In this document: positions 1 through 64,000 of the stretch, in pieces
Layout: every line of letters begins with the position of its first letter
How positions within the stretch are numbered: the first letter of the stretch is position 1
Assembly: GCA_043808095.1 (NCBI GenBank)
Contig: JAZDFF010000001.1
Coordinates: 94,230-158,229 of the forward strand
Origin: Candidatus Omnitrophota bacterium
GTDB lineage: Bacteria; Omnitrophota; Gorgyraeia; JAZDFF01
Direction of reading: 5' to 3'
DNA length: 64,000 nt
The notes under the pieces: model-generated
Database searches by the model: none
Seen by the model: only the letters and a program-made list of their open reading frames with translations
What the model was told of the DNA's origin: nothing
Translations under genes and position numbers: made by a program

Positions 1-2
1 AG

Positions 3-803
3 ATTAAAAAAGAGGATTTAGTCTCTCTTGAGGCAAGTTCTTTTCAATTACAAAGGACAAAGAAATTCCATCCCAAGGTAGCCGTAATCCTAAATTTTAC
101 CCCCGACCATTTAAATTACCATAAAGATTTAGAAGAGTATCTTGAGGCGAAAAAAAGGATTTTCTTGAATCAGAAAGAAGACGACTGGGCCATACTGAAT
201 TATCAAGATAAGGTAGTCAGAGATTTGTCCAAAGAGACTAAGGCCAAGGTCCTATTTTTTAATAAGAAATTGTCCCTAAATCCAAATTTTGAGGCAGCCT
301 CTATTACAGGCGAGATATTTGGTGTAAGTAAAAAGGAGTCTAGTGAGATTTTCAGGGATTTTAAGGGGATAGAGCATCGCTTAGAATATATTGGCAGTAT
401 CAAGGATGTAGATTTTATCAATGATTCCAAGGCTACTAATGTAGACTCAACTATCTGGGCCTTAAATAGGATTACAAAACCCATTATCTTGATTGCAGGC
501 GGAAGAGATAAAGGGACGGATTACTCGCCAATTTATGAATTAATCAAGAGCAAGGTGAAACATATGTTTGTAATTGGCGAGGCAAAAGACAAAATCAAAA
601 CCGCTCTAAGTAAAGCGGTAAAAACCGAAGAGGCCGCTTCCCTAAAAGAAGCAATGGAAAAAGGACTGCTTATTGCCCAAAAAGGAGATTCTGTTTTACT
701 TTCTCCGATGTGCGCTAGTTTTGATATGTTTATAAATTACGAAGACAGGGGCGATACCTTTAGAAGAGAATTCTTAGAACTTAAAAAGATTTATGAGGAA
801 TAA
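3..803 (+). CDS. murD: UDP-N-acetylmuramoylalanine--D-glutamate ligase MurD, 5'-truncated at window edge
   Basis: Frame is open from position 3; upstream translation contains VAVILNFTPDHLNYH (Mur ligase motif); C-terminal domain IAGGRDKG; followed by ftsW-murG. Confidence 0.85.
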   Translation: MKKEDLVSLEASSFQLQRTKKFHPKVAVILNFTPDHLNYHKDLEEYLEAKKRIFLNQKEDDWAILNYQDKVVRDLSKETKAKVLFFNKKLSLNPNFEAASITGEIFGVSKKESSEIFRDFKGIEHRLEYIGSIKDVDFINDSKATNVDSTIWALNRITKPIILIAGGRDKGTDYSPIYELIKSKVKHMFVIGEAKDKIKTALSKAVKTEEAASLKEAMEKGLLIAQKGDSVLLSPMCASFDMFINYEDRGDTFRREFLELKKIYEE

Positions 804-837
804 ACTTAGTCATAAAAAATATTTTTGAACACTTAAA

Positions 838-1100
838 CCCTAAACCATACTGGCATCATAACCTTAACCTTTAAACGTTACCATAATTGCGAAGTATTAC
901 ACTACCGGCAGGTAGGTATCGAAACTCGTCTTGAGTTGTTGATGCTGGTATCGTCCTTCGACAGGCTCAGGACGATATCCTGAGTGCAATCGAAGGATAT
1001 CGAAACTGGAAGCTTGATGCTCGTAAAATACATTAAACACGAGCCTCAAAAGACGAGCATCGATACGAGCATCCATACCGTAAACCGAGCTTCGAAACCA
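838..1100. repeat. Intergenic palindromic repeat cluster (family H plus CTAAACCATACTGGCATCATAACC module)
   Basis: 1054-1079 is the exact reverse complement of 22129-22154; 941-1000 matches the reverse complement of 22200-22260 at high identity; CTAAACCATACTGGCATCATAACC recurs at about 22965. Confidence 0.8.
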
Positions 1101-1131
1101 AAAGATAACATTACTCTAAAATAGTGCAATC

Positions 1132-2223
1132 ATGCGTAATACCCGTATAATTTTATTTATGGTTACGGTTATCCTGATCAATATCGGGATAGTGATGATC
1201 TATAGCGCAAGTAGTATCTATGCCCTAGAAAAATTAGGTGATAGTACTTATTTTTTGAGGCGACAACTTTTATTTATCTTTCTGGGTTTTATTCTGGCTA
1301 TTTTGGTTATGTATTGGGATTATTCCGTTTATCGAAAGTTTGCCAAAATTTCTATTCTTATTTCATTATTACTCTTGGTCCTGGTGAATATCCCGGGGAT
1401 AGGCAGGGAGGTAGGAGGCGCCAGGCGTTGGTTTAGATTATTCGGCTTTAGTTTCCAGCCTTCAGAGTTTGTTTTTTTAAGCCTGATCTTATACATGGCT
1501 GATTTTGTCAGCCGAAATAAAGCAAGGCTCCGGGATTTATTTTTCGGGTTTTTCCCTCCCATGTTAATTTTGGGCGCATTTTGCCTTTTAATCTTAATCC
1601 AGCCAGACTTGGGTAGCTCAGTTGCCCTGGGCATTGTGGGAATGATCATCTTATTTATGGCGGGAGTAAACCCAAAACACCTGGGGGCTATATTATTATC
1701 TGCAGTACCATTACTGTATCTGGTTGTTTTTAATGTCCCTTATCGAAGAGCCAGGATAATGACTTTTCTTAACCCTTGGGTTGACCCGCGGGGAAGCGGT
1801 TTTCAGATTATTCAGTCTCAGATTGCCTTAGGCTCAGGCGGATTATTAGGCAAAGGCCTGGGCAAAAGCGTTCAAAAACTATTTTATCTACCGGCAGCAC
1901 ATACGGATTTTATTTTTTCTATTGCAGGAGAGGAACTCGGTTTGATTGGCACGGCCAGCATTGTAATCCTTTTCATTATTTTTCTTTGGCTGGGGTTTAA
2001 GATTGTTACAAATGCCCGAGATAACTTTGGCAGATTCCTGGCCTTAGGGATTGTATCCGGAATCGGTCTTAAAGCGGTGATTAATATCGGGGTCTCCGCA
2101 GGCTTTTTTCCCACCAAAGGACTTCCTCTTCCATTTATAAGTTATGGTGGGTCGTCTTTAATCTTTGATATGCTGGCAGTGGGATTATTGCTTAATATCT
2201 CCCGCTCAAGCTGCCCTGACTAA
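1132..2223 (+). CDS. ftsW: Peptidoglycan glycosyltransferase FtsW (SEDS family)
   Basis: Multi-TM protein with SEDS motifs (GSSVALG, PxxHTDFIFS) between murD and murG. Confidence 0.85.
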   Translation: MRNTRIILFMVTVILINIGIVMIYSASSIYALEKLGDSTYFLRRQLLFIFLGFILAILVMYWDYSVYRKFAKISILISLLLLVLVNIPGIGREVGGARRWFRLFGFSFQPSEFVFLSLILYMADFVSRNKARLRDLFFGFFPPMLILGAFCLLILIQPDLGSSVALGIVGMIILFMAGVNPKHLGAILLSAVPLLYLVVFNVPYRRARIMTFLNPWVDPRGSGFQIIQSQIALGSGGLLGKGLGKSVQKLFYLPAAHTDFIFSIAGEELGLIGTASIVILFIIFLWLGFKIVTNARDNFGRFLALGIVSGIGLKAVINIGVSAGFFPTKGLPLPFISYGGSSLIFDMLAVGLLLNISRSSCPD

Positions 2224-2236
2224 AAATTATAAAGCA

Positions 2237-3340
2237 ATGAAGATAATCATAGCCACAACCGGTTCTGGTGGTCATCTTAGCCCGGCAATTGCCTTGGCTG
2301 AGGAGTTAAAAAGAAGGTCACCAGACCTGGATTTATATTTTATTGCAAGCGGCCAGCCCTTAACGGAAGGACAACTCAAAGGTAAAGCTTTTAAGATAAT
2401 AGTTTTCCCTGCCTTAAGCCCTAAGAAGAGTTTTGCTTTACAAAACATCATCTTAATAATAAAATTAATAGATATAGCCTTAAGGTCTTTATTTATAATA
2501 ATTAAGATTAGGCCGGATTTATCAATTGGATTTGGCGGTTATATTTCGGGCCCAGTAATTTTGTTTTCACATCTTTTGTCAGTCAGGACCGTTATTCATG
2601 AGCAGAACCTTAAACTTGGCCGAGCCAACAGGATATTGAGTAAATTTGTCGATAATGTCGCTTTAAGTTTTGAAGATTCAGTAGAATTTTTACGCCACCA
2701 AGATAAGGCTTTTGTTTGCGGAAATCCTTTAAGAAAAGATCTCATTAGTTCTTTGACTAGACAAGAGGCCTGTCTAGATATCGGCCTTACGCCAAACAGA
2801 TTTACCGTCTTGGTCACTGGCGGGAGTTTAGGCGCCAGGCACATAAATAAAGAGTTTATTAATCTGTTAAGAGACTGGAAAGACCCTGATTCGATACAGG
2901 TAATACATATCTCGGGAGAATTGGACTTTCAAGACGTGGTATCCGACTATGATACAATAAAGATACCGCATAAGGTATTCAGTCATTTTAGCAAGATGCA
3001 ATATGCTTATAGATGTTCAGACCTTGCTGTTTGTCGCGCTGGAGCAACGACCATAGCAGAACTGGCTTTTTTTGGTTTACCTGCAATATTAATCCCGTAT
3101 CCCTATGCCAGGGGAAACCATCAATTAGAAAATGCAGTTTTGTTAAAAAATTATTCTGCGGCGATCTTGATTGAGGATGATAAACTTGAGGCCGGGGTTT
3201 TAGAGAAACATATCTTAGGCCTGATTAGAGAGCCTAAGGAATTAACCCGGATGTCTCAAAATATCAAAAAATTTGCCAGGCCCGAGGCCGCCAAGGAACT
3301 GGCAGATTTGGTATTTTCTTATTCCCCTTCGCTCCGATGA
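2237..3340 (+). CDS. murG: Undecaprenyldiphospho-muramoylpentapeptide beta-N-acetylglucosaminyltransferase MurG
   Basis: N-terminal MKIIIATTGSGGHLSPAIALAEEL (GT28 G-loop); start placed at internal ATG 2237 rather than ORF-track start 2165. Confidence 0.85.
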   Translation: MKIIIATTGSGGHLSPAIALAEELKRRSPDLDLYFIASGQPLTEGQLKGKAFKIIVFPALSPKKSFALQNIILIIKLIDIALRSLFIIIKIRPDLSIGFGGYISGPVILFSHLLSVRTVIHEQNLKLGRANRILSKFVDNVALSFEDSVEFLRHQDKAFVCGNPLRKDLISSLTRQEACLDIGLTPNRFTVLVTGGSLGARHINKEFINLLRDWKDPDSIQVIHISGELDFQDVVSDYDTIKIPHKVFSHFSKMQYAYRCSDLAVCRAGATTIAELAFFGLPAILIPYPYARGNHQLENAVLLKNYSAAILIEDDKLEAGVLEKHILGLIREPKELTRMSQNIKKFARPEAAKELADLVFSYSPSLR

Positions 3341-3400
3341 TACGTCGGGGCTTCGGGGGATGTCACTAAATGCCTGCCTCACCGGCAGGCAGGGGCAAGT
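3341..3400. repeat. Palindromic repeat modules (CGATACGTCGGGGC and CCTGCCTCACCGGCAGGCAGG)
   Basis: CCTGCC-N-GGCAGG palindrome also at about 20622, 22249, 23027, 32573; GATACGTCGGGGC also at about 31285. Confidence 0.7.
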
Positions 3401-3508
3401 TGCTTATGGAGTGGGGTGGGGATAACCCGCCGAAGCTGAAGACGAAAGTTCTTCAGCGAAGGAGGGTAAATTTAGGTTCCAAGGGCTTGAAAGGGAGGTA
3501 TTCCATCT

Positions 3509-4315
3509 ATGATGAAATTTAGGCATACCGTCATATTGGTATTAATTTTTTTAGGCATTTTTTTGGGAGAGGTCAGTTATGCGGTATTAGATGATAATTG
3601 GCGAATCACCAAAGGTAATCACTTTATCATATCTTTTCGCCAGGAGGTTCCCGAGAAATTTGTGCTTAAGACCCTTGAGTATGCTGAGAAATACTACCAG
3701 GAGATAACCGAGAATCTCGGGTTCTCGCGGGAAAATTTCTGGTTAGAAGATAACCGCGCCAGGATTTATATCTACAAGGACAGCCAAGAGTATCTTAAAG
3801 CAACCGGCATGCCGGATTGGTCAGCAGGCACTGCAATCGGAAGACATAAGATTATCGAAACCTACGCCTCATCGATTAATTTTTTTGATAACCTTCTTCC
3901 TCACGAATTAGCCCATATAATCTTCAGGGAATTCATCAACCAAGAGCAGAATGTTCCTCTTTGGCTGGACGAGGGAGTCGCACAATATATGGAGAAAACC
4001 GGACGTAGCCACAGCAAAAAGATCATCAAAGATGCCCTGAACGATAATACCTTTTTCGAACTCACCGACTTGGCCAAGATTGACATCCGAACTGAGAAAG
4101 ATGATGCAAGGGTTCATCTTTTTTATGCGGAATCTTTGAGTGTGGTAGATTTTTTAATAAAGGAATTAGCGCCGTATCGGTTCTGCAATTTTTCTAAGGC
4201 CTTAAGGAGAGGCGCCTCTATTGATGATGCTTTAAAGGCTGCCTACCAAGACGCGAGCATAAATAATTTAGATGACCTTGGTAAGGTTTGGAAAAAGTCG
4301 CTTTTGGTCAAATGA
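3509..4315 (+). CDS. Secreted putative zinc metallopeptidase (HExxH, peptidase MA-like)
   Basis: N-terminal signal/TM segment; HELAH followed by downstream LDEGVAQY (gluzincin-like third ligand); sits inside the dcw cluster. Confidence 0.55.
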   Translation: MMKFRHTVILVLIFLGIFLGEVSYAVLDDNWRITKGNHFIISFRQEVPEKFVLKTLEYAEKYYQEITENLGFSRENFWLEDNRARIYIYKDSQEYLKATGMPDWSAGTAIGRHKIIETYASSINFFDNLLPHELAHIIFREFINQEQNVPLWLDEGVAQYMEKTGRSHSKKIIKDALNDNTFFELTDLAKIDIRTEKDDARVHLFYAESLSVVDFLIKELAPYRFCNFSKALRRGASIDDALKAAYQDASINNLDDLGKVWKKSLLVK

Positions 4316-4446
4316 ATAAGATGAATTCAAAAGATATTTGCCGCAGATGCAAACGGATAAAGAATACGGATGTCGCGGATAAATTATCCGCTGAATCAGT
4401 AACCATCAGTGGCATCCGCGATAAACAAGTAGTTATAATTTAGCCT

Positions 4447-5811
4447 ATGAATAAACACATACATTTTATCGGTATCGGCGGAATTGGGATGAGCGGGATC
4501 GCCCAACTTTATCTTGAGAAAGGAGTTGTTGTTAGCGGCTCTGATTTAAAGATGAGTCCGATTACTGAGAAATTAATCTCTCAAGGAGCTAAGATTTATA
4601 TCGGGCATTCTCCGGCAAATATCAATGGCGCTGATACAGTAATTTATTCCTCGGCAATAAAAGACGATAATCCCGAATTCATCGAGGTAGCTAAGCGCAA
4701 TATCACTGTTTTAAAAAGGGCAGAGGCCCTGGCCGGGCTTATGCAGGAAAAAGTTGCTATTACAATTAGCGGCGCCCATGGCAAGACCACTACCACTTCG
4801 ATGATCTCAAGCCTTCTAGAAGAAGCGGGACTAGCTCCGACAGTAGCCAGTGGCGGGATAGTGCGCAATTTCAAGACGAATGCCTGGTCTGGCAGCGGTA
4901 AATACTTTGTGGCTGAGGCAGATGAAAGCGACGGCAGTTTTCTGTATTATCAGCCGACCTATTCGGTTATTACCAATATCGACCGCGAACACCTTGATTA
5001 TTATCATGAGTTTGATTATATTAAAGAGGCATTTCGTGATTTTATGTTAAAGACCAAAGACAATGGCATAATCTTTTATAACGGCGATGACCATAATTTA
5101 AAGGATATCAAAAGGCAGATAGATAAACGCGGTCTTAGTTTTGGCCTTTCTAAATATAATGATGTTTATCCTCGGGGTGTAAAACTAAAAGGATTTTCTA
5201 GTGAATTTAATTGTATCCATAAAGGAAAAAATCTTGGCCAATTTTGTTTAAATATACCCGGGCTACACAATATCTCGAATTCTTTGGTTGTGATTGCCTT
5301 GGGGCTTGAGTTAGGCCTGGCGCCAGATACGATTAGAAAGAGTCTTGGCTCTTATAGAGGGACGCAGAGGAGATTAGAGGTAAAATTGGATTTTAATGAT
5401 ATTAAAGTCATCGATGACTATGCCCATCATCCTACGGAGATAAAGGCGACCCTGGAGGCAGTGAGAAGCCTAAAGCATAATCGGCTGCTGGTTATATTCC
5501 AGCCCCACCGATATAGCCGGTTGAAATTTCTTTTTGATGAGTTTGTTAAAGTGCTGACAAACAGCGAACATCTTATCTTAAGTGATTTATATCCGGCAAG
5601 CGAACCGCCGATTCCCGGGATTACCAGTGAGAATCTTGCGTTTAAGATAAGAGATTGCGGACACCCCGATGTCCGATTTGTGCCTAAAAGCAATCTTTGC
5701 GATTGCATCTTAAGGCAAGTAGGCGCTGGAGATATAGTCCTTTTTATGGGCGCAGGAGATATTGGCCATACTGCTGATGAGCTGGCAAGAAGGATTAAAA
5801 AGAGTAACTAA
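4447..5811 (+). CDS. murC: UDP-N-acetylmuramate--L-alanine ligase MurC
   Basis: IHFIGIGGIGMSGIA N-terminus, GAHGKTTTT P-loop, Mur ligase C-domain. Confidence 0.9.
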   Translation: MNKHIHFIGIGGIGMSGIAQLYLEKGVVVSGSDLKMSPITEKLISQGAKIYIGHSPANINGADTVIYSSAIKDDNPEFIEVAKRNITVLKRAEALAGLMQEKVAITISGAHGKTTTTSMISSLLEEAGLAPTVASGGIVRNFKTNAWSGSGKYFVAEADESDGSFLYYQPTYSVITNIDREHLDYYHEFDYIKEAFRDFMLKTKDNGIIFYNGDDHNLKDIKRQIDKRGLSFGLSKYNDVYPRGVKLKGFSSEFNCIHKGKNLGQFCLNIPGLHNISNSLVVIALGLELGLAPDTIRKSLGSYRGTQRRLEVKLDFNDIKVIDDYAHHPTEIKATLEAVRSLKHNRLLVIFQPHRYSRLKFLFDEFVKVLTNSEHLILSDLYPASEPPIPGITSENLAFKIRDCGHPDVRFVPKSNLCDCILRQVGAGDIVLFMGAGDIGHTADELARRIKKSN

Positions 5812-6685
5812 AGGCAAAATTAGTTTTGGCGAACCGCTAAAATCAAGATGTACCTTCAAAATCGGCGGAACGGCCAAGGTCTGGGTTGAACCCAAAGACA
5901 AAGAGGACTTAAAGATTATATTAAGGTTTTTCACAAAGATAGGCATGCCTGTCTTTGTAATCGGCGGCGGCAGTAATATTTTATTTAATGACGGACTGAT
6001 TGAGGGTATAATTATACATCTGGGTTCTTGCTACTTTAGGAGGATAATTTTTAAAGGCGATTTAGTTAAGGCGGGCTCGGGTGTGAGCTTGGCTAAATTA
6101 ATCCAGAAAGCCAAAGAGGAGAACCTGGGTGGTTGCGAGCATTTATTTGGGATTCCCGGGACAGTGGGCGGTGCGCTGAGTATGAATGCAGGAATCAGTC
6201 TTAACTCTTGCCAATTGGATATCGGCTCGTTAGTTTCCGAGGTAGAGGTTATGGATTATAACGGAAATATCCACATTTTAGAGAAAGAAGATTTAAAATT
6301 TGATTATCGCAGTTCTAATTTAAACCGTTTTGTTATCGTCTCGGCAACCTTGAGATTGAAAAAATCCAGTCCTTTAGAGATAACAAGCGAGATTAGCCGC
6401 ATCAAAGATATGCGAGCTGCTTCCCATGGCTATCCTAAGGCATCAGCAGGCTGCATCTTTAAGAATCCTAAAAGGGGCTTGTCTGCTGGTTTCTTGATTG
6501 AAAGATGCGGACTAAAAGGGGCGCGTGTTGGCGATGCCCAAATTTCTTCCAGTCATGCAAACTTTATCTTAAATGTAGGTAATGCCCGGGCCTCAAATGT
6601 AATTAATCTTATGGCTTTAACGCGAAGACTAGTAAAAAAGAGGTTTAATTTAGATTTGGAGCAGGAGGTAAGGATTGTTGGTTAA
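5762..6685 (+). CDS. murB: UDP-N-acetylenolpyruvoylglucosamine reductase MurB
   Basis: FAD-binding PCMH motifs (KIGGTAKVWVEP, GGGSNILF); start uncertain because it overlaps the murC 3' end. Confidence 0.8.
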   Translation: MAILLMSWQEGLKRVTKGKISFGEPLKSRCTFKIGGTAKVWVEPKDKEDLKIILRFFTKIGMPVFVIGGGSNILFNDGLIEGIIIHLGSCYFRRIIFKGDLVKAGSGVSLAKLIQKAKEENLGGCEHLFGIPGTVGGALSMNAGISLNSCQLDIGSLVSEVEVMDYNGNIHILEKEDLKFDYRSSNLNRFVIVSATLRLKKSSPLEITSEISRIKDMRAASHGYPKASAGCIFKNPKRGLSAGFLIERCGLKGARVGDAQISSSHANFILNVGNARASNVINLMALTRRLVKKRFNLDLEQEVRIVG

Positions 6686-7673
6686 TAAAGCCTTAGTTAA
6701 AAATTTAAGGATAGCAGTGTTAATGGGAGGCAGGTCCAGCGAAAGGGAGATTTCGCTTAAATCCGGTAGGGCGGTTTATCAGACCTTAAAAGACGCGGAC
6801 TGTAAAGTCTGGCCTTTTGATATTACTGAAGAAGACCCTGACAAAATCATATCCGGCCTAAAAGAGATTGACGCGGACCTTGCTTTTATTGCCATGCACG
6901 GCAGTTTTGGCGAAGATGGTACTTTACAGGAGATCCTTGAAAGTGCCGAAATTCCCTATACCGGTTCAGGCCCCCGGGCAAGTCGTCTGGCCATGGACAA
7001 AATTGCCTCAAGAGGGGTTTTTAAGAGACAGAATATTCCTGTTCCAGGTTGCCTGGTTTTCGAAGATAGTTTATTTTCAAAAATAGATTTAGATGAATTA
7101 GATTTTTTGGGTCTACCCCTTGTGGTCAAGCCAGCAGGAGCAGGTTCGAGTATCGGAGTGAGTTTTGTTATGAGAAAGGAAGAATTGCTTCCTGCGGTTG
7201 AATTGGCCTTCAGTCATGGCCGGCGCATTATTATTGAAGAATGTTTAAAAGGAAGAGAGATTACTGTAGGTATTTTGAGTAATGAACCACTTCCTGTAAT
7301 TGAGGTTGTCCCTAAACTTGAATTCTTCAATTTCCAGGCAAAATATACTCCCGGCTTGACAGACTATATTGTCCCGGCAAAACTCGATCCCCGAATCGCA
7401 AAAAACGCCCAGGACATCGCGCTCTTAGCCCATGAATCTCTGGGGTGCCGGACATTCTCACGCGTAGATATGATCTTAAAGGAAGATACCCCTTATGTGT
7501 TAGAGATAAATACAATACCCGGCTTTACCCAGACGAGTTTACTACCCAAGGCCGCGGCCTTTAAAAATATAAGTTTTTTAGATTTATGCCTTAAGGTTAT
7601 TAGTTTAAGCGTTGTCCCTCATTTTATTAAAAAAAATGAAAAAGAAAGCATTAACCTTAAATCCGGTTTCTAA
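6675..7673 (+). CDS. ddl: D-alanine--D-alanine ligase Ddl
   Basis: ATP-grasp; N-terminal IAVLMGGRSSEREISLKSG; dcw context. Confidence 0.85.
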   Translation: MLVNKALVKNLRIAVLMGGRSSEREISLKSGRAVYQTLKDADCKVWPFDITEEDPDKIISGLKEIDADLAFIAMHGSFGEDGTLQEILESAEIPYTGSGPRASRLAMDKIASRGVFKRQNIPVPGCLVFEDSLFSKIDLDELDFLGLPLVVKPAGAGSSIGVSFVMRKEELLPAVELAFSHGRRIIIEECLKGREITVGILSNEPLPVIEVVPKLEFFNFQAKYTPGLTDYIVPAKLDPRIAKNAQDIALLAHESLGCRTFSRVDMILKEDTPYVLEINTIPGFTQTSLLPKAAAFKNISFLDLCLKVISLSVVPHFIKKNEKESINLKSGF

Positions 7674-8385
7674 AAAAACAGCAATTTTTATTTCCACAAT
7701 TCTTTTATTGGTAATTGTGGCAATTTTCTCTTTCAGGCTGATAAAAGGGCGTCCCTATTTTAGGCTTTCAAGGATTTCCAGTAATTATGATCTGGGATTA
7801 GGCGAATTTAACCAGTTAAAAGGCACAAATATATTCTCCCTTAATTTAAAATGGATGCATGAGAGGATAATCTCTAAGGATTCTTATATCAAGACTGTCA
7901 AAGTAATTAGAAAGCCACCTAATGAGGTTTATATTGAAGTACAAAAAAGGATTCCTCTGGCCAGAACCGATTTAGGGGCCAACTTCTTAGTGGATACTGA
8001 TGGCGCCTTGATTTATGCCAAGAGAAATTTAGAGGAACAAGACCTGCCGTTTTTGGTGGGATTGAAGAATCGCATCCCTTATCCTACTAGAGGCAAGGTC
8101 TATAGTAATGTTGATGAGGTAAAAATAGCCGTAACCTTACTCAATGAATTTAGAAAGAAGCCCATTTTTAAGAAATTTAGAATACAAGAGGTAAATGTTT
8201 TGAATCTTTCTAACACAGTCTTTTTTTTAGAGGGCGGTCCCCAGGTAAAAATCGGGGATAATTCGTTGAAAGAAAGGCTTGCGATGCTGGAAGTATTTCT
8301 TAGGCAATTTAACGAAGACGTCAGTAAGATAAATTACATAGACCTTCGTTTTAAAGAACCAGTAGTTAAACTTAATGAGAGATAA
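7612..8385 (+). CDS. ftsQ: Cell division protein FtsQ/DivIB (POTRA)
   Basis: Single N-terminal TM helix then POTRA-like domain; immediately precedes ftsA. Confidence 0.7.
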   Translation: MSLILLKKMKKKALTLNPVSKKTAIFISTILLLVIVAIFSFRLIKGRPYFRLSRISSNYDLGLGEFNQLKGTNIFSLNLKWMHERIISKDSYIKTVKVIRKPPNEVYIEVQKRIPLARTDLGANFLVDTDGALIYAKRNLEEQDLPFLVGLKNRIPYPTRGKVYSNVDEVKIAVTLLNEFRKKPIFKKFRIQEVNVLNLSNTVFFLEGGPQVKIGDNSLKERLAMLEVFLRQFNEDVSKINYIDLRFKEPVVKLNER

Positions 8386-9580
8386 ATTTATTTGCGGTCT
8401 GGATTTAGGGACTAATAAAATAGCTGCTGCCCTGGCTAAGATAGATAAAACGAAGCGCTTTAGTATAATAGCTCTTGAGGCGCAAAAAATAGACCCGCCT
8501 GGCTCTGATGTCAGCCCAGGTTCTATCCAAAATTTATTAAGTTCGATTAAGCACAAGCATAATGTTGAGATTGAAGACCTGATTGTAAATCTAAGCGGGG
8601 GGTTTATCTCTAGCAAATACAGCCGCGCCGCTATTCCTTTATCGGATAGGGGTGCCAGAATTATCAATAGAAGGATAGTTAACCGTTTGAGTTTTCAGGC
8701 CCGGAATTTATGCCTTGATTTAGAAGAGGGCCTCCTGCATGAATTTCCTCAGGAATACATCATTGATTCTAAGGCCAGACTTGATAATCCCCTGGGTAGG
8801 TGCGCCCGACGCCTTGAGGTTGAAACCCTATTAATCTCAACCCAGCTAAAAGATATGCAAAATACCACCCGACTTGTTAGTCGGGCAGGATATGAGATCA
8901 AGGATTTTGTTTTTTCAGGTCTTGCCTCGGGCTGGGCAGTTTGTGACAAGGAGGATATGGTAGCCGGCTGCGCCATAATCGATATTGGCGCTGGTTTGAC
9001 TGAAATTGCTATTTTTAAAGATTCAATATTGAGAGCCGCGCATATTATTTCTTTCGGCGGAAATGATTTGACCAATGCGCTCGTTGAGGCCTTGAAAATC
9101 CCTTTTAGCGTGGCTGAAGAGATAAAGACTTCCTATGCGCTGGTATTACCTAAGGATGCTGACGAAGAGAAAGAGATTATTATTAAGAAGAATTCTGGCT
9201 TTAATTCGATTAAACACAGTCAAGTGGTGAAGGCCATCGGGCCCAAGATAGATAATTTAGCCAAGAACATAAAAAAGAAGATTGCTAGCTCTAGTTTTAG
9301 AGACAAATTGGAAAAAGGCGTAATCATTACAGGTGGCATGAGCCTTCTGGATGGATTTTTAGAGATGATGGAGTTAAAACTCGAGATGCCGGTTAAACTG
9401 GGAATTCCCAAAGATGTCGAGGTAAGGGAATTTAAGGCGCCTGTATTTTCCACTAGTGTAGGATTGGTGCGCTATGGCAGAGAGAGATATCTGGAGAGGG
9501 TCTCTAAGTTAGAAAACGCAGCGTCATGGATTGACCAAATAATCGCACCGCTTAAATTTGTCTACCAGGAGTATTTTTAG
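8375..9580 (+). CDS. ftsA: Cell division protein FtsA
   Basis: Actin-like ATPase (ICGLDLGTNKIAAALA, DIGAGLTEIAIF, ITGGMSLLDGF). Confidence 0.9.
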   Translation: MRDKFICGLDLGTNKIAAALAKIDKTKRFSIIALEAQKIDPPGSDVSPGSIQNLLSSIKHKHNVEIEDLIVNLSGGFISSKYSRAAIPLSDRGARIINRRIVNRLSFQARNLCLDLEEGLLHEFPQEYIIDSKARLDNPLGRCARRLEVETLLISTQLKDMQNTTRLVSRAGYEIKDFVFSGLASGWAVCDKEDMVAGCAIIDIGAGLTEIAIFKDSILRAAHIISFGGNDLTNALVEALKIPFSVAEEIKTSYALVLPKDADEEKEIIIKKNSGFNSIKHSQVVKAIGPKIDNLAKNIKKKIASSSFRDKLEKGVIITGGMSLLDGFLEMMELKLEMPVKLGIPKDVEVREFKAPVFSTSVGLVRYGRERYLERVSKLENAASWIDQIIAPLKFVYQEYF

Positions 9581-9589
9581 GAAATGATT

Positions 9590-9710
9590 ACAGTGATTTT
9601 GAAAAAAGATTACAGTGATATTATTGCAATGATATTTTAATCTGTGTAATCAATTTTTTCCCGCTTTGCGGGATCCCGCTAGAATATTTTTTATTTGTGC
9701 GGGATAATCA
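9590..9710. repeat. Intergenic repeat modules (GATTACAGTGAT x2; GGGATCCCGC palindrome)
   Basis: GATTACAGTGAT direct repeat at about 9594 and 9613; CCCGCTTTGCGGGATCCCGC resembles 32470-32510 and 41165-41200. Confidence 0.65.
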
Positions 9711-9731
9711 CAGGAATCTTATTTTATTAAA

Positions 9732-10616
9732 ATGATAATTATTCCCGCTATAGATTTAAAAAATGGTAAGGTCGTCAGGCTTTATAAAGGCGACTTCAAT
9801 AAAGTCAGCGAGTATTCCAATGACCCTGTCAGCGTGGCTTTATCCTGGCAAGGGCTTGGCGCCAGCTTAATCCATATTGTCGATTTAGAAGGGGCATTAA
9901 CCGGAGAACCCCAAAATAAAGCCATTATTAAGAAGATAATAAAGAGCCTTAAGATTGAAACTGAAGTAAGCGGCGGTTTTAGGACCAAGGAATTGATTGA
10001 GGAATTTATCCAGGCAGGTGCCACTCGTATCATCCTCGGCTCCAAAGTTCAGGAAGACCTGTCATTTTTAGAAGACATCTCAAAGGTTTATTCAAAAAGA
10101 CTGGCCATTAGCCTGGATGCGAAGTATCTAAAAGAGGATAAAAGCGGTTTAGTTTTAAATCTTTCTATTAAAGGGTGGCTTGAGGATAAAGAGGTTCCTT
10201 TAGAAGCCTTGCTTAAGGAGATTTATTCGCTGGGAATTCGCTTTATCAATTATACGGATGTCTCCCGCGACGGGACATTGGAAGGGATAGATCTTAATTC
10301 CGTAACCAAGATTATAGAAATCGTAAATAAATTTACCCCGTTAGAGAAAACCACTTCGACAATACTTCAAAGCGGACGCAACCCTCTAAGGCCAAAAGTG
10401 GTTAAAAACAAGCGTCAGCAGATACCGTTAGAGATTGAAAAATCTCTAACAGGGTTTAAAGGTTTTAATTTGATTGTTTCGGGAGGAGTTTCATCGATAG
10501 AAGATATTAAGAAAATCGCCAGATTTAAAGATTTCTACGGCCTAATTATAGGTAAGGCCCTCTATGAGGGCAGGGTGGATTTTAAAGAGGCAAATAAGAT
10601 TGCTCTGGGAAAATAA
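9732..10616 (+). CDS. hisA: HisA (ProFAR isomerase) carrying a roughly 45-residue insertion
   Basis: MIIIPAIDLKNGKVVRL and SGG/ALYEG motifs; extra segment NKFTPLEK...FKGF between the DGT motif and the final SGG strand. Confidence 0.8.
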   Translation: MIIIPAIDLKNGKVVRLYKGDFNKVSEYSNDPVSVALSWQGLGASLIHIVDLEGALTGEPQNKAIIKKIIKSLKIETEVSGGFRTKELIEEFIQAGATRIILGSKVQEDLSFLEDISKVYSKRLAISLDAKYLKEDKSGLVLNLSIKGWLEDKEVPLEALLKEIYSLGIRFINYTDVSRDGTLEGIDLNSVTKIIEIVNKFTPLEKTTSTILQSGRNPLRPKVVKNKRQQIPLEIEKSLTGFKGFNLIVSGGVSSIEDIKKIARFKDFYGLIIGKALYEGRVDFKEANKIALGK

Positions 10617-10645
10617 TTCATTCCTTATCATTGAAACTAGTTTTT

Positions 10646-10745
10646 GGGTATGGATGCTAGTATCGATACTCGTCTTGGAAGCTCGTATTTTGTTATCTTG
10701 TATCTAGCATCTAGTATCTAGCATCGATACCAGCATCGATAACTA
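10646..10745. repeat. Palindromic repeat, family H copy
   Basis: GGTATGGATGCTAGTATCGATACTCGTCTTGGAAGCTCGT matches 22129-22170 and the reverse complement of 1040-1080. Confidence 0.75.
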
Positions 10746-10787
10746 GAGACGAATATCAATGATCATGTTTTTAGGAAAGTAATAATT

Positions 10788-11543
10788 ATGTTAACCAAAC
10801 GTATAATCCCATGTCTTGATGTTAAAGACGGCAGGGTGGTCAAAGGCATAAAGTTCCTGAATTTACGCGATGCCGGCGATCCGCCTGTTGTTGCCGCGGT
10901 CTACGATAAACAAGGGGCAGATGAGCTAGTTTTTCTGGATATTACTGCCAGCCTTGAGAAGAGGTCTATTCTTTTAAAGGTAGTTAAAAAAACAGCCCAG
11001 ACGGTGTTCATGCCCCTCACTGTCGGCGGCGGCATAAGGGGTATCTTGGATATACGTACATTATTATCTTCGGGGGCTGACAAGGTCTCCATAAATACTG
11101 CCGCAGTCCTTTGTCCTAAGTTTATTCAAGAGGCAGCAAGAAGGTTCGGTAGTCAATGTATCGTAGTAGCTATTGATGCCAAGAGAAAAAATAAAGGCTG
11201 GCAGGTTTATATTAACGGCGGCCACACCCAAACCAGACTAGATGCCGTAGAATGGGCTAAAAAGGCACAGGCGCTTGGCGCTGGAGAGATTTTGTTGACA
11301 AGCATGGATTATGATGGTACAAAAGATGGTTATGATATCAAGCTTACCAGGCGAGTTACAACGGCGGTAAACATTCCAGTGATCGCCTCCGGAGGTGCAG
11401 GCAAGCCTGAACATTTATACGAGGTATTAACTAAAGGCGGTGCGGATGCGGCATTGGCTGCCTCTATTTTTCACTACGGAGAATATTCGGTAGCCGAGAT
11501 CAAGAGTTATCTTAAGAAAAGAGGTGTTTACGTAAGAGGTTAA
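10788..11543 (+). CDS. hisF: Imidazole glycerol phosphate synthase cyclase subunit HisF
   Basis: [21 protein letters not shown] motifs. Confidence 0.9.
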
Positions 11544-11545
11544 GT

Positions 11546-11887
11546 ATGGCCAAAACGATTAAATTAAAATTTAATAAAGACAGGCTTATCCCGGTGATTA
11601 TCCAGGATTACAAGACCAAAGAGGTATTAATGCTTGCCTATATGAATAGAGAGTCGCTTAAAAGGACCTTGCGGCTTGGCAAGACCTGTTTCTGGTCTCG
11701 TTCCAGGAAGAAATACTGGGTAAAAGGAGAGACCTCCGGACATTTCCAATTTGTTAAAGGTATTTCCTATGACTGCGACCAGGATGCCTTATTGATTAAG
11801 GTAAGACAGGTAGGCGTAGCCTGTCATACAGGTAATAGGTCATGCTTTTATAGGAAATTAAAACTAAGTAACCAGCCCCGAATGTAG
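11546..11887 (+). CDS. hisI: Phosphoribosyl-AMP cyclohydrolase HisI
   Basis: 113 aa; GLIPVIIQD-like N-terminus, CDxDALL and C-terminal Cys cluster. Confidence 0.8.
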
Positions 11888-11889
11888 AA

Positions 11890-12103
11890 ACCCAAGAAGT
11901 TATACATCGGGATCCCGAAGCGATACTTCGGAGAATATCTGCATTCGGGAAAACCAGAGTACAGAAACCAGAAAAAATAAAATCTGGTTACTGTCCCGAA
12001 TGTTGTTACTATGTTAGTTATTCTTCGGGATCCCGAAGCGATACCATAGTAGTTACTACATTCGGGATAAACTGTTAACTGGTTTCTCCCGAGCGAAGCG
12101 AGG
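11890..12103. repeat. Palindromic repeat cluster ending in shared CCGAGCGAAGCGAGG module before the trpE ATG
   Basis: CGGGATCCCGAAGCGATACTTCGG palindromes; ACCAGAGTACAGAAACCAG and CCGAGCGAAGCGAGG shared with 39369-39446; also related to 51410-51470. Confidence 0.8.
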
Positions 12104-12108
12104 GGTTA

Positions 12109-13590
12109 ATGTATCATCCTACTTTTAAAGAATTCAAGAGATTATCCAAAAAAGGCAATCTCGTCCCTGTTTACAAGGAGATTCTGGCGGATCTGGAGAC
12201 GCCGGTGTCTGCCTTTATGAAAATTATGGACGATGATTACGCCTATCTTCTGGAATCAGTAGAGGGTACGCAGAAGATCGCGCGTTATTCTTTTTTAGGG
12301 GCTCATCCCTCATTGATATTTAAGGCAAAGGATAATATTGTTGAGATAACGGCCGAGAGAAAGAAAAAAAAGATTACTTTTAAGACCGATCCTTTGCTTG
12401 AGATTAAAAAAATAATGCAGCAATTTAAATCTGTAGAGGTTAAAGACCTGCCGCGTTTTTACGGCGGGATGGTAGGTTTTATCGGTTATGATATGGTCAA
12501 GTTTTTTGAACCCAAGCTCAAAATCCTAGATTCAAAAAAAAGGGATGTGGATTTTCCTGATGCCGTATTCATGTTAAGCGATAAACTCTTTATCTTTGAC
12601 CACTTTAACCATAAGATAAAGATAGTCGCCTGCGTATTCATCAAGGACAAGAAAAAAATAAAAGGGTATTACCACAAAGGCCTTAAAGATATCGAGGCGA
12701 TGCATAAAAGGCTAAAAGGCCCGCTTAAGAAACAGTTTTTGGAGGAGAGGCCTTGCGCAATAGGTCAAATTTCTTCAAACCTGTCTAAGCCGAGATTTAC
12801 GCGGATTGTGAATGAGGCCAAAAGATATATCCGCCAGGGCGATATTATCCAGGTGGTTTTATCCCAGCGTTTTAAGGTAGGCATTGATTGCAGGCCTTTA
12901 TCCATTTATCGCAGGCTGCGCTCCATCAATCCTTCGCCTTATATGTTTTGTCTTAAATTGCATGACTTAAGTTTAATCGGCTCCTCGCCTGAGATGCTGA
13001 TAAGATGTGAAGGCGGCCTCGTCCAGACTCGGCCTATAGCCGGGACCCGGCCAAGAGGCCGCGACGAAGAAAGTGATAACTTATTGGCCCGGCAGCTGCT
13101 TTTAGATAAGAAAGAAAGGGCAGAGCATATCATGTTAGTGGACCTGGGCAGGAATGATTTAGGAAGAGTCTGCAGGTTCTCTACGGTCAGGGTCAGCGAG
13201 TTTATGTCTATAGAGAGATTTTCCCATGTTATGCATATTACCAGCGAAGTGACGGGCAGGCTAAGGGCGCAAGAGGATATATATAGTTTATTACGCGGCG
13301 CATTTCCTGCCGGCACAGTTACAGGAAGCCCCAAGATCAGGGCCATGGAAATCATCAATGAATTAGAGGATACCCGGCGCGGACCTTATGCCGGCTGCAT
13401 AGGATATTTTAGTTTTTCCGGCAACCTCGATACCTGTATTACTATTCGTACGATATTTTTAAAAGGTAAGACCGCTTATTTCCAGTCTGGCGCAGGAATA
13501 GTTGCTGACTCAAGGCCGGTTAGAGAGTATAATGAGACAATCAACAAGGCTAGGGCATTGGTTGAGGCAATTGTCGGATTGCATAAATAA
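12109..13590 (+). CDS. trpE: Anthranilate synthase component I TrpE
   Basis: Chorismate-binding domain motifs (LLESVEG, IAGTRPRG, GAFPAGTVTGSPK, GPYAGCIGYF). Confidence 0.85.
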   Translation: MYHPTFKEFKRLSKKGNLVPVYKEILADLETPVSAFMKIMDDDYAYLLESVEGTQKIARYSFLGAHPSLIFKAKDNIVEITAERKKKKITFKTDPLLEIKKIMQQFKSVEVKDLPRFYGGMVGFIGYDMVKFFEPKLKILDSKKRDVDFPDAVFMLSDKLFIFDHFNHKIKIVACVFIKDKKKIKGYYHKGLKDIEAMHKRLKGPLKKQFLEERPCAIGQISSNLSKPRFTRIVNEAKRYIRQGDIIQVVLSQRFKVGIDCRPLSIYRRLRSINPSPYMFCLKLHDLSLIGSSPEMLIRCEGGLVQTRPIAGTRPRGRDEESDNLLARQLLLDKKERAEHIMLVDLGRNDLGRVCRFSTVRVSEFMSIERFSHVMHITSEVTGRLRAQEDIYSLLRGAFPAGTVTGSPKIRAMEIINELEDTRRGPYAGCIGYFSFSGNLDTCITIRTIFLKGKTAYFQSGAGIVADSRPVREYNETINKARALVEAIVGLHK

Positions 13591-13804
13591 TAATATTAAT
13601 TAAAATTAAAAAAGACTGTTGATTTAACATGATTTTAAATCCTAAATTCGAAGCACTAAATCCAAAACAAATCCAAAACCCAAAATTAAAAATTCGAAAA
13701 AAAGAATATATTTTGTATTTTGAACATTTGAGTTTGTTTAGAGTTTAGGATTTCGAATTTAGAATTTATCTTGAGTTTTAATAGGGTGTTCAAAAGGAGG
13801 ATTT

Positions 13805-14053
13805 ATGGTAGCAATAAGATTGAGAAAAGTAAGCAAAACCAAAAAGAGGTTTCATTTTAGGATTATTGTTTCTGATTCAAAAAGCGCTCTCTCCAGCCGC
13901 TGTATTGAAGAATTGGGTTATTATAACCCTGCAAAAAATCCGCCCTATCTTAAAATAAACAACGAGAGGATGACCTATTGGATTAAGAGAGGTGCAAGGG
14001 TTTCAGCTACTATCAAAAGATTATATAAAAGAGCCGTTAGCCAAAAAGGCTAA
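13805..14053 (+). CDS. rpsP: 30S ribosomal protein S16
   Basis: MVAIRLRKVSKTKKRFHFRIIV typical S16 N-terminus. Confidence 0.9.
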   Translation: MVAIRLRKVSKTKKRFHFRIIVSDSKSALSSRCIEELGYYNPAKNPPYLKINNERMTYWIKRGARVSATIKRLYKRAVSQKG

Positions 14054-14072
14054 AAACCATAAGGAGTCCTAA

Positions 14073-14357
14073 ATGCCAAATCAAGCCGTTAACCCGATTT
14101 TGAACTTCTTGCCGTTAATTTTTGTCTTATTTATTTTTTATTTTTTGGTTTTTGCGCCGCAGCAGAAACAACAGAAGGAACACCGCCGGATGATAGATGG
14201 CCTTAAAAAAAATGATGAGATTGTTACTGCTGCTGGAATTCACGGCACTATTGTTAATGTAAAAGACAAGACCTTTATTGTGCGGGTTGATGACAACGCT
14301 AAGATTGAGATTGATAAGAGCGCTGTATCTTATCTAATTAAAAAACAGGAGTCATGA
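14073..14357 (+). CDS. yajC: Preprotein translocase subunit YajC
   Basis: 94 aa single-TM protein directly upstream of secDF. Confidence 0.75.
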   Translation: MPNQAVNPILNFLPLIFVLFIFYFLVFAPQQKQQKEHRRMIDGLKKNDEIVTAAGIHGTIVNVKDKTFIVRVDDNAKIEIDKSAVSYLIKKQES

Positions 14358-16519
14358 AATATATTAAATTTAATTTATTATTGATAGTAGTCATAATAGC
14401 TATGTCGTTCTGGTATGCCTTTCCGCTCCAGAAACGGATAAACTTGGGCCTGGATTTACAAGGAGGCATGCACCTGGTTTTAAAGGTGGATACCTCAAAA
14501 TTATCTAAAGAGGCCAAGAAAGACGCCGCTGAAAGGGCGCTTGAAATTATCCGAAACCGTATTGATGAGTTCGGAGTAAAAGAGCCTGCGATCAGCCGCC
14601 AGGGCGAGGATGAGATTGTGGTGCAACTTCCGGGCATTACCGACAGAAAAAGGGCCCTGGATTTGATCGGCCAGACTGCGGTACTTGAATTCAAACTGGT
14701 CAATTCTGATCCTACTGCTTTAAAAGATGCCCTTGAAGGCAAAATCCCCGAGGGTTATGAACTGAAATATCTTGAAAAGGAACCGCTGATTTTAGAAAAA
14801 GAGGCATCCATAACCGGCGAATACCTGGTGGATGCAGGAGTACAGTTTGACCAGGCAGGTTTTGGCGAGCCGATAGTAGCGGTAAAATTTAACGCCGAAG
14901 GCGCCAAGAAATTTGCCGATATTACAGCTTCATATGTTGGCCGGCGACTGGCGATTATTTTAGACGGCCATGTTAAATCCGCGCCCCGTATTAATGAACC
15001 GATACCGTCTGGAGAAGGAGTTATTACCGGAAGGTTCACCATTGAAGAAGCCAATGACCTGGCCATTGCCCTTCGCGTGGGTGCTTTGCCTGCGCCCATA
15101 AACATAGAGGAAGAGCGTACTGTCGGGCCGCTTCTCGGCCAGGACTCGATAAATAGCGGAGTAAAGGCAAGCATAATTGGCTGTGTTGGCGTATTTGGCT
15201 TTATGATTTTATATTATCTTTTTGCCGGGTTTATCGCCTGCATCGCCCTGATGCTTAATTTTCTGATAATATTAGGCGCAATGGGGATGTTCCATGCTAC
15301 CCTGACCTTACCCGGTATTGCCGGTATTGTCCTTACCCTTGGTATGGCGGTTGATGCTAATGTGCTTATCAGCGAGCGTATCCGGGAGGAATTAAGGGCA
15401 GGTAAGTCCCTAAGGATAGCCATTAATAATGGTTATCAAAGGGCCTTTAGTGCGATATTTGATTCAAATGTGACTACGCTCATTGCCGCTGCTTTGTTAT
15501 TTCAATTCGGGACCGGCCCTATCCGGGGATTTGCGCTTACCTTAACCATAGGTTTACTAGCCAGCCTTTATACCGCAGTTATAGTCACCCATCTAATCTT
15601 TGAAGTATTGCTGAACAGCAGGCTCATAAGCGGACTGCCGATGCTACAGATTTTTAAAGAAAAACCCAGCATAGATTTTATCGGGAAAAGAAAAATATTT
15701 TATACCATATCCGTCTTAATAATCTTATTGGGCATGGGCAGTGTTATCCTAAGGGGAAAAAATATGCTGGGCATAGAGCTTTCAGGCGGCCAGCTACAGG
15801 AATATAAGTTTGAACAACCGGTTGCCATTGGAGATATCAGGGCAGGCTTAAAGGGCATTGGTATTGATGAGGCCTCAATCCAGCAATTTAAGGATTTTCC
15901 TAATAATATAAGTATCCGCACCAACCAGGACACCTTTGATAAGGTCTCTGCCAATCTCTCGGCTAATTTTCCCGATAATAAATTCGAGATTTTAAAAATA
16001 GAAAAAATCGGCCCCAGCATAGGTAAACAACTTAGGAAGCGGGCAATACTTGCTATTTTTTGGTCTCTCTTAGGCATACTGATTTATGTCGCCTTTAGGT
16101 TTAAGCACTTTAATTTTGCCATTGCCGGAGTTATCGCCCTCCTTCATGATATCTTTATGGCTGTAGGCTTTATCGCCCTGACCGGAAGGCAGATAGATTT
16201 GTTAATGGTAACTGCCTTCCTGACTATTGCAGGATATTCCATAAATGATACCATTGTTATTTATGACCGCGTCAGGGAAGTGAGTCGAAGCTCCGGAAAA
16301 ATCACCCTTGCACAGGCCATTAATCAGGGAGTAAACCTGACATTAAGCAGGACCATACTGACTTCTTTCGTCACATTGCTCGTAGTATTCTCCCTGTTTT
16401 TTTTCGGGGGAGAGGTCTTAAATGGTTTTGCCTTTTGTTTAATAGTCGGATTTTTCTCTGGAATATATTCTACTATTTTTATCGCCTCGCCACTTGTTTT
16501 AGCCTGGCAGAAGAAATAA
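14354..16519 (+). CDS. secDF: Protein translocase SecDF fusion
   Basis: 721 aa with periplasmic domain plus two RND-like 6-TM bundles; follows yajC. Confidence 0.85.
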   Translation: MKYIKFNLLLIVVIIAMSFWYAFPLQKRINLGLDLQGGMHLVLKVDTSKLSKEAKKDAAERALEIIRNRIDEFGVKEPAISRQGEDEIVVQLPGITDRKRALDLIGQTAVLEFKLVNSDPTALKDALEGKIPEGYELKYLEKEPLILEKEASITGEYLVDAGVQFDQAGFGEPIVAVKFNAEGAKKFADITASYVGRRLAIILDGHVKSAPRINEPIPSGEGVITGRFTIEEANDLAIALRVGALPAPINIEEERTVGPLLGQDSINSGVKASIIGCVGVFGFMILYYLFAGFIACIALMLNFLIILGAMGMFHATLTLPGIAGIVLTLGMAVDANVLISERIREELRAGKSLRIAINNGYQRAFSAIFDSNVTTLIAAALLFQFGTGPIRGFALTLTIGLLASLYTAVIVTHLIFEVLLNSRLISGLPMLQIFKEKPSIDFIGKRKIFYTISVLIILLGMGSVILRGKNMLGIELSGGQLQEYKFEQPVAIGDIRAGLKGIGIDEASIQQFKDFPNNISIRTNQDTFDKVSANLSANFPDNKFEILKIEKIGPSIGKQLRKRAILAIFWSLLGILIYVAFRFKHFNFAIAGVIALLHDIFMAVGFIALTGRQIDLLMVTAFLTIAGYSINDTIVIYDRVREVSRSSGKITLAQAINQGVNLTLSRTILTSFVTLLVVFSLFFFGGEVLNGFAFCLIVGFFSGIYSTIFIASPLVLAWQKK

Positions 16520-16520
16520 G

Positions 16521-16690
16521 TGAGGCCACGACTTACGGAATGGAATGAACGTAAGTCGTCTTGGCCGAACTTATCCCCCACCACTTTTTGGAAAAGCATA
16601 AAATTCTCATTAAAGGTTTTACTCCTAAATTTACCTTTCATACTATCTCGAGTACTCTTTCAAAAAGTGGTGGGGGATTAAATTCGTCCG
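16521..16690. mobile_element. Cargo-free copy of the palindromic element that carries the GIY-YIG gene at 63291-63680
   Basis: Same left arm as 63291-63350 (TGAGGCC..ACTTACGGA..ACGTAAGT..GGCCGAA); perfect 18-bp inverted repeats ATCCCCCACCACTTTTTG (16573-16590) and CAAAAAGTGGTGGGGGAT (16661-16678) flank about 70 bp with no ORF; same TTAAATTCG tail. Confidence 0.7.
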
Positions 16691-16718
16691 CCACTGAATC
16701 AATGGCGGGCTCATTAAA

Positions 16719-18644
16719 ATGTTTAAGTCATTAAAACTCTACCGAAACCAAATAATCGAATTAGAAAGTGTTGTTACACAGCTAGACCAACTCGGCTATA
16801 GGCGCCAAAATCAGACTCAGGAAGAAGGCGACTTTAGCCTGCGCGGGGATGTCCTGGATATATTTCCTGCCACTTTCGAATTTCCTATAAGGATTGACCT
16901 TGACGTTGAAAGTATTAATGCGATTAGAAGTTTTAGCACGAGCGACGCAAAACCAATTTTAGAGCACGAGGCAGTAATAATTTTACCCAAAAAGATTTCA
17001 AGCGGTCTTTCTAAGCTTCATTTGGATTTTAAAGAAGAGGTTCCGATTGACAATTTCCTCGATTTAGCAATCGGCGATTATGTAGTACACGTAAAGCACG
17101 GTATCGGCAGGTTTTTGGGGATGAATAAAATTAATACCAAAGACGGCCCAAAAGACCACTTAATTGTTGAATATGCCGGTAATGACAGGTTATTTGTGCC
17201 GGTAGATTCTATGCACCTGGTGCAGAAGTATATCAGTTTTGAAAGGGGCAGGCCGAAATTATATAAATTAGGCTCCGGAGAGTGGCTCCGGGTCAAGAAC
17301 AGGGCAAGAAAAGGGATCTTTCTTTATGCAGCCGAGCTCCTAAGGATGCAGGCGGCAAGAGAGAGTCTTTCGGGATTTAGTTTCTCCCCCGATACTGACT
17401 GGCAAAAAGAATATGAAAAGAATTTTCCTTACGTTGAGACTCCCGACCAGGCCAAGGCTACTGTTATGGTTAAGCAAGATATGGAGTCGTCTCAACCCAT
17501 GGATAGGCTTCTTTGCGGAGATGTCGGTTACGGAAAGACCGAGGTAGCCATGCGTGCTGCCTTTAAGGCGGTAATGGATAACAAACAAGTGGCAATCCTT
17601 GTTCCCACGACGATCTTGGCTGAGCAGCATTATTATAATTTCTCCAGTCGCCTTAAGGACTTTCCTATTAATGTCGAGATGCTCAGCCGTTTTAAGTCTC
17701 ATGCTGAACAAAAGAATATCATAAAGATGCTGGCAGCGGGGCTCGTTGACATCGTAATCGGAACCCACCGTTTAATTTCAAACGACATCAAATTCAAAGA
17801 CTTAGGGCTAGTAATCATTGATGAGGAGCAGCGTTTTGGGGTAAGGGCAAAAGAAAAACTTAAGAATTTGCGACTCTTAGTGGATGTCCTGACTTTGACT
17901 GCAACGCCAATTCCGCGTACACTTTATATGTCTTTAATGGGCGCTAAAGATATGTCGGTTATAAATACTGCCCCCCAAAACCGCCTGCCCATTGAGACCT
18001 ATGTCGCTGAATATAGCGATGCCCTCGTGCGCCAGGCGATATTGCGGGAACATCGCCGTAGCGGCCAGGTATTTTTTGTGCATAATCGTGTCCAAAGAAT
18101 TGAAAAGATTTTAAAAAGACTATCTAGGCTTTTACCAAGCACTATAAAGATCGGTCTGGCCCATGGGCAAATGGATTCGCGCAGCCTTGAAAAGATAATG
18201 TTTTCTTTTTTAAAAGGAAACCTTGACGTTTTGGTTTCTACTTCTATAATTGAATCAGGGATAGATGTACCTAATGCCAATACCCTTATTGTTGATAATG
18301 CCCAGGATTTTGGTTTGGCGGACTTACATCAGTTGCGGGGCAGGGTGGGCAGGTTCAATGTGAAGGCCTTTGCCTATTTTCTTACGCTTAATATTAGCCT
18401 CTTATCAACCGAGTCCCAAAAACGCCTTGAAGTAATCAAAAAATATTCCCAGTTAGGAGCAGGTTTTAAGATTGCCTTTGAGGATTTAGGAATCCGCGGG
18501 GCAGGAAACCTTTTGGGAGTACAACAGCATGGTTTTATCTCATCGGTAGGTTTTGATCTTTATTGCCGCCTGCTTCGCGAGACCATCAGTAATCTAAAAG
18601 GGCGTCACAAAAGTTCCGCCTTTAGGCTGGAACGATTTTTGTGA
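16719..18644 (+). CDS. mfd: Mfd-like transcription-repair coupling factor, core only (lacks UvrB-homology N-terminus and C-terminal D7)
   Basis: RNAP-interacting motif DYVVHVKHGIGRF, helicase motifs GDVGYGKTEVA, DEEQRFG, QLRGRVGR; 641 aa versus about 1150 aa for canonical Mfd. Confidence 0.8.
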   Translation: MFKSLKLYRNQIIELESVVTQLDQLGYRRQNQTQEEGDFSLRGDVLDIFPATFEFPIRIDLDVESINAIRSFSTSDAKPILEHEAVIILPKKISSGLSKLHLDFKEEVPIDNFLDLAIGDYVVHVKHGIGRFLGMNKINTKDGPKDHLIVEYAGNDRLFVPVDSMHLVQKYISFERGRPKLYKLGSGEWLRVKNRARKGIFLYAAELLRMQAARESLSGFSFSPDTDWQKEYEKNFPYVETPDQAKATVMVKQDMESSQPMDRLLCGDVGYGKTEVAMRAAFKAVMDNKQVAILVPTTILAEQHYYNFSSRLKDFPINVEMLSRFKSHAEQKNIIKMLAAGLVDIVIGTHRLISNDIKFKDLGLVIIDEEQRFGVRAKEKLKNLRLLVDVLTLTATPIPRTLYMSLMGAKDMSVINTAPQNRLPIETYVAEYSDALVRQAILREHRRSGQVFFVHNRVQRIEKILKRLSRLLPSTIKIGLAHGQMDSRSLEKIMFSFLKGNLDVLVSTSIIESGIDVPNANTLIVDNAQDFGLADLHQLRGRVGRFNVKAFAYFLTLNISLLSTESQKRLEVIKKYSQLGAGFKIAFEDLGIRGAGNLLGVQQHGFISSVGFDLYCRLLRETISNLKGRHKSSAFRLERFL

Positions 18645-18677
18645 CAGCCTAAATAATTTTAAAAATGGAGGGCGTCA

Positions 18678-19580
18678 ATGACAAAGGTCTTCTTTATATT
18701 CATGTGCTTAATACTTTCTTTTACTCCATTTGCCCAAGCAAATCAAGATCAGATCATTGCCGCAGTTAATAACGAGGCGATTACCCAGAGCGATTTTAAC
18801 GAATTTTTGAGAGTAATGTATGTTGATTTACGGGCTCAATATTCAGACGACCAGCTAGAGGAAAATAAAGCAGAGATTATCGGTGGTGCTTTAGAGAATC
18901 TTATCAAAGATAAGCTAATATTACAGGAGGCCAAAAAACAGAAACTAGAAGTAAAAGAGAGTGATGTTAAAGAGAAATTTGAGGAGGTCAAATCAAGATT
19001 TCCTTCTGCGGCAGAATTTGAAGAAGACCTGGCCAAAGAAGGTCTTACGCCCGGGATTTTAAAAGAGCGTTTAAGAGACAGGATCCTTATGCAGGAGATC
19101 GTTGACAAAGAGGTGCGTTCAAAAATCAATGTTTCCCCCTCTGAGGTAACTGCCTATTATAACGGCCATAGTAAAGATTTTAGTGTTGCCCAATCCCGAA
19201 AAGTTGATTCTATCTTTGTAAAGACCGAAGGGAAAGCCGATGAGGTCTTAAAATTAATTAAAGCCGGGAAAGATTTTGGCGAACTTATGAAAAATTTCTC
19301 AGAGGCCCAAAACATTGAAGTAGTTTCTAGGGGGGTCTTGCTTAAAAATATTGAGGATGCAATATTCTCTCTTGAGGTAGGCGGGACCACAGGAATTTTA
19401 AAAACCAATGAAGGTTTTTATATCTTTAAATTAATTGAAGAAATACCCGGTCGCGCTAAAGAACTAAAGGAAGTTCAGGATGAGATTTTTAATCAGTTAC
19501 GAGAAGAAAAGTTTCGGCTTCTATTAAATGAGTGGTTAGATAATCTTAAGAAAAATGCCTACATCTACATTAAAAAATAG
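18678..19580 (+). CDS. SurA-like periplasmic chaperone / parvulin-type peptidyl-prolyl isomerase
   Basis: Signal peptide, SurA-N-like region, PpiC rotamase-like domain. Confidence 0.7.
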   Translation: MTKVFFIFMCLILSFTPFAQANQDQIIAAVNNEAITQSDFNEFLRVMYVDLRAQYSDDQLEENKAEIIGGALENLIKDKLILQEAKKQKLEVKESDVKEKFEEVKSRFPSAAEFEEDLAKEGLTPGILKERLRDRILMQEIVDKEVRSKINVSPSEVTAYYNGHSKDFSVAQSRKVDSIFVKTEGKADEVLKLIKAGKDFGELMKNFSEAQNIEVVSRGVLLKNIEDAIFSLEVGGTTGILKTNEGFYIFKLIEEIPGRAKELKEVQDEIFNQLREEKFRLLLNEWLDNLKKNAYIYIKK

Positions 19581-20532
19581 GCTGTTGCCAAAAATCGGAA
19601 TTACTATTGGCGATCCCTCAGGTATCGGGCCGGAAGTTGTTGCCAAGGCCTTAAGCCAAGATTATATCGCAAGGTCAGCGAAGTTTACTGTAATTGGCGA
19701 CAGTTTTGTATTTCGTGAATTAGGCCGATATAAGAACATGCTTTCCCGTTTTGGTTTTATTGACCTTGCCAATATTCAAAGGGAATTTTTTTGTTTCGGT
19801 AAAACCAATGCCAAAAATGGCTTGGCCTCATTGGAATATATAGACGAGTCACTGCTGCTTTTTAAAAAAGGCGCTCTCGATGGTCTCGTCACTGGCCCAG
19901 TCCAGAAAGAGTCCATAATAAAAACCGGACTTCACTTTAGCGGCCATACTGAATACTTGGCACAAAAAACCAAGACTAAAAATTTTGCCATGATGTTTGT
20001 AACCTCCGGCTTAAAGGTAGTTTTACTGACAAGACATTTACCGCTAAAAGAGGTAAGTAAGGCCTTAACGAAACGAAATATTTATAATACCGTTAAATTA
20101 ACAGTTTTAGCCTTAAAAAACAATTTTGGCGTAAGTTTTCCCAGACTTGCAGTCTGCGGTCTTAACCCACATGCCGGCGAGGGCGGATATTTGGGAAGAG
20201 AAGAGATTGATAAAATTATTCCTGCCTTCGAGAAGATAAAAAAGGAATTTGATTGTACAATTTATGGGCCAGCCGCTTCTGATACCTTGTTCTACCTTGC
20301 TAAAAAAAACAAATTTGATGTTGTGATAGCCATGTATCATGACCAGGGGCTTATCCCTTTAAAATTAACTGACCCGAGGCATGCAGTCAATTTAACCCTG
20401 GGGCTACCCTTTATCCGGACTTCGCCTGCCCATGGTACCGGCCTTAATATCGCAGGCAAAAACTGCGCTGATGCAACTTCGATGGTTGAGGCGATAAAAT
20501 TGGCAGTTAGGCTTTGTAGAAAGTCTGGTTAA
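19555..20532 (+). CDS. pdxA: 4-hydroxythreonine-4-phosphate dehydrogenase PdxA
   Basis: IGITIGDPSGIGPEV, GHTEYLA, HGTG motifs. Confidence 0.85.
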   Translation: MPTSTLKNRLLPKIGITIGDPSGIGPEVVAKALSQDYIARSAKFTVIGDSFVFRELGRYKNMLSRFGFIDLANIQREFFCFGKTNAKNGLASLEYIDESLLLFKKGALDGLVTGPVQKESIIKTGLHFSGHTEYLAQKTKTKNFAMMFVTSGLKVVLLTRHLPLKEVSKALTKRNIYNTVKLTVLALKNNFGVSFPRLAVCGLNPHAGEGGYLGREEIDKIIPAFEKIKKEFDCTIYGPAASDTLFYLAKKNKFDVVIAMYHDQGLIPLKLTDPRHAVNLTLGLPFIRTSPAHGTGLNIAGKNCADATSMVEAIKLAVRLCRKSG

Positions 20533-20690
20533 AATAGTAAATATGATTTTAAAAACAAATTTTATATACGAATGCAAACAGATGGTTACTGATGTTGCGG
20601 ATAAAAATAATCCGTTTGAATCCCTGCCTGACGGTGAGGCAGGCGCTAAAATCTGTATGCATCGCAAAATTTTTAATTATTTCAGTTAAT

Positions 20691-21506
20691 ATGAATAAAA
20701 AAGAAGCAAGGTTTTTTAAAGAACGATACGATTTTTACCCTCGCAAGAGACTGGGCCAAAGCTTTTTGGTCGATCAAAATAATATCGAAAGGATAATCGC
20801 CTCTTGTAATTTATCAAATAAGGATATCGTCTTGGAGATCGGCCCAGGATTAGGGGCGCTTACCGAAAGGATAGTCAGGGTCGCCAAGAGATTAATCGCG
20901 GTTGAGATTGACCGCAATTTATGCGACCGCCTAAGAGAGAAATTAGGCCACTACAAAAACCTTACCTTTAAATGCCAAGATTTTCTAAAATTTGATTTTA
21001 AAGGCTTAAAAGGAATTAAGGTTATCGCAAATCTGCCCTTTTATATGTCTACTTCCATAATCTCGAAACTCCTTTATAAAAAGAAATCAATCTCGGAAAT
21101 TTTCATGACCGTACAAAAAGAATTAGCTGAGAGGATTAATGCCTCAGGCGGCAGGAAGGATTACGGCGCATTCAGCCTCTTTGTGCAATACCATACTTTG
21201 CCCCAAACCCTCTTTGATATTAAAAGGACATGCTTCAGGCCCGAGCCGAAAGTAGATGCCAGTTTTATGAATCTTAAAATTAGAAAAGATACGCAATTAA
21301 AACCGAAGGATGAGAAATTGGTTTTTGAGATTATCCGTAAGTCTTTTACCCAGCGGCGTAAAAATATCGTAAATGCCCTAAAAGACCTCATCCCTAAAGA
21401 CGGATTAATAGAGGCGCTTTCAAAAAGCGATATTAGTTTAAACAGACGACCGGACAGCTTAAGATTAGAGGATTTTGCGAAATTGGCCGATGCGTTGTCA
21501 AATTAA
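20691..21506 (+). CDS. rsmA: 16S rRNA (adenine1518/1519-N6)-dimethyltransferase RsmA/KsgA
   Basis: LGQSFLVDQNNIERI, LEIGPGLGALT, IANLPFYMSTSII; start moved to internal ATG because the ORF-track start crosses an intergenic palindrome. Confidence 0.85.
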   Translation: MNKKEARFFKERYDFYPRKRLGQSFLVDQNNIERIIASCNLSNKDIVLEIGPGLGALTERIVRVAKRLIAVEIDRNLCDRLREKLGHYKNLTFKCQDFLKFDFKGLKGIKVIANLPFYMSTSIISKLLYKKKSISEIFMTVQKELAERINASGGRKDYGAFSLFVQYHTLPQTLFDIKRTCFRPEPKVDASFMNLKIRKDTQLKPKDEKLVFEIIRKSFTQRRKNIVNALKDLIPKDGLIEALSKSDISLNRRPDSLRLEDFAKLADALSN

Positions 21507-21518
21507 GCGGGGTATATT

Positions 21519-22067
21519 ATGAAAAAAGAGATTCCTTTATCTAAAGCAAATCGCCTGATTAATAGCGGCCAGGTTATCCTGGTCAGCTCATCCTACAAGG
21601 ATAAGGCTAATATTATAACCCTTGCCTGGAATATGCCTCTAAGTCATAAGCCTGCACTTTTAGGTATAAGCGTGGCCAAGGCACACTTGTCCTGCGAATT
21701 GATAACCAAATCCCGGGAATTTGTAGTTAATATACCCTCGGTTGAGTTGTTCAAACAGGTAATTTACTGCGGCACTCATTCAGGAAGAGAAGTAGATAAG
21801 TTTAAGGAGACCGGTCTTACCCCGGTTAAGGCTAATCGGCTCATAAAAACTCCTTTAATCGGAGAATGCATTGGAAATCTTGAATGTTTGCTTGGGGATA
21901 TTAAAGAGGTAGGCGATCACAATTTATTTATCGGCGAAGCAATTTATGCGCAGGTTGAAAACGATTTATTTCGGGAAGTATGGAATACTGAAAAAGTTAA
22001 ACTTATCTATCATCTGGGAGCAAGTTTTTTTACTGAGTCAGGAAGACTATTGGAAAGTGAGCAATAG
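21519..22067 (+). CDS. Flavin reductase-like domain protein
   Basis: 182 aa with flavin_reduct-like pattern (ITLAWNMPLS, LLGISV). Confidence 0.6.
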   Translation: MKKEIPLSKANRLINSGQVILVSSSYKDKANIITLAWNMPLSHKPALLGISVAKAHLSCELITKSREFVVNIPSVELFKQVIYCGTHSGREVDKFKETGLTPVKANRLIKTPLIGECIGNLECLLGDIKEVGDHNLFIGEAIYAQVENDLFREVWNTEKVKLIYHLGASFFTESGRLLESEQ

Positions 22068-22119
22068 TATGAAAATATTAAATTGTACTATTCAAAAGTC
22101 GAGTTAACAGTTTGAAGCT

Positions 22120-22310
22120 CGGTTTTTCGGTATGGATGCTCGTATCGATGCTCGTCTTGGAAACTCGTCTTATGTTTTATCTAGCTTCGATATCCTTAGA
22201 TTGCACTCAAGATACCGTCCTGAGCCTGTCGAAGGACGATACCAGCATCCCTGCCTCACCGGCAGGCAGGGACGACCTAAGACGAGTATCGATACCTTGG
22301 TTGTTGAGTA
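22120..22310. repeat. Palindromic repeat cluster, family H (inverted relative to copy at 900-1100) plus CCTGCCTCACCGGCAGGCAGG
   Basis: 22129-22154 is the reverse complement of 1054-1079; 22200-22260 matches the reverse complement of 941-1000. Confidence 0.8.
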
Positions 22311-22410
22311 TATAGAGTTGTAAATACATCTATTAAATTATACAATAATTCGAAATTCGTGCTTCGGATTTAACTTAAGTAAGAAACATATTACACATGG
22401 GAGTGATAAA

Positions 22411-22710
22411 ATGAGAAATTTAGCATTCAAGGATTATGTAAAGCTATGCCATAAGATTGCCAAAGAAAAAGGCTTCTGGGATAAAGAAAGAAATATTCCG
22501 GAGATGCTTATGCTTATTGTTTCAGAATTAGGAGAGGCGCTTGAGGCCTATCGCATCAAGGATAAAGAAAATTTTAACGAAGAAATAGCAGATACCTTTA
22601 TCCGCTTGTTTGACCTCTGCGGCGGGTTGAAGATAGATGTTGAGAAATATGTCCTTGAGAAGGCATCTGTCAATAAAAGCCGGCCCTATATGCACGGCAA
22701 GATTTGCTAA
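22411..22710 (+). CDS. Small MazG-like nucleotide pyrophosphohydrolase domain protein
   Basis: 99 aa with EELGEALEA and EEIADTF acidic motifs of the MazG/all-alpha NTP-PPase fold; bounded by repeat clusters. Confidence 0.55.
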   Translation: MRNLAFKDYVKLCHKIAKEKGFWDKERNIPEMLMLIVSELGEALEAYRIKDKENFNEEIADTFIRLFDLCGGLKIDVEKYVLEKASVNKSRPYMHGKIC

Positions 22711-22749
22711 GACTAAGAAAAAATGAATCTTTTAACGCTAATAATCACA

Positions 22750-23060
22750 AATCTTCCGCCACAATTCTTTTGCACCACAAATATTGGCGCATCCGCCAAT
22801 TATTATGGCGGAGGCGGACCCGCCAATCTTTGTGGCGGGAACGCTAATGTTCGCGAATCTTTAAAATTGCCTAATTTTATGGTTAAGTTTTCGGGCTAAG
22901 GTTAAGAAACCAGTATGGAAAATTAGGTTAGGGTTAAGTATTTCTTTACCTAACCTTAACCTCTAAACCATACTGGCATCATAACCCTAACCATAACCTG
23001 AGATTAGCGAGAATTCGCGTTTCCTGCCTGCCGTGAGGCAGGGATTAGCGGAAATTCGCG
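22750..23060. repeat. Palindromic repeat cluster (CCGCCACAA...TTGTGGCGG family; GGTTAAG module; CCTGCC palindrome)
   Basis: GGCGGACCCGCCAATCTTTGTGGCGGG is identical at about 22813 and 59093; related copy at 30001-30060. Confidence 0.8.
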
Positions 23061-23089
23061 TTTGAAGTTTTTGAAATCTTCTAGATAAG

Positions 23090-23509
23090 ATGAAACCCGC
23101 TCAACATATAATTATTACTTTACCGTTTAGTGCGGCAATATATCTCTATTTTAACTCCTTGGGGTCTGCCCTCATATTGTTTTTCTCAGGAATTTTGATT
23201 GATCTCGATCATATCTTGGATTACAGGCTTAATGGCCGCTATCGCGCCAATCTTAAGGAATTTTATTTATTCTGTCTGGAAAAACAATTTGACAGAATTT
23301 TTCTTATTTTTCATTCTCTTGATGTTATATTATTTTTATGGATTTTAATTACCGTATTTAAGTTAAATATCTACTGGATCGCGCTTACCGTGGGCTTAAG
23401 CCTGCACATTATTTTGGATTTATTAACAAATGGAGTTTATCCTCCTGCATATTTTCTCGTCTATAGAATGATTAAAGATTTCAAAAAAGAGTCGATGTTT
23501 AAGGAATAA
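23090..23509 (+). CDS. Small integral membrane protein (putative membrane-bound metal-dependent hydrolase family)
   Basis: 139 aa, 4 predicted TM helices with conserved His/Asp (LIDLDHILDY, HSLD). Confidence 0.45.
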   Translation: MKPAQHIIITLPFSAAIYLYFNSLGSALILFFSGILIDLDHILDYRLNGRYRANLKEFYLFCLEKQFDRIFLIFHSLDVILFLWILITVFKLNIYWIALTVGLSLHIILDLLTNGVYPPAYFLVYRMIKDFKKESMFKE

Positions 23510-23511
23510 AG

Positions 23512-24105
23512 ATGAAAACGGTTTACCAGATAATCTTAAAACGCCGCTCTATTAGGCGGTTTAAACAGAAAAAAATCCCGTATACAATTCTTAAAAAATT
23601 AGTTGATGCGGCAAGACTGGCTCCCTCTGCGGGAAATTTACAGCCTCTCGAGTACATAACCATAAATAAGAAGGAGCAGCTTAAGAAAGTTTTTAGCTGC
23701 CTTAGATGGGCGCTCTATATTCATCCAGACGGCTCACCCAGAGAGGGCAGGCATCCGACAGCCTATATCGTGGTTTTGATAAACACCCGTAAATCCAAAC
23801 TTTCAAACTATTATGGACATGATGTTGGCGCAGCGGTAGAGAATATTATTTTAGCAAGCCAATCTAAAGGCATTGGTTCATGTTGGCTTGGTTCAATTGA
23901 CAGAGACAGGCTGGCTAAATTCTTAAATATTCCCAGTTTTTGCCTTATTGATTCTGTGGTTGCCTTGGGATATCCTGCTGAATCACCAAAACCTGAGGTT
24001 TTGAAGGATTCAGTCAAATATTGGCTAGATACAAAGGGCTGCCTGCACGTACCTAAACGTAAGCTTAAAGACATATTTCATAAGAATATATATACCTTAC
24101 GTTAA
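23512..24105 (+). CDS. Nitroreductase family protein
   Basis: RRSIRRF N-terminal motif and PSAGNLQP typical of the nitroreductase fold. Confidence 0.8.
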   Translation: MKTVYQIILKRRSIRRFKQKKIPYTILKKLVDAARLAPSAGNLQPLEYITINKKEQLKKVFSCLRWALYIHPDGSPREGRHPTAYIVVLINTRKSKLSNYYGHDVGAAVENIILASQSKGIGSCWLGSIDRDRLAKFLNIPSFCLIDSVVALGYPAESPKPEVLKDSVKYWLDTKGCLHVPKRKLKDIFHKNIYTLR

Positions 24106-24182
24106 TTTATCTTTCTAGAGAAAACCTACCTCTATTTTTTCTTCCATTCTCAATAGAAGCCGTTAATTCAAAAGGTTTTTTT

Positions 24183-24365
24183 TGACACATTCGACTTCGT
24201 GGTTCGACAGGCTCACCACTCCTGGACCATCCCGAACGAACCCATTCGACTTCGCTCTGCTTCGGCAAGCTCAGCATTCACCCTGAGCGAGTGAAACGAG
24301 TCGAAGGGCTCAGGGTTTGTACTGAGTTTATCGAAGGACGAAGTTGAAGGGCTCAGTGTCAATTC
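24183..24365. repeat. Palindromic repeat, family D (GGTTCGACAGGCTCACC / CGAAGGGCTCAG)
   Basis: Related copies at 48287-48362, 45763-45880 and 41333-41360. Confidence 0.75.
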
Positions 24366-24407
24366 TAAAAAATCATGACCTCTGGCTTAGCAAGAGACTG
24401 GAAGGAT

Positions 24408-24436
24408 TGACTTTTTGGATAAAAGGTGTTAATATG
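24408..24436 (+). promoter_or_regulatory. Sigma-70-like promoter candidate upstream of gatCAB
   Basis: TTGACT, 17-bp spacer, TAATAT; about 140-nt leader before gatC. Confidence 0.45.
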
Positions 24437-24578
24437 TAATGACTTGCGAGGCTTTATCTCTGCGTCTTCTTTTAGAATGAGTTGGCTTCGGTAAACCCCG
24501 AACAAATGTTCTTTAACCTGGCGTTTACATCCGGGTTTTCTGGTGAAGGGTAAAATTTTTGGTTAAAAGAGTCTCAAG

Positions 24579-24866
24579 ATGGCGATTTCTAAAAAGGATG
24601 TCAAATACGTAGCAGACCTGGCTCGCGTTGAGTTAACTGAGGAAGAATTGAATCAGTTTGCAAAACAATTAGAAAATATTATTGAATACATCGATAAACT
24701 AAAAAAACTTGATATATCGGCAGTAGAGGCAACTACTCATGTCTTGAATATAAAAAATGTCTTCCGGGATGATGTTGTTAAACCGTCGTTAAATATCGTA
24801 GAATTCCTTAAGTCCATTCCCAAAAAAGAAGGCACATTTTTTAAGGTCCCCAAGGTTATTGAGTAA
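24579..24866 (+). CDS. gatC: Asp/Glu-tRNA amidotransferase subunit C
   Basis: 95 aa, ISKKDVKYVADLARVELTEEE GatC N-terminus; precedes gatA-gatB. Confidence 0.85.
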   Translation: MAISKKDVKYVADLARVELTEEELNQFAKQLENIIEYIDKLKKLDISAVEATTHVLNIKNVFRDDVVKPSLNIVEFLKSIPKKEGTFFKVPKVIE

Positions 24867-24879
24867 GCACAAAGATTAA

Positions 24880-25000
24880 ATTCCTAATGACTAAATCCTA
24901 ATGAATAATTAATTCTTAAATTATCCAATGTCTAATTAGAATTTTAGGCATTAAGAAATTTAGAAATTTATTCGTCATTCGTCATTAGAAATTTGGCATT
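24880..25000. repeat. Palindromic repeat, family F (TTATTCGTCATTCGTCATTAGAAATT)
   Basis: Related copies at 55030-55160 and 58960-59035. Confidence 0.75.
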
Positions 25001-25023
25001 AATAAACCGAATAAAATTATAAA

Positions 25024-26463
25024 ATGGAATTATACAGTCTAACTGCCCACCAGTTAAAGGAATTACTCGTTAAAAGAGAAATAGAACCCGTTGATATCAT
25101 AAATTCTTTAAAGAAACACATTGAGACCGTCGACAAAAAGATTAAGGCCTATGTGAGATTACCCGAGATGCCAGATGCTAGATACCAGATACCGGATGAT
25201 TCTAGTCTTGCCGGCATCCCCGTCGCTATCAAAGACAATATCTGCACTCTTGGCGAAGAAACCACTTGCTCTTCGCATATCTTAGACGGTTTTAAGCCGC
25301 CTTATGATGCCACGGTAATAAAAAAATTAAGAGAGGCCGGCGCTATTGTTTTTGGTAAGACCAATATGGATGAATTCGCCTTTGGTTCATCTACTGAAAC
25401 CTCGTATTACGGTCCAACTTATAATCCCTGGGATTTAAAAAGGGTACCTGGCGGTTCAAGCGGTGGTTCAGCTGCAGCGGTGGCAAGTGATGAGGCAATT
25501 CTCGCCCTCGGTTCAGATACCGGCGGTTCGATTAGACAACCCGCATCTTTTTGCGGGACAGTTGGTTTAAAACCTACTTACGGACGGGTTTCTCGTTATG
25601 GACTTATTGCCTTTGCCTCAAGTTTAGACCAGATCGGCCCGATTACCAAGGATGTACGAGACGCCGCTATTTTATTAAATGTTATTGCCGGTCATGACGT
25701 TCTGGATTCAACTTCTTTGGATATTCCCGTTGCCGATTATACGAAGTCCCTGGTTAATGATGTCAAGGGCCTTAAGATAGGAATTCCCAAAGAATATTTT
25801 GTAGAGGGAATTGAGCCGGAGGTTAAAAAGAGTTTGGATGAGGCGATTAAATTATTTCAAGATTCAGGAGCTAAATGCAGCCAGGTATCTTTGCCGCATA
25901 CCGAATATGCCGTGGCTGTTTATTATATTGTAGCAACCGCCGAGGCAAGTTCCAACTTGGCCAGGTTTGACGGGATGCAGTATGGTGTTAGAAAAGAGGC
26001 TAAGACTAAAGATTCGCTGCTTGATACTTATAAGCTAACAAGACGTTATGGTTTTGGCAAAGAGGCAAAACGCAGAATCATTTTAGGCACTTATGTCTTA
26101 TCCAGCGGTTATTACGATGCCTATTATTTGAGGGCACTAAAAGTGCGCACTAAGATTAAGGAAGATTTTGATGAGGTATTTAAAAATTATGATTGTATCA
26201 TTACACCAACGTCGCCCACAGTGGCTTTTAAATTAGGAGAAAAATTAGAAGACCCGCTGGCCATGTATCTGTCGGATATCTTTACAATTTCAGCCAATCT
26301 CGCCGGCATTCCCGGGATATCTATTCCTTGCGGGTTTAGCGAAAAAGGCCTTCCCGTAGGCATGCAGATTTTGGCAAAACCTTTTGCCGAAGAGGCTATT
26401 TTTCGGGTTGCCTATACTTACGAGCAGAATACGAGTTGGCATCTTAAAAAGCCTAAACTATAG
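25024..26463 (+). CDS. gatA: Glutamyl-tRNA(Gln) amidotransferase subunit A
   Basis: Amidase signature [12 protein letters not shown] and catalytic Ser-cisSer-Lys region. Confidence 0.9.
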
Positions 26464-26465
26464 AT

Positions 26466-27896
26466 ATGGAATTTGAAACAGTTATCGGATTAGAAGTTCA
26501 TGTGCATTTATTAACCAAATCCAAGGCATTTTGCGGTTGCTCTACTGATTTTGGCAATAACCCTAATAGCCAGACCTGTCCGGTATGCCTTGGGCTGCCG
26601 GGCTCTTTGCCGGTTTTAAATAAAAGGGCACTGGAGCTTGCGATTAAAACTGCTCTTACCCTGCATTGTAAGATCAGCGGCTATATCAAGTTTGACCGCA
26701 AGAATTATTTTTATCCGGATCTTCCCAAAAACTTTCAGATTTCACAATATGATTTGCCGCTTTCAAGCAAAGGATATCTGGATATTGAAATAGAGGGTAA
26801 ACCCAAACGTATCGGAATCACCAGGGTGCATTTAGAAGAGGATGCGGGTAAATTAATCCATAAGGAAGATTATAGTTTAGTGGATTATAACCGCTCGGGA
26901 ATCCCGCTACTTGAGATTGTCAGCGAGCCGGATATTAATTCTCCTTTTGAGGCCTATGAATATCTAGCAGGGCTGAAGGCCATATTGGAATACCTTGAGG
27001 TCTCTGACTGCGATATGGAAAAAGGAAGCCTGCGTTGTGATGCCAATATTTCTATTCGTGAACCCGGACAAAAATCACTCGGTAAAAAAACCGAGCTTAA
27101 GAATATGAATTCCTTTAAGGCAGTAAAGGCAGCCCTAGAATTTGAGGCTCACCGGCAGGCCAAGATCTTAGAAGAAGGCGGCAAATTGGTTCAGGAGACC
27201 AGGCTTTGGGATGATGAATCCGAGACTACTTTTTGTATGCGCTCGAAAGAAGAGGCGCATGATTATCGTTATTTCCCTGAGCCGGACCTGCCGTATTTTT
27301 CTGTTGATGAAAGGAAAATTGATTCTTTAAAGAAGGAGATTCCGGAATTACCCAAACAAAAAGTCGGTCGTTTTATAAAGGAGTACGGTCTTTCTGATTA
27401 TGATGCTAACACACTCGCAGGCGACAAGGCTATGGCCGATTATTTCGAAGCATGTCTAAAACATCTTAACCGGCCGAAAGAAATAGCCAATTGGATAATC
27501 GGTCCGGTTTCATCGCAGCTTAATAGCCGAAAATTAAATATTAAGAATTTGAATTTAAGGGCCCAGACCCTGGTTAAGATAATCGGGCTCGTTAGTGACG
27601 GACAAATCAGCAATCTGCGCGCCAAGGATCTTTTGACCGAGGTAATCGACACCGGAGGAGATCCCGAAACGATTATGCAGGAAAAAGAGATGTTGCAGTT
27701 GTCCGATAAAGAGAGTCTCGAAAATTTCGTTAATACTGCAATTGAGAAAAATCCCGGCCCGGCAAAAGAGTATCTCGGCGGTAAAGACAATGCCCTTTCG
27801 TTTTTGGTGGGCCAGGCCTTAAAGGCGTCAGGCGGCAAGGCCAATCCTAAGATAATTAAACAGATGTTAGAGGGGAAATTACTAAGGAATCAATAA
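26466..27896 (+). CDS. gatB: Asp/Glu-tRNA amidotransferase subunit B
   Basis: EFETVIGLEVHVHL N-terminus, GatB/YqeY C-terminal domain. Confidence 0.9.
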   Translation: MEFETVIGLEVHVHLLTKSKAFCGCSTDFGNNPNSQTCPVCLGLPGSLPVLNKRALELAIKTALTLHCKISGYIKFDRKNYFYPDLPKNFQISQYDLPLSSKGYLDIEIEGKPKRIGITRVHLEEDAGKLIHKEDYSLVDYNRSGIPLLEIVSEPDINSPFEAYEYLAGLKAILEYLEVSDCDMEKGSLRCDANISIREPGQKSLGKKTELKNMNSFKAVKAALEFEAHRQAKILEEGGKLVQETRLWDDESETTFCMRSKEEAHDYRYFPEPDLPYFSVDERKIDSLKKEIPELPKQKVGRFIKEYGLSDYDANTLAGDKAMADYFEACLKHLNRPKEIANWIIGPVSSQLNSRKLNIKNLNLRAQTLVKIIGLVSDGQISNLRAKDLLTEVIDTGGDPETIMQEKEMLQLSDKESLENFVNTAIEKNPGPAKEYLGGKDNALSFLVGQALKASGGKANPKIIKQMLEGKLLRNQ

Positions 27897-27910
27897 AATG
27901 GAGGGAATTT

Positions 27911-29179
27911 ATGAAACGTTCTAAAAAAGTTGCACTTTCTATTCTATCCGTTGTTTTGAGTCTTGGTTTGGTGAGTATAGCCATTTCTGGTATAGAAAGA
28001 AAAAAGAAGGATGATATATATCCCCAGTTAGAATTATTTACGGATGTCTTGGGTTTAGTCCAAACAGATTATGTTGAAGAGAGCAAACCCAAAGACCTTA
28101 TTTATGGGGCTCTAAAGGGAATGATGGCCTCCCTTGACCCGCACAGTCAATTCCTGGACCCGGATGCCTATAATGAACTTAAGGTTGATACCCAGGGCCA
28201 GTTTGGCGGCATCGGTATTGAGATTACCATTAAAGACGATCTCCTTACCGTTATAACCCCTATTGAAGGAACTCCTGCCTGGAATGCCGGCATAAAGTCC
28301 GGGGACAGGATTATCAAGATTGACGGCGAATTAACCCGAAATATCAGTTTAATGGACGCAGTAAAGAAATTACGCGGCAAGCCTCAGACCGAAGTCGCTT
28401 TAACTATCTGGCGGGAGAATGAAGGCAAACTGTCCGATTATAAAATTACCCGCGATATCATTAAGATAAAGGATATCAGGGATGCCAGGGTTTTAGAAGA
28501 GAATATCGGATATATCCGCTTGGTTGAATTCAGAGAAACCACACAAGGGAATTTTGATAAGGCCTTGGCAGATTTAAAAAAACAGAATATCGATGCCTTA
28601 ATCCTGGATTTACGCAATAACCCCGGCGGACTTTTAGACGCGGCTGTCAGGGTAAGCGAAAAATTTGTGGAAAAAGACAAGATGATTGTTTATACCAAAG
28701 GCCGTGATCCTTCGCAAAATATGGAATTTAAATCCAAAGAAGCTGCCCCTGATCTAAATTTGCCTATGGTGATATTAGTCAATGATGGTAGCGCCTCAGG
28801 CAGTGAGATTGTTGCAGGAGCGCTTCAGGATTATAAGCGGGCAGTCATAGTAGGAATAAAAACATTTGGGAAGGGCTCGGTCCAGACGGTAATTCCGCTT
28901 CGCGACGGTTCGGGGCTGCGGCTGACCACAAGCAAATATTTTACTCCATCGGGGCGCACTATCCATGGAACAGGCATTATGCCGGATGTAGTGGTTGAAC
29001 CCAAAGAACCCGAAGCGGGCCTTGATGAGAAGAAACCTTTGGATATATTTAAGCAGATGGAAAAAGAAGAAGCACAAGTTAAGGAAGAATCTAAAGATTA
29101 TAAGAATGACAACCAGCTTATGCACGCGATTTATATTTTAAAAGGGATAAAAGTTTATCGGGGCATGACAAAGAACTAA
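27911..29179 (+). CDS. ctpA: Carboxy-terminal processing (S41) peptidase
   Basis: PDZ domain plus S41 catalytic region (GSASGSEIVAGALQD), N-terminal signal anchor. Confidence 0.85.
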   Translation: MKRSKKVALSILSVVLSLGLVSIAISGIERKKKDDIYPQLELFTDVLGLVQTDYVEESKPKDLIYGALKGMMASLDPHSQFLDPDAYNELKVDTQGQFGGIGIEITIKDDLLTVITPIEGTPAWNAGIKSGDRIIKIDGELTRNISLMDAVKKLRGKPQTEVALTIWRENEGKLSDYKITRDIIKIKDIRDARVLEENIGYIRLVEFRETTQGNFDKALADLKKQNIDALILDLRNNPGGLLDAAVRVSEKFVEKDKMIVYTKGRDPSQNMEFKSKEAAPDLNLPMVILVNDGSASGSEIVAGALQDYKRAVIVGIKTFGKGSVQTVIPLRDGSGLRLTTSKYFTPSGRTIHGTGIMPDVVVEPKEPEAGLDEKKPLDIFKQMEKEEAQVKEESKDYKNDNQLMHAIYILKGIKVYRGMTKN

Positions 29180-29183
29180 GCCT

Positions 29184-29966
29184 ATGCGCTTGAAAGATAA
29201 GAAAAATATTGCCATTGCGGTTTTAGCCGTAATTGCGCTTTTTCAGTTTGTTTTAATCATCAGCCTTTGGCCCAGGAAGGCAATTATCGTAAAGCCGCCT
29301 CCAAAGCTGCCCAAGGTAGCCATAGTCATCGATGACTGGGGTTATAACCTGACTCATATAGGTTTAATCCGAGGATTAGGCCTGCCTTTAAATCTGGCTA
29401 TATTGCCGAATCTGTCTTATTCCAGGCAGACCGCCCAGATAGCCAGGGACAATGACTGGCAGGTAATTCTCCATCTACCGATGCAGCCGCAAGAGTTGAG
29501 TCTTAGATTGGAAAAAGACACCATTCTTACTAAGATGGATGAGAACAGCATCATCAGAATTTTCCAAAAAGACACGAAGAGCGTTCCTTATATAAGAGGC
29601 GTCTCTAATCACATGGGCTCCCGCGCCACCCAGGATATCTGGGTAATGTCGGTAATCTTTAAGCAGTTGAAGAAATACAATTTTTATTTTTTGGATAGTT
29701 TTGTCACCGTAAATTCCGTATGCTCCCGCTTAGCCAAAAAAGAAGGCGTTCGTTATACTCGAAGAGACGTATTCTTAGACAACAAGGAAGATTCGAAATA
29801 CATCAAAGATATGCTTGAAGAATTAATTGATGTTGCCAAGGAAAATGGGCAGGCCGTAGGCATAGGCCATAATCTAAAGACAACGCTACAGGTGCTTAAA
29901 GAAGAGCTCCCTAAATTTAAAGATAAAGGGATTAACTTGGTTCTGGTTTCAGACCTTTTAAAATAA
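29184..29966 (+). CDS. Divergent polysaccharide deacetylase family protein (YibQ-like)
   Basis: 260 aa with N-terminal TM; VAIVIDDWG and SNHMGS motifs. Confidence 0.7.
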   Translation: MRLKDKKNIAIAVLAVIALFQFVLIISLWPRKAIIVKPPPKLPKVAIVIDDWGYNLTHIGLIRGLGLPLNLAILPNLSYSRQTAQIARDNDWQVILHLPMQPQELSLRLEKDTILTKMDENSIIRIFQKDTKSVPYIRGVSNHMGSRATQDIWVMSVIFKQLKKYNFYFLDSFVTVNSVCSRLAKKEGVRYTRRDVFLDNKEDSKYIKDMLEELIDVAKENGQAVGIGHNLKTTLQVLKEELPKFKDKGINLVLVSDLLK

Positions 29967-29989
29967 TTTTTGCTAAAAAACAATTATTT

Positions 29990-30140
29990 ACACAGATGTG
30001 CACAGATGCCCGCCACAAAAATTGGCTGGTCCGCCAACGTATTATGGCGGAAAATGATACAAGATTAGCACAGATTATCTGCGCTAATCTGTGAAAGACT
30101 TAAATTTTAAGGGTCAATCTGTGCTCATCAGTGAACCTTG
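29990..30140. repeat. Palindromic repeat cluster (CCGCCACAA/TGGCGG family plus ATCTGTGCT modules)
   Basis: Matches 22750-22860 and 59036-59140 families. Confidence 0.75.
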
Positions 30141-30160
30141 ATTTTTTTCGTTAAAAAATA

Positions 30161-31126
30161 ATGCATGTTTTAGGAATAGAGACATCCTGTGATGAGACAG
30201 CAGCTGCCGTGGTAAGAAATGGCAATAAAGTTCTTTCTAATGTGGTTTCCTCTAGCGTAGATTTTCACGCCAAATACGGTGGGGTAATTCCGGAGATTGC
30301 CTCGAGATTCCATGTTGAGACCATTGTCCAGGTAGCTAGAGAGGCTTTAAGGAAGGCCAAGAAAGATATTGCGGATGTAGACTTAATTGCGGTAACTGCT
30401 AACCCCGGTTTAGTGACTTCATTATTAATAGGCATATCTTTTGCCAGGGCATTGAGTTTTGGGCGAGGCGTTCCTATAGTTGAAGTTGATCATACAAAGG
30501 CACATCTCTGGGCGATATATTTAGAACAAAAGGTTAGGCTACCCGTGGTCGGACTGGTGGTTTCCGGCGGCCACACCAATCTTTACTACTTAAAAGACGC
30601 TTTGAATTTTATAAAACTCGGGGCAACCCTTGACGATGCCTGCGGAGAGGCTTTTGATAAGGTAGCTACGATTCTCGGTTTGAGATATCCAGGAGGGCCG
30701 ATAATCGACAAGCTGGCTCAAAAAGGAGACCCAGCCAGATTTAATTTTTCCTGTGCCGAACTGCCCGGGACATTAGACTTTAGTTTTAGCGGGATAAAGA
30801 CAGCGGTTCTTTATTTTGTCAGGAAACAGCCTGCGCTAAAACGAGATTCCAGGCTGATCTCTGATATTGCCGCTTCGTTTCAAAAGTCCGTTGTTGATAT
30901 TTTGGTTAAAAAGGCCTTACTTGCCTGTGGTCTTAAAAAGACAAAGGATATTATTGTCGGCGGCGGAGTTGCGGCTAATAGTTATTTACGAAAGCACCTG
31001 ACTGAAGAGGCTGCCTGCCGCGGCATTAAGGCGCATTTTCCCAGCATCAATTTTTGCCTGGACAATGCTGCGATGATTGCTGGACTAGGGTATCAAATGA
31101 GGCCACAACATACGGAACGTAAGTGA
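30161..31126 (+). CDS. tsaD: tRNA N6-adenosine threonylcarbamoyltransferase TsaD
   Basis: MHVLGIETSCDETAAAVV, VSGGHT, ASKHA fold motifs. Confidence 0.9.
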   Translation: MHVLGIETSCDETAAAVVRNGNKVLSNVVSSSVDFHAKYGGVIPEIASRFHVETIVQVAREALRKAKKDIADVDLIAVTANPGLVTSLLIGISFARALSFGRGVPIVEVDHTKAHLWAIYLEQKVRLPVVGLVVSGGHTNLYYLKDALNFIKLGATLDDACGEAFDKVATILGLRYPGGPIIDKLAQKGDPARFNFSCAELPGTLDFSFSGIKTAVLYFVRKQPALKRDSRLISDIAASFQKSVVDILVKKALLACGLKKTKDIIVGGGVAANSYLRKHLTEEAACRGIKAHFPSINFCLDNAAMIAGLGYQMRPQHTERK

Positions 31127-31314
31127 CGTAAGTTAATCATAGATCCCTCGCTTAAACAAGCAAAAATTCTCCCCCGAGGAATTCAGAGAATTCCCGGGAC
31201 TTTAGTCCTCGGAATTTCACGAAGTGAAATTCCAGAGGGTTCGATAATTTTTGCTTAAGCTTCGGGATTAATTCGCCCCTACGATACGTCGGGGCTAATT
31301 AAGGAGGTCCTAAG
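31127..31314. repeat. Nested palindromic repeats between tsaD and mgtC
   Basis: GCTTAAACAAGCAAAAATT / AATTTTTGCTTAAGC inverted repeat; CGATACGTCGGGGC module shared with 3341-3355. Confidence 0.65.
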
Positions 31315-31746
31315 ATGGCAACTGATAATCAGGTCATTTACAGGCTTATTTTAGCGGTTTTTTTGGGCGGGATTATCGGGTTGGAACGCCAGATTCATCA
31401 TCGGGCTGCAGGATTAAGGACGCACATCTTAGTTTCTTTAGGTTCGGCACTGATTATGTTGACATCGCTTTATATTTTTGGTATATACCAAAATGTAGCT
31501 AATGTCGACCCGGGCCGAATTGCCGCAGGCGTGATTACCGGCATCGGATTCTTGGGAGCTGGTACGATCTTCCGACAACAAGATCAAGTTATGGGCCTGA
31601 CTACCGCAGCAAGCCTATGGGCAGTTGCAGCGATTGGTCTTGCCGTGGGATGCGGTTTCTTATCAGCTGCGCTTGTGGCCACGGCATTAGTTTTAACATG
31701 CCTTTTTATTTTAAGAAGACTCGAAAAATATTTAGGAAAGGGATAA
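31315..31746 (+). CDS. mgtC: MgtC/SapB family membrane protein (membrane domain only)
   Basis: GGIIGLERQ...AGLRTHILVSLGSAL typical of MgtC; 143 aa, lacks the C-terminal soluble domain. Confidence 0.75.
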   Translation: MATDNQVIYRLILAVFLGGIIGLERQIHHRAAGLRTHILVSLGSALIMLTSLYIFGIYQNVANVDPGRIAAGVITGIGFLGAGTIFRQQDQVMGLTTAASLWAVAAIGLAVGCGFLSAALVATALVLTCLFILRRLEKYLGKG

Positions 31747-31749
31747 AAT

Positions 31750-31920
31750 GAGGACATAATTTACGGAATACGGTGACGTAAATTATGTGTCCGAATTTTA
31801 CCCTTGACATTTTCCTTAATGATGAAAATTTTAGGCAGATGTCAAGGGTTTAACTCGCACATATAACTTACATCGCTTTGAGTTAATCACTGGTTCTGTA
31901 AGTTATGTGCACGTAAAAGG
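31750..31920. repeat. Palindromic repeat cluster (ACGGAA...CGTAAGT and CCCTTGACAT/ATGTCAAGGG hairpins)
   Basis: Inverted repeats visible; ACTTACG/CGTAAGT module shared with 16530-16560 and 63300-63340. Confidence 0.65.
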
Positions 31921-31932
31921 AGGTGATTAAAG

Positions 31933-32442
31933 ATGGGTTTACGAGATAAGAGAAAAAACATTGAAGAGAAACTTTTAGATGTAGACGCCTCCATGTCTGG
32001 GACACTTTCTTTTCGGGATCCGGTTAACATGCGCATAAATGGCAAATTTGAAGGCACGCTTGAGGTAAAGGGAAATTTAACTATTGGAGATACTGCTGTG
32101 GTCGAAGCCCATATTGTCGGAGATAATATTACTATTTCCGGAAAAGTAAAAGGGGATATCATTGCCAAACAGAGATTGACTCTTACTTCCACGGCCGTTG
32201 TTAACGGTGATGTTAGGGCCCCAAAATTAAATATTATTGAGGGGGCAATCTTACAGGGTAGATGCATTATGTTGGGCGATGTGCTCGATAGCGAAGAACT
32301 GGCGAGATACCTTGAGATTGATCTCGACTCTATCTTAGATTGGGCAAATTCCGGCAAGGTACCCGCTTTTAAGGACAATAACGAATGGAGGTTTGAGCGC
32401 AAGAAAATAGACGAATGGATATCTAAAGGAGCACTTAAATAA
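31933..32442 (+). CDS. Bactofilin domain protein with C-terminal excisionase-type HTH
   Basis: Beta-helical bactofilin repeats ending GDVRAPKLNIIEGAILQGRCIM; C-terminal LDSEELARYLEIDLDSILDWANSGKVPAFKDNNEWRFERKKIDEWI fits the Xis/HTH_17 pattern. Confidence 0.75.
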   Translation: MGLRDKRKNIEEKLLDVDASMSGTLSFRDPVNMRINGKFEGTLEVKGNLTIGDTAVVEAHIVGDNITISGKVKGDIIAKQRLTLTSTAVVNGDVRAPKLNIIEGAILQGRCIMLGDVLDSEELARYLEIDLDSILDWANSGKVPAFKDNNEWRFERKKIDEWISKGALK

Positions 32443-32444
32443 AA

Positions 32445-32600
32445 TCTAGATTACAATGATTATCCCGCGCAATAATAAATATTCAACGGGATCCCGCAAA
32501 GCGGGGAAAGTTGGATTACACAGATGATGCAGAGAGGCCTTTGCCTTTAATCTGTGAAATCTTTTTTAAAATCCCTGCCTGTCGACAGGCAGGTGCGCAA
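32445..32600. repeat. Palindromic repeat cluster (GGGATCCCGCAAAGCGGG, ATCTGTG and CCTGCC palindrome modules)
   Basis: Modules shared with 9650-9710, 41165-41200, 3371-3396. Confidence 0.7.
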
Positions 32601-32617
32601 TCATTATTTTAAAAAAA

Positions 32618-32935
32618 ATGGCGGAAAAACTATTAACGGTCAGGGAAGCAGCACAATTCTTGGGCATTTCAGAAAAAGAGGTAATAGATCTTTCGCAGGA
32701 AGGAATTATCCCTGCATATAGAATTGCTGGTACCCATTTAAGATTTAGGCAGGATCAATTACAAGATATTCGTTCCAAGATAAAAGACTCTCTTAAAGAG
32801 TCGCACAAAAAGATTATTTTCCAGGATAACAGCTATTCTTCGGGAGAGAGGTTTTTTGACTTCTTCTATTTTAATGATTTTTATATCGTGGCATTAGTAG
32901 TAATTATTACAATCTTATTTTTATTTTTTAGATGA
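32618..32935 (+). CDS. Excisionase-family HTH DNA-binding protein with C-terminal hydrophobic anchor
   Basis: LLTVREAAQFLGISEKEVIDLSQEGIIPAYRIAGTHLRFRQDQL (HTH_17 pattern); C-terminal FYIVALVVIITILFLFF. Confidence 0.65.
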   Translation: MAEKLLTVREAAQFLGISEKEVIDLSQEGIIPAYRIAGTHLRFRQDQLQDIRSKIKDSLKESHKKIIFQDNSYSSGERFFDFFYFNDFYIVALVVIITILFLFFR

Positions 32936-33045
32936 AGGGGTTTGCCCCGTTAGAGATACACAAGAATTTAGACCGTAATTACGGAAATGTTTTGTTACGA
33001 AAAATAAATAAGAGAAAATATTCCCTATCACTAACAGGGTTTGCC
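32928..33045 (+). promoter_or_regulatory. Two 19-bp direct repeats GGGTTTGCCCCGTTAGAGA flanking a CGTAATTACGG palindrome, upstream of larB
   Basis: Identical 19-mers at 32928-32946 and 33027-33045; each contains a GGGG-N4-CCCC mini-hairpin. Confidence 0.5.
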
Positions 33046-33086
33046 CCGTTAGAGAAAAGCATCGTGGGGTAAAAATTTCGAATTTA

Positions 33087-33791
33087 ATGGAATCATCCCA
33101 ACATTCGGTTAGTAAAAAAGGAAGAAATTCTCTCACGGGGTTTGTTGATTTAGGGTTTGCCAAGGTTGATATTACAAGAGCCAGAAGGTGCGGTTTGCCT
33201 GAGGTGATATACTGCCCGGGGAAAGACCTTAATCAGATAAAAAGCATTGCTAGGAAAATCTTAAAATCAAACGATTTACTTATTTTGACTCGCCTTGAAA
33301 ATAATATTTACAAAAAATTAAAAAAGGCATTTATCGGACTTAAGTTCATCCCCGAGGCCAAATTTGCCTACCTGATTAAGAAAAAAATTCCGTTTAAAAA
33401 AGGCAGGGTCTTAGTAATGACAGCAGGGACTTCAGATACGCCGGTTGCCGAGGAGGCAGTCGCCATATTACAGATACTGGGTAATAAAGTTTTAAGACTT
33501 TATGACGTGGGAGTCGCAGGAGTTCACCGGTTGTTCAATCATATTGATGTTATAAGAAAGGCCTCGGTAATCGTGGTGGTTGCCGGGATGGAAGGGGCCT
33601 TGGCAAGTATTGTCTCTGGCCTGGTAAAAACTCCGGTAGTTGCCGTGCCAACGAGCTGCGGTTATGGAGCAAACTTTCGGGGCCTGTCAGCGTTACTGAC
33701 TATGTTAAACTGCTGTGCTCCCGGGGTAGCGGTGGTAAACATTGATAATGGTTTTGGTGCGGGGTATTTTGCTAATCTGATAAATAAGTAA
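33087..33791 (+). CDS. larB: LarB-like (PurE-fold) nickel-pincer cofactor biosynthesis carboxylase/hydrolase
   Basis: DLGFAKVDITRARRCGLPEVIYCPGK N-terminal motif and PurE-like MTAGTSDTPVAEEA...VVAGMEGALAS core. Confidence 0.7.
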   Translation: MESSQHSVSKKGRNSLTGFVDLGFAKVDITRARRCGLPEVIYCPGKDLNQIKSIARKILKSNDLLILTRLENNIYKKLKKAFIGLKFIPEAKFAYLIKKKIPFKKGRVLVMTAGTSDTPVAEEAVAILQILGNKVLRLYDVGVAGVHRLFNHIDVIRKASVIVVVAGMEGALASIVSGLVKTPVVAVPTSCGYGANFRGLSALLTMLNCCAPGVAVVNIDNGFGAGYFANLINK

Positions 33792-33798
33792 TTGAAAA

Positions 33799-34221
33799 AT
33801 GAGTAACAAACGAATTACTTTAAATGAAGCCATAAAATTTCACGGGCATCTGGGTCCATATCTGGTTCTAGGGCTTTTGGCAGGAAACCTGGCGTTTGAA
33901 AAAATAGGCTTTAAGAAATATTTCGGCATTAGAATAAAAGTCTGGGGCGCAAGCAAGAAACCAAAATCCTGCCTTATTGACGGTCTGCAGCTTTCAAGTG
34001 GTGCCACTTACGGCAAAGGCAATATCGAGAAACTAAATAGCTCAAAAATAAAGATTGATTTTATTAATGAAGAGAATAACAAAAAGATTTCCTTTGTATT
34101 CAAAAAACCAATAATCAAATTATTGCAAAAAGTTAAGACACATGCGGAATCTGAAATTTTAGCGAAGGAACTATATAAAACCAATCTTTCTGAAATATTT
34201 AATATAGCATCAATAAACTAA
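33799..34221 (+). CDS. FmdE-like domain protein
   Basis: FHGHLGPYLVLGLLAG resembles the FmdE HGHxCPG core (Cys replaced by Gly); 140 aa. Confidence 0.45.
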   Translation: MSNKRITLNEAIKFHGHLGPYLVLGLLAGNLAFEKIGFKKYFGIRIKVWGASKKPKSCLIDGLQLSSGATYGKGNIEKLNSSKIKIDFINEENNKKISFVFKKPIIKLLQKVKTHAESEILAKELYKTNLSEIFNIASIN

Positions 34222-34223
34222 AA

Positions 34224-35555
34224 ATGGCCCTTTCAGGTCTAGATATCTATAAGGTTTTACCCAAAACAAACTGCAGGGACTGCGGATTTCCGACGTGTCT
34301 TGCCTTTGCCATGCAGCTTGCCAAGAAGGCAGTGAGCCTGGATAAGTGTCCGCATTTAACCGCAGAGGCAAAAGGAAAACTTGAACAAGCAGCGTTACCG
34401 CCAATTCGCTTAGCCAAAATTGGGAAAGATGACCGCGTCCTTGAAATAGGGAACGAATCCGTAATGTTCCGTCATGAGGAAAAATTCCATCATCCCTGCG
34501 GCATAGGATTTATCTTAGAGGATAGTTTATCCGACGCAGAGCTTGATAAGAACATGAATTCCATAAAATCCTTAAGGTTTGAGCGTATAGGCCAGGAGCT
34601 TAAACCGGATCTTGTTGCCATTTCCCAGACCAAATCCGATAAAGAAAGATTCTTAAAAATTCTAAGGGCGGTTCTGGAAAAACTGGATTTAAATCCAGTA
34701 TTAATGAGTAGCGATGAACAGACGTTAAAAGAAGCCTTAGAGCTAAGCAAAGATAAAAAACCATTGATTTATGCAGCGACCAATTCCAATTATAAGATGA
34801 TGACAGGCTTTTCTAAGAATTACGGCTTGCCGCTTGTAGTTAAGTCAGATAATCTTGATGATTTGTCGCAATTAGTCAAGTCCATAAATGATTTGGGCGT
34901 GGAAGATTTAATCCTTGATCCGGGAACAAAGGGCCTGGGTCAGCGGATTTCCGATCTAACTCAGATTCGGCGCCTAGCATTAAAGAAAAGTTTTAGACAA
35001 CTAGGATATCCGACTATTGCGGTCATATCGGAAAGAGACCCCTATAAAGAAGTAATTCAGGTAAGTAGTCTTTTGGCTAAATATGCCAGTATTATTTTAA
35101 TGAAGGGACTAGAACCCTGGCAGGCTTTAAGTATCTTTACGCTAAGACAAAATATTTATTCTGACCCGCAAAAGCCTCTACAAGTTGAACCCAAGGTTTA
35201 TCCCATTGGAAAAGTTAGCGATATTTCGCCGCTTTTAGTGACCACTAATTTCTCCCTGAGTTACTACACGGTGCTTTCAGAGGTTGAGGCAAGCAAGGTT
35301 CCTTCCTATATTATGAGCGTAGATACCGAAGGCATGTCGGTGTTGACCGCCTGGGCAGCAGAGAAATTTACGGCCGATAAGGTTACAGAGGCAATCAATA
35401 AAAATAATCTTGGTTCTTTGGTTTCGCATAAGAAGGTAATCATCCCGGGCTATGTGGCAGTAATGAGTGGGGATCTTGAGGATAAAAGCGGTTGGCAGAT
35501 AGTTGTTGGTCCGCGCGAGGCCTCCGGGATTCCGAGTTTCTTGAAGAAATTATAG
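34224..35555 (+). CDS. acsC: Corrinoid iron-sulfur protein large subunit AcsC
   Basis: N-terminal 4Fe-4S motif CRDCGFPTC...C, TIM-barrel and C-terminal corrinoid-binding region, 443 aa; adjacent to acsD and acsE. Confidence 0.8.
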   Translation: MALSGLDIYKVLPKTNCRDCGFPTCLAFAMQLAKKAVSLDKCPHLTAEAKGKLEQAALPPIRLAKIGKDDRVLEIGNESVMFRHEEKFHHPCGIGFILEDSLSDAELDKNMNSIKSLRFERIGQELKPDLVAISQTKSDKERFLKILRAVLEKLDLNPVLMSSDEQTLKEALELSKDKKPLIYAATNSNYKMMTGFSKNYGLPLVVKSDNLDDLSQLVKSINDLGVEDLILDPGTKGLGQRISDLTQIRRLALKKSFRQLGYPTIAVISERDPYKEVIQVSSLLAKYASIILMKGLEPWQALSIFTLRQNIYSDPQKPLQVEPKVYPIGKVSDISPLLVTTNFSLSYYTVLSEVEASKVPSYIMSVDTEGMSVLTAWAAEKFTADKVTEAINKNNLGSLVSHKKVIIPGYVAVMSGDLEDKSGWQIVVGPREASGIPSFLKKL

Positions 35556-35659
35556 ACCGCTAAAACGCAAAAATTCCGCTAAAGCGCAAAATTTAATTGA
35601 ATAATTTCTTTGCGATTTTGCGCCTGCATGCCGTCAGTTAGGGGTTTTGCGCCTTTGCG

Positions 35660-37621
35660 GTGTTAAATTGTTTAAAAGTTAGAAAAGTGATGGAAAAGTA
35701 TAAGATAACATTTTATCCGGATAATAAGACCATCGAGGTTGAGAAAGGTAAAACCATACTTTCTGCAGCGATCTCTGCCGGGGTTTACATTAACTCAGGT
35801 TGCGGCGGAGACGGTGTCTGCGGAAGGTGTAAAATCATTGTTAAGAAGGGCGAAGTAAGTTCTCAACCGACTGGCAGGCTTAGCCTGGATGAGAGAAGGC
35901 GGCAAGTCTATCTTTCCTGTTTGACTACCGTCCAGAGTGATTTAGAGGTCGAGGTTTTACCCGAATCAAGACTGGATTTTGATAAATTATCCAGCGAAGA
36001 ACTGGATTTAAGATTAAAAGGCCTTTATTCTGCCTCAGAGGCAGTTGAACAAATAAGCACACTTAAAGAACGGGATTTATTTATTCACTCGCCTTTAGCC
36101 ACCAAATTATATTTGGAAATACCCAAACCGACGTTAGACGATAAAATCAGCGATTTGGAAAGAATCTATCGCTCGATTCGCAAGATTCAGGATATCCCCA
36201 TTATGCAGACTGGTCTTTCTAATATCAGGTGCCTGGGTGAATTATTGCGCGCATCTGATTGGAAGGTCACCGTAACCCTGGGAAAAAGAAACGGGACCAC
36301 TGAGATAGTCTTGATTGAGCCACAAGATACCTCGAAAAAGAATTTCGGGGCGTGTTTTGATATCGGCACCACAACTATTTCCGGCCAGCTCGTGGATTTA
36401 AATAGCAAGAAGGTGCTTGGAACCCGGGCCACCTATAACAAGCAAGCCAGTTTTGGTAGCGACGTAATCAGCAGGATAATCTTTGCCCAGAAACAAGATG
36501 GTCTTGAAAAATTACATCATGCAGTTATTGACAGTATGAATCAGATGATTCTAGAGATGATTAGAGAGCATGGCCTTGACCTTAATGATGTAAATTGTGC
36601 TTTATGCGCAGGAAATACCACGATGATTCATCTCTTGTTACGTGTTGACCCGACCTACATTAGAAGAGAGCCCTATATACCGACGGCTAATTTTATCCCG
36701 GTGATTAGGGCGGCTGAGGCCGGCATAAAGATTAATCCCAGAGGTTTGCTTGCCTGCGTCCCGGGGGTTTCTAGTTACGTGGGAGGAGATGTTGTTTCCG
36801 GGGTTTTAGCCTGCAGTCTGGATAGAGAAAAAGACCTTTGTATATTAATTGATATCGGTACTAATGGCGAGATCGTTTTAGGAAACCGGGAATGGCTTAT
36901 ATCCTGCTCTGCCTCGGCAGGCCCGGCCTTTGAAGGAAGCGGCATAACTTCAGGCACCAGGGCTACAAAAGGGGCAATCCAGAAAGTTAAGATAGATTCT
37001 GCTCAAGGCAATGTAAACTTTACGACTATAACTGGTGCTCTGCCTATCGGAATTTGCGGTTCAGGTTATATTGATTTATTGGCAGAATTTTTAAAAGCCG
37101 GCCTTATTGATAGACAAGGCAAATTCATAACCTCTTCTAAATTTAAGGCTATCCGCGACGGCGAATTTGGCAAGGAATTTGTTTTAGTGCCTAAGAATGA
37201 AAGTAATTTAAAGTCTGATATTGTGATTACTGAAGCGGATATTGAAAATTTAAAAAGGGCAAAGGCGGCAATATTTTCCGCTACGAGTAGTTTAGCTAAA
37301 CACATGGGGATCGAGCTTTCTAAGATAAATAAGTTTTTTATTGCCGGCGGGTTCGGCACTTATTTAGATATTGATAATGCGGTAAGAATCGGGCTCCTGC
37401 CGGATCTGCCGCGTGAAAAATTTAGCTTTGTGGGAAATAGCTCGTTGTTCGGCGCAAGAGAAATCCTTTTTTCTTCCCAGGCTTTTAGTAAGGCAAAAGA
37501 GATTGCCGGGAAAATGACCTATTATGAATTATCCGTTGAGCCGGATTATATGGAAGAATATATGGCGGCTTTATTTTTCCCGCATACGAATTTGAGTAAG
37601 TTTCCGAGCGTGAAGGCATAA
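35660..37621 (+). CDS. Reductive activator of CFeSP (RACo-like; 2Fe-2S ferredoxin plus ASKHA ATPase)
   Basis: N-terminal plant-type ferredoxin motif CGGDGVCGRCK; C-terminal ASKHA domain; true start may be internal MEKYKITF at 35690. Confidence 0.75.
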   Translation: MLNCLKVRKVMEKYKITFYPDNKTIEVEKGKTILSAAISAGVYINSGCGGDGVCGRCKIIVKKGEVSSQPTGRLSLDERRRQVYLSCLTTVQSDLEVEVLPESRLDFDKLSSEELDLRLKGLYSASEAVEQISTLKERDLFIHSPLATKLYLEIPKPTLDDKISDLERIYRSIRKIQDIPIMQTGLSNIRCLGELLRASDWKVTVTLGKRNGTTEIVLIEPQDTSKKNFGACFDIGTTTISGQLVDLNSKKVLGTRATYNKQASFGSDVISRIIFAQKQDGLEKLHHAVIDSMNQMILEMIREHGLDLNDVNCALCAGNTTMIHLLLRVDPTYIRREPYIPTANFIPVIRAAEAGIKINPRGLLACVPGVSSYVGGDVVSGVLACSLDREKDLCILIDIGTNGEIVLGNREWLISCSASAGPAFEGSGITSGTRATKGAIQKVKIDSAQGNVNFTTITGALPIGICGSGYIDLLAEFLKAGLIDRQGKFITSSKFKAIRDGEFGKEFVLVPKNESNLKSDIVITEADIENLKRAKAAIFSATSSLAKHMGIELSKINKFFIAGGFGTYLDIDNAVRIGLLPDLPREKFSFVGNSSLFGAREILFSSQAFSKAKEIAGKMTYYELSVEPDYMEEYMAALFFPHTNLSKFPSVKA

Positions 37622-37627
37622 TTAACA

Positions 37628-38389
37628 ATGGGATATATATTTGCAGTCTGCGGCAAAGGCGGCACGGGAAAAACCACCATTACTGCTTTACTTATAAATT
37701 GGCTAAAGGCCAATAGAGAGTGTTCGGTCTTGGCGGTTGATGCTGACCCTAACAGCAATTTGTCAAATTCGCTGGGCGTGGCTAAAAACAAGAGCCTTGC
37801 GGATATTGTGGATAGTATTACCAAAGACCCTAAAGTTGTGCCTAGTAACATGAGTAAGGACCATTATATCGAATATCAGGTTCAGTTGGGGTTATCCGAA
37901 AGTAATGGTTTTGATCTTTTGAGCATGGGGCATCCTGAGGGCCCGGGCTGTTATTGCTATGTTAATAATGTCTTACGAAACATTATGCAAAAATTAATCA
38001 AAAATTACGATTTTGTAGTGATTGACAATGAGGCAGGCATGGAACACCTGTCGCGGCGCACTATGAGGGCTGCGGATTGCCTGCTTTTAGTCAGCGACCA
38101 TTCTGTCGTGGGCTTGCGTTCAGCCAAGAGGATTTTAGACCTGGCCCGAGACATGGGCATAAAGTTTAAGGCCGCAAAACTTATTGTCAATCGCGCTGAT
38201 AAAGACTGCCGTCACTTGGAAGATAAGATAAAAGAGTCGGGATTAGATTGCTTAGGTTGTCTTTCCGAAGATAAAACTTTAGGGAAACTAAGCGTTGAAG
38301 ATAAGCCCGTATCTAAATTGGGTAAGGATGCATTAATATTAGGGCAATTCGATAAAATAGTTAAAAATTTATTCGGTTTGAAAGATTAA
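37628..38389 (+). CDS. cooC: CooC/AcsF-type nickel-insertion ATPase (MinD/ParA fold)
   Basis: Deviant Walker A CGKGGTGKTT and Cys-x-Cys motif GCYCY. Confidence 0.8.
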   Translation: MGYIFAVCGKGGTGKTTITALLINWLKANRECSVLAVDADPNSNLSNSLGVAKNKSLADIVDSITKDPKVVPSNMSKDHYIEYQVQLGLSESNGFDLLSMGHPEGPGCYCYVNNVLRNIMQKLIKNYDFVVIDNEAGMEHLSRRTMRAADCLLLVSDHSVVGLRSAKRILDLARDMGIKFKAAKLIVNRADKDCRHLEDKIKESGLDCLGCLSEDKTLGKLSVEDKPVSKLGKDALILGQFDKIVKNLFGLKD

Positions 38390-38393
38390 AAAA

Positions 38394-39368
38394 ATGGCTA
38401 TAGAATTATATAAAGAAAAGTGGGTCAATAATGTTAATGAGGTGATTTTAGGCGCCACAAAAGAAGAGGGCGGAAGTCGCGCATTTTCTTTGAAGGTGGG
38501 CGGCGAGTCCTGTCTGCCTTATTTATTTGAAGAGGGTTCTATGCCCAATGCGCCCGTGGTTGCCCAGGAGATTTGGGATATCGAGCCTACTGATTGGCCG
38601 GAGATCTTGAGAGAGCCGTTTAAAGATGTCCTGGCAAATCCCCTGGAGTGGGCCGAGAAGGCAGTTAAGGCTTATGGCGCGAATTTATTGTGTCTAAAAT
38701 TACAGGGTGCGCATCCTGATTCAGGAAACCGGCCTAACGATGAATTAGTCAAGATCTTAAAAGATATCTTAAAGACAGTCAATGTGCCTTTGATCGTTTC
38801 AGGATGCGGTGATGACGCCAAAGATAACCTCCTCATGCCTCTTTTAAGCGAGGCGACTAAAGGAGAACGCATCCTTTTTGGCGACGCTGTCCAGGATAAC
38901 TATAAGACGATTACGGCAAGCGTCTTAGCTGACGGACATAATATTATTGCCGAGTCGCCCATTGATATTAATATTGCTAAGCAACTTAATATCCTGATTA
39001 CTGACATGGGGTTGCCTGGGGATAAGATTGTGATTAATCCTACGGTGGGCGCTTTAGGTTATGGCCTTGAGTATGCTTATTCCATAATGGAGAGGGCCAG
39101 GCTTGCGGCATTGGCCGGTGATAAGATGATGAGTATGCCTTTTATATGTTTCATCGGCCAGGAGGCTACCAAGGCCAAAGAGGCTAAGGCCACTATAGAG
39201 GAACATCCCCAATGGGGCAAGGAATTAGAGCGGGGGATTGTTTGGGAGGCGGTTACTGCCTGTGCATTTTTACAGTCCGGAGCAGACATCCTGGTTATGC
39301 GTCATCCCCAGGCGATAAAACTGATTAAAGAGACGATAGAAGAGTTAATGTCTAAGAGTAACCAGTAA
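38394..39368 (+). CDS. acsD: Corrinoid iron-sulfur protein small subunit AcsD
   Basis: 324 aa TIM-barrel-like protein between cooC and acsE; size and context match CFeSP small subunit. Confidence 0.65.
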   Translation: MAIELYKEKWVNNVNEVILGATKEEGGSRAFSLKVGGESCLPYLFEEGSMPNAPVVAQEIWDIEPTDWPEILREPFKDVLANPLEWAEKAVKAYGANLLCLKLQGAHPDSGNRPNDELVKILKDILKTVNVPLIVSGCGDDAKDNLLMPLLSEATKGERILFGDAVQDNYKTITASVLADGHNIIAESPIDINIAKQLNILITDMGLPGDKIVINPTVGALGYGLEYAYSIMERARLAALAGDKMMSMPFICFIGQEATKAKEAKATIEEHPQWGKELERGIVWEAVTACAFLQSGADILVMRHPQAIKLIKETIEELMSKSNQ

Positions 39369-39446
39369 CCAGAGTACAGAAGCCAGGGCTAAGTATTTTT
39401 CTGGTTTCTGTTTACAGGTTTCTGATCTCTACCGAGCGAAGCGAGG
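39369..39446. repeat. Repeat module ending in CCGAGCGAAGCGAGG just before the acsE ATG
   Basis: ACCAGAGTACAGAAGCCAG and CCGAGCGAAGCGAGG shared with 11955-12103. Confidence 0.8.
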
Positions 39447-39451
39447 ATAAA

Positions 39452-40240
39452 ATGATTATAGTCGGCGAACTCATAAATGGGATGTACAAAGAGGTAAGAG
39501 AGGCACTTGCCAAAAAGGATAAAAAGGTTATCCAGGATTTGGCTAAAAGACAGATTGAGGCAGGCGCCTCGATTTTAGATGTTAACTGCGGCCCGGCATC
39601 GCGCGATCCGATAGCCGATATGAAATGGTTAGTCGAGACCATTCAAGAGACAAACAATGTCTCGCTTTCCTTGGATAGCACCAAACCTGATGTGATTGAG
39701 GCAGGGCTAAAACTGGTTAAAAATAAGCCAATGATTAATTCAACCAGCGCAGACCCAGACAGATTAGAGGTATTGGTAGGGCTGGCCATAAAATATAAGG
39801 CCTTTTTAATTGGCCTCGCTTTAGATAAAAGGGGCGTGCCGCAAGATAAGGACAGGCGCCTGGAATTAGCTGCGCAAATTATCGGTTTTTGCCAGGAGAA
39901 AGGCTTTCCTACCGAGGATTTATATCTAGATCCGGTGGTTTTACCGGTCAATGTGGCCCAGACACAGCAGGTTTCTATGCTTGAGGCCTTACGGGAATTT
40001 AAGTTATTGTCTGACCCTGCCCCTAAAACCATTATTGGCTTAAGCAATGTTTCTCAAGGAGCAAAAGACCGCAGTATTATCAATCGTATATTTCTGGTGA
40101 TGTCTTTATCAAATGGCTTAGACGCAGCTATACTAGATCCCCTGGACAAAGCACTTATGGACTCTTTTATAACTGCCGAACTTATTTTAAACAAACAGAT
40201 TTATTGCGATTCTTATCTGGATGCCTATAAAAAGAGATGA
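39452..40240 (+). CDS. acsE: Methyltetrahydrofolate:corrinoid/iron-sulfur protein methyltransferase AcsE
   Basis: Pterin-binding domain, MIIVGELINGMYKEV...LDVNCGP, 262 aa. Confidence 0.8.
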   Translation: MIIVGELINGMYKEVREALAKKDKKVIQDLAKRQIEAGASILDVNCGPASRDPIADMKWLVETIQETNNVSLSLDSTKPDVIEAGLKLVKNKPMINSTSADPDRLEVLVGLAIKYKAFLIGLALDKRGVPQDKDRRLELAAQIIGFCQEKGFPTEDLYLDPVVLPVNVAQTQQVSMLEALREFKLLSDPAPKTIIGLSNVSQGAKDRSIINRIFLVMSLSNGLDAAILDPLDKALMDSFITAELILNKQIYCDSYLDAYKKR

Positions 40241-41111
40241 GGGAAAAATGGAGACAAAAAAAGACCGGTTATTCATAGTAATCTCGCTGCCGAAGCGAAT
40301 CACTTTTAAATTAGCCTCTTTGTTTATTTTATTTATCTTAATTATTATTAAACTGTATGATGTCTTTGCAAAGCCTAATCCGCAGGCAATGTCTAATGAG
40401 ATGTACCTTACTATAAGTATGATTCTTGTGATTTATCTGTGGATTGCTGAGAGCATCGATGTGCAGAAGTATCGCTTGGCTGAAAATGAACTGCTGAATG
40501 TCCAAAGGCGTATAAAAAATGAACATATAAATACCATTGCTTCATTGATTTTAGCCCAGGAAGCCAAAGACCCATATAACCGCGGTCATTCTATCAGGGT
40601 GACTCAATTTGCCATGCTTATGGGCAGGCGTTTAAGTTTATCGAGGGAAGAGTTAGAGGTATTGGAACGTGCAGCAATCTTGCATGATATCGGAAAAGTC
40701 GGTATAAGCGATACGCTCCTTAGCAAGGTAGAGAAGTTAACCAAAGAGGAGATGGATGAGATTAGAAGGCACGTGGTATTAAGCGATACCATACTAAAGC
40801 CCCTGCAATTTTTAAAAAATGAACGCGTACTGATTCGCCAACATCACGAGCACTATGATGGCATGGGTTATCCTGATAAATTAAAAGGCGAAGAGATTCT
40901 TCTTGGGGCGAGGATTTTGGCTGTCGCTGATTTTTACGATGCCGTCAGTTCTGACCGGCCATATCGTAATGCCCTTTCAAAGTTTGAGATTATCGGGGAA
41001 TTAAAGAAAAACAGGGGAAAACAATTCGACTCGAAATTAGCAGATATCCTGCTTGAGTTAATCGAGAGCGATGATGTCGGCCTAAGTCAGATTGTTGAGT
41101 CGGCAAGATAA
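40221..41111 (+). CDS. Membrane-anchored HD-GYP domain phosphodiesterase
   Basis: N-terminal TM segments; HD motif AILHDIGK and HHEHYDGMGYP; start may be internal MET at 40248. Confidence 0.8.
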   Translation: MPIKRDEGKMETKKDRLFIVISLPKRITFKLASLFILFILIIIKLYDVFAKPNPQAMSNEMYLTISMILVIYLWIAESIDVQKYRLAENELLNVQRRIKNEHINTIASLILAQEAKDPYNRGHSIRVTQFAMLMGRRLSLSREELEVLERAAILHDIGKVGISDTLLSKVEKLTKEEMDEIRRHVVLSDTILKPLQFLKNERVLIRQHHEHYDGMGYPDKLKGEEILLGARILAVADFYDAVSSDRPYRNALSKFEIIGELKKNRGKQFDSKLADILLELIESDDVGLSQIVESAR

Positions 41112-41139
41112 GGGTGTTATGAACAAAAGCGATTTTCTC

Positions 41140-41365
41140 GCTCAGGGTCGATTTTTTTCCCGCCGAATCGGGATCCCGCAAAATGCGGGAAACGCCAAAG
41201 TTCTTTCGCATTTTCGGTGGCTGCGGAACTCGCTCGAATAATCGCCAGGTTCATATTTGGAGAAGGAGGTAAAGAGGAGAAAGAGTTTAATGTGGCCTGT
41301 TTCCGCCTTGGGAGGGGGGAGCAATGAAGAATGTGGTTCGACAAGCTCACCACATAGAAGGTCGG
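41140..41365. repeat. Palindromic repeat cluster (GGGATCCCGCAAAATGCGGG; GTGGTTCGACAAGCTCACCAC)
   Basis: Family C and D modules. Confidence 0.65.
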
Positions 41366-41378
41366 CTGGGGTGATAAG

Positions 41379-41678
41379 ATGAAAAAGTGTCCTTATTGTG
41401 CTGAAGAAATACAGGATGATGCGATAAAGTGCAAGCATTGCGGTGAATTCTTAGAGAAAAAGCCGAAAGAGAAGTGGTATTTTAGGACCTCAACGATAAT
41501 AGTCGGTTTTTTATGCGTGGGGCCGTTGGTATTGCCAATGGTCTGGTTTAACCCGCGTTTAAGCAAGAGAAATAAGATAATTGTCAGTATAATTATTATA
41601 ATTTTAAGTTATTATTTAGGTAAGATATTTCTAAATTCTTTACAATCTATAAATAAATATTACCAACAGGTTTTTTAG
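41379..41678 (+). CDS. Zinc-ribbon membrane protein
   Basis: CPYC...CKHC zinc ribbon followed by two hydrophobic helices. Confidence 0.55.
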
Positions 41679-41705
41679 TAATTTTTAGGGGGAAAGTAAA
41701 ATTAC

Positions 41706-41779
41706 GGCGGCGTAGCTCAGCCTGGTAGAGCAAGCGGCTCATACCCGCTCGGCCAGTGGTTCAAATCCACTCGCCGTCA
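41706..41779 (+). tRNA. tRNA with CAT anticodon (elongator Met or Ile2)
   Basis: Cloverleaf GGCGGCG/CGCCGTC acceptor, anticodon loop CTCATAC, T-loop TTCAAAT; G1-C72 pair argues against initiator. Confidence 0.8.
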
Positions 41780-42002
41780 TTCTACTTCGTCAAAGTGTTT
41801 TCACCTTTGACTTCGTAGAAATATTAGGCGATGGTAGGTTCTGCGAAGCCCATACCATAGTTTTTATATTGAAGGGCGAAGCAGACCACTCGCCGTCACT
41901 CTATGATATTGCTCAGGGTGACAATCCTAAGCGACTGGTGACTAGTATTGTCGAATCAAGTCGAAGGGCGCCACCAGTGCCTGTAATTTAAAGGAGGTTT
42001 TT

Positions 42003-42215
42003 GTGGGCAACGGACAGAAAATTACAAAAAAAGGGAAGAACCTCATTTGTCAGTTCTGCGGGAATGATAATTTTCTAATCAGAAAAAGTCTTTTAAATAC
42101 TAGGGCTTTTACATTTTTCGAGTGGGATTGGGCCAATAGGTCAGCAGATAATTATATTTGCGACCGGTGTGGCTATATAATGTGGTTTTTTCCTCAAGAT
42201 AAACAACAAGCATAA
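42003..42215 (+). CDS. Small zinc-ribbon protein (GTG start)
   Basis: CQFCG...CDRCG double CxxC; RBS GGAGG upstream. Confidence 0.45.
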   Translation: MGNGQKITKKGKNLICQFCGNDNFLIRKSLLNTRAFTFFEWDWANRSADNYICDRCGYIMWFFPQDKQQA

Positions 42216-42242
42216 GATATTAATTCTAGGATTAGTTATATT

Positions 42243-42551
42243 ATGATTAATGTTGTTTTTGTCTTTTTAATAACCTTTCTCTTTTTATCAGGCTGTTTTC
42301 CTGCATCTGATAATATGTCCGACAAAGGCACAATAAATAAACAAATAAATATGCGAGAGACATATGATTCAGGAGGAGAACATTTGCAAGGAGAAGCACA
42401 GATCGATTATGCCGGAGACAAGGGAAGTTGGACGATGAATACAACCGCCCAAGATTATCATTATAGAGACGTTACAATTTTTGATGATGGCATGAAGGTT
42501 GATTCAGAAAGCATAGGTCTAGAGGAGATAAGCCGCAACGTCACTCATTAG
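42243..42551 (+). CDS. Small putative lipoprotein
   Basis: Signal peptide with lipobox-like LSGC. Confidence 0.45.
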   Translation: MINVVFVFLITFLFLSGCFPASDNMSDKGTINKQINMRETYDSGGEHLQGEAQIDYAGDKGSWTMNTTAQDYHYRDVTIFDDGMKVDSESIGLEEISRNVTH

Positions 42552-42708
42552 CAAAATAATTAGTTTTTTTACTCTCTTTATGTTAGAAAATTTAAACCAA
42601 TTTTTAGATTTAATAAACAAGGTTTTCAACCGCAGTGAGTCAAATAATCAGTTCCTTTAGATAGAATCCCCGTTCTCCTCGGATTCTTACCCGAAAATAA
42701 AACCACCC

Positions 42709-43749
42709 ATGTTAATCAAAAAGATACGGGAAATCATCAGGCGTTTTAAATTATTCGATTTTGGCGATAAAGTCTTGGTTGGGGTTTCCGGAGGCCCGGA
42801 CTCAGTTGCGCTTCTTTTTGTCCTCTGCCAACTGCGTTACGAATTCGGCCTGAATATCCATGTAGCGCATCTCGATCATGGATTAAGAAAATGCTCGAAA
42901 TTGGACGCAGAATTTGTAAAAAAACTGGCTAAAAAGCTCAATCTACCCATTACGGTCGCCAAGATTAAGGTAAGGAATTTAGCAAAAAATAGGTCTCTTG
43001 AAGAGGTAGCCAGAGAAGCTCGGCTAAATTATTTCTTTAAGGTGGCTAAAAAAATAAAGGCCGATAAAATCGCCCTCGGCCATAACAAAGATGATCAGGC
43101 TGAGACAGTGCTGATGCGTATTATCCGCGGAAGCGGTCTTGAGGGACTACGGGCAATACTTCCTAAAAGAACGATAAATGATTATACGGTTGTCAGGCCG
43201 TTAATTGAGGTATCAAGAAAAGAGATAGAAGGGTTTCTTAAAAAAAATAACCTAAAACCAAGAATAGATAAGACTAATTTTGAGACGGAGTTTTTTAGAA
43301 ATAAAATCAGGCATATCTTGATTCCTTATCTTAAGAGATTTAATCCCAATATCAAAGATGTTTTGTCTGATTTTGCGCAAAATGCAGGGGTTGATTACGA
43401 ATACCTAATTAATGGGGCAAGGGTTGCCTTAGGAAGGTCAAGGGTTCCTGCCTTGCTAGAAAGCAGGAAAGGTCCCCGCCGCAGGCGGGTCCGCCTACGG
43501 CGGAAAAGGTTTGAAGTCAATATAAAGTTAGACAAGTTCTTAAAATATCCCCTGGCGGTTCAGAGAATGGTGGTGCGCCTTGCGATTAGAGAATTAAAAA
43601 AAGATACAAGAAGAATTACCTACCAGCATTGGAGGGAAATAGAAGACTTAGTTTCAAATCGGCCGCTAAATTCAATCGTAAATCTTCCCGGTAAGATTGT
43701 GGTCTCAAAGTCTAAAGGCACCATTTCCGTTTTAGCGAAGCAGGCTTGA
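42709..43749 (+). CDS. tilS: tRNA(Ile)-lysidine synthetase TilS
   Basis: PP-loop VGVSGGPDSVALL; about 340 aa. Confidence 0.85.
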   Translation: MLIKKIREIIRRFKLFDFGDKVLVGVSGGPDSVALLFVLCQLRYEFGLNIHVAHLDHGLRKCSKLDAEFVKKLAKKLNLPITVAKIKVRNLAKNRSLEEVAREARLNYFFKVAKKIKADKIALGHNKDDQAETVLMRIIRGSGLEGLRAILPKRTINDYTVVRPLIEVSRKEIEGFLKKNNLKPRIDKTNFETEFFRNKIRHILIPYLKRFNPNIKDVLSDFAQNAGVDYEYLINGARVALGRSRVPALLESRKGPRRRRVRLRRKRFEVNIKLDKFLKYPLAVQRMVVRLAIRELKKDTRRITYQHWREIEDLVSNRPLNSIVNLPGKIVVSKSKGTISVLAKQA

Positions 43750-43818
43750 TTTTATCTAAAATTAGGATATAATAAAAATTCTAACCAAATTTAACGTATT
43801 CAAAAAAGGAGAGGTTTT

Positions 43819-45708
43819 ATGGCTATGGGTAATTTACCTAAGATGAAGAAACATCCCGGCTCAAAGAAGGCATTTGTTATCTATGCCTTGATTATCTTTG
43901 GGTTGCTGTATCTCGTATCATATTCTGATATGAATATTTCCAATCTTCCTAAAGAGATAACTTATAGTGAATTTTATAATTTACTGAAGGCAAACAAAAA
44001 CTCGCGCAAGATTACCGCAGTTACTTTAACCGAGAACGAAGTAAGGGGAGAATTTACTGACACCTCTAAATTCAGGCTCATTATCCCCAGTAACGACGAG
44101 CAGCTTTTAAGTTTGATGCGTGATAATGTTGCCAAATTTGAGGTTAAACCAGCCAGCACAATGCTTACTCAGGTGATTTCGTTTTTATGGCCGATGATAT
44201 TGTTATTCGGGATTTTTTGGTTTTTTTCATACCGTGGCTCACAGATCGGAGATAAGATCTGGTCTTTTGGTAAGGTCAGGCCTAAAAGTATTATTGAGGG
44301 AGAGAGCCAAAAAGTGACCTTTAATGATGTTGCCGGTGTTGACGAGGCCAAAGAGGAATTAAAAGAGGTTATTGAGTTTTTAAAGGATCCCAAGAAATTC
44401 CAAAAACTGGGCGGGAAAATCCCTAAAGGAGTTTTACTCGTTGGCCCGCCCGGATGCGGCAAGACCCTGATTGCCAAGGCAGTTGCCGGAGAGGCAGGGG
44501 TCCCTTTCTTCAATATCAGCGGTTCGGATTTTGTGGAGATGTTCGTAGGCGTGGGCGCGTCCCGGGTTCGCGATCTCTTTGAACAAGGAAGGCGTGCTGC
44601 CAAGGTTTCAGGAAAGGGCTGTATTATTTTTATTGATGAGATTGACGCGGTAGGGAGGTTACGTTTTTCCGGTATAGGCGGCGGCCATGACGAGCGAGAA
44701 CAGACCTTAAATGCCCTTTTAGTGGAAATGGATGGTTTTGATACCCAGCAGGGCACTATCTTAATTGCTGCCACTAACCGGCCTGATACCCTTGATCCGG
44801 CCTTGCTTCGGCCGGGAAGATTCGACCGTCATATAGTCATTGACCGTCCGGATATAATAGGACGAGAAGGTATCCTTAAAGTGCATACCCGTAAGATAAA
44901 ATTAGCTCCTGAGGTGAATTTAAAGTCTATTGCAAGACAGACGCCGGGATTTTCCGGAGCAGACCTGGCCAATCTTTGTAATGAGGCCGCGCTTTTGGCT
45001 GCCCGATACAATAAAGAAGCGGTAGGAAAGGAAGAATTAGAGGCTTCAATTGAAAGGGTTATCGCCGGACCGGAAAGAAAAAGCCGGGTTATTTCAAAGA
45101 AAGAGAAGGAAATCGTAGCTTATCATGAGTCGGGACATGCGCTTTTGGCTTTATTAAAGCCTGGAGCTGATCCGCTGCATAAGGTTTCGATTATTCCCCG
45201 GGGCGTTGCCGCTCTTGGCTATACCATGCAACTGCCTTTGCAGGATAGATATATTATGACCAAATCGGAGTTATTGGGAAGGCTAGTGGTTTTATTGGGA
45301 GGGCGCGCCTCGGAAGAGATTAATATTGGTGAGGTTACTACTGGCGCAGAAAATGACCTGGAAATGGCCACCATGGCGGCCAGGAGAATGGTATGTGAAT
45401 TCGGGATGAGTGAAAAACTCGGTCATATAACATTGGGAAGGCGGGATGGCCTGGTATTTTTAGGAAAAGACATAACGGAGGAGAGGAATTACAGCGATGC
45501 GACGGCCAAGGTTATTGATGAAGAGATCCGCCGTATTGTGGATAATGCCTATTTTGAGGCAAGAAAGTTATTAGAGGAAAATCAAGATAAAATGAAACTG
45601 CTGGCAGACACCCTTTTAGAAAGAGAAGTCTTAGACGGTGCTGAGGTAAGGCGGATCCTGGGATTTCCAGAACTTTCCAAAGAAGAGGACAAGCCAAAGC
45701 AGGTGTAA
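43819..45708 (+). CDS. ftsH: ATP-dependent zinc metalloprotease FtsH
   Basis: AAA+ Walker [17 protein letters not shown] zinc site, two N-terminal TM helices. Confidence 0.95.
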
Positions 45709-45762
45709 TTATACCATATTGTAAATTCATTAATAATTACATTAATCATACCTATATTTAAT

Positions 45763-45880
45763 TGACACATTCGGCGACAAGCCCCAAGGCTTGACCTTGG
45801 GGACTTAAGAGCCGATGTGCCGAAGGCACAAAAGAAAAGCAAGGGTTTGTCGCTCTCAGTGTCAACACTGAGGATGCCCA
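45763..45880. repeat. Palindromic repeat (TTGACACATTCGGCGACAAGCC ... GTGTCAACACTGAGG)
   Basis: Left end matches 24183-24200; inverted-repeat arms GGCGACAAGCC / GGTTTGTCGC. Confidence 0.65.
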
Positions 45881-45936
45881 AGAAGAACTGAATATTCAGA
45901 AAACAAGCCCCGAGCAAGCCAAACGGGGTATACGAA

Positions 45937-47199
45937 GTGTTGACAGAGGATTATATGAATGTAAGGATGGTTTCTGCCGGAGATTTAGAAGAGGTAAAAA
46001 GACAGATGCGCGCCATTGGAGTCGATAAATACGGCATTCAGATTATGGCGCCTAAGTCGTGCATGCACCTTGTAAAGATAGAAGGCCTCTCTAATATTGC
46101 CGCAAATGTATTAAAACAGGAGATGCTCTCTCTTGGCGGAGATGTGGCGGTTTCTCGGGGGTCCTTAACCGGGGCAACCAAGAAAACAGATTGCCTGGTA
46201 ATCGGAAACGATATCCAGGTTAACCGCCTTAACGAAAAACTACGCATGCAGCCTTTTAAATTAGGAGAATTAGCCTGCCAGATTAAGGATGTATTGCATA
46301 ATTACGGCCGCGATAAATTCGTTGTTAAGACACGAAGGTTCACTTTAGATTTAAAGAAGCGGCCTATGATTATGGGTATTGTCAATTTGACTGATGATTC
46401 CTTTAGTGGTGACGGACTATTAAATAAAATCAAAAATCAAAAATCAAAAATCAAAATTGTTAATGAAGCAATAAGATTTACAGAAAAGATGGTTGAAGAT
46501 GGAGCAGATATCATCGATATTGGAGGAGAGTCAACTCGTCCGGGAGCCCGGCCAGTTCCTTTAAAAGAAGAATTAGCCAGGATTATTCCGGTTATAAAAC
46601 TTTTGGTTAAGCGTATCAAGGTGCCTATATCCGTCGATACTTACAAACCCGAAGTAGCAAAGCAGGCCTTGGATGCAGGCGCGAGTATTGTAAATGATAT
46701 TATGGGTACGGATTTAGACAATCGTATTGCTAAATTAGTAGCCAGCTTTGACGCGGCGCTCATTATTATGCATATCAAGGGCAGGCCACGGACTATGCAG
46801 AATAACCCGAAATATAAATCCTTAATGGCCGAGATAATTTTTGGCCTTAAAGGTTCAATTGATAAAGCCCTTAAGCTGGGAGTGAACTCGTCTAATATTA
46901 TTATTGACCCGGGCATAGGTTTCGGAAAGACCTCAGGGCATAATCTTTTTATCCTAAAACATTTATCGGAATTAAAGAGCCTGGGTTATCCTATATTGGT
47001 CGGCCCGAGCAGAAAGTCATTTATCGGCAAGGTCTTGGGCGGTGTGCCTGCACACAATAGATTAATGGGTACAGCTGCAGCCTGCGCCTTGGCAGTAGCC
47101 AATGGGGCAAATATCCTGCGCGTCCATGATGTCAAAGAGGTCAAACAGGTTATAAAATTAACGCAAGCCATAAGAGGGGCAAAAAATGCAGCTGATTAA
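45937..47199 (+). CDS. folP: Dihydropteroate synthase with N-terminal extension domain
   Basis: Pterin-binding DHPS core (IMGIVNLTDDSFSGDG, GADIIDIGGESTRPG, DPGIGFGK); roughly 140-aa N-terminal extra domain. Confidence 0.85.
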   Translation: MLTEDYMNVRMVSAGDLEEVKRQMRAIGVDKYGIQIMAPKSCMHLVKIEGLSNIAANVLKQEMLSLGGDVAVSRGSLTGATKKTDCLVIGNDIQVNRLNEKLRMQPFKLGELACQIKDVLHNYGRDKFVVKTRRFTLDLKKRPMIMGIVNLTDDSFSGDGLLNKIKNQKSKIKIVNEAIRFTEKMVEDGADIIDIGGESTRPGARPVPLKEELARIIPVIKLLVKRIKVPISVDTYKPEVAKQALDAGASIVNDIMGTDLDNRIAKLVASFDAALIIMHIKGRPRTMQNNPKYKSLMAEIIFGLKGSIDKALKLGVNSSNIIIDPGIGFGKTSGHNLFILKHLSELKSLGYPILVGPSRKSFIGKVLGGVPAHNRLMGTAAACALAVANGANILRVHDVKEVKQVIKLTQAIRGAKNAAD

Positions 47200-47971
47200 T
47201 TTGGCGTTAATTGCCTGGAAACCCATTGTAGAAATTTCTATATTGTGGTTTATTTTTTATCGGATAATGCTCTTCTTTGAAGGCTCGCGCGCTTTTCAGG
47301 TCGTAAAAGGGATCAGCGTTTTAATTATTGCTTTTCTTGTCTTTCGAATCTTTGACCTGTATACCCTTAATTGGTTGCTCGCCAAACTCTTTGGTATTTG
47401 GTTAATCGGTGTTTTGATTATTTTTCAGCCGGAATTAAGACATGGCCTGGCCAGGCTTGGAGAAAGGCATTTATTAAGCAGTACTTACCGCCAGGAAAAT
47501 CTGGATATAGTGTTTAAAGAGATAGCCTCTGCCGCTATTACCTTATCCTACAAAAAAATCGGGGCTTTAATTGCCTTTGAGAGAGAATCGCGCCTTAAGA
47601 GTTTTGTTGAAAGCGGCGTGCTGTTAGATAGCAGGGTTTCGACTGAAATCATTGAGTCAATATTTATTACGACAAGCCCATTACACGACGGAGGAGTAAT
47701 TATTCAGTCTGGCAGGATCGTTGCGGCAAGTTGTCTTTTTCCGCTTTCTCATAAACCAGAATTGCCTTTGCAATATGGAATGCGGCACCGCGCGGCAATT
47801 GGCCTGACCGAGGAGACGGATGCTGCGGTAGTGATAGTTTCTGAAGAGACAGGACGCATCTCTTTGGTTTCTAACGGAGAGTTTACTAATATTACTGACA
47901 AAGAAGAGTTGGTTAAAAGGTTAAAGGCGCTTTTTAAAAAACAAAAAAGCAATGAAGACTCTATCCTCTAA
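47186..47971 (+). CDS. cdaA: Diadenylate cyclase CdaA (c-di-AMP synthase)
   Basis: 3 N-terminal TM helices plus DAC domain (HDGGVII, RHRAAIGLTEETDAAVVIVSEETG). Confidence 0.9.
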   Translation: MQLINLALIAWKPIVEISILWFIFYRIMLFFEGSRAFQVVKGISVLIIAFLVFRIFDLYTLNWLLAKLFGIWLIGVLIIFQPELRHGLARLGERHLLSSTYRQENLDIVFKEIASAAITLSYKKIGALIAFERESRLKSFVESGVLLDSRVSTEIIESIFITTSPLHDGGVIIQSGRIVAASCLFPLSHKPELPLQYGMRHRAAIGLTEETDAAVVIVSEETGRISLVSNGEFTNITDKEELVKRLKALFKKQKSNEDSIL

Positions 47972-48056
47972 TTTTTGGCTTAAGATTATTTCTTTGGTTT
48001 TGGCAATTATTACCTGGCTTTATGTAAACTTCGAATTGATGCATCGCGGGATTTAA
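47952..48056 (+). pseudogene. 34-codon stub resembling the N-terminus of CdaR/YbbR
   Basis: ATG at 47952 gives MKTLSSNFWLKIISLVLAIITWLYVNFELMHRGI then stop; resembles the CdaR N-terminal TM helix; followed directly by repeat modules. Confidence 0.45.
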
Positions 48057-48362
48057 CAATAATCCTCTGTGGAATAAATAATGATTGCATGTTCCACAGA
48101 TGGACACAGAATTACTTAAATAAGGTAATTAGGTGATCGGGGTATTGGTTTTGGATATTGGGGTATTGGGATATCAGGGATTTTGTCACTAATCCCCAAT
48201 TATCCTAATCACCAAATCCTAATCTCCTAATTTCCTATTCTCCATTTTTATCTGTGCTAGTCTTGTATCTTCTAATCTGTGCTAATGGTTCGACTTCGCT
48301 CTGGTTCGACAAACTCACCATTCGCCCTGAGCGAACGAAGTGAGTCGAAGGGCTAATCTGTG
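48057..48362. repeat. Palindromic repeat cluster (GGGTATTGG hairpins, ATCTGTGCTA modules, family D)
   Basis: 48287-48362 GGTTCGACTTCGCTCTGGTTCGACAAACTCACC...CGAAGGGCT matches 24183-24310. Confidence 0.75.
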
Positions 48363-48383
48363 TTTAATAATACCTTTATTTAG

Positions 48384-49118
48384 TTGACAATGCTCAATAA
48401 GATAAAACTAGGTGTAAATATCGACCATGTTGCTACTCTAAGGCAGGCACGTTTGGGAAGCCAGCCAAATTTGATAAAGGCAGCCAAGGTGGCGGAGTCT
48501 TCCGGCGCAGATGGTATTGTTGTGCATCTAAGAGAGGACAGGCGCCATATTCAAGATAGTGATGTTGTAGCACTACGCAGAAAATTGAAGTCAAAATTTA
48601 ATTTAGAGATGTCTGTAAATGCGGATATTGTGGCGGTGGCGCTTTCCGTCAAGCCGGATATGTCAACATTGGTGCCGGAAAAACGTCAGGAATTAACTAC
48701 GGAAGGCGGACTTGACGTTGTAGGAAATTTTGGAAAAATTAAAAGAGTAGTAAAAACCCTTTCTTTAAAAGGCATAGAGGTCAGCTTGTTTATTGACCCC
48801 CAAAAAAATCAAATCGAGGCCGCAAAAAATACGGGCGCCGGTACTATCGAATTGCATACCGGCCGCTATGCTGATGCAAGAAACAAAAAATCAAGAGCCA
48901 GATATCTAGGTCAGCTTAAGGATGCGGCTATTTACGCTCATAATATTGGCCTTCGGGTCAATGCCGGGCATGGCCTGGATTATGAAAATGTGGTTCCTGC
49001 GGCACAGCTTCCATATATCGAGGAGTTAAATATAGGGTATTCTATAATTTGCCGCGCGGTATTCGTAGGATTGGGTGAGGCAGTCAGAGAGATGAAGTCA
49101 TTGATTAATTCTTATTAA
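48384..49118 (+). CDS. pdxJ: Pyridoxine 5'-phosphate synthase PdxJ
   Basis: LGVNIDHVATLRQAR, VHLREDRRHI motifs. Confidence 0.9.
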   Translation: MTMLNKIKLGVNIDHVATLRQARLGSQPNLIKAAKVAESSGADGIVVHLREDRRHIQDSDVVALRRKLKSKFNLEMSVNADIVAVALSVKPDMSTLVPEKRQELTTEGGLDVVGNFGKIKRVVKTLSLKGIEVSLFIDPQKNQIEAAKNTGAGTIELHTGRYADARNKKSRARYLGQLKDAAIYAHNIGLRVNAGHGLDYENVVPAAQLPYIEELNIGYSIICRAVFVGLGEAVREMKSLINSY

Positions 49119-49151
49119 AAATTATTTTTAAATGGTGGAAAGATAATATTA

Positions 49152-49520
49152 TTGGTATTTAAAATGATTATCGGAACAGGGGTAGATATAACTGAGGTAA
49201 AGAGATTGCGCCAGGCAGTAGAAAGATGGGGAAAGAGTTTTTTGCATCGCGTCTTTACCCAAGAGGAATTAGAAAATGCTAAGAGCCGAGGCAGTTTATA
49301 TCAGCACCTGGCTGGGAGATTTGCCGCGAAAGAGGCGGTGTTTAAGGCATTAGGTGATAAGGGATTAAACTGGAAGGATGTCCAGATTTTAAATGATCAA
49401 GAAGGCAAGCCCTGCTGTCAGATTCTAAACGGAAGAAACAAAAAAATAGATATCCATATCTCTATTTCTCATGTAAAAAATTATGCGGTTGCCAGCGCGG
49501 TTATTGAAAAGAAGGCTTAA
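49152..49520 (+). CDS. acpS: Holo-[acyl-carrier-protein] synthase AcpS
   Basis: 122 aa; IIGTGVDITEV, FAAKEAVFKALG, ISISH motifs. Confidence 0.85.
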   Translation: MVFKMIIGTGVDITEVKRLRQAVERWGKSFLHRVFTQEELENAKSRGSLYQHLAGRFAAKEAVFKALGDKGLNWKDVQILNDQEGKPCCQILNGRNKKIDIHISISHVKNYAVASAVIEKKA

Positions 49521-50373
49521 TTCCCATAAAGGCGATTATGGACATATCCTGGTTTTAGCCGGTTCATCAGGATATACGGGTTCAGCGATTCTATGCGCCC
49601 GTACAGTTTTACGCGCAGGCGCAGGCCTAGTTACCTTAGGCGTACCAGAAAGTTTATTAAATATATACCAAAGGCGCGTAGTTGAGGTAATGACATTGGG
49701 GTTGGCTGAAACTCCCAAAAAGACGCTGAGTTTTAAAGCCTATGCGCAAATAAAAAAGATACTTACCAGGATTGAGGTTTTAATAGTCGGGCCGGGGCTA
49801 TCTCAAAATCCATCTACCCAAAAGCTGGTCCGCAAGATTATTAAGACTGTAAATAAACCCATGGTTATTGATGCCGACGGTCTCAATGCCCTGGTCGGAC
49901 ATCTTGATATTTTACGAAAGACGAAGGGCGAGAGACGAGGGACCCTTCGACTACGCTCAGGGCAGGCGAAGATACTTACTCCGCATCCGGGGGAGATGGC
50001 CCGGTTATTAGGGGTTTCTGTAAAGAAGATTCAAGAAAACAGAAAAAACATTGCCAAAAAATTTGCCAGAGATTATAATACTGTGTTAGTTTTAAAAGGC
50101 CATAACACAATAGTGGCCCAGCCTAAGGCAGAGACCTACATAAATAAGACGGGAAATCCCGGTATGGCAACCGCAGGTAGCGGTGATGTCTTGACCGGAA
50201 TGATCGGCGCTTTTTTGGCTCAAGGTTTAGATGGGTTTAGCGCAGCCAAGTACGGGGTTTATTTACACGGTTTAGCCGGTGATTTAGCGGCAAAAGATAA
50301 AACACAGATAGGCTTGATTGCCTCAGATATCATCGAGAGGATTCCCGGGGCAATAAAATTAGCAAGTCGCTAA
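49483..50373 (+). CDS. nnrD: ADP-dependent NAD(P)H-hydrate dehydratase (YjeF C-terminal domain)
   Basis: HKGDYGHILVLAGSSGYTGSA, GSGDVLTG motifs. Confidence 0.85.
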   Translation: MRLPARLLKRRLNSHKGDYGHILVLAGSSGYTGSAILCARTVLRAGAGLVTLGVPESLLNIYQRRVVEVMTLGLAETPKKTLSFKAYAQIKKILTRIEVLIVGPGLSQNPSTQKLVRKIIKTVNKPMVIDADGLNALVGHLDILRKTKGERRGTLRLRSGQAKILTPHPGEMARLLGVSVKKIQENRKNIAKKFARDYNTVLVLKGHNTIVAQPKAETYINKTGNPGMATAGSGDVLTGMIGAFLAQGLDGFSAAKYGVYLHGLAGDLAAKDKTQIGLIASDIIERIPGAIKLASR

Positions 50374-50434
50374 TCGCATATTGCATATCGTAAAATAACG
50401 ATAAGCGATATTGCCATATGCGCTAAGCAAAAAC

Positions 50435-50507
50435 GCCGACGTAGCTCAGTTGGCAGAGCAGCGGTTTTGTAAACCGCGGGTCGGAGGTTCGATTCCTCTC
50501 GTCGGCT
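50435..50507 (+). tRNA. tRNA-Thr(TGT)
   Basis: GCCGACG/CGTCGGC acceptor, anticodon stem GCGGT/ACCGC with loop TTTGTAA, T-loop TTCGATT. Confidence 0.85.
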
Positions 50508-50622
50508 CTTTTCCAAAATTGACTACGTCAATTTTGGAGTAGCGAGTAGAGAATATTTTATTCACTGACTACTATGTACTATTTACTGATTACTAAAGGG
50601 ATGATTTCTTATAGTTTAAAAC

Positions 50623-50982
50623 GGGCAGGTACCCAAGCGGTCAAAGGGGACAGACTGTTTAAAAGCAGCGCCCCGACGAAAGTCGTGGTGGAAAAGTAGG
50701 TGAATTCAGGGAAACCCTCTCGTAACTACGAAAGGTAATCCTGAGCCAATCCTCGCACAAAGCTGGCAGGCAGAAGGCCTGCTTGCTGAAGCTTTAGCGA
50801 AGGCAGGTGCAGAGACTAAGCGCCTACCACCTAAAACTGGATGAAGCCCAGTTTTATCCCAAGCGAAGTTAAGGGATAACTTCTCTGGTTAAGGTGATGA
50901 GATAGTCCAAGCCTTGAGGAAACTCAAGGGATACTTGAAATCTGTTGCACACGCTTCAGAGGTTCGAATCCTCTCCTGCCCA
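50623..50982 (+). tRNA. tRNA-Tyr(GTA) interrupted by a group I intron in the anticodon loop
   Basis: Exons GGGCAGGTACCCAAGCGGTCAAAGGGGACAGACTGT + AAATCTGTTGCACACGCTTCAGAGGTTCGAATCCTCTCCTGCCCA form a class-II Tyr cloverleaf (acceptor GGGCAGG/CCTGCCC, anticodon stem ACAGA/TCTGT, loop CTGT|AAA). Confidence 0.75.
50659..50937 (+). ncRNA. Group I intron (IC3-like, no ORF) within tRNA-Tyr
   Basis: 5' splice site after U with GCAG guide-sequence partner; terminal G; core elements AATCCTGAGCCAA, GGTGCAGAGACTAAGCG and GAGATAGTCC resemble cyanobacterial tRNA-Leu intron P3/P7 elements as recalled from memory. Confidence 0.7.
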
Positions 50983-51084
50983 TTCTACTTCGCTCAAGTG
51001 CTTTCGCCTTGGGCTTCGTAGAAATTATTGGGAAAGGAAGGTTCTGAGTAGCTGAAAGTGAAAACAATTTAGCGAAGGAGAATC

Positions 51085-51357
51085 GTGCTCAGCTTCGAAG
51101 AAATAGGGCTTAACTTAAAAATGGATAAATCAGAATCAGAATTTATTACGGTTTGTTCCACAAATAGCCTGGCAGATTTAGCCTTTATCAAATCATTGTT
51201 AGATAGTGAAGGTATTAAGTATTTTATAAAAAACGAAAACCTGAGGATTCTTTACGGCGCTGCCGATGGTTTTACGCTGATGGATATTCAGGTACTCGCG
51301 GATAAAATAGAAGACGCTAGAGAACTGCTGAAAGATTTTATCGGGCCTAAGAAGTAA
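51085..51357 (+). CDS. Small DUF2007-like protein (GTG start)
   Basis: 90 aa; RBS GAAGGAG upstream. Confidence 0.45.
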   Translation: MLSFEEIGLNLKMDKSESEFITVCSTNSLADLAFIKSLLDSEGIKYFIKNENLRILYGAADGFTLMDIQVLADKIEDARELLKDFIGPKK

Positions 51358-51358
51358 C

Positions 51359-51397
51359 GCGGGCATAGCACAGTGGTAGTGCAGTGGCCTTCTCCCG
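51359..51397 (+). other. tRNA-like 5' half (acceptor and D-arm only)
   Basis: GCGGGCATAGCACAGTGGTAGTGCAGTGGCCTTCTCC resembles the 5' half of a Gly-type tRNA but no T-arm or 3' acceptor follows; a family C palindrome follows. Confidence 0.35.
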
Positions 51398-51475
51398 AAT
51401 GAAGAAACTTCTTTAGAATAGCATCGGGATCCCGAAGTATAACTTCTTGGGTTACTACATTCGGGGCAAGCTATA
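51398..51475. repeat. Palindromic repeat, family C (CGGGATCCCGAAG / CATTCGGG)
   Basis: Reverse-complement match to 11895-11940. Confidence 0.7.
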
Positions 51476-51486
51476 ATAATAATTTT

Positions 51487-51557
51487 GCGGGAGTAGTTCA
51501 GTGGTAGAACAATAGCCTTCCAAGCTATATACGCGGGTTCAATTCCCGTCTCCCGCT
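51487..51557 (+). tRNA. tRNA-Gly(TCC)
   Basis: GCGGGAG/CTCCCGC acceptor, anticodon loop CTTCCAA, T-loop TTCAATT; CCA follows. Confidence 0.85.
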
Positions 51558-51559
51558 CC

Positions 51560-51890
51560 AATAGTTTACACGGGTTTCCGCCACCCGTCATCTTTGATGG
51601 CGAGTGGCGAGATCTCGCCGAAGCTAAAAAAATGGAGTCCACGGCTTTACCCTCTTCGACTCGCGTCGAGCGAGGCGAGCAGCCGTGGTACCTGAAAAAC
51701 CCGCCTACGCTTCGCTTCGGCGAGGTCCGCTCGCCTCGCGGCGAAGCCGCGGGCCTTCAATACGTAATGGCGACATCTCGCCGTAGCGCTAATTGCACGC
51801 ATTCATCCCCAGGTTCACACCTGGGGTTTTCCCGCCAAAGGCGAGGCTCGCCAAAGGCGGCTGCGCGAAGGCGGATAAATATCTAGCTTC
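51560..51890 (+). repeat. GC-rich island with four GGCGAG-N(2-5)-CTCGCC hairpin palindromes
   Basis: Palindromes at 51607-51620 (GGCGAGATCTCGCC), 51719-51735, 51779-51792, 51840-51852; composition clearly more GC-rich than the surroundings; ORFs here are Arg-rich low-complexity and judged spurious. Confidence 0.55.
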
Positions 51891-51891
51891 G

Positions 51892-51920
51892 GCGGGCAAT
51901 TCCCGTTGCCCGCTTTTTTT
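51892..51920 (+). terminator. Intrinsic terminator candidate
   Basis: GCGGGCAA / TTGCCCGC 8-bp stem followed by a run of 7 T. Confidence 0.6.
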
Positions 51921-51927
51921 GTTTAAT

Positions 51928-52911
51928 ATGAATAAGATGTTACGACTTATCATTATTGCCGTTTTTGCTTTTTTAATCTTTAAGAGTTCAACCTTTGGTT
52001 GGAGGCTTTTTGTCAAAGCCAAACCAAAAACAAATGATGCAGATATTTTTTTAAGCCAGAGGTTAAAGCATCATGTCTTATCGCTTTCCGACTACATAGG
52101 AGAGCGCCACGTATTCACAAAATACGAGAATTTAGATAAAGCAGCTAACTACATTACTAGGACTTTCCAGGATCATGGTTATTCGGTCTCGGCTCACACC
52201 TATAAAGCCTATAGTAAAATCTCCCAAAATATAATTGCTACAAAGCTCACCGAAGACAATCCAAAGGAAATTATAGTTATCGGCGCGCATTATGATTCAG
52301 TGCTGGGTTCACCGGGTGCTGATGATAATGCCAGCGGTGTCGCCGTACTATTAGAGACGGCTAAATTCCTAAAAGATAGCGAGACTAAACAAACAATCAA
52401 ATTTATTGCTTTTGTTAATGAGGAACCGCCATTTTTCAAGAGTAAAGATATGGGAAGCTTTGCCTATTTGGAAGAATGTTTAAAAAATAAAGAAAGAATT
52501 AGTAGCGCCATTATCTTGGAGTCGGTTGGTTTTTATTCCCAAAGGCGTTATTCCCAGAGATACCCTCCTTTATTTGGAATATTCTATCCGGATCGGGCAA
52601 ACTTTATTGCCTTGGTGAGTAATTTTAAATCCCGGCATCTTTTAAAAGCCCTAAAGCAATCATTTTCCAAAAATTCAACTCTGAATTTAGAGACCATCTC
52701 AACTTTTGATTTTGTCCCGGGAGTAGATTTCTCTGATAATTGGAGTTTTTGGCAAAAGGGCATTCCGGCAATTATGATTACTGACACTGCCTTTTACCGT
52801 AACCCTTATTATCATACTGCCCAAGATACTGCCGAGAAATTAGATTATGATTTTATGACTCTACTCGCCAAAGATTTAAGTATTTCTATTTTGGAGTTAG
52901 CCAATAAGTGA
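51928..52911 (+). CDS. M28 family zinc aminopeptidase
   Basis: Signal anchor; VIGAHYDSV...ADDNASG...VNEEP metal-ligand pattern; start moved to ATG 51928 (ORF-track start lies inside the GC-rich island). Confidence 0.75.
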   Translation: MNKMLRLIIIAVFAFLIFKSSTFGWRLFVKAKPKTNDADIFLSQRLKHHVLSLSDYIGERHVFTKYENLDKAANYITRTFQDHGYSVSAHTYKAYSKISQNIIATKLTEDNPKEIIVIGAHYDSVLGSPGADDNASGVAVLLETAKFLKDSETKQTIKFIAFVNEEPPFFKSKDMGSFAYLEECLKNKERISSAIILESVGFYSQRRYSQRYPPLFGIFYPDRANFIALVSNFKSRHLLKALKQSFSKNSTLNLETISTFDFVPGVDFSDNWSFWQKGIPAIMITDTAFYRNPYYHTAQDTAEKLDYDFMTLLAKDLSISILELANK

Positions 52912-54188
52912 AAAATTTCCCAAAAAATTTCCTCTGGGGCGCAGCGACCTCAAGCCATCAGGTTGAAGGAGATAATTTTTATAATAACTGGTGGCGCTGG
53001 GAGAATTTTGAAAAGACCGTTGAGCGTTCCGGAAAGGCCTGCGACCATTATCGGCTTTTTGAACAAGACTTCGACCTTGCCCGAGAGCTCAACCACAATG
53101 CCCACCGGTTTTCCGTAGAATGGAGCAGGATTTATCCTAAGGCCGATGAGTTTAAAAGTGATGAAGTCGAGCACTATCTTAAGGTCGTCGCTGCTTTAAG
53201 AAAGAGAAACATTGAGCCCGTCGTAACCTTGCATCATTTCACCAATCCTCATTGGCTACTTGATTTCGGCGGCTGGGCTAATCCTAAGGCTGTGCGTTAT
53301 TTTGTTGAATATGTCGAGCATATTGTAAAGGCGCTTGGTGCGGATGTTAAGTATTGGGTTACTATTAACGAGCCGATGATTTATGTTTATTACTCTTTTA
53401 TCATTGGGATCTGGCCGCCGGGCGTAAAGTCGACAAGAGAAGCATTCAAGGTATTAAATAATCTTATTCTCGCCCATTCAAATGCATATAAAGTTATCCA
53501 CAGGATTTACGAAGAAAATAAATGGCCGCGTCCTTACGTAAGTATCGCCCAGAATATCCTGGCATTTACTCCCTGCAGAAACTTTTTTTTGGACAAAGAG
53601 GCAGCCTATCTGAGGGATCAGGTTTATAATCAGCTTCTGTTAAAAGTATTTACCACAGGACAAATGAAAATCCCGGGATTAATTTACGACCGGCTGTCTT
53701 TTGCCAAAGAGACACTTGATTTTATCGGACTAAATTACTATAGCCGCCATTTCGTCAGATTTGACCTTTTTAAACCTGGTGAATTATTCGGCAGGCAATG
53801 CTCACTGGATCATCACAAGGCAGGTCGTCTGAACGAGATGAATTCTGAGGTCTATCCCGAAGGCCTGTTGAAAGTTCTTCTAAGTTTAAAAAAATACAAC
53901 CTGCCTATAATTATTACGGAAAACGGCACTGCCGAGACTGATGATAATTTCCGCTGGCAGTTTATCAAAGGCCATCTAAAATATTTATCCCGGGCTATAA
54001 ACGCAGGCGTTGATGTAAGAGGTTATTTATATTGGTCATTATTGGATAATTTCGAATGGCACCATGGATTCAAGCCGCGTTTTGGTCTGACTGAGGTAGA
54101 TTATGCCACTCAAGAGAGAAAAATCAGGGAGAGCGCCAGAAAATTTGCCCAGGTATGTAAGAGTAATTCTATTGAAGAATTAACCTAA
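52908..54188 (+). CDS. Glycoside hydrolase family 1 beta-glucosidase
   Basis: FLWGAATSSHQVEG N-terminal signature, TINEP acid/base, IITENG nucleophile. Confidence 0.85.
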   Translation: MKNFPKNFLWGAATSSHQVEGDNFYNNWWRWENFEKTVERSGKACDHYRLFEQDFDLARELNHNAHRFSVEWSRIYPKADEFKSDEVEHYLKVVAALRKRNIEPVVTLHHFTNPHWLLDFGGWANPKAVRYFVEYVEHIVKALGADVKYWVTINEPMIYVYYSFIIGIWPPGVKSTREAFKVLNNLILAHSNAYKVIHRIYEENKWPRPYVSIAQNILAFTPCRNFFLDKEAAYLRDQVYNQLLLKVFTTGQMKIPGLIYDRLSFAKETLDFIGLNYYSRHFVRFDLFKPGELFGRQCSLDHHKAGRLNEMNSEVYPEGLLKVLLSLKKYNLPIIITENGTAETDDNFRWQFIKGHLKYLSRAINAGVDVRGYLYWSLLDNFEWHHGFKPRFGLTEVDYATQERKIRESARKFAQVCKSNSIEELT

Positions 54189-54209
54189 ATTATATACAAT
54201 ATAGAAAGG

Positions 54210-54983
54210 TTGAATAAAATGAGGACAAAAGAAACTTTTGAGAACGAATTAAAGCCGGTGCATATTGAGGCCTTTGACCTTGATGATGCCTGGTTTCAAT
54301 GCTTGAGCCAAATTCTTGAGAAGGGCCATGTCTATATAATCACTAAAGGCAGCTACGAGGGCCAAAGGCGTCTGGAATTCGATTTTGTGACTGTAAGGGT
54401 AAAAAACCCGGCGCATCAGATTATCCCTATAATCCCTGAGGGGATGAGTATCCCGGCCCCTACCGACATGGAATATATCCAGGGTTATCTTTCCTATCTT
54501 TTGACCGGCCAGAAAACCGACACTGAAGATTATACCTATGGCGAGAGGCTTGTCGAGCCGAAGGTAAGGATTTCCAGTGCGGATTCCGCAGATAAACTAT
54601 ATCATGAGATGCCTCTTGGCGTAAATCAGATTCAGGAGGTCATTAATATGTATAAGACTAAAGGCCATGGCACTAACCAGGCAACCATGGAGATAGGCAT
54701 GCCCTCAGATATAAAATTAGTTGATCCTCCGTGCCTGCGCATCATTGATACGCGTATCCGCTATGGAAAACTGCATTTCATTTTGTATTTTCGCTCCTGG
54801 GATCTTTGGGGCGGTTTTCCTTCCAATCTTGGTGGCTTAGAGCTTGTTAAACAATTCATGGCCGAGGAAATCGGTGTAGGGGATGGCGAGATCATTGCCG
54901 TGAGTAAAGGCCTGCATCTCTATGAATATGCCTGGGAGCTGGCCAAGATGCGCACTATGAGGGCCGATAAGGTTATAAAATAA
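54210..54983 (+). CDS. Thymidylate synthase-like protein (ThyA fold, divergent/methanogen-type)
   Basis: DPPCLRIID (candidate catalytic Cys), FRSWDLWGGFPSNLGGL, SKGLHLYEY resemble ThyA core motifs. Confidence 0.55.
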   Translation: MNKMRTKETFENELKPVHIEAFDLDDAWFQCLSQILEKGHVYIITKGSYEGQRRLEFDFVTVRVKNPAHQIIPIIPEGMSIPAPTDMEYIQGYLSYLLTGQKTDTEDYTYGERLVEPKVRISSADSADKLYHEMPLGVNQIQEVINMYKTKGHGTNQATMEIGMPSDIKLVDPPCLRIIDTRIRYGKLHFILYFRSWDLWGGFPSNLGGLELVKQFMAEEIGVGDGEIIAVSKGLHLYEYAWELAKMRTMRADKVIK

Positions 54984-55029
54984 ATCTTTTTATGGCGTAT
55001 GCAGACAGATGAGAAGCGCGGATGTTACA

Positions 55030-55160
55030 GATTAAATGCCTAATGACTAATGAATTCTTAAATGACTTAATGTCCAATGTCAAATTAAACCATTTCATTA
55101 GAAATTTAAAAATTAGGAATTTATTCGTCATTAGTCATTAAAAATTTGACATTAAATCAA
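55030..55160. repeat. Palindromic repeat, family F
   Basis: GAATTTATTCGTCATTAGTCATTAAAAATT matches 24963-24992. Confidence 0.75.
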
Positions 55161-55171
55161 TAAAATAATCT

Positions 55172-57187
55172 ATGAACTTCATGGATCTTTTTGACAAGAG
55201 GCTAATTATAAAACAAATCCCCCTGTTTTCTGCTTTAAAGCCCCGCGAGATAAACTTTATCCTGGATAGATCAGAATTTGTCGAATACAAAAAGTCCGAG
55301 ATTATTTATAAAGAAGGCGACCCCCCGGATGCATTTTACTGCGTAGTAATCGGCAGGGTCCAGCTTTTTACCAGGGACTCTTTGCAAGGAGAGACAATCT
55401 TAGAATATCTGCATCGCGGAAAATATTTCGGCATAATTTCTCTTTTGACCGATGAACCTCATTCCGTAACCGTACGTGCGCTTAATGATACGATATTGCT
55501 TCGTATAAAAAAAGATGATTTTGATTTTATCTTACATAATATTCCCCAGCTTGCCATTGATTTAAGCAGGATGCTTTCACGCCGGCTCAAGCGTAAAGAC
55601 ATCCACCAGAAGACCATCTTTGAGAGTACGATTGTTTCTATATTCAGTTCCCATGGCCAGGCCGAAAAAAACGCCTACAGCATAAACCTGGCCTTAAGCC
55701 TCAAAGAACAGACGCATAAATCCGTAATTTTCCTGGAGTTGTGTCCTCAGGACAAAACCCATAGCTGTCCGGCTAAGTTTGGGGCTTGTTCGGGGCATAA
55801 GACCTTAGACATATCCAAATTGTTTACAGACCTGGAGAAATTGAAAGAACTGATATTGAAAAATACCCTTGACGTGGATTTAATCTGCCTGCATTATCGG
55901 GAAGATCAGCCCGATAATTTAAAAAGGCTTCTGGATTTATTGAGCCTCTTGGTCAATGATTACCACTACATATTTTTAGACCTGCCGACAGCGATGGATG
56001 AATTTATTTTGAATATCCTAAGGCAGTCAGATTCGGTGCATATCTTGAGCGGGTCCGATGAAATAGAGTTAAAAAAGACACGCAGTCTTGTGGAAAGGCT
56101 GAAAACCGACTTTGGTATGCATATGAATAATATAAAAGTGATTATTAATGAATATAAACACTCCAAATTAACGCATGAGGAACAGTTAGAAATCCTGGAA
56201 AATAATATCTTTGCTACTTTGCCCAAGATAGAATTTGAAAGCGCCGACGATAAATTGGTTTTGACTAACAAGGAAAGCGAATACGCCAAGGCCGTAAGAA
56301 GGATTAGCCGCCACGAAGGGGATTGTTTAGTCGGCCTTGCTTTGGGCGTGGGCGTTGCTTATGGCTTTTGCCACATTGGGGTATTAAAGGTAATCGAAGA
56401 GGAAAACATCCCTGTTGATATTATCTCAGGCTCAAGCGTCGGGGCCCTTATTGCTGCCTTATGGGCAGTAGGTAAAAGTTCCTCCGAGATACTAAAGATT
56501 ACCGAAGATTTTAAAGAGCCGAAATTTTTCTGGAGACTGCTGGATTGGACTGTGCCTTTACAGGGTTTTATCAAAGGCAATAAACTTTACGCCTTGTTAA
56601 AAAAATATTTAGGCAATAAAACCTTTCAGGATGTGCGTATTCCCTTAAAGATTGTGGCTTCTGACGTAAAGATGAAAGAGCCGATTGTTTTTGAAAAGGG
56701 CAGCCTCATTGATGCGGTGATGGCCTCTTGTACCATGCCCGGGGTATTTAATCCTTTTAAATTAAGAGAAGGCATACTCTTTGACGGCGGGGTAATCAAT
56801 CCTTTGCCTACCGAGCCGCTTATTAATATGGGCGCAAAAAAGATTATTGCTATTAATGTTACCCCTTCCCGGGAAGATATCGTAAGGCAATACGCCAAGA
56901 TTAAGGAAGGCCAGAAAAAGGTAATAGCTAAACACTCCATTTTTAATATAAAGGCATTTTTCAAGGATTTGTTTAGGACCAATATCCTGGATTATATATT
57001 TAGCAGTATTGAGATACTTCAATCTGAATTGGCGCAGAAAGAGGCACAGTTTGCGGATATTGTTTTACATCCTGATACCTCAGGGATGTACTGGCTGGAA
57101 TTAGGCAGGGCCGAGGAATTTGCGCAAAGAGGGGAAGAAGAGGCGCGGCGCAACTTAGAACGGATAAAACAACTCCTGTATGAGTAG
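55172..57187 (+). CDS. Three-domain protein: cNMP-binding domain, degenerate ParA/receiver-like middle domain, patatin-like phospholipase
   Basis: N-terminal CAP-family cNMP-binding fold (FGIISLLTDEPHSVTVRAL); C-terminal patatin motifs GLALGVGVAYG, GSSVG, DGG. Confidence 0.8.
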   Translation: MNFMDLFDKRLIIKQIPLFSALKPREINFILDRSEFVEYKKSEIIYKEGDPPDAFYCVVIGRVQLFTRDSLQGETILEYLHRGKYFGIISLLTDEPHSVTVRALNDTILLRIKKDDFDFILHNIPQLAIDLSRMLSRRLKRKDIHQKTIFESTIVSIFSSHGQAEKNAYSINLALSLKEQTHKSVIFLELCPQDKTHSCPAKFGACSGHKTLDISKLFTDLEKLKELILKNTLDVDLICLHYREDQPDNLKRLLDLLSLLVNDYHYIFLDLPTAMDEFILNILRQSDSVHILSGSDEIELKKTRSLVERLKTDFGMHMNNIKVIINEYKHSKLTHEEQLEILENNIFATLPKIEFESADDKLVLTNKESEYAKAVRRISRHEGDCLVGLALGVGVAYGFCHIGVLKVIEEENIPVDIISGSSVGALIAALWAVGKSSSEILKITEDFKEPKFFWRLLDWTVPLQGFIKGNKLYALLKKYLGNKTFQDVRIPLKIVASDVKMKEPIVFEKGSLIDAVMASCTMPGVFNPFKLREGILFDGGVINPLPTEPLINMGAKKIIAINVTPSREDIVRQYAKIKEGQKKVIAKHSIFNIKAFFKDLFRTNILDYIFSSIEILQSELAQKEAQFADIVLHPDTSGMYWLELGRAEEFAQRGEEEARRNLERIKQLLYE

Positions 57188-57383
57188 TGCTAAGTAGAGA
57201 GCAGAAAGTAGTCCTTCGATAATTTCTCAGGACAAACAATGCCAAAATCCCTGCACTGCTTCCCGTTAAACAATTGATGCGTTTTAGGAGAAAATCTCCT
57301 TAATTAGGTAGTTCGGACATAAATTTTATACCATTTCTATTGCATTTATTTAACAAATATGTTAACTAAAACGCATTCTGGCC

Positions 57384-57413
57384 TTGACAAAGCAGGCTGA
57401 AGTATGTTATAGT
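57384..57413 (+). promoter_or_regulatory. Sigma-70-like promoter candidate upstream of abiEi
   Basis: TTGACA, 18-bp spacer, TATAGT. Confidence 0.4.
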
Positions 57414-57455
57414 TGTTTCTGTAAATAATCATTTTTGATTATATGAGGAAACATA

Positions 57456-58100
57456 ATGAACTATAACGATTTTCGTAAAAAATTCCAATCTCTGCCTATC
57501 TTTACCAGCAAAGACGTAGTTAGGCTGCAGCCGGACAAACAAGCTGTGCGCAATCAGATTAATCGCTGGCAGGCAAAGGGGCTGCTTATTCAATTAAAGC
57601 GGGGGTTATATGCGTTTGATGAAATCGACCGCAAGGTCGACTTAAACCTTCATTTTATTGCTAATAATCTTTATGCGCCTTCATATATCAGCTTAGAGTC
57701 GGCATTAAATTTTTATGGTTTAATCCCGGAGAAGGCAGTTGATTTAACCTCTGTAACTACTAAAAAAACCGCCATTTTTAAGAATAAATTAGGAGTTTTT
57801 ATCTATCAGCACATTAAGCCAAATGCCCTTAGAGGATTTAGGCAGGTTAAAGATAATTCTGGTTATACCTTTTTTATTGCTGAGCCTGAAAAAGCGATTG
57901 TGGATTTTTTTTATTTGAACTTAAGCAGATTTAAGCCCAAAGACAGGGACATTTTTGAAGTCTCATACCGTTTTCAGAACATTGAAGGACTGAAAGTTTT
58001 AAAGATCTTAGAGTATGCCAATTTGTTTAACAACCTTAAACTTTTGAAGGTCTGCCAGAATTTCTGCAGATTCATCAAGAAAGAGGCAAAAAATGATTGA
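57456..58100 (+). CDS. abiEi: AbiEi-like antitoxin/transcriptional regulator
   Basis: N-terminal wHTH with QINRWQAKGLLIQLKRGLYAF; overlaps the following nucleotidyltransferase gene by 8 nt. Confidence 0.7.
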   Translation: MNYNDFRKKFQSLPIFTSKDVVRLQPDKQAVRNQINRWQAKGLLIQLKRGLYAFDEIDRKVDLNLHFIANNLYAPSYISLESALNFYGLIPEKAVDLTSVTTKKTAIFKNKLGVFIYQHIKPNALRGFRQVKDNSGYTFFIAEPEKAIVDFFYLNLSRFKPKDRDIFEVSYRFQNIEGLKVLKILEYANLFNNLKLLKVCQNFCRFIKKEAKND

Positions 58101-58893
58101 GGTCATCAAGCAACAATTTGTAGAAAATATGTCGACCGGAGAAAAGATTAACAGGGTGCGAGAGTTCTTGCAGACCTTGGTTTTAAAGATTATTTACGAC
58201 AAGGATTATTTCAATAATCTTGCCTTTGTTGGAGGCACGGCCTTAAGGTTTTTATACAGCCTAAGGCGTTTCTCCGAAGACCTTGATTTTTCTCTGGTAA
58301 ATAAGGAAGGTTATAATTTCAGGAAAATTAATGCGGAGGTTATTGAAGGATTTGGTTCTTTTGGCTTTGAAATAGAAAGCAGACCCAAAGATGAAAAGAA
58401 TGTTCACAGCGCAATGCTGAGATTTAAGGGATTGTTAAAGGCGCTTGGGCTTTCTGATATGGATGAGCAGAAACTTTCTGTTAAACTTGAGATAGATACC
58501 AATCCGCCAAAGGGTTGGAATGTTCAAACTAGCGTTGTTAATAAGACCTATCTTTTGAATATCGTCCATTTTGATTTATCTTCTTCGTTTGCCACAAAAT
58601 TACATGCCTGTTTTTACCGCAAATTTGTGAAGGGCCGCGATTTTTATGACCTCATCTGGTATCTTGGCAAGAAAATCGTCCCCAATTTTGTATTATTAAA
58701 CAATGCGATCGCGCAAACCCAGGGGAAAAATCCCGGTATAGATGTAGATAATTTTAAGGAGTTTATTTTAGAAAACCTGAAGAAGATCGATTTTGATAAG
58801 GCAAAAGCAGATGTTGAAAGGTTCTTAGAGGATAAAAACGAACTTAAGCTTTTTGATTTTGCGGTAATTAGGGGCGCAATTGAATTACTCTAG
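58093..58893 (+). CDS. abiEii: AbiEii/AbiGii-family nucleotidyltransferase toxin
   Basis: GGTALRFLYSLRRFSEDLDFS NTase motif (GG...DxD); 266 aa. Confidence 0.75.
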   Translation: MIEVIKQQFVENMSTGEKINRVREFLQTLVLKIIYDKDYFNNLAFVGGTALRFLYSLRRFSEDLDFSLVNKEGYNFRKINAEVIEGFGSFGFEIESRPKDEKNVHSAMLRFKGLLKALGLSDMDEQKLSVKLEIDTNPPKGWNVQTSVVNKTYLLNIVHFDLSSSFATKLHACFYRKFVKGRDFYDLIWYLGKKIVPNFVLLNNAIAQTQGKNPGIDVDNFKEFILENLKKIDFDKAKADVERFLEDKNELKLFDFAVIRGAIELL

Positions 58894-58959
58894 CCCGGCC
58901 CTTTTGACAATATATGACAACTTTATGGCAATGTTTGACTATCCGTTAAATGCGCCAAC

Positions 58960-59140
58960 TCGAAAACTCGTCAACTCGTTGAACTCGAAATTCGTCATTC
59001 CATTAGTCATTCGAAATTAGGAATTTTCGATTCTAGATTAGCGCAGATATTTATCTGTGCTCATCTTGTAGCATTTTCCGCCATAATGCTTTGGCGGACC
59101 CGCCAATCTTTGTGGCGGGCATCTGTGCTAATCTGCGACT
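58960..59140. repeat. Palindromic repeat cluster (families F, B, A)
   Basis: GGCGGACCCGCCAATCTTTGTGGCGGG identical to 22813-22839; CGTCATTCC...CATTAGTCATTCG family F. Confidence 0.8.
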
Positions 59141-59449
59141 CTAGGCTTTGCGTAGATTAGACGGCAAGATTGCCAACGCTTTCCTGTATTTGGTGATGGT
59201 ACGGCGGGCAAGTTTTATACCTTGTTTAGCAAAATAATCTACAATTTCAATATCGCTAAGCGGCTTTGATTTATCTTCTTCTGCGATAAGCATGCGGATG
59301 CACTTTTTTATCTCATTGCCGGATCCAAATAATAAACTTTTTAGAAAAGGCCGCTTATAAAATAATTGCCAGGACATTAAACGGAATATTCTTCGTTGAA
59401 AACTCGCCTGCTTTTGGTGAACATTATCAAGAAAGCGCTTCCTTGACAA
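59141..59449 (-). pseudogene. rpoN: Sigma-54 (RpoN) C-terminal fragment
   Basis: 102 aa ending ...KPLSDIEIVDYFAKQGIKLARRTITKYRKAL (RpoN box ARRTVAKYRE-like); no N-terminal activator-interacting or core-binding domains. Confidence 0.6.
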
Positions 59450-59471
59450 TTAGAATAAAATATGGTATACT
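59443..59471 (+). promoter_or_regulatory. Near-consensus sigma-70 promoter candidate facing the polysaccharide export locus
   Basis: TTGACA, 17-bp spacer, TGGTATACT (extended -10). Confidence 0.5.
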
Positions 59472-59668
59472 CAACAACACTTGTAAAAAGCTTTTTAAAA
59501 GTGTATTCACTATAAATAATTTTATTAGTTATTATAATCTTAGTTTTGTTTCATTTTTATAAGATAAAAAATTTTTTTTATCTTGATAAAACTATTTAGT
59601 TGTGATAGATTAATATCAAACCAAGTCTTGGGATAAATTTAAAAAATTGAAGATTATGGAGGGCGGAT

Positions 59669-60847
59669 ATGGTTAAAAAAATATTGTCAGCGGCCGTTTT
59701 TATTTTTTCATTTTCAATTTTTACAAATCTTGCCTATAGTCAAGAGAGCTGGATACATCCCTTCTTAAAGATCCACGAAGAATATAATGACAATATCTAC
59801 TTGACCGATAGCGACAAAGAGGGGGATTGGATAACCACTGTCAGTCCTGGTTTTGAAATAAAGCCGCACCTGAATAGTGAACATGAGCTTACTTTAGGCT
59901 ATCTCGCTGATTTTGAGTATTTTGCCGATCATGCTGGAGAGAATAGCGAAAATCATAAAACAGATGCGGATCTTAAGCTTACCTTTAATGATTGGCATAT
60001 CAATTTCAACAATATGTTTCATTATTATGTGGATCAGCTCCGCATAGAAGACACAAACAGAATTCCCAGGACTCAGGATCATGCCAGCACAAAAGTCACC
60101 CGTACGTCGACCAACATGGATTTGTCCTTGGGATATACCTACAGGCTTGAAAGATATCGTACCGATGAGGCTATTGGCAGTTATTTCGGGCAGGCCTTGA
60201 ATTATCGCGACCTTGAAAGGGATGAGCACGAAGGAGAACTGGAAGCAGCCCTTAAATTCTGGCCAAAGACATCGCTTCTTTTATCGGGTGTTCTCGGCAC
60301 GCTGGAACATCGCACAGGCAAAAAGCCTGATTCAGATTTTTTTGAAATTTTAACGGGATTGCGCGGAGAACCCACAAAAAAATGCACCGTAGAAGCAAAG
60401 ATTGGTTATCGCGGTTCTGACTATGATGATCCTGCAGATGACTTTGAGGGTTTAGTTTTTCGGGGTAATTTAACCGAAAATTTTACCGAAAGAGATAGCC
60501 TGAGACTTGATTTTGTAAGGACAGTTGAAGATACAAACTATCAAAACAACGCTTTTTATGAGAATTCTTTTATAAATGCCCGGTATAGGCATGGGTTTAC
60601 TGACAGAATTGCCGGATATATAGATGCTTCTTATCAAGTCAATTATTATCCTACCGAAACAACCGAAGGTAGCGAAACCCTAAACCGAGATGATAATTTT
60701 TGGTCAGCAGGGGCTAGTCTATCTTACGACCTGACAAAATGGATTGCCTGTGAAATCAAATATTTATTCAGGACAAGAGATTCCAATATCTCAGGCTACG
60801 ATTATAACAACAACCGCATAAGCATTGGTCTAATTGGTAGTTTCTAA
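59669..60847 (+). CDS. Outer-membrane beta-barrel protein
   Basis: Signal peptide, alternating amphipathic strands, C-terminal aromatic ...IGLIGSF. Confidence 0.6.
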   Translation: MVKKILSAAVFIFSFSIFTNLAYSQESWIHPFLKIHEEYNDNIYLTDSDKEGDWITTVSPGFEIKPHLNSEHELTLGYLADFEYFADHAGENSENHKTDADLKLTFNDWHINFNNMFHYYVDQLRIEDTNRIPRTQDHASTKVTRTSTNMDLSLGYTYRLERYRTDEAIGSYFGQALNYRDLERDEHEGELEAALKFWPKTSLLLSGVLGTLEHRTGKKPDSDFFEILTGLRGEPTKKCTVEAKIGYRGSDYDDPADDFEGLVFRGNLTENFTERDSLRLDFVRTVEDTNYQNNAFYENSFINARYRHGFTDRIAGYIDASYQVNYYPTETTEGSETLNRDDNFWSAGASLSYDLTKWIACEIKYLFRTRDSNISGYDYNNNRISIGLIGSF

Positions 60848-60950
60848 TTATATTTATAGTTAAATCAGGTGTTAAGAAACATAGAGAGGCCACTAGGGGT
60901 CGGACTTTTGGTGGCTTTTTTGTCGATTGTAAAGAGGAGAAGCTTTAACG

Positions 60951-61532
60951 ATGTTTAGAGGAATTTTTAATATAGTTTTTCTGCTTCTAATTGCCTTCGT
61001 AATAGTTATGCCGCTAAAAGCAGTGGAACCGAACTATCTCCTTCAGCCCGAAGATGTTTTACATATTACGGTTTATGAACAGCCTGATCTTGAAACGAAA
61101 GTACGCGTTGCCTCCGAAGGCGAAATAACTTTTCCTTTGCTGGGAAAGATTAAAGCCGCGGGCCTAACTGTTAGCGATTTGAAAGATAAGATACAAGAGC
61201 TTCTTGAAAAAGATTATCTGGTTAATCCTCAGGTGCAGGTTTTTATCGAAGAATACCATGTTAAACAGGTTTCTGTGCTGGGAGAAGTCAAACAACCGGG
61301 CAAATACGATATGTATAAAGAAAAAGAAACAACTGTTCTTGAGGCAATTGCTATGGCAGGAGGCTTTAGTCCAGCGGCTGCAATAAATAGCACATGTATA
61401 ATTCGTAATGAAGGAACTGAAGAAGTAAGAATTCCTATCAGGATCACCGATATTACAAAAAAAGGAAGGAAAGAAAAAGATATTCCTCTCAAGCCCGGCG
61501 ATATTATCTTTGTCCCGGAAAGCTTCTTTTAA
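60951..61532 (+). CDS. wza: Polysaccharide export protein (Wza/GumB-like)
   Basis: Signal anchor plus polysaccharide-export/SLBB-like domain (LQPEDVLHITVYEQPDL, PGDIIFVPESFF). Confidence 0.7.
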   Translation: MFRGIFNIVFLLLIAFVIVMPLKAVEPNYLLQPEDVLHITVYEQPDLETKVRVASEGEITFPLLGKIKAAGLTVSDLKDKIQELLEKDYLVNPQVQVFIEEYHVKQVSVLGEVKQPGKYDMYKEKETTVLEAIAMAGGFSPAAAINSTCIIRNEGTEEVRIPIRITDITKKGRKEKDIPLKPGDIIFVPESFF

Positions 61533-61550
61533 CATAAACGGAGATTTTTA

Positions 61551-63206
61551 ATGCAACAGCCCGAACAAGAAATTCATCTTAGTGATTACTTTAGAGTAAT
61601 CAAAAACAGGAAAAAAATTGTATTAATTTTTTTCTTTACTGTCGTCTTTATTGTAACTTTGGGTAGTTTCCTGATGCAGCCGGTTTACCGCGCCACGGTC
61701 ACCTTATTTGTTGATATAGAAAGCCCTAAACTACTTACGACCAGCGGCTCGATGTCTTTAGACAGCATGAATTACCTTGCTTATAAAGAGTACCTTGAAA
61801 GCCAGAAAGAGATTATCAAAAGCCGCAGCATCATCAATCAGGTATTTAAAGAGTTTAAGTTAGGGGAAAGCCGGGAGTACCTTGCCTCCAAAGACCCGAT
61901 AAAAAAGTTCCTTGGAGATGTAAAAGTTGAAACGGTGCGTGATACACGCCTGATGAACTTATATGTAGATAACAAAGACCCCGAGATGGCCGCTGATATT
62001 GCTAACCGGATTGCTGAAATATTTGTCGCCCACAATCTTACCTACATTACTAAAGGTGAAATAATTAATCTGCATAAAAACGAGTATCTAAAACTAAAGA
62101 CGCAACTTTCCGAGTATAGCAATGTTTATAAAGATAAGCACCCCAAGATGATTCGCCTTAAGGAAGAAATCGCGCAGTTGGTGGTGAATTTGATTCAAGA
62201 AGAAGAGGGGGCAGTAGTGGGCTCAATGTCTTCTCCCGGAGTTTACGTGGAAGTTCCAGGTTCGATTCTTGCGGGTTTGAAGGCAAATAATATTACGATC
62301 CAGGATAAGGCCGAAGTTCCGATGTGGCCGATAAAGCCGAAGAAGCGCCTGAATATTCTTCTGGCGATGATAGTCGGCCTTTCTGGCGGGATAGGGTTGG
62401 TGTTTTTCATTGAATATTTGGATGATACTGTAAAAAATATTGAAGATATAAGGCGGTTGGTTGAATGGCCTTTTTTAGGAAGCGTACCGGACATTGATAG
62501 CGGAACTAAAGAGTTCGATAAAGACCTCCTGACGCACATTAGGCCCAAGGATCCTATAGCAGAATCATACAGGGCTATTCGTACAAGCGTGCTTTTTTCA
62601 TCTACCGAAGAACATCCCTTAAAAAGCATTATTGTTACCAGCCCTGGTCCACAGGAAGGCAAGACTACCACTCTTTGCAATTTAGGTATTACTATGGCCC
62701 AGAATCAGAAACAGGTACTTCTGGTGGATGCAGATATGCGCAAACCCCGCTTACACGATGTATTTAAGACGAATAACGAGATTGGCTTAAGTAATTTTCT
62801 TTCCGGGCAGGCCGTATTTACAGATCTGGCGCAAAAGACCGAAATAGATAATCTATTTTTAGTGCCAGGCGGCCCGTATCCTCCTAATCCATCGGAGCTT
62901 TTAACCAGTAATAAAATGAAGGAATTCATTGAGAAGGCTAAGACAAAGTTTGACATTATTTTATTCGACACCTCACCTATTGCCGTAGTTACTGATGCAG
63001 TTATCCTTTCTCAGGCAGTTGATGGGAGCATTGTAGTGCTGCAAGGCGGCAAGACAAGCAAAAGGGTGCTGCCCAGAATCAGCCAGTTATTAAAGGAGGC
63101 CCGAGCCAGGATAGTCGGCGTTTTGCTTAATAGGGTCTCTTCTGCCCGCAGCGACGACTATAGTTATCACTATTATTACGGAAAGACAAAAAAACAAAAG
63201 ACATAA
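61551..63206 (+). CDS. wzc: Polysaccharide co-polymerase / BY-kinase (Wzc-like)
   Basis: Wzz-type N-terminal domain with 2 TM helices, Walker A SPGPQEGKTTT, C-terminal Tyr cluster YSYHYYYG. Confidence 0.8.
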   Translation: MQQPEQEIHLSDYFRVIKNRKKIVLIFFFTVVFIVTLGSFLMQPVYRATVTLFVDIESPKLLTTSGSMSLDSMNYLAYKEYLESQKEIIKSRSIINQVFKEFKLGESREYLASKDPIKKFLGDVKVETVRDTRLMNLYVDNKDPEMAADIANRIAEIFVAHNLTYITKGEIINLHKNEYLKLKTQLSEYSNVYKDKHPKMIRLKEEIAQLVVNLIQEEEGAVVGSMSSPGVYVEVPGSILAGLKANNITIQDKAEVPMWPIKPKKRLNILLAMIVGLSGGIGLVFFIEYLDDTVKNIEDIRRLVEWPFLGSVPDIDSGTKEFDKDLLTHIRPKDPIAESYRAIRTSVLFSSTEEHPLKSIIVTSPGPQEGKTTTLCNLGITMAQNQKQVLLVDADMRKPRLHDVFKTNNEIGLSNFLSGQAVFTDLAQKTEIDNLFLVPGGPYPPNPSELLTSNKMKEFIEKAKTKFDIILFDTSPIAVVTDAVILSQAVDGSIVVLQGGKTSKRVLPRISQLLKEARARIVGVLLNRVSSARSDDYSYHYYYGKTKKQKT

Positions 63207-63290
63207 GCTAACCGATTGTTTGCAGGCCTTTTAAAAGACCTGCATTTAATTTTCTATAGCATATTGTAATAAACGTTATTAGATTGTAAA

Positions 63291-63680
63291 TGAGGCCCGA
63301 ACTTACGGATCCCAGCGAAATGTTGGTAGAACGTAAGTTTGCTGGCCGAATTTACCCCCACACCAATTATCTATACAACTGAAAGGAAAGGATAAAGGCA
63401 ATGTTTTATGTTTATTTATTAAAAAGTAATAAAGATAGCAATCTTTACATAGGTCTCACACATAACTTAAAACGAAGGGTTCAACAGCATAATAATGGCT
63501 TAGTTGTTTCTACAAAATTAAGAAGACCATTTGAAGTAGTATATTGCGAAGGGTATAAATCAGAGAAAGACGCAAGACTCAGAGAAAAGAACCTTAAATT
63601 AAGATCTCGTGCATTTGCTCAATTAAAGAAACGGATTACAGCAAGTTTATCATAATAATTGGTGTGGGGGTTTAATTCGC
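63291..63680. mobile_element. Palindromic element carrying a GIY-YIG nuclease gene between perfect 17-bp inverted repeats
   Basis: IR-L ACCCCCACACCAATTAT (63354-63370) and IR-R ATAATTGGTGTGGGGGT (63655-63671); left arm TGAGGCC..ACTTACGGA..ACGTAAGT..GGCCGAA and right tail TTAATTCG shared with the cargo-free copy at 16521-16690. Confidence 0.7.
63401..63655 (+). CDS. Small GIY-YIG nuclease (YhbQ/UPF0213-like)
   Basis: MFYVYLLKSNKDSNLYIGLTHNLKRRVQQHNNG with GIY-YIG-type N-terminal motif; 84 aa. Confidence 0.8.
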   Translation: MFYVYLLKSNKDSNLYIGLTHNLKRRVQQHNNGLVVSTKLRRPFEVVYCEGYKSEKDARLREKNLKLRSRAFAQLKKRITASLS

Positions 63681-63752
63681 AGACGGTCTTACGACCTATG
63701 ATTTATGTCGTCATCCTGACTCCATAAATCATCTGCTAATTAAAGGAGAAAA

Positions 63753-63941
63753 ATGGCAGAAAAAAAGTTACTTTTAACCAAAGAAGCTGCGAGTCTCTTA
63801 AGAATAAGCGAGGAGTACCTGCGCTGCCTTATAAGACAGAAAAAGATTTCCGCTTATAAAGAAGGGCGGCGGGGAGGATATAGGATACCCTTGCAGGAGA
63901 TAGATAATTATATCTCCCGGGGCATAAAGAATAATCCTTGA
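63753..63941 (+). CDS. Excisionase-family HTH DNA-binding protein
   Basis: LLLTKEAASLLRISEEYLRCLIRQKKISAYKEGRRGGYRIPLQEIDNYI fits the HTH_17/Xis pattern. Confidence 0.65.
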   Translation: MAEKKLLLTKEAASLLRISEEYLRCLIRQKKISAYKEGRRGGYRIPLQEIDNYISRGIKNNP

Positions 63942-64000
63942 TTTAGATGCGATTATGTGTTATAATTGTATCAGATATTGAAGCGATTAGTAAGGTTAAT

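Follow-up and report, generated by a model that had tools for sequence, protein, structure and literature searches.

A corrinoid iron-sulfur protein gene cluster preceded by larB and an fmdE-like gene in Candidatus Omnitrophota: probable methyl-transfer half of a split Wood-Ljungdahl gene set

Genes for a corrinoid iron-sulfur protein (CFeSP) and its accessory proteins, found with no CODH or acetyl-CoA synthase (ACS) gene beside them, raise the question of whether they serve a pathway whose remaining genes lie elsewhere or a methyl-transfer system of their own and, where larB and an fmdE-like gene directly precede them, of whether these two genes belong to the same function. In methyl transfer through the CFeSP, AcsE passes the methyl group of methyl-tetrahydrofolate to Co(I) in the cobamide that AcsC and AcsD bind, RACo/AcsV spends ATP and draws on its 2Fe-2S cluster to return corrinoid from the Co(II) state to the reduced state, and the AcsF-type ATPase loads nickel into ACS. 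LarB is the enzyme that produces the pyridinium-dicarboxylate precursor of the nickel-pincer cofactor. The locus described here lies in a 64-kb stretch of DNA, referred to in its entirety as the window, which is part of a 159.7-kb contig of a Candidatus Omnitrophota metagenome-assembled genome. Seven close-set genes, all on the + strand, occupy positions 33087-40240 and are separated, from larB to acsE, by gaps of 7, 2, 104, 6, 4, and 83 bp:

33087-33791, +, larB: LarB, matched by the NCBIfam equivalog NF033503 and by PDB 7mj0
33799-34221, +, fmdE-like gene: single-domain member of the FmdE family (PF02663), predicted to bind Ni/Co (or Zn) in the cytoplasm
34224-35555, +, acsC: large subunit of the CFeSP (NF003195, PDB 2h9a)
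35660-37621, +, acsV/RACo: activator that reduces the corrinoid protein at the expense of ATP (2Fe-2S and ASKHA; Pfam domains)
37628-38389, +, acsF: AcsF-type MinD/CooC-family ATPase, predicted nickel insertase of the ACS A-cluster (best PDB match CooC1 3kje)
38394-39368, +, acsD: small subunit of the CFeSP (NF003376, PF03599)
39452-40240, +, acsE: methyltetrahydrofolate:CFeSP methyltransferase (NF005719, PF00809)

The contiguous run of acsC, RACo-like, cooC-like, acsD, and acsE genes described in the first-pass annotation is present in full at these coordinates, as are the co-oriented larB (NF033503) and FmdE-like (PF02663) genes directly upstream of it. Both upstream genes are probably co-transcribed with acsC. 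No riboswitch or other Rfam element was found upstream of larB or acsC, and scans of the region with promoter and terminator consensus sequences did not rise usefully above background. An HD-GYP-like gene (40221-41111) was considered as a further member and left out of the unit because, among the other loci, L079 alone has it after acsE.

The five acs proteins are readily assigned. AcsC matches NF003195 over residues 1-442 with 580 bits (cutoff 306) and PDB 2h9a with an E-value of 5.6e-140; both PF04060 and PF03599 are detected, and the 4Fe-4S motif C17-x2-C20-x4-C25-x16-C42 is present, which identifies it as the predicted CFeSP large subunit (AcsC/CdhE). AcsD, with 428 bits against NF003376 (cutoff 280) and a PF03599 domain, is the predicted small subunit (AcsD/CdhD), and its gene occurs in every one of the 48 related loci long enough to contain it. 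AcsE is the predicted methyltransferase with a pterin-binding TIM barrel of the methyl-H4folate:CFeSP type, scoring 298 bits against NF005719 (cutoff 259) with PF00809 (Pterin_bind) detected; against the narrower NF040758 model it reaches 193 bits and falls short of the exception cutoff of 370, and the gene is found in 46 of the 48 loci with room for it. The activator contains the Fer2, RACo_linker, Raco_middle, and RACo_C_ter domains of Pfam, and its NF040756 (AcsV) score of 659 bits lies below the exception cutoff of 800; therefore, the RACo architecture is complete and the name AcsV is uncertified at equivalog level. The ATPase has the deviant Walker A P-loop GKGGTGKT and a Cys-x-Cys motif (GCYCY), the latter as expected from the first-pass annotation; the name cooC given there can be refined, because the protein is closer to the acsD-adjacent paralog of Acetoanaerobium noterae (42% identity, 184 bits) than to the cooS-adjacent CooC of the same organism (34% identity, 92 bits). 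It is therefore classified as AcsF-type, not CODH-type, and is the predicted nickel insertase of ACS. The same five proteins are encoded in A. noterae (locus L082) with 36-42% identity. The gene order acsC-acsV-acsF-acsD-acsE is also, as we take it, that of the Moorella cluster, in which acsA and acsB presumably occupy the place before acsC that is held here by larB and the fmdE-like gene.

The canonical CODH/ACS operon, in which acsA/cooS and acsB stand beside acsCDE, is absent from this locus. Pfam scans covering 50 of the 54 + strand open reading frames of at least 100 amino acids in the window detected no CODH or ACS, the other genes among them being unrelated and mostly housekeeping. Likewise, tblastn searches of the 64 kb with AcsB and CooS of A. 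noterae, validated as probes by NCBIfam at 1107 and 668 bits, respectively, gave no match at E ≤ 1e-3. The first-pass annotation was thus right that the window holds neither gene. Furthermore, neither AcsB nor CooS was found in 161 loci when up to 10 kb of sequence was taken on each side. The order larB-fmdE-acsC-acsV-acsF-acsD-acsE recurs in about 150 related loci from genomes and metagenomes, none of which has acsB or cooS within 10 kb.

The missing ACS gene appears to lie at a second locus. A homolog search with clostridial AcsB as the query returned Clostridia only; Omnitrophota AcsB was found through 50%-identity representatives, a filter for low-GC-like amino-acid composition, and then cluster names. 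AcsB genes of Omnitrophota are numerous and stand in a conserved block of their own, fchA-folD-metF-(Pyr_redox_2)-acsB-TPR-polA, the context of which was read five times; no CODH gene (cooS/acsA) adjoins acsB in any of the Omnitrophota contexts read. Both loci co-occur in one related metagenome-assembled genome (MAG), the metagenomic bin VGKG01, on separate contigs within one NCBI accession block: AcsB is MBM3249345.1 on contig Ga0194113_10000011, and LarB, AcsC, RACo, AcsF, and AcsE of the same larB-fmdE-acsC...acsE cluster (L036) are MBM3249508-514 on contig Ga0194113_10000032. Of the earlier suggestion that CODH/ACS is encoded elsewhere, the ACS part is accordingly borne out in relatives by the separate acsB block, whereas CODH (cooS/acsA) was located at none of the loci covered. 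The region is therefore probably the methyl-transfer half of a split bacterial Wood-Ljungdahl gene set, with its ACS locus known from relatives, a reading based on gene content and order and consistent with published reconstructions of Omnitrophota. AcsB-E with or without AcsA/CooS have been reported in Profunditerraquicolaceae and UBA12090 (Seymour et al., 2023), which agrees with the lack of CODH beside acsB. A 2026 preprint on complete Omnitrophota genomes does not discuss the Wood-Ljungdahl pathway.

In such a split pathway, AcsE would methylate the cobamide Co(I) of the AcsC/AcsD CFeSP from methyl-tetrahydrofolate, RACo/AcsV would rescue corrinoid in the Co(II) state, and the AcsF-type ATPase would load the nickel of ACS. 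AcsB would be supplied from the second locus, directly after fchA-folD-metF as in relatives and with no adjoining CODH, and methyl-CFeSP would exchange its methyl group with ACS, which in turn would make or cleave acetyl-CoA. LarB, whose role is assigned by homology, and the FmdE-like protein would be the products of nickel/cobalt-cofactor genes.

The first-pass annotation had also offered a stand-alone corrinoid methyl-transfer system, in which AcsE, AcsCD, and RACo would need no ACS and might, for example, act like a MetH in separate parts that passes methyl groups to a MesB-type core methionine synthase or to another acceptor. The lack of acsB/cooS within 10 kb in about 160 loci fits this idea, as does the absence of the AcsF-type ATPase gene from 8 of 48 related loci, and it has been suggested that methionine synthases MesB and MesC receive their methyl group from the CFeSP (Price et al., 2021). 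However, AcsB is widespread in Omnitrophota and occurs in a MAG with the same cluster, the window cluster itself retains the ATPase of ACS maturation, Pfam scans of the window revealed no MetE/Mes-like gene, and a role in methionine synthesis could come on top of the ACS role rather than in its place. Because AcsB stands in a second block of the clade, VGKG01 has both loci, and the ATPase is AcsF-type, a stand-alone system is considered very unlikely and is not favored.

The separation of acsB is atypical, because acsB always clusters with acsCDEF in 14 of 14 model acetogens, whereas in Omnitrophota it follows fchA-folD-metF at another locus. A partial parallel is provided by Dehalococcoides mccartyi, in which ACS and CFeSP are reported without AcsA/CooS in an incomplete Wood-Ljungdahl pathway that possibly runs in the cleavage direction for C1 units, with the CFeSP as the proposed methyl donor of MesB (Price et al., 2021; Seymour et al., 2023). 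By contrast with Dehalococcoides, which lacks AcsE and MetF (Price et al., 2021), Omnitrophota retain AcsE and MetF-FolD-FchA.

The place of larB and the fmdE-like gene in this gene set is a separate matter. LarB is a predicted true ortholog: it scores 282 bits against NF033503 (cutoff 175), aligns without gaps to LarB of Lactiplantibacillus plantarum (PDB 7mj0; E 8e-65), and has C210, S116, and E169 at the positions of the catalytic Cys221, Ser127, and Glu180 of 7mj0. Unlike the larABCDE genes of L. plantarum, with which it shares full length and catalytic residues, the window larB has no larA, larC, or larE adjacent to it or anywhere in the 64 kb, and its sole nickel-related neighbors are the FmdE-like protein and AcsF. 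The absence of LarC and LarE noted in the first-pass annotation is confirmed for the window, where Pfam scans found neither the LarC nor the LarA family and the one LarE match, far below threshold, belongs to TilS. TilS was rejected as a cryptic LarE because it is a full TilS match (TIGR02432, 201 bits) and its LarE score is far under the cutoff. No paper linking LarB to acs genes was found.

The FmdE-like protein (140 amino acids) matches PF02663 with 62.7 bits (gathering threshold 22.9; E 4.8e-17). Its AlphaFold2 model has a pLDDT of 89.6, and Foldseek matched the model to only three PDB folds, 2gvi, 2glz, and 3d00, with TM-scores of 0.68-0.73, so that score and predicted fold agree on the family. 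No fmd/fwd subunit genes are found in the window or in related loci, and the gene is therefore not a component of a formylmethanofuran dehydrogenase operon. The common alpha+beta core fold (TM 0.73) and the FHGH motif are shared with Dhaf_2992 of Desulfitobacterium hafniense (2GLZ), and the equivalents of Cys55, Asp58, Gln61, and Thr67 of the latter are also present. The 2GLZ crystal contains mixed Zn/Ni. Within the FHGHLG motif and beyond it, His15, His17, and Cys58 are invariant among the Omnitrophota members, which also have invariant Lys residues; the four-ligand site of 2GLZ (His15, His17, Cys19, and Cys55) is thereby kept in three of its four ligands, the fourth, Cys19 of the FHGHxC motif, being an invariant Gly in all Omnitrophota members. 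The single-domain PF02663 family is often encoded beside metal transporters, and this holds for the nearest outgroup homologs (35-50% identity), which lie directly upstream of or inside ECF operons of the cbiM/N/Q/O type, the linkage to the ECF Ni/Co transporter taking three types of arrangement. Unlike the 2GLZ type, the window gene has acsC and not a transporter as its partner. We know of crystal structures from the FmdE family but of no established function, and no paper linking FmdE to CbiM/NikM was found. Because of its ligands and of its relatives in ECF Ni/Co importer operons, a role in Ni/Co handling is proposed for the FmdE-like protein, most likely as a small cytoplasmic protein that binds Ni or Co at a His2Cys site and serves as a relay or chaperone for the metal.

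Conservation of the gene order bears on both upstream genes. In 72 of 73 related loci fmdE is preceded by larB, and in 69 of 69 it is followed by acsC; the exception for larB is L077, in which fmdE-acsC is kept and larB is replaced by another gene. However, the conserved stretch extends further, as tsaD-mgtC-bactofilin-HTH-larB-fmdE-acsC...acsE, and the median gaps in it range from -16 to 23 bp. In a synteny block as rigid and densely packed as that from tsaD to acsE, a conserved neighborhood is weak evidence of function, and because the unrelated tsaD, mgtC, and bactofilin genes are equally conserved and packed, it does not prove a functional tie of LarB and FmdE to the corrinoid protein. Hence, the earlier proposal of a LarB/FmdE pair engaged in metal cofactor handling is plausible in view of the conserved adjacency and the outgroup ECF Ni/Co operons, whereas its connection to the corrinoid protein does not follow. 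The first-pass interpretation as a whole was to be given up if acsAB stood in a canonical operon elsewhere and relatives did not share the larB/fmdE adjacency; acsB does lie elsewhere in relatives, but not in a canonical acsAB operon, and the adjacency is conserved.

Two explanations can be set against each other here. In the first, to which we give somewhat less than an even chance, LarB and the FmdE-like protein are functionally independent of the acs genes, beside which their own genes lie as part of a rigid block passed on vertically in a streamlined genome; LarB would serve a nickel-pincer enzyme unrelated to them, and general metal homeostasis would be the task of the FmdE-like protein. 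The packing of clearly unrelated genes throughout the block, the loss of larB from its position in L077, the absence of larB and fmdE from the acs cluster of A. noterae, and the tie of outgroup FmdE-like genes to transporters rather than acs genes are all in line with it. Conversely, the fmdE-acsC adjacency persists in L077, the sole locus with a different upstream context, the gaps on either side of the fmdE-like gene in the window are just 7 and 2 bp, and a Ni/Co theme is common to LarB, the FmdE-like protein (Zn/Ni site of 2GLZ; ECF operons), AcsF, and the cobamide protein. In the second, the two are new dedicated accessory factors that make or insert a cofactor of the nickel-pincer type or deliver nickel for a CODH-less ACS/CFeSP system of these Omnitrophota. 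An adjacency kept in nearly all loci, the open His2Cys site and invariant Lys residues of the FmdE-like protein, the frequent lack of AcsA/CooS in the clade, and the current discovery of new nickel-pincer enzymes through adjacency to lar genes speak for this idea; it is nevertheless highly improbable, given that LarC and LarE are in neither the cluster nor the window, that no known CFeSP or ACS chemistry needs a pincer cofactor, that unrelated neighbors share the synteny, and that larB is dispensable at its position in L077. The FmdE-like gene is more likely than LarB to serve the acs system, and LarB may be a mere neighbor in a frozen synteny block.

The split Wood-Ljungdahl reading describes the Omnitrophota order Gygaellales, a large clade without cultured members, as having two conserved loci, fchA-folD-metF-acsB and larB-fmdE-acsC-acsV-acsF-acsD-acsE. 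This layout departs from the rule of acetogens that acsB travels with acsCDEF, and it is a warning that one contig is not enough to infer a "partial pathway" or a "stand-alone corrinoid system". In addition, a subfamily of FmdE proteins whose His2Cys site is open is encoded either at the start of ECF Ni/Co importer operons or beside genes of a cobamide/nickel enzyme system, and its proposed role as a metal relay is therefore directly testable. A more far-reaching role for the FmdE-like protein, alone or together with LarB, is unlikely on present indications: that of an undescribed factor dedicated to Ni (or Co) delivery or cofactor assembly in a CODH-less ACS/CFeSP system of Omnitrophota, which might, for instance, supply AcsF as a chaperone or carry a cofactor of the pincer type. 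Should this be so, it would be the first biochemical function defined for the FmdE family.

This region encodes the CFeSP (AcsC/AcsD), MeTr (AcsE), activator, and AcsF half of a Wood-Ljungdahl gene set that, in Gygaellales Omnitrophota, is divided between two conserved loci. The seven contiguous genes read by the first-pass annotation were all recovered, every one on the + strand, within 33087-40240, and the gaps between successive genes are 7, 2, 104, 6, 4, and 83 bp:

Genes of the cluster, in order
33087-33791, +, LarB; NCBIfam LarB equivalog, 282 bits (cutoff 175)
33799-34221, +, FmdE-like protein, 140 aa; member of PF02663 (FmdE)
34224-35555, +, AcsC; C-x2-C-x4-C-x16-C cluster motif, match to Carboxydothermus CFeSP (E 5.6e-140)
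+, RACo, 653 aa; Fer2 and all three RACo domains
+, ATPase, 253 aa; P-loop, GCYCY Cys-x-Cys motif, top PDB match CooC1
+, AcsD; above its NCBIfam cutoff
+, AcsE; above its NCBIfam cutoff

An HD-GYP-type (HD_5) gene (40221-41111, +) has a 20-nt overlap with the end of acsE and is probably outside the conserved unit, because it directly follows acsE in just one other locus (L079). No riboswitch or other Rfam element was found upstream of larB or acsC.

MFH1201381.1, encoded on a 159,674-bp contig of a Candidatus Omnitrophota MAG, matches the FmdE-like protein at 100% identity, and a scan covering each GTDB species by one genome finds the subfamily of this protein in 461 genomes. Nearly all of the best 80 of these are labeled Omnitrophota, and those also treated by Seymour et al. 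(2023) fall within the order Gygaellales (GTDB GIF10; families Profunditerraquicolaceae and UBA12090). Gene order, read in the best 80 loci and approximately 70 more metagenome loci, is tsaD-mgtC-bactofilin-HTH-larB-fmdE-acsC-RACo-ATPase-acsD-acsE, followed by a variable gap and tilS-ftsH. The adjacency of larB and fmdE pointed out earlier is kept in relatives: larB is upstream of fmdE in 72 of the 73 loci with room for it (including L061, whose larB was overlooked by the gene-boundary step, which gave 71/73), the sole exception being L077 with a GltD-like oxidoreductase in the larB position, and acsC is downstream of fmdE in 69/69 loci. Of 48 related loci, 8 have a cluster that lacks the ATPase (L008, L025, L030, L035, L044, L053, L065, and L074) and two have one that lacks acsE (L025 and L065); L025 carries genes for a STAS/anti-sigma kinase and a CHASE2-SpoIIE phosphatase where acsE would be, and ORFs homologous to these, not separately annotated, occupy the same position in L065. 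The median intergenic distance is -16 to 23 bp for each consecutive pair from tsaD to acsE, including functionally unlinkable pairs. Since these are streamlined genomes with a rigid synteny block, in which unrelated pairs are spaced as tightly, adjacency and tight spacing alone are no proof of a functional tie of larB and fmdE to the acs genes.

The window lacks CODH and ACS genes, as had been noted from its sequence: tblastn with Acetoanaerobium noterae AcsB and CooS probes, validated on NCBIfam equivalogs (1107 and 668 bits, respectively), gave no match in it at E <= 1e-3, and neither gene was found near the related clusters (0/161 loci, with at most 10 kb of flank retrieved). The remaining window genes are nearly all housekeeping (murG to ftsA, hisAF, trpE, secDF, mfd, gatAB, ctpA, tsaD, mgtC, tilS, ftsH, folP, cdaA, pdxJ, and others). 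An AbiEi/AbiEii-type toxin-antitoxin pair is located at 57456-58893 (+).

The Wood-Ljungdahl content of the clade has already been reported: Profunditerraquicolaceae and UBA12090 encode the pathway with "AcsB-E", and AcsA/CooS and formate dehydrogenase are missing in some of their species (Seymour et al., 2023). A full HMMER pass of clostridial AcsB against cluster representatives gave approximately 25 full-length bacterial-type AcsB clusters, one of which, P0264, carries the annotation Candidatus Omnitrophota AcsB and as a query retrieved 436 relatives at E <= 1e-50, many of them named Omnitrophota. Five context look-ups gave the identical order queA-tgt-trmD-rplS-rnhB-UPF0102-fchA-folD-metF-(Pyr_redox_2)-acsB-TPR-polA-glgA-coaE-rho, with no CODH gene beside acsB. 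At Omnitrophota acsB loci (L163-L179, e.g., L165:2102-5181), an overlapping Pyr_redox_2 ORF of approximately 300 aa lies directly 5′ of acsB; in other lineages AcsB has 840-865 aa with a remnant of this ORF as its N-terminal extension (37% identity, E 2e-13), and in still others it is a full fusion with the ORF (1029 aa).

Another AcsB, P0540 (MBM3249345.1), is encoded on metagenome contig Ga0194113_10000011, and the larB-fmdE-acsC cluster of locus L036 on contig Ga0194113_10000032 (VGKG01000002.1; LarB MBM3249508.1, and in the same series 510 AcsC, 511 RACo, 512 ATPase, and 514 AcsE). A distance of 163 separates the AcsB accession from that of LarB within the same block; therefore, the two contigs belong to a single MAG submission, and ACS is encoded elsewhere in at least one genome that carries this cluster. 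The proposal that CODH/ACS is encoded elsewhere is supported for ACS, at a separate locus in one related MAG; CODH was found neither in the acsB contexts nor in the flanks of the clusters. In acetogens, acsB always shares one cluster with acsC, D, E, and F (Shin et al., 2016); relative to this, the Omnitrophota layout, with acsB apart from acsCDEF, is unusual. The two-locus layout and the fixed larB-fmdE prefix were not found described in the literature searched.

The window ATPase is closer to the A. noterae ATPase encoded beside acsD (42% identity, 184 bits) than to the CooC encoded beside cooS (just 34% identity, 92 bits), which places it, by sequence comparison, in the AcsF type, a family that reportedly inserts nickel into ACS. 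The first-pass annotation had also considered a stand-alone corrinoid methyl-transfer system without ACS; this is unlikely because a related MAG with the same cluster has AcsB at another locus and because the ATPase is of the AcsF type.

The window LarB aligns without gaps to Lactiplantibacillus plantarum LarB (PDB 7mj0, E 8e-65) with the equivalents of Cys221, Ser127, and Glu180 kept, and is a genuine ortholog. In agreement with the reported absence of LarC/LarE, larC, larE, and larA were not found within the 64-kb window. A more exotic nickel-pincer reading of LarB in the acs cluster is kept alive by the new nickel-pincer enzymes found through lar-gene adjacency (Semersky et al., 2026), although here only the position of larB speaks for it. 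The same strain was also assembled independently in Logan (L001); larB is identical there except for a run of A6 in place of A7 in the window (~33381), which breaks it into two ORFs, and this difference stems either from homopolymer variation or from an error in assembly. Directly 5′ of larB in most related genomes is a pair formed here by a bactofilin with a fused C-terminal HTH_17 domain (31933-32442, +) and, next to it, a 105-aa HTH_17 protein whose C-terminal tail is hydrophobic (32618-32935, +). The unusually long HTH-larB spacer (151 bp) holds two copies of an exact 19-nt direct repeat, GGGTTTGCCCCGTTAGAGA (32938-32956 and 33037-33055, +), with no further copy in the window and, among related loci, copies in the same strain only; the chance expectation for matches is only 0.02.

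Group I introns of bacterial tRNA genes are known for tRNA-Leu, -fMet, -Ile, and -Arg and are not known for tRNA-Tyr. The window carries a tRNA-Tyr(GTA) gene (50623-50982, +), between tRNA-Thr and tRNA-Gly, with a 279-nt group I intron (50659-50937; Rfam RF00028, 86.6 bits) inserted 3′ of U35 in the anticodon loop, and ARAGORN detects this tRNA solely once the intron is removed by hand.

Because the fmdE-acsC pair is kept without larB in L077, fmdE is a better candidate than larB for a real acs accessory gene. The AlphaFold model of the FmdE-like protein is confident (pLDDT 89.6) and matches three FmdE crystal structures only (TM 0.68-0.73). These structures have a solvent-exposed metal, Zn or, in 2GLZ, a Zn/Ni mixture, liganded by His15, His17, and Cys19 of an FHGHxC motif and by Cys55, and the majority of family members were noted beside metal transporters (Axelrod et al., 2010). 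The Omnitrophota motif is FHGHLG, with an invariant Gly at the Cys19 position, and both motif His residues and a distal Cys58 are invariant in the subfamily, predicting a three-ligand site. Outgroup homologs (35-50% identity), from a metagenome scan in which the most divergent members served as seeds, lie on contigs carrying planctomycete-type DUF1559 genes; in two related arrangement types, fmdE overlaps the start of cbiM-cbiN-cbiQ-cbiO, and in a third it is flanked by an ECF S component on one side and by the T/A components on the other. The S units of these transporters begin with (M/V)HIPDGFLS, a NikM-type rather than a CbiM-type N-terminus, although NikM/CbiM-type transporters can carry both metals. 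The FmdE-like protein is most economically read as a cytoplasmic Ni/Co acceptor or relay, which provides a modest, testable clue to what the FmdE family does.

Follow-up and report, generated by a model that had tools for sequence, protein, structure and literature searches.

Introduction

Group I introns that split bacterial tRNA genes between anticodon positions 35 and 36 have been recorded in two surveys. The preprint of Williams (2020; bioRxiv 10.1101/2020.01.27.920355) expanded the catalogue of bacterial tRNA intron types from 4 to 21, and a sequence named 'Mba143.Tyr.4Ug', in which the anticodon loop is divided as CUGU/intron/AAA, is found among the sequences of its seed alignment. Nakagawa et al. 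(2026; PMC13011429) reported 28 introns at 35/36 in 4,934 complete genomes and classed 25 of them as IA; their Table S3 contains a 35/36 intron in the tRNA-Tyr(GUA) gene of Doudnabacteria GCA_016699995.1, and their Table S5 lists for Omnitrophota at least an IC3 intron at 33/34 of tRNA-fMet. Their survey also includes 35/36 introns from Cyanobacteriota, Bacillota_A, Bipolaricaulota and Pseudomonadota. The closest experimental precedent for the locus described below is provided by the 35/36 introns that interrupt tRNA-Asn and tRNA-Asp of Patescibacteria, which self-splice in vitro without any protein (PMC13011429).

In this study, we analyzed a 64,000-nt stretch of DNA (hereafter called the window) from a Candidatus Omnitrophota bacterium (contig JAZDFF010000001.1). 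Window positions 50623-50982 very likely constitute a tRNA-Tyr(GUA) gene interrupted by a compact, ORF-less group I ribozyme, whose splicing we infer from the sequence. The host tRNA and the insertion site had thus been catalogued in 2020 and 2026; the intron clade and the host phylum were not found described, and a search of the literature on Omnitrophota and group I introns returned nothing relevant.

Results

The split tRNA-Tyr gene and its junction

The gene lies on the forward strand, and both of its exons are placed by ARAGORN on the joined sequence and by comparison with intronless orthologues. The 36-nt stretch at 50623-50658, which reads GGGCAGG...GACTGT, is the 5' exon and includes the 5' strand of the acceptor stem, the D arm, the 5' strand of the anticodon stem and C32, U33, G34 and U35. 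It is followed by an insert of 279 nt (50659-50937) that begins with TTAAAAGCAGC and finishes with ...ATACTTG. The 3' exon (50938-50982), which reads AAATCTGT...CCTGCCCA, supplies A36, A37 and A38, the 3' strand of the anticodon stem, a 13-nt variable arm, the T arm, the 3' strand of the acceptor stem and the discriminator A. The insertion point is between anticodon positions 35 and 36 in the loop CUGU|AAA, with U50658 preceding the insert and G50937 closing it.

Joining 50623-50658 to 50938-50982 gives an 81-nt sequence that ARAGORN calls as tRNA-Tyr(gta); its acceptor, D, anticodon and T arms are accompanied by a variable arm of the long (class II) type, a GUA anticodon and discriminator A73. 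This call agrees with the cloverleaf arms that the first-pass annotation had drawn for the two halves, and the flanks do score as a tRNA once the insert is removed, a failure of which had been named there as a refutation. The junction of the joined exons reads ...GACUGU|AAAUCUGU... (GACUGU|AAAUCUG), and it is unique because the last nucleotide of exon 1 (T) differs from that of the intron (G) and the first nucleotide of the intron (T) differs from that of exon 2 (A). CCA is absent from the gene, and TTC stands downstream of the discriminator A. Relatives have a variable arm 2 nt longer; that of the window gene has a stem of just 2 bp. Over its whole length, the mature tRNA-Tyr of the window is identical at 78/83 positions to the exons of the related locus L003 and at 73-74/83 positions to the intact tRNA-Tyr of three orthologous loci (L027, L112 and L129).

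On either side of the split gene lie the outer members of a conserved Thr-Tyr-Gly cluster, tRNA-Thr(UGU) upstream (50435-50508) and tRNA-Gly(UCC) downstream (51487-51560), both on the forward strand and both called by ARAGORN. Between the two, neither ARAGORN with default settings nor the Rfam tRNA model made a single call. In the entire 64-kb window these two tools detected only tRNA-Met, tRNA-Thr(UGU) and tRNA-Gly(UCC), and no other tRNA-Tyr. The same two tools missed not only the window gene but also every related intron-bearing locus. The intron mode of ARAGORN mislabelled the window gene and two related genes as tRNA-Ser(tga); for the unspliced window region this alternative, i(34,279), is ruled out by the rule of a U before the intron and a G at its end, by P9.0 and by the junction CUGU|AAA of the intronless orthologues.

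Identification of the insert as a group I intron

The Rfam model Intron_gpI (RF00028) gives a forward-strand match over positions 50593-50929 with a score of 86.6 bits (E = 1.1e-20; gathering score 50), and the match spans the full length of the model (model positions 1-253). This covariance-model search, which the first-pass annotation had named as a way to check its proposal of a tRNA-Tyr(GUA) gene split by a group I intron of about 279 nt, is therefore significant far beyond chance, and all sequence elements listed in that proposal were found at the positions given for them. An nhmmer profile of the family detects the intron as a single copy in the window (E = 2e-57). The 279-nt intron contains neither an ORF of meaningful size nor a homing endonuclease. 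Three motifs occur within it, AATCCTGAGCCAA (50737-50749), GCAGAGACTAA (50809-50819) and GAGATAGTCC (50899-50908), which resemble GGCAATCCTGAGCCAAGCC, GGTGCAGAGACTCGACGG and GAGAGAGTCC of the Anabaena tRNA-Leu intron (sequence from Table S4 of PMC13011429).

Secondary structure and covariation

We drew up a P1-P9 structure including the P3/P7 pseudoknot manually, guided by the Rfam alignment and by the analogous Tetrahymena and Azoarcus introns, and examined it in a MAFFT alignment of 15 introns with short exon flanks. In this model 93.8% of cells pair, compared with 31-47% after displacement of the 3' partners by 1-3 columns, and compensatory changes on both sides occur in 24/54 pairs, compared with 5-11 in the slid controls; none of 500 shuffles reached the observed pairing values. 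The compensatory pairs are distributed over P2 (7/9), P3 (3/7), P5 (5/7), P8 (4/7) and P9 (4/7). P6 was excluded from this count because MAFFT misaligned its variable hairpin, and in P5 the register of the window copy is 1 nt off in the alignment, so that its pairs were counted there as mismatches. No variation is seen across the family in P4, in P7 or in the four pairs that P1 makes with the exon (CUGU/GCAG, including the U-G wobble). The 24 compensatory pairs therefore indicate that the ribozyme fold is under selection.

All elements of the model can be placed on the forward strand of the window, within an intron that is itself supported by RF00028, the family profile and covariation. P1 (50655-50668), predicted by covariation and by the minimum-free-energy fold, is formed by C32-U35 and the first intron nucleotide U+1 (50655-50659) with the guide AGCAG (50664-50668) across a UAAA loop. 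At the 5' splice site it contains the wobble pair U50658-G50665, in line with the earlier observation that the U before the insert can pair with an internal GCAG guide and that the insert ends in G (here G50937). GCAG and CUGU are invariant in 15/15 introns, and the pair between position +1 and the guide covaries (GC 6, AU 2, CG 1, UA 1, unpaired 5). The P2 hairpin (50669-50690; CGCCCCGAC / GUCGUGGUG) has a GAAA loop, one C-U mismatch in the window copy and a folding energy of -11.7 kcal/mol. The 5' strand of P3, GUAGGUG (50696-50702), pairs with 50821-50827, and 99% of its cells are paired. P4 (50706-50711 with 50739-50744) encloses P5 (50716-50722 with 50729-50735), so that the two together occupy 50706-50744, as supported by covariation and fold; P4 is 100% paired, and P5 shows in the window copy the 1-nt register shift and one C-A mismatch. 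P6 and its extended hairpin (50745-50808) are longer than in most relatives and fold alone at -28.8 kcal/mol.

The 5' strand of P7, G-A(bulge)-GACUA (50812-50818), has all six pairs invariant and 100% paired with the 3' strand UAGUCC (50903-50908), which is likewise located by covariation; we take G50814-C50907 to be the guanosine-binding pair, by analogy with Tetrahymena G264-C311. Directly after P7, with no P7.1/P7.2 insert between, comes the 3' strand of P3, CGCCUAC (50821-50827), as seen in the alignment and its covariation. P8 (50828-50896) pairs CACCUAA (50828-50834) with UAAGGUG (50890-50896) around a large internal extension unique to the window copy, at -21.1 kcal/mol. The intron's 3' end (50909-50937) comprises P9.0, in which AAG of J7/9 (50909-50911) pairs with CUU (50934-50936), the P9 hairpin (50912-50929) with a GAAA loop, and the omega G, G50937. 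P9.0 also covaries in the wider family (AAG/CUU, ACG/CGU, AUA/UAU and AGC/GUU). No P10 of the classical kind is evident between the window intron and the 3' exon. The window copy carries a 1-nt insertion ahead of P9.0, and its P6 and P8 extensions exceed all others in its clade; the core positions that are invariant in the family are all intact. Minimum-free-energy folding of the precursor yields, unaided, an anticodon stem that bridges the intron and carries a stacked P1, together with P2, P4, P5, P6 and P9.

Related split genes in genomes and metagenomes

Scanning of GTDB species genomes with a pattern made of the exon end and two core motifs retrieved 14 loci, all of which are tRNA genes split at 35/36 (10 tRNA-Tyr(GUA) and 4 tRNA-Asn(GUU)). 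By bin label, the ten Tyr loci come from Omnitrophota (6), Planctomycetes (2), Gammaproteobacteria (1) and Saccharibacteria (1). A metagenome scan with the 5' exon alone as query produced 120 loci, 113 with an intact tRNA-Tyr and 6 bearing an intron; one of these six duplicates another locus, L014, and one is cut by a contig end. Altogether, 17 further complete split genes contain an intron of the same family (13 tRNA-Tyr and 4 tRNA-Asn), all at 35/36 and most from Omnitrophota bins. Intron_gpI scores 67-104 bits on the 18 complete or near-complete intron loci, and the nhmmer family profile, applied to the window and 137 loci, found one copy per intron locus and none beyond these. The viral contigs that were scanned with the family pattern revealed no phage carrier of the intron: three matches were obtained, all of one identical stretch with no tRNA (ARAGORN) and no intron core, apparently a chance match.

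Orthologous loci with and without the intron

The gene order of the window, folP-cdaA-pdxJ-acpS-nnrD-tRNAs-...-ThyA-like, is common to intron-bearing and intronless loci, and the window proteins are 50-87% identical to those of related loci and 49-81% identical to those of labelled Omnitrophota bins. At intronless loci the tRNA genes are called as Thr(UGU)-Tyr(GUA)-Gly(UCC), and at intron-bearing loci only Thr and Gly are called, the split Tyr lying in the interval between them; in the window, too, the split gene (Thr(UGU)-[split Tyr]-Gly(UCC)) takes the place that an intact tRNA-Tyr has in relatives. In neighbor-joining (NJ) trees built from nnrD and from the ThyA-like protein, loci with the intron are interspersed with loci that lack it, and the sister pairs that differ in the presence of the intron include L131 (with) and L041 (without), L098 (with) and L097 (without), and L010 (with) and L083 (without). 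At 83/83 positions the joined exons of L131 and L010 match the uninterrupted tRNA-Tyr genes of the respective sister loci, L041 and L083. This identity establishes the junction without recourse to an intron model and demonstrates that the intron was precisely gained or lost within the lineage. Intron distances correlate only weakly with host distances (Spearman 0.35, calculated from non-independent pairs), a value compatible both with vertical inheritance followed by repeated loss and with horizontal gain.

Affinity to known introns

Over 182 core columns, the window intron is 71-82% identical to the Omnitrophota-type Tyr introns and about 65% identical to Asn 35/36 introns, among them the one whose splicing was shown in vitro; for the Asn and Asp 35/36 introns together the value is about 63-65%. 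The corresponding values are 54-56% for Anabaena tRNA-Leu and Azoarcus tRNA-Ile, with the Sel1 tRNA-Leu intron at 54% as Anabaena, and 51-55% for the two published Tyr 35/36 introns. In NJ analysis the Omnitrophota-type Tyr clade receives 86% bootstrap support, the classical Leu/Arg/Ile2 IC3 introns are set apart at 97%, and the published Tyr introns group with a Thr.2Ug intron at 97%, apart from the window clade.

The introns located at 35/36 in the Asn and Asp tRNAs (named 'Asn.4Ug' and 'Asp.4Ug' by Williams 2020; PMC13011429) have the same CUGU|N site, GCAGC guide, U-G wobble and terminal G, the same core motifs GGUGAAUUCAGGG, AAUCCNGAGCCAA, AGAGACUA, AGCGCC and GAUGAGAUAGUCC, and the same short P9 with P9.0, and an ORF is likewise absent in most members. 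They differ from the window intron in the host, which here is a tRNA-Tyr from the phylum Omnitrophota, and in carrying P7.1/P7.2 after AGAGACUA, the basis of their IA/IA1 class, whereas the window clade is without these helices. An insert of 30-40 nt stands after AGAGACUA in the related loci L001, L002 (a Tyr intron), L005 and L007 and in the Patescibacteria Asn intron, while in the window the 3' strand of P3, AGCGCCUAC, follows directly. 'Mba143.Tyr.4Ug' and the Tyr intron of Doudnabacteria GCA_016699995.1 share with the window intron the host tRNA, the site, the GCAG guide, compact size and the absence of an ORF, but they form their own lineage and differ in P3-P4 and P6 (GGGAUAACGGUGAA and CAAUACCGUGGGAA). 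The host and site, which had looked unusual in the first reading of the sequence, are thus indeed rare, although both had already been recorded (Williams 2020; Nakagawa et al. 2026).

The IC3 introns of Anabaena PCC 7120 tRNA-Leu(UAA), of the cyanobacterial/plastid type, and of Azoarcus tRNA-Ile also lie in the anticodon loop, are of similar size, contain P1-P9 with no P7.1/P7.2 or P5abc and share AAUCCUGAGCCAA and GGUGCAGAGACU with the window intron. They are inserted at other sites (34/35 in Leu, 36/37 in Ile) with another guide, have an extended P9 with extra hairpins and belong to a separate clade. The likeness to the cyanobacterial tRNA-Leu(UAA) intron that had been noted at the outset thus holds for single motifs, but the nearest relatives are the 35/36 introns of tRNA-Asn and tRNA-Asp (about 65% vs 54% core identity). 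The window intron lacks P7.1/P7.2 and P5abc and has P2, as in IC3 introns, whereas in sequence it is closer to the IA-labelled 35/36 introns (65%) than to the IC3 introns of the Leu/Arg/Ile2/fMet group (54-56%). The window clade therefore looks IC3-like in architecture and closest in sequence to IA1-labelled introns. With its insertion after U35 of CUGU, its GCAG guide and its terminal G, the features of Tyr.4Ug, Asn.4Ug and Asp.4Ug introns, the intron is placed by these comparisons in the GCAG-guide family at CUGU|N in GUN-anticodon tRNAs (Tyr, Asn and Asp) and, within that family, in a clade that is mainly from Omnitrophota and without P7.1/P7.2.

Discussion

The present data show the fold, the residues at the splice sites, the identity of the exons and the degree of conservation, and the group I intron at 35/36 of tRNA-Tyr(GUA) is real and probably active. 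A guanosine-initiated two-step transesterification would yield the tRNA-Tyr. In the precursor, both exons would probably be kept together by the anticodon stem ACAGA/UCUGU, in the manner of the Anabaena tRNA-Leu intron. The loop C32-U35 would pair with the internal guide GCAG as P1, with the U35-G wobble at the cleavage site, and a free guanosine bound in P7 would attack 3' of U50658. The terminal G50937, placed by P9.0 (AAG/CUU), would next occupy the same guanosine site, and ligation of the exons would release the 81-nt tRNA-Tyr, to which CCA would be added after splicing because it is not encoded. The Asn and Asp introns that were spliced in vitro have the GCAG guide and most core motifs in common with the window intron.

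Several other explanations of the locus were considered. The mismatches in P2 and P5, the extra insertions in P6 and P8 and the shortened variable arm might be read as signs of decay, in which case the intron would be a splicing-dead relic and this tRNA-Tyr copy a pseudogene, with a second, intact tRNA-Tyr elsewhere in the genome doing the work. We regard this as quite improbable, since every family-invariant core position is intact in the window copy, the peripheral insertions fold into stable hairpins, the gene fills the single conserved Thr-Tyr-Gly slot held by an intact tRNA-Tyr in relatives, and the strong compensatory change across the family indicates purifying selection on the fold. 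It may also be asked whether a genuine group I intron at this site is autonomous, or whether efficient folding and splicing in vivo require help from a chaperone, be it protein or RNA, or from the tRNA body itself. Its P1 is short (four exon base pairs plus one) and P10 is missing, and the Anabaena tRNA-Leu intron reportedly depends on exon pairing in the anticodon stem, which would favor such a need. Nevertheless, the Asn and Asp 35/36 introns have an equally short P1 and self-splice protein-free in vitro (PMC13011429), and the window intron encodes no protein, so that the chance of this explanation appears slimmer still.

The affinities of the intron bear on one further explanation, namely that a classical cyanobacterial-type IC3 tRNA-Leu intron recently moved into tRNA-Tyr. 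The AATCCTGAGCCAA and GGTGCAGAGACT motifs are common to both, and the lack of P7.1/P7.2 makes the architecture IC3-like; but the core is less similar to the Anabaena and Sel1 tRNA-Leu introns than to the Asn introns with the GCAG guide (54% vs about 65% identity), and the Leu/Arg/Ile2 IC3 introns stand apart in 97% of bootstraps. Moreover, 'GGUG-AAUUC' in P3, 'AGCGCC' in J7/3-P3', 'GAUGAGAUAGUCC' in J8/7 and the short P9 of a single hairpin match the 35/36 family and not IC3. Such a transfer is therefore hardly to be expected and is the least probable of the explanations considered here, and a splicing-competent intron of the GCAG-guide family remains the preferred reading.

It is conceivable, although we would put it forward only tentatively, that the window intron represents an undescribed, Omnitrophota-centred GCAG-guide clade, which lost P7.1/P7.2 or never had them and so forms a link between the 'IA1' 35/36 introns and an IC3-like architecture, that the endonuclease-free family as a whole spreads by reverse splicing, and that the intron is possibly coupled to tRNA-Tyr maturation or queuosine modification. 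If this were true, reverse splicing could occur into any tRNA with a C32-U33-G34-U35 loop, i.e., the GUN-anticodon, queuosine-family tRNAs Tyr, Asn and Asp, which would explain both the at least three independent intron lineages at one tRNA-Tyr site and the patchy presence at orthologous Omnitrophota loci with identical exons. Because the intron splits U33-G34-U35, it could couple the maturation of tRNA-Tyr or its queuosine modification to splicing.

The finding also has a practical side. The split tRNA-Tyr is missed by default tools, and therefore genomes of this lineage appear to lack an essential tRNA-Tyr; such an apparent absence distorts inferences of completeness and auxotrophy for Omnitrophota bins. 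While nothing known is overturned, the same 4-nt guide in Tyr, Asn and Asp hosts and the three distinct intron lineages at one tRNA-Tyr site offer material for studying the gain, loss and retargeting of endonuclease-less group I introns, and the orthologous loci with 83/83 identical exons, with and without such an intron, constitute a natural experiment.

Features surrounding the split tRNA-Tyr gene

Every one of the 41 ORFs in the window (1-64000) that are 230 aa or longer is located on the + strand, and because of this the genes are strongly co-oriented over its entire length. Within the tRNA cluster Thr(UGU)-Tyr(GUA)-Gly(UCC), a perfect 12-bp hairpin with a 3-nt loop (50512-50538, +; TCCAAAATTGAC / GTCAATTTTGGA) is found directly 3' of tRNA-Thr. 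This hairpin has no T-run and may signal termination or processing in the interval that separates tRNA-Thr from tRNA-Tyr. The variable arm of tRNA-Tyr itself (TTGCACACGCTTC, 13 nt; 50946-50958, +) is 2 nt shorter than that of its relatives (TTGCACCTGTGCTTC), and its stem is reduced to approximately 2 bp from the 4 bp present in these relatives.

The tRNA-Tyr and tRNA-Gly genes are separated by 504 nt in the window, whereas the corresponding distance is 9-50 nt in three related loci (L011, L012 and L014). Between the two genes lies an ORF of 90 aa containing a DUF2007 domain (51085-51357, +; Pfam E = 4e-12), and 2 nt past its stop codon begins a partial tRNA-Gly copy (51359-51392, +). This copy comprises 34 nt with 76% identity to the 5' half of the intact tRNA-Gly(UCC) at 51487; no 3' half matching it was seen. 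The 94-nt spacer separating the partial copy from the intact gene contains an inverted repeat (CCCGAATG/CATTCGGG). The partial copy may be a scar left when the 5' end of tRNA-Gly underwent an insertion or duplication. A direct repeat of 16 nt was also observed on the + strand, with one copy in the P8 extension of the intron (50876-50891, ATAACTTCTCTGGTTA) and the other in the spacer upstream of tRNA-Gly (51439-51454, ATAACTTCTTGGGTTA); the two copies are 88% identical, probably by chance.

Related loci and intron variants

Introns of the 35/36 family are also present in five genome-bin contigs (L002, L007, L009, L011 and L012) labeled as Saccharibacteria, Planctomycetes, Gammaproteobacteria or Burkholderiaceae. 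Three of them, L009, L011 (CAYVXQ010000192.1, a contig of 1.5 kb) and L012, carry an Omnitrophota-type Tyr intron flanked by Thr and/or Gly tRNA genes, and L009 and L012 also have the gene order of the window. Mis-binning may account for the taxonomic labels of these contigs.

Other RNAs were detected at related loci: two Omnitrophota loci have FMN riboswitches downstream of their tRNA clusters (L008, 1890-2051; L003, 1000-1114), and L030 carries an RNase P RNA of the bacterial class A type (5104-5544). In the intron alignment, the Tyr intron of L004 has an extra insertion of ~50 nt that separates P9 from the terminal G (around 2890-2955, - strand); this insertion includes two GC-rich hairpins and a duplicate of the ...CACTTG ending. 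Moreover, an Omnitrophota genome bin (JACOVG010000009.1) contains a 35/36 intron in tRNA-Asn(GUU) (L013, 5085-5357) that, like the Omnitrophota Tyr clade, lacks P7.1/P7.2. This Asn intron branches next to the Omnitrophota Tyr clade in the tree, at a weak bootstrap support of 41%, and its placement hints at a switch between Tyr and Asn hosts inside Omnitrophota.

What the first reader, a model, noticed from the sequence alone, without database searches (positions are those of the whole stretch)
51560..51920. GC-rich 360-bp non-coding island with four GGCGAG/CTCGCC hairpins, ending in a strong terminator
Immediately after tRNA-Gly the sequence becomes abruptly GC-rich and carries four short palindromes with arms GGCGA(G)/(C)TCGCC at 51607, 51719, 51779 and 51840, then a stem-loop plus T-run terminator at 51892-51920. 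ORFs predicted here are Arg-rich and low-complexity and look spurious. It could be a structured ncRNA co-transcribed with the tRNA, a REP/BIME-like cluster, or a remnant of foreign GC-rich DNA.
Basis: seen in the sequence. Interest (0 to 1): 0.5.

Follow-up and report, generated by a model that had tools for sequence, protein, structure and literature searches.

The report
Nested hairpin repeats in tRNA-Gly remnant
The GC-rich island after tRNA-Gly is a 357-base insertion made of nested hairpin-forming repeat elements lodged in a leftover tRNA fragment; it belongs to an undescribed repeat family and is not a gene or a catalogued RNA.

Summary
Window 51558-51914 is the most GC-rich stretch of the window (60% against 41%). 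It carries the four GGCGA(G)/(C)TCGCC palindromes, folds far better than shuffles (z = -7) and ends in a stem plus T7 terminator.

It is an insertion. Three related Omnitrophota lineages run tRNA-Gly, T-run, M28 peptidase gene without it. Its outer layer is a second, partial copy of a tRNA-Gly 3' end, split inside its T loop. Inside that sits a hairpin element, and inside that a 246-nt copy of a 160-nt multi-hairpin family.

I found 13 copies of this family in low-GC contigs, three of them labelled Omnitrophota. They lie at unrelated loci and in both orientations, with two copies 2 kb apart in one contig. Their helices show compensatory changes. A shorter relative (52-107 nt) shares an identical 20-mer and occurs in Acidobacteriota and other phyla, sometimes inside displaced tRNA-Asn fragments.

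No Rfam family, conserved ORF, phage or plasmid match, integrase or transposase was found.

Best reading (0.6): non-autonomous REP/MITE-like palindromic elements nested at a tRNA-linked hotspot and read through from tRNA-Gly. The mobilising enzyme, and whether the hairpins act as RNA or DNA, remain unknown.

The parts
51359..51392 (+). Displaced 5' fragment (nt 1-35) of a second tRNA-Gly type ('Gly#1', GCGGGCA...).
   Evidence: It is 76% identical to the 5' part of the intact tRNA-Gly (D1). It is 100% identical over 34 nt to the intact tRNA-Gly#1 of relative L001.
51393..51466 (+). 'X' element: a 74-nt double-hairpin repeat (TCCCGAATG..CGGGATCCCG..CATTCGGGG) inserted in the anticodon loop of that fragment. 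It is followed by CAAGCTATA (tRNA nt 36-44) at 51467-51475.
   Evidence: Two more copies lie at window 11875-11953 and 11992-12070. Further copies sit in tRNA-Gly fragments and tRNA-Tyr promoter regions of L001 and L003.
51487..51560 (+). Intact tRNA-Gly(TCC). CCA is encoded only because the insertion starts with CCA.
   Evidence: The gene is identical to the L004 gene up to the discriminator base.
51558..51914 (+). The island as a whole: a 357-nt insertion relative to related genomes.
   Evidence: Alignment with L004 and L003. L004 reads ..CTCCCGCT|TTTTTTGTTTGATATG(M28). The window has 357 nt between those two points.
51567..51576 (+). TACACGGGTT: variable loop, T-stem 5' strand and first two T-loop bases of a tRNA-Gly#1-type 3' fragment.
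   Evidence: Direct repeat D10 with 51530-51539. It matches L001 tRNA-Gly#1 (CCTACACGGGTTCGAG) exactly.
51577..51630 (+). Left part of the outer hairpin element: TCCGCC, hairpin 51582-51610, then the conserved hairpin GGCGAGATCTCGCC followed by GAAGCTA.
   Evidence: It has the same order of parts as the 52-107-nt short elements found in other phyla.
51631..51876 (+). A 246-nt copy of the 160-nt multi-hairpin family, running from (A)ATGGAG.. to ..GCGAAGGCGGAT.
   Evidence: nhmmer 114.6 bits, E = 5.8e-34 against the family profile. Collinear homologs are shown. The family structure is supported.
51651..51680 (+). Extra 30-nt hairpin module inside the loop of family helix H1.
   Evidence: It is absent from the compact copies L078, L063, L052 and L084.
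51731..51753 (+). Extra 23-nt hairpin module interrupting the 5' strand of family helix H3.
   Evidence: Comparison with the consensus GAGGTCCGCCTTCA.
51831..51860 (+). A 30-nt REP-like hairpin, CCCGCCAAAGGCGAGGCTCGCCAAAGGCGG.
   Evidence: The same module is present in L036. Similar CCGCCAA..TTGGCGG hairpin doublets lie at window 22755-22840 and 59077-59119.
51877..51896 (+). Right part of the outer hairpin element. TAGCTTCGGCG pairs perfectly with CGCCGAAGCTA at 51616-51626.
   Evidence: Inverted repeat I9: 11 nt, 100% complementary. The pairing also appears in the MFE fold.
51897..51913 (+). CAATTCCCGTTGCCCGC: the rest of the T loop, the T-stem 3' strand and the acceptor 3' strand of the tRNA-Gly#1-type fragment. 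It is a direct repeat of 51540-51556.
   Evidence: Repeat D2. CCCGTTGCCCGCT is the exact 3' end of L001 tRNA-Gly#1.
51891..51920 (+). Intrinsic terminator: a stem built from the element's end plus the tRNA remnant, then the native T7 run.
   Evidence: Terminator scan. The T-run and the downstream flank are shared with L004.

Best explanation
The island is not a gene. It is a lineage-specific 357-nt insertion in three layers.

1. A displaced partial copy of a tRNA-Gly 3' end lies just downstream of the intact tRNA-Gly. This is the kind of direct repeat left by recombination or integration at a tRNA gene.
2. A GC-rich palindromic element sits in the T loop of that remnant.
3. A 246-nt copy of a dispersed 160-nt multi-hairpin repeat family sits in a hairpin loop of the second element. 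This copy itself carries three small extra hairpin modules.

Shown: the insertion, its boundaries, the nesting, the existence and dispersal of the family, conservation of its hairpins through compensatory changes, and the absence of coding potential or of any catalogued RNA family.

Inferred: the elements are non-autonomous mobile or repeat DNA of the REP/REPIN/MITE kind. They spread without target duplication, often into loops of existing hairpins. Copies in dispensable tRNA remnants survive because they do no harm there.

Inferred consequence at this locus: transcription from tRNA-Gly reads through the island and stops at the stem plus T7. That stem is made from the element's right end and the tRNA remnant. 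The island would then be a highly structured 3' trailer that must be trimmed from the tRNA precursor.

The mobilising enzyme is unknown.
For: Insertion: L004 and L003 (M28 peptidase about 80% identical) have tRNA-Gly directly followed by the T-run and the M28 start. L001 and L002 lack the island as well.

tRNA-derived bounding repeat: (D2, D10).

Family: 13 copies share the order TGGAGCC-H1-H2-GGTCCGCCTTCA-GGCGACATCTCGCC-CGCATTCATCC-H6-GCGAAGGCGGAT. For the model structure, 90.5% of cells pair against 34-47% when partners are slid. Eleven pairs change on both sides, against 5.3 in shuffles (0 of 500 shuffles reach this).

Repeat-like behaviour:
- Copies lie at unrelated loci: after purH in L013; antisense between a nuclease gene and a transporter gene in L022 and L036; upstream of ptsH in L039; antisense in L068; convergent with the next gene in L063.
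- L039 has two copies 2 kb apart, one of them degenerate.
- Copies carry different inserted hairpin modules.
- G.U (25) and A.C (19) counts in the helices show no strand bias.

Short relatives: 52-107 nt with termini T|CCGCC(K)YCGC ... GCGRAGGCGG|A. An empty tRNA-Asn site, GGGTTG^TAGGTTCG in L046, compares with filled sites in L061 and L100 that show no target duplication.

Other palindromic repeat families occur in the same window. L001 has SHE-like mini-hairpins in the same spacer.

No Rfam family. No Pfam hit for the ORF. Terminator confirmed.
Against: - Only one copy of the 160-nt family lies in the 64-kb window, so high copy number in this genome is not shown.
- No transposase, RAYT or integrase was seen among the ORFs tested within about 10 kb, and no autonomous partner was found.
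- The most conserved part is the central hairpin and some unpaired stretches (CGCATTCATCC), not only the termini. The 20-mer is identical across phyla. Both features look more like a constrained functional RNA or protein-binding site than like a typical MITE.
- Only a subset of copies sit in hairpin loops: flank complementarity averages 2.9 of 8 against 2 expected.
- The island could not be confirmed in an independent assembly.
Confidence: 0.6

Rival explanations
1. The 160-nt unit is a functional structured small RNA, or an RNA-level module such as a transcript stabiliser, processing signal or protein sponge. It would be expressed here as the 3' trailer of the tRNA-Gly transcript, and the hairpins would be kept for RNA function.
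For: The fold is very stable (z = -7 to -8). Helices H2 and H6 show compensatory changes, and conserved unpaired blocks are present. In the window the unit has the same orientation as tRNA-Gly and the flanking genes and is followed by a terminator. A closing helix whose sequence differs completely between the window (CGCCGAAGCTA/TAGCTTCGGCG) and L013 (AAAGGGGAC/GTCCCCTTT) could be read as covariation.
Against: There is no Rfam match, even at E <= 10. Copies lie in both orientations relative to neighbouring genes, and synteny is not conserved. The - strand folds equally well. Helices show no excess of G.U over A.C. One copy is degenerate. The element is present or absent among close relatives. 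No promoter is detected for it.
Confidence: 0.2
2. The island is the scar, or a cargo-less unit, of a tRNA-targeting integrative system. The partial tRNA plus the palindromic element would together form the attachment module, perhaps used as a folded DNA site in the manner of an integron attC. The element would then not be an independent insertion.
For: The island is bounded by direct repeats of the tRNA 3' end that share CCCGCT at both junctions. In Acidobacteriota contigs the short element sits at one fixed position inside displaced tRNA-Asn 3' fragments. These fragments recur in arrays: 199-nt tandem units in L030, and about 400-nt repeated modules separated by 0.8-2.2 kb of cargo (RelE/HTH toxin-antitoxin, SDR, hydrolase) in L045. 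Six of 51 non-coding hits lie within 200 nt of a strict T-arm motif, rising to about 11 if degenerate tRNA ends seen by eye are counted. The background rate is 0.034 motifs per kb.
Against: No integrase was found within about 10 kb in the window or in the L045 cargo. About 80% of copies have no tRNA context. The 160-nt family copies in other Omnitrophota contigs are not flanked by tRNA fragments. The distal repeat has the acceptor strand of a different tRNA-Gly type, which a simple integration into this gene does not predict.
Confidence: 0.15
3. The island is an assembly artefact: a chimeric join at a repeated tRNA-like sequence in a metagenome-assembled genome.
For: The source is a MAG. The island is bounded by a short repeat and made of repeat elements. 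No independent contig carrying it could be retrieved.
Against: Both flanks continue collinearly with relatives, and the native T-run and M28 start follow directly. A chimera would not normally return to the same locus after 357 nt. The nested architecture is internally coherent, with an 11-bp perfect helix closing around the inner element.
Confidence: 0.03

Closest known systems
REP / BIME / REPIN elements (repetitive extragenic palindromes, mobilised by RAYT transposases)
   Same: They are extragenic, GC-rich imperfect palindromes that occur singly, as doublets and in mosaic clusters. They produce no target duplication, form stable hairpins in transcripts and often lie between a gene and its terminator. 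The 52-107-nt short element is a long hairpin with conserved inverted ends, like a REPIN.
   Different: No 5' GTAG or CGTC tag is present. The centre is at least as conserved as the ends. An identical 20-mer is shared across phyla, whereas REPs are usually species-specific. No RAYT gene was seen. High copy number in this genome is not shown.
Bacterial MITEs that insert into RNA genes or other repeats (e.g. Rickettsia palindromic elements, Correia/NEMIS elements)
   Same: They are 50-400 nt, non-coding, with inverted termini. They are dispersed, present or absent between relatives, can be nested, and can sit inside RNA genes and be co-transcribed.
   Different: No target-site duplication appears at the one site where empty and filled forms can be compared. 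No related transposase-bearing IS was found.
IS200/IS605-derived palindrome-associated elements (PATEs)
   Same: Similar sub-terminal hairpins lie near both ends (H1 and H6 share the loop YTTNACA). There is no target duplication, and the single-strand hairpin structure is conserved through compensatory changes.
   Different: No conserved tetra- or pentanucleotide lies at the left junction. Inverted termini are present in the 3' domain. No Y1 transposase or TnpB was identified.
att-site scars and tandem accretion at tRNA genes (integrative islands, cis-mobilisable elements flanked by attL/attR without an integrase)
   Same: An intact tRNA gene is followed by inserted DNA and then by a direct repeat of the tRNA 3' end next to the native flank.
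   Different: The inserted DNA is only 357 nt and consists of palindromic repeats. The distal repeat is split in its T loop and derives from another tRNA-Gly type. No integrase is nearby.

Membership tests
Rfam RNA families (any of 4227) | Covariance-model score at or above the family's gathering threshold | tested here: not met
   The island gives no hit at gathering score. Only chance-level hits appear at E <= 10. No hit falls on homologous copies in 23 loci.
REP/BIME/REPIN | Short imperfect palindromes in extragenic DNA, often clustered | tested here: met
   Palindromes of 13-30 nt and long hairpin units lie in intergenic DNA. Other hairpin doublets occur elsewhere in the window.
REP/BIME/REPIN | Conserved GTAG (or CGTC) tetranucleotide at the 5' end of the palindrome | tested here: not met
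   The conserved hairpin is followed, not preceded, by G(A/T)AGC. About half of the copies have GAAG.
REP/BIME/REPIN | Many copies per genome | tested here: inconclusive
   The 64-kb window holds one copy of the 160-nt family, and a 6.3-kb contig holds two. The full genome was not available.
REP/BIME/REPIN | A cognate RAYT (Y1 HUH transposase) gene in the genome | not tested
   Only about 20 ORFs around the island were scanned against Pfam. None is a transposase. The rest of the genome was not examined.
MITE | Terminal inverted repeats | tested here: met
   The short element and the 3' domain of the 160-nt family have termini T|CCGCC(K)YCGC ... GCGRAGGCGG|A. The corresponding helix H3 is conserved.
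MITE | Target-site duplication flanking the element | tested here: not met
   The empty site GGGTTG^TAGGTTCG (L046) becomes GGGTTG[TCCGCC..GGCGGA]TAGGTTCG in L061 and L100 with no duplication. None is seen at CGGGTT^CAATTCCCG in the window.
MITE | A related autonomous IS with the same ends | tested here: inconclusive
   None was found in the loci held. The rve-family IS next to the L046 array has unrelated inverted repeats. Public collections could not be rescanned for this.
IS200/IS605-derived PATE | Conserved target tetra- or pentanucleotide immediately 5' of the left end | tested here: not met
   Left flanks of 12 copies differ: AAAAA, TCAAA, CGCAC, CCATG, GGGC, AAGTA and others.
tRNA-targeted integrative element (attL/attR) | Direct repeat of the tRNA 3' end bounding the inserted DNA, with the native flank after the distal repeat | tested here: met
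   51540-51556 against 51897-51913, 15 of 17 identical (the extended 29-nt repeat D2 is 76%). The native T-run and M28 start follow.
tRNA-targeted integrative element (attL/attR) | An integrase (tyrosine or serine recombinase) gene within the element or adjacent to it | tested here: not met
   The element is 357 nt with no conserved ORF. Neighbouring ORFs are DUF2007, M28 peptidase, GH1, a ThyA-like protein, patatin, AbiEii and others.
Intrinsic (Rho-independent) terminator | GC-rich stem-loop directly followed by a T-run | tested here: met
   A 10-pair stem at 51891-51914 (6 G-C pairs, loop of 4) is followed by TTTTTTT.

The most novel reading that the evidence does not exclude
The conserved palindromic unit (TCCGCC..GGCGAGATCTCGCC..GGCGGA) may be a folded-DNA recombination site, analogous to an integron attC. 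It would belong to a tRNA-anchored cassette or mini-element system that operates across phyla, including Omnitrophota, Acidobacteriota and Vicinamibacterales. Each unit would consist of a tRNA 3' fragment with the palindrome embedded in or next to its T arm. The window's island would be a cargo-less unit at tRNA-Gly. The Acidobacteriota arrays at tRNA-Asn, with toxin-antitoxin and small enzyme cargo, would be loaded units.
Probability: 0.1. Interest if true: 0.8.

Novelty: new variant of a known kind. Interest (0 to 1): 0.42.

Why it matters
The finding explains an odd GC-rich island without invoking a new gene.

It also defines a previously uncatalogued family of structured repeat elements in Omnitrophota, a phylum with almost no experimental genetics. 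Annotators would otherwise mis-call these elements as Arg-rich ORFs or as candidate ncRNAs.

Three features are unusual for REP/MITE-like DNA:
- a 20-nt core identical across distant phyla;
- repeated lodging inside loops of displaced tRNA fragments;
- onion-like nesting.

If these features reflect a shared recombination or targeting mechanism, they point to an undescribed way of building small insertions and cassette arrays at tRNA genes.

At this locus the practical consequence is a roughly 360-nt, very stable 3' trailer on the tRNA-Gly precursor, ending at a terminator recycled from a tRNA remnant.

Tried and rejected
- Known RNAs. RNase P RNA, tmRNA, SRP RNA, 6S RNA, group I/II intron fragments, IscB/TnpB guide RNAs, riboswitches and ribozymes were all considered. 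Rfam gives nothing at gathering score or at E <= 10, and ARAGORN finds no tmRNA here.
- Protein coding. The 84-aa ORF has no Pfam hit. Its reading frame is broken in homologs (L013 stops after 29 codons, L022 after 14; reading). I ran no further search on it.
- Phage or plasmid origin. There is no similarity beyond chance in the phage or plasmid collections. No copy of the family's motifs occurs in viral contigs. The single viral 20-mer hit has no extended similarity.
- A second copy in the window. There is none.
- A giant split tRNA-Gly. The idea was that the 5' fragment at 51359, the 3' fragment at 51567-51576 plus 51897-51913, and everything between them form one tRNA-shaped transcript. The acceptor strands do match (I5), but the equivalent fragments in L001 do not pair, so I dropped it.
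- Many 20-mer hits in high-GC genomes turned out to be coincidences inside coding sequence, for example sigma-54 activator AAA+ genes in L017, L019 and L029. They were set aside.
- The IS next to the L046 array as the autonomous partner. Its inverted repeats are unrelated.
- Independent assembly of the island. Four exact-protein look-ups found nothing useful.
- Literature searches for a described family found nothing relevant.

Full report
**1. The observation**

The window is about 41% GC, and nearly all genes lie on the + strand. ARAGORN and Rfam place tRNA-Gly(TCC) at 51487-51560.

Directly after it the composition jumps. 150-nt windows from 51551 to 51776 hold 0.56-0.65 GC, the highest values in the 64 kb (mean 0.41, sd 0.059).

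The four palindromes are real:
- GGCGAGATCTCGCC, 51606-51619
- GGCGAGGTCCGCTCGCC, 51719-51735
- GGCGACATCTCGCC, 51769-51782
- GGCGAGGCTCGCC, 51840-51852

Five of the window's 19 GGCGAG and four of its 17 CTCGCC fall in these 360 nt, against about 0.1 expected for each. A 10-pair stem at 51891-51914 followed by T7 is picked up by the terminator scan. The stretch folds at -173.5 kcal/mol, z = -7.07 on the + strand and z = -5.57 on the - strand.

**2. What it is not**

- No Rfam family reaches its gathering score in the island. With permissive filters only chance-level hits appear.
- The 84-aa ORF 51632-51886 has no Pfam match. Its frame is not kept in homologous copies.
- Nothing similar exists in the phage or plasmid collections.

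**3. It is an insertion**

The downstream gene encodes an M28 peptidase. Its closest database relatives are from Candidatus Omnitrophota, and the 100% match is an NCBI MAG contig of 159,674 nt.

In two lineages with about 80% identical M28 (L004, L003), tRNA-Gly is followed directly by a T-run and the M28 start codon. Aligned to L004, the window is identical through the tRNA and again from the T-run onward. Exactly 357 nt (51558-51914) lie in between. L001 and L002 also lack the island.

**4. Anatomy** (coordinates verified)

- The insertion begins with CCAATAGTT.
- TACACGGGTT (51567-51576) follows. At the far end lies CAATTCCCGTTGCCCGC (51897-51913). Together these are the 3' third of a tRNA-Gly, split inside the T loop.
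- They match a second tRNA-Gly type that is intact in L001 (CCTACACGGGTT...CCCGTTGCCCGCT). The 5' fragment of this type (51359-51392) sits upstream of the intact gene in the window.
- Between the two T-arm halves lies an outer hairpin element. Its left part is 51577-51630 and its right part 51877-51896. The arms CGCCGAAGCTA and TAGCTTCGGCG pair perfectly (I9).
- That helix encloses a 246-nt element (51631-51876).
- The terminator stem is built from the right end of the outer element plus the tRNA remnant. The T7 is the native run seen in L004.

**5. The inner element belongs to a family**

I scanned one genome per species for the twice-occurring 20-mer TGGCGASATCTCGCCGWAGC. This gave 29 loci. 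A metagenome scan gave 68 more.

About 40% of the unique hits (34 of 85) lie in high-GC genomes and look like coincidences inside coding sequence. The low-GC contigs, however, hold collinear homologs. Three of these are labelled Omnitrophota: the window's MAG, L013, and L022 (Ca. Velamenicoccus archaeovorus LiM).

Compact copies are 155-160 nt and share this order:
- TGGAGCC
- H1 (CCACGGC-TTTACA-GCCGTGG)
- AAAAACC
- H2
- GAGGTCCGCCTTCA
- H4 (GGCGA-CATC-TCGCC)
- GWAGC
- CGCATTCATCC
- H6 (a hairpin with the same kind of loop as H1)
- GCGAAGGCGGAT

A profile finds 13 copies, E from 6e-49 to 9e-12.

On an alignment of eight copies, the model structure pairs 90.5% of cells, against 34-47% for slid controls. 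Eleven pairs change on both sides, against 5.3 in shuffles; none of 500 shuffles reaches this.

The window copy differs from the compact form by three extra hairpin modules, at 51651-51680, 51731-51753 and 51831-51860.

**6. It behaves as a repeat, not as a gene**

- Locations are unrelated. The copy lies after purH in L013, and antisense between a nuclease gene and a transporter gene in L022 and L036. In L039 it lies between rsmI and ptsH. In L068 it is antisense between two genes, and in L063 it converges on the next gene.
- L039 holds a second, partly degenerate copy 2 kb away.
- Both strands fold equally well.
- The helices hold 25 G.U against 19 A.C cells, so there is no sign of selection on one RNA strand.
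- The window contains other small palindromic repeat families. The 74-nt 'X' element has three copies, one of them in the anticodon loop of the upstream tRNA-Gly fragment. CCGCCAA..TTGGCGG hairpin doublets lie at 22.8 kb and 59.1 kb.
- L001 has mini-hairpins with the same termini (ATCCGCCTTCGC...GCTTCGGCGGAT) in the equivalent spacer.

**7. A shorter relative and the tRNA link**

The 3' domain of the family (H3-H4-H5/H6) has the same plan as a 52-107-nt element found in Acidobacteriota, Vicinamibacterales, Firestonebacteria and another Omnitrophota MAG. Its termini are T|CCGCC(K)YCGC ... GCGRAGGCGG|A, around the same central hairpin.

In several Acidobacteriota contigs this element sits at one fixed position inside a displaced 3' fragment of tRNA-Asn. 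The filled form is GGGTTG[element]TAGGTTCGAGTCCTACCTGAGGAGCCA (L061, L100). The intact gene in L046 shows the empty site, and there is no target duplication.

Such fragments recur in arrays. L030 has 199-nt tandem units. L045 has modules of about 400 nt separated by toxin-antitoxin, SDR and hydrolase genes.

Six of 51 non-coding hits lie within 200 nt of a strict T-arm motif, against a background of 0.034 per kb. About five more show a degenerate tRNA end by eye. Most copies have no tRNA context.

**8. Interpretation**

The best-supported reading is that the island is a nest of non-autonomous palindromic repeat elements of the REP/REPIN/MITE kind, lodged in a dispensable tRNA-Gly remnant next to the live gene.

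Shown: the insertion and its boundaries, the nesting, the family, and the maintenance of its hairpins.

Inferred: mobility without target duplication, a liking for hairpin loops, and read-through from the tRNA to the recycled terminator.

Against a plain MITE or REP:
- No transposase, RAYT or integrase was found nearby.
- Only one copy lies in 64 kb.
- The central 20-mer is identical across phyla.
- Some unpaired blocks are conserved.

These points keep two rivals alive. One is a functional structured RNA (0.2). The other is an attachment module of a tRNA-targeting integrative or cassette system (0.15). An assembly chimera is unlikely, because the sequence returns to the same locus, but I could not check it against an independent assembly.

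**9. Comparison and verdict**

The family is not in Rfam 15, and four literature searches did not surface it. It fails the GTAG tag of REPs, the target duplication of MITEs and the fixed target nucleotides of IS200/IS605 derivatives, while sharing their general behaviour.

I file it as a new variant of a known kind. It is of moderate interest in itself. The interest would be higher if the cross-phylum core and the tRNA-fragment association turn out to reflect a common recombination mechanism.

Noticed in passing
window 50623-50982 (intron 50659-50937): tRNA-Tyr(GTA) is interrupted by a 279-nt group I intron (Rfam RF00028, 86.6 bits), inserted in the anticodon loop after CTGT. ARAGORN misses the gene. 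The relatives L001 and L003 have the same tRNA-Tyr without an intron.
   Followed up: partly
window 51393-51466, 11875-11953, 11992-12070; L001 5236-5330, 5475-5545, 5653-5724; L003 160-250: A 74-79-nt double-hairpin repeat ('X': TCCCGAATG..CGGGATCCCG..CATTCGGGR). It is inserted between anticodon positions 35 and 36 of tRNA-Gly fragments, and into a promoter-like sequence upstream of tRNA-Tyr at CTTG^CAAG. A tandem pair lies in an intergenic spacer.
   Followed up: partly
window 51359-51486: A 5' fragment of a second tRNA-Gly type, plus X, plus CAAGCTATA and an AT-rich spacer containing TATAAT, lies directly upstream of the intact tRNA-Gly. L001 has the same arrangement before its own tRNA-Gly. 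This piece may supply the promoter.
   Followed up: no
window 22755-22840 and 59077-59119: Doublets of about 20-nt GC-rich hairpins (TCCGCCA..TGGCGGA). The 21-mer CCCGCCAATCTTTGTGGCGGG is identical at both loci, so this is a further REP-like family.
   Followed up: partly
L045 1438-7610; L030 2850-5650 (- strand); L046 1275-1757: Acidobacteriota contigs carry arrays of displaced tRNA-Asn 3' fragments, each holding the short palindromic element. L030 has 199-nt tandem units. L045 has modules of about 400 nt separated by RelE/HTH, SDR and alpha/beta-hydrolase genes. No integrase lies in the cargo.
   Followed up: partly
L022 2697-3133; L036 11073-11494: In Ca. Velamenicoccus archaeovorus and a close relative, the family copy lies about 1.6-1.7 kb from the tmRNA gene, in the same syntenic spacer in both. 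This is probably coincidental.
   Followed up: no
L003 1-120 and 540-650: A stretch of about 110 nt (CTCCTTAAGAGTTTCTTTTAACTGCTAAGGAAGGGATGACAGCGACCGAAGCGAA..) is repeated within a 2.2-kb contig, once before tRNA-Tyr and once before tRNA-Gly. This is another small repeat in a related lineage.
   Followed up: no

Follow-up and report, generated by a model that had tools for sequence, protein, structure and literature searches.

Structure of the locus

The feature of interest is a compact gene of the ThyA family, located on the forward strand of the window, i.e. the whole 64,000-nucleotide stretch of DNA analysed (Table 1). The longest open reading frame, 54210..54983 (+), opens at a TTG codon at 54210, 3 codons upstream of an ATG at 54219. 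The first-pass annotation had described this frame and quoted three motifs from it, and both frame and motifs are indeed read in the sequence. Translation probably begins at ATG 54219, which would give a protein of 254 aa. A GenBank protein from a Candidatus Omnitrophota MAG is 254 aa long, 100% identical, and already named "thymidylate synthase". Residues are numbered throughout according to the 254-aa form. A scan for promoters and terminators revealed nothing informative.

Table 1. Features of the thyA-like gene (positions in the window)
Feature	Position	Strand	Remarks
GAAAGG, Shine-Dalgarno-like	54204..54209	+	9 nt upstream of ATG 54219; putative, from reading of the sequence
Compact ThyA-family CDS, 254 aa + stop	54219..54983	+	ORF list, GenBank identity, Pfam/NCBIfam/fold evidence
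Arg51 codon, in short inserted loop GSYEGQRR	54369..54371	+	clade-specific Arg
YTYGER motif, aa 105-110	54531..54548	+	Tyr107 equivalent to E. coli Tyr94 (hhalign); invariant in alignments
22-aa insertion, aa 112-133	54552..54617	+	modelled beta-hairpin, lower confidence; missing from ~215-aa relatives
T152-N153-Q154	54672..54680	+	in place of the S-R126-R127 phosphate-binding pair; hhalign and MAFFT agree
DPPCLR active-site strand	54723..54740	+	Cys172 equivalent to catalytic Cys146
FRSWDLWGGFPSN	54789..54827	+	Arg192/Ser193/Asp195 equivalent to R166/S167/D169; Gly199 to G173; Asn203 to N177
His233-Leu-Tyr235	54915..54923	+	equivalent to H207/Y209, deoxyribose 3'-OH contacts

The protein was compared to E. 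coli ThyA by hhalign (probability 97.7%) and by two independent MAFFT alignments, all in agreement on the C-terminal half. The equivalents of C146, Y94, R166, S167, D169, G173, N177, H207 and Y209 are invariant, or nearly so, among 106 representatives of the clade hosting the window protein, and the Cys in DPPC, singled out as candidate nucleophile in the first-pass annotation, aligns with C146 by hhalign and MAFFT. This residue is found in a Pro-Cys pair, followed approximately 20 residues on by an R-S-x-D motif (FRSWD, 191-195), and both signatures are clade-invariant. Some relatives carry inteins, which are inserted at the catalytic Cys. Asn203 is Asn in 101 of the 106 representatives, and its position is the uracil selector in the residue code of PMC13326640.

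Several other positions have changed. Asp169 and Leu173, both in the DPPCLR strand, stand at the positions of L143 and H147, respectively, a Ser replaces F176, and in FRSWDLWGGFPSN Phe191 and Trp194 stand for Q165 and C168. R126/R127 are replaced by Asn153/Gln154: position 153 is Asn in 103, and position 154 Gln in 92, of the 106 clade representatives, against Arg-Arg in 8/8 TIGR03283 proteins. Arg51 (101/106, Thr or Val in TIGR03283 members) and Arg174, the clade-specific residue closing the DPPCLR strand (96/106), have no Arg counterpart in TIGR03283, SPO1-type and canonical enzymes. All of the latter keep both R21 and R126, while the R21 position is variable in the window's clade. The phosphate-binding arginines have thus probably been relocated, Arg51/Arg174 taking the place of R126/R127, as the co-ordinated substitutions suggest. 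The segment bearing W80/W83 is deleted, the interval from the helix at aa 84-96 to Y107 being about 20 residues shorter and devoid of Trp, and no conserved Glu is present at the expected E58 position in the clade alignments. Tyr235 is followed by only 19 residues, whereas in E. coli ThyA 55 follow Y209, and the canonical C-terminal tail, which closes over the folate, is therefore absent.

Fold and family assignment

Membership in the superfamily is supported by Pfam model PF00303 (40.3 bits, gathering score 24.3), though the match is limited to aa 135-252. Similarly, in a sequence search of the PDB canonical thymidylate synthases align to the C-terminal half only, and the N-terminal half, used alone, found no match; no solved chain therefore shares that half by sequence. 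The AlphaFold2 model obtained from 26 homologues has a pLDDT of 93.7 and a pTM of 0.90, and fits the thymidylate synthase fold across about 200-250 residues; the closest solved structure is PDB 9iqc, a flavin-dependent 5-hydroxy-dCMP synthase. The window protein is thus a genuine full-length ThyA-fold protein, as initially proposed: it passes PF00303, matches TIGR03283 with E = 3.8e-29, and is confidently modelled on the fold.

Assignment to a family is less direct. The best NCBIfam model is TIGR03283 (methanogen-type), to which the protein aligns end to end, but its score is 101.7 bits where the cutoff lies at 174.55; canonical ThyA models (TIGR03284, NF002495-9) give 37-38 bits against cutoffs of 108-405, so that no curated thymidylate synthase equivalog cutoff is reached. 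Ten other clade members, proteins of about 215 aa included, score 65-110 bits on TIGR03283, all below cutoff. As references for TIGR03283 we used ORF59 of Methanobacterium virus PhiF1 (187 bits) and seven relatives (186-245 bits), the relatives of ORF59 being numbered P0282-P0289. A homology search with PhiF1 ORF59 returned only 9 proteins, useful as TIGR03283 references; they may not be products of cellular methanogen genes, and P0286 resides on a virus-like contig. An exhaustive search of 1.84 billion representatives with the window protein identified only 1,198 relatives at E <= 1e-3, 163 of which at E <= 1e-30. The clade is covered by no curated equivalog model, and "thymidylate synthase" annotations of its members accordingly derive from superfamily-level homology only.

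Phylogenetic position

Neighbour-joining trees were built on 217 columns, with modest sampling and two sets of bootstrap replicates (100 and 60). The window's clade is monophyletic in 86/100 and 57/60 replicates, TIGR03283 is monophyletic without the window protein in 98/100 and 57/60, and the two are sisters in 85/100 and 43/60. The group formed by SPO1, Maribacter and Leptospira proteins, as canonical ThyA, falls outside the ensemble of the clade and TIGR03283. Grouping of the window's clade with the SPO1-like proteins was seen in 0/100 and 1/60 replicates, and grouping with RB69 gp48 in none. The trees place the protein in a separate, mostly bacterial, undescribed clade; that this clade is sister to TIGR03283 has moderate rather than strong support, the method being distance-based and the sampling modest. 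The early label "methanogen-type" is thus appropriate inasmuch as TIGR03283 is the nearest curated family, and inappropriate as a class assignment, the protein being below cutoff and in a separate sister clade.

Proteins of the two sister groups share the compact ThyA fold of about 200-250 aa, the lack of the W80/W83 loop and of the C-terminal tail, the motif YTYG(D/E)R, a polar or acidic residue at the L143 position, a Leu after the catalytic Cys, and the equivalents of R166, S167, D169, N177, H207 and Y209. They are only about 29% identical, however, and TIGR03283 enzymes keep R21, R126 and R127, lack Arg51 and Arg174, as well as the Pro-rich loop (aa 65-83) and the GSYEGQRR insertion, and carry WRSHD in place of FRSWD. 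Canonical ThyA (EC 2.1.1.45; E. coli, TIGR03284/NF002497) is more distant: identity is 16-21%, the C-terminal half alone is alignable by sequence, and, besides the W80/W83 loop, about 35 C-terminal residues and the thyA-folA linkage are missing in the window protein. Enzymes of the SPO1 gp29 type, which include Maribacter phage Colly_1 and Leptospira plasmid homologues, exhibit near-full-length similarity, and gp29 has both the uracil-type Asn and an Asp at the L143 position. They form a separate clade, however, keep the E58 helix and R126, have long C-terminal extensions (359-383 aa), and are phage-encoded in nucleotide-modification contexts; the Maribacter phage homologue adjoins a glucosyltransferase gene, whereas the window gene has housekeeping neighbours. 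RB69 gp48 / PDB 9iqc differs in carrying D169N, N177D and Y209F, in keeping R126/R127, in acting on dCMP with flavin and O2, and in making another product. The dCMP/CMP hydroxymethylases (T4 gp42, MilA) have Asp, the cytosine selector, at the N177 position, where the window protein has Asn203.

Derived offshoots occur inside the clade: P0255 combines D169N with N177D, and in P0246 an N177D variant is fused to a thymidine kinase. Their occurrence shows that the ancestral uracil/C1-transfer state has been kept in the Omnitrophota protein. The ThyA-like/thymidine-kinase fusion was also considered as Rosetta-stone support, and rejected, because P0246 is a derived N177D, R174I variant.

Distribution and genomic context

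Relatives have been identified in at least 598 GTDB species genomes, and the best 80 of these are almost all Omnitrophota, with 74-83% identity. The clade as a whole is found in Omnitrophota, in Chloroflexota/Dehalococcoidia, in Ca. Aquicultor and in some archaea. Among deeper-branching members that carry a name, most come from bacteria, namely Chloroflexota/Dehalococcoidia, Ca. Aquicultor, Ca. Alcyoniella and a 'Proteobacteria' MAG; in at least one archaeal MAG the member gene lies amid ribosomal protein genes. In the 79 loci compared, the thyA-like gene is part of a conserved housekeeping block, being preceded by tilS-ftsH-folP-cdaA-pdxJ-acpS-nnrD and followed by PilZ-gpsA-PilZ-hom-thrC. It is the most conserved gene of the block, with a median identity of 78.4%, against 71.6 for FtsH, 69.5 for AcpS, 59.6 for PdxJ, 58.1 for NnrD, 53.0 for FolP and 50.2 for CdaA. 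Neighbours are housekeeping genes at these 79 loci, and no base-modification or hypermodification genes were found nearby. Neighbourhoods in Aquicultor, Chloroflexota and one archaeon revealed no functional linkage. GC content is 0.458, versus 0.451 for ftsH, and GC3 is 0.51, which equals or slightly exceeds the highest native values; there is no clear compositional anomaly in the gene.

Whether thyX or a canonical thyA occurs elsewhere, a point raised at the outset, has been answered for the flanking regions: tblastn detected no ThyX, FolA or canonical ThyA in 1.2 Mb, corresponding to about ±10 kb per genome, a share of each genome too small to be decisive. A literature search combining Omnitrophota with thyX or thymidylate synthase found nothing relevant.

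Discussion

As an essential enzyme and drug target, thymidylate synthase is a textbook case, and few enzymes are understood as well as its classical form. The gene described here most probably encodes the housekeeping, folate-dependent thymidylate synthase (dUMP to dTMP) of Omnitrophota, in the shape of a compact and undescribed clade, a reading to which we assign a probability of about 0.75. Function is probably ordinary, and form unusual. Wide carriage, high identity and conserved synteny suggest that the gene behaves as an essential one, as do the archaeal member amid ribosomal protein genes and the inteins at the catalytic Cys of some relatives. The retained N177 equivalent points to uracil, and the retained D169 equivalent sets the protein apart from the flavin hydroxylase class, according to the PMC13326640 code. 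The window additionally encodes FolP (309 bits, against a DHPS equivalog cutoff of 162.6) and a methyl-THF:corrinoid/Fe-S protein methyltransferase (298 bits, cutoff 259), together with AcsC, AcsD and RACo. FolP and the methyltransferase indicate that the organism makes and uses tetrahydrofolate, and methylene-THF is therefore the likely C1 donor.

In the mechanism proposed, which is largely extrapolated by homology, Cys172 would attack C6 of dUMP, Asn203 would read the uracil, His233 and Tyr235 would hold the deoxyribose 3'-OH, and Arg192 and Ser193 the phosphate. The one-carbon unit would be provided by 5,10-methylene-tetrahydrofolate, and the methylene intermediate would be then reduced to yield dTMP. 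The phosphate clamp appears rewired, since the inter-subunit Arg126'/Arg127' pair has been turned into Asn-Gln, and Arg51 and Arg174 would probably supply charge from the same subunit. Because the cofactor pocket has been remodelled, with neither the W80/W83 loop nor the tail, the holding of the pterin and the delivery of the hydride are the least certain step.

Some observations count against this assignment. All thymidylate synthase equivalog cutoffs were failed; of the features important in canonical ThyA, R126/R127, H147, Q165, a conserved E58 equivalent, the W80/W83 loop and the folate-covering tail at the C-terminus are either missing or changed; and the best near-full-length phage matches are dUMP hydroxymethylases of the SPO1 type. 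Moreover, folA adjoins the thyA-like gene in 0 of the 79 loci (about ±10 kb per genome), though canonical thyA-folA pairs are readily seen in Listeria and Acinetobacter records. The synthesis of dTMP has not been reported for any clade member, or for any identified and purified enzyme of the methanogen type (PMC9931769, PMC9012536).

Three alternatives concern the origin of the gene or the reaction product. The first-pass annotation regarded the gene as possibly acquired horizontally from archaea. There is no sign of recent horizontal transfer, and the notion that an archaeal (methanogen) thymidylate synthase gene recently moved into an Omnitrophota bacterium is highly improbable. TIGR03283 is the best curated model, and a few archaeal MAGs hold members of the wider clade, but the protein lies outside TIGR03283, in a clade whose named members are mostly bacterial, and the nearly all-Omnitrophota make-up of the best 80 of the at least 598 genomes, 74-83% identity, conserved synteny and a GC content close to that of the native ftsH all contradict a recent arrival. 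An ancient transfer between domains, in either direction, is possible. It was also suggested that the protein may be a hydroxymethylase or another paralogue, a view disfavored by phylogeny, by the phylum-wide housekeeping context and by the retained N177 and D169 equivalents. In the experimentally grounded residue code of PMC13326640 (2026), Asn or Asp at position 177 decides between dUMP and dCMP, methyl or hydroxymethyl products correlate with a bulky L143 or with an acidic residue in its place, and D169N marks flavin-dependent 5-hydroxy-dCMP synthases. In a cellular dUMP 5-hydroxymethylase, water rather than hydride would quench the exocyclic methylene intermediate, and the resulting 5-hydroxymethyl-dUMP would go into a modified base or a metabolite. 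This is very unlikely to be the case, though not readily set aside. Among phage proteins, gp29 of the SPO1 group, a proven dUMP hydroxymethylase, gives the best near-full-length match (28-29% identity across aa 25-235) and a TIGR03283 score of 83.6 bits, the window protein reaching 101.7; lacking a C-terminal tail, the active site looks open; and the residue at the L143 position is acidic, which is the correlate of hydroxymethyl products in enzymes of canonical length. The same position is, however, polar or acidic in 8/8 TIGR03283 enzymes (D in 5, E in 2, H in 1), and is thus non-discriminating among compact enzymes; Asp169 was accordingly rejected as evidence for hydroxymethylation, being a trait shared with genuine TIGR03283 proteins. 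In addition, in the trees the clade sides with TIGR03283 rather than with SPO1-like enzymes; a canonical E58 helix and R126, absent from the window's clade, are present in the SPO1, Maribacter and Leptospira proteins; no dNMP kinase, dTTPase or glycosyltransferase genes are found nearby; and the gene belongs to the phylum-wide core and lies in housekeeping synteny. A flavin-dependent pyrimidine C5-hydroxylase resembling RB69 gp48 / PDB 9iqc, the closest solved structure, can be practically dismissed. The residue code effectively refutes it, as judged from the alignments: every diagnostic position differs, the window protein having the D169, N177 and Y209 equivalents and an Asn/Gln pair where gp48 has N, D, F and R126/R127. 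Sequence identity is no more than 22-24%, and no bootstrap replicate groups the protein with gp48. The reaction also requires O2, and the window carries a corrinoid module of the acetyl-CoA pathway, of a kind typical of anaerobes.

The remaining alternative accepts dUMP methylation and questions the cofactor chemistry. The protein could be a ThyA-fold dUMP methylase receiving the methylene from folate, or from another pterin, in a different binding mode, and the reductant may not be the tetrahydropterin ring but, for example, a flavin or some other donor of hydride; no dihydrofolate would then be made and no DHFR needed. We deem this unlikely. Elements which position or enclose the folate are gone (W80/W83 loop, C-terminal tail, F176, H147), a flavin-binding enzyme with the ThyA fold has now been described and provides the closest solved structure, which cofactor the archaeal sister clade uses is not settled either, and folA is nowhere adjacent in the 79 loci, while canonical thyA-folA pairs are easy to find. 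The absence of folA within 10 kb, however, says little on the rest of the genome. There is no positive sign of a flavin or of any other reductant, the D169N change diagnostic of flavin enzymes is absent, and the conserved Asp195 corresponds to D169, a pterin contact in canonical ThyA. Methanogens, moreover, are presumed to make dTMP with an equally compact sister enzyme. A bolder formulation, in which the clade would be a mechanistically distinct synthase with a one-subunit active site (Arg51/Arg174), a hydride source unlike that of classical ThyA, and no production of dihydrofolate, is slightly more doubtful still. If true, it would represent a third way to thymidylate, built on the ThyA fold, and DHFR would be dispensable for these bacteria.

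If, as is most probable, the protein proves to be a conventional folate-dependent thymidylate synthase, the result would be an ordinary one, the gene being already annotated as such. The clade nevertheless keeps the nucleophile and the base-recognition residues, and discards parts regarded as important for phosphate binding and for folate enclosure during hydride transfer, while constraint on the protein exceeds that on FtsH across the whole phylum. To our knowledge, there is neither a solved structure nor an activity demonstrated, as an identified enzyme, for this clade or for its methanogen-type sister. Structural and enzymological study of the clade would be worthwhile: its characterisation would show how a minimal ThyA works, which C1 carrier and which reductant it uses, and would probe the rules linking residues to methyl, hydroxymethyl and hydroxy products beyond enzymes of canonical length.

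Gene neighbourhood

The conserved Omnitrophota order (tilS, ftsH, folP, cdaA, pdxJ, acpS and nnrD upstream of the thyA-like gene, then PilZ, gpsA, PilZ, hom and thrC downstream) is interrupted in the genome of the window both upstream and downstream of the thyA-like gene (see table). A PilZ-domain gene is found at position +1 of the thyA-like gene in 39 of the 77 Omnitrophota loci, and also directly follows it in Ca. Aquicultor, a member of Actinomycetota (L088:2564-3247); the adjacency is a cross-phylum one, found in Omnitrophota and Actinomycetota. The AbiEi/AbiEii pair located 3' of the gene in the window has a GC content of 0.36-0.37.

Features of the window
Feature	Positions	Content
dcw (cell-division/cell-wall) cluster, presumed	1..9600	putative ftsW, murG, murC, murB, ddl, ftsQ, ftsA
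Methyl-branch acetyl-CoA-pathway module	33799..40240	FmdE-like protein, corrinoid Fe-S protein gamma subunit, RACo reductive activator, CooC-like ATPase, delta subunit, methyl-THF:corrinoid/Fe-S protein methyltransferase
Dihydropteroate synthase	45937..47199	~140-aa N-terminal extension
Upstream insertion	51793..54188	M28 peptidase, GH1 glycosidase
Downstream replacement	55172..58893	cNMP-binding/patatin protein and AbiEi/AbiEii toxin-antitoxin pair, where PilZ and gpsA are usual

Alongside the methyl-branch module, no CODH/ACS catalytic subunit was found among those genes of the window that were annotated. The N-terminal extension of dihydropteroate synthase has no match in Pfam; orthologues of similar length, carrying a window-like N-terminal sequence, occur in 31 Omnitrophota loci. 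The start of the window hosts what we take to be a dcw cluster, the genes being assigned by their N-terminal sequences only.

Relatives of the thyA-like gene

Inteins reside in several members of the compact ThyA clade, 550-990 aa in length, encoded outside the window (P0129, P0149, P0127, P0169, P0186 and P0235). These relatives have Pfam matches to Hint, intein-splicing or LAGLIDADG models, only some of which pass the Pfam cutoffs. At least in P0129 and P0149 the intein end (...VHN) directly precedes the catalytic Cys of the CLR motif, so that the nucleophile of the enzyme also serves as the intein +1 residue.

Two derived members of the same clade, again from outside the window, carry other specificity signatures. 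P0255 combines D169N and N177D, as reported for 5-hydroxy-dCMP synthases, and P0246 is an N177D variant to which a thymidine-kinase domain is fused. Each of the two may be an enzyme with which a virus modifies nucleotides.

P0286 is a genuine methanogen-type (TIGR03283) thymidylate synthase, and the contigs in which it resides (L086 and L087) are virus-like. They also encode an integrase, RecT and numerous small ORFs; the synthase gene is directly preceded by a kinase-like gene and lies close to a dCTP deaminase/dUTPase. The occurrence of P0286 in a virus-like contig, along with ORF59 of Methanobacterium virus PhiF1, shows that methanogen-type thymidylate synthase is encoded by archaeal viruses.
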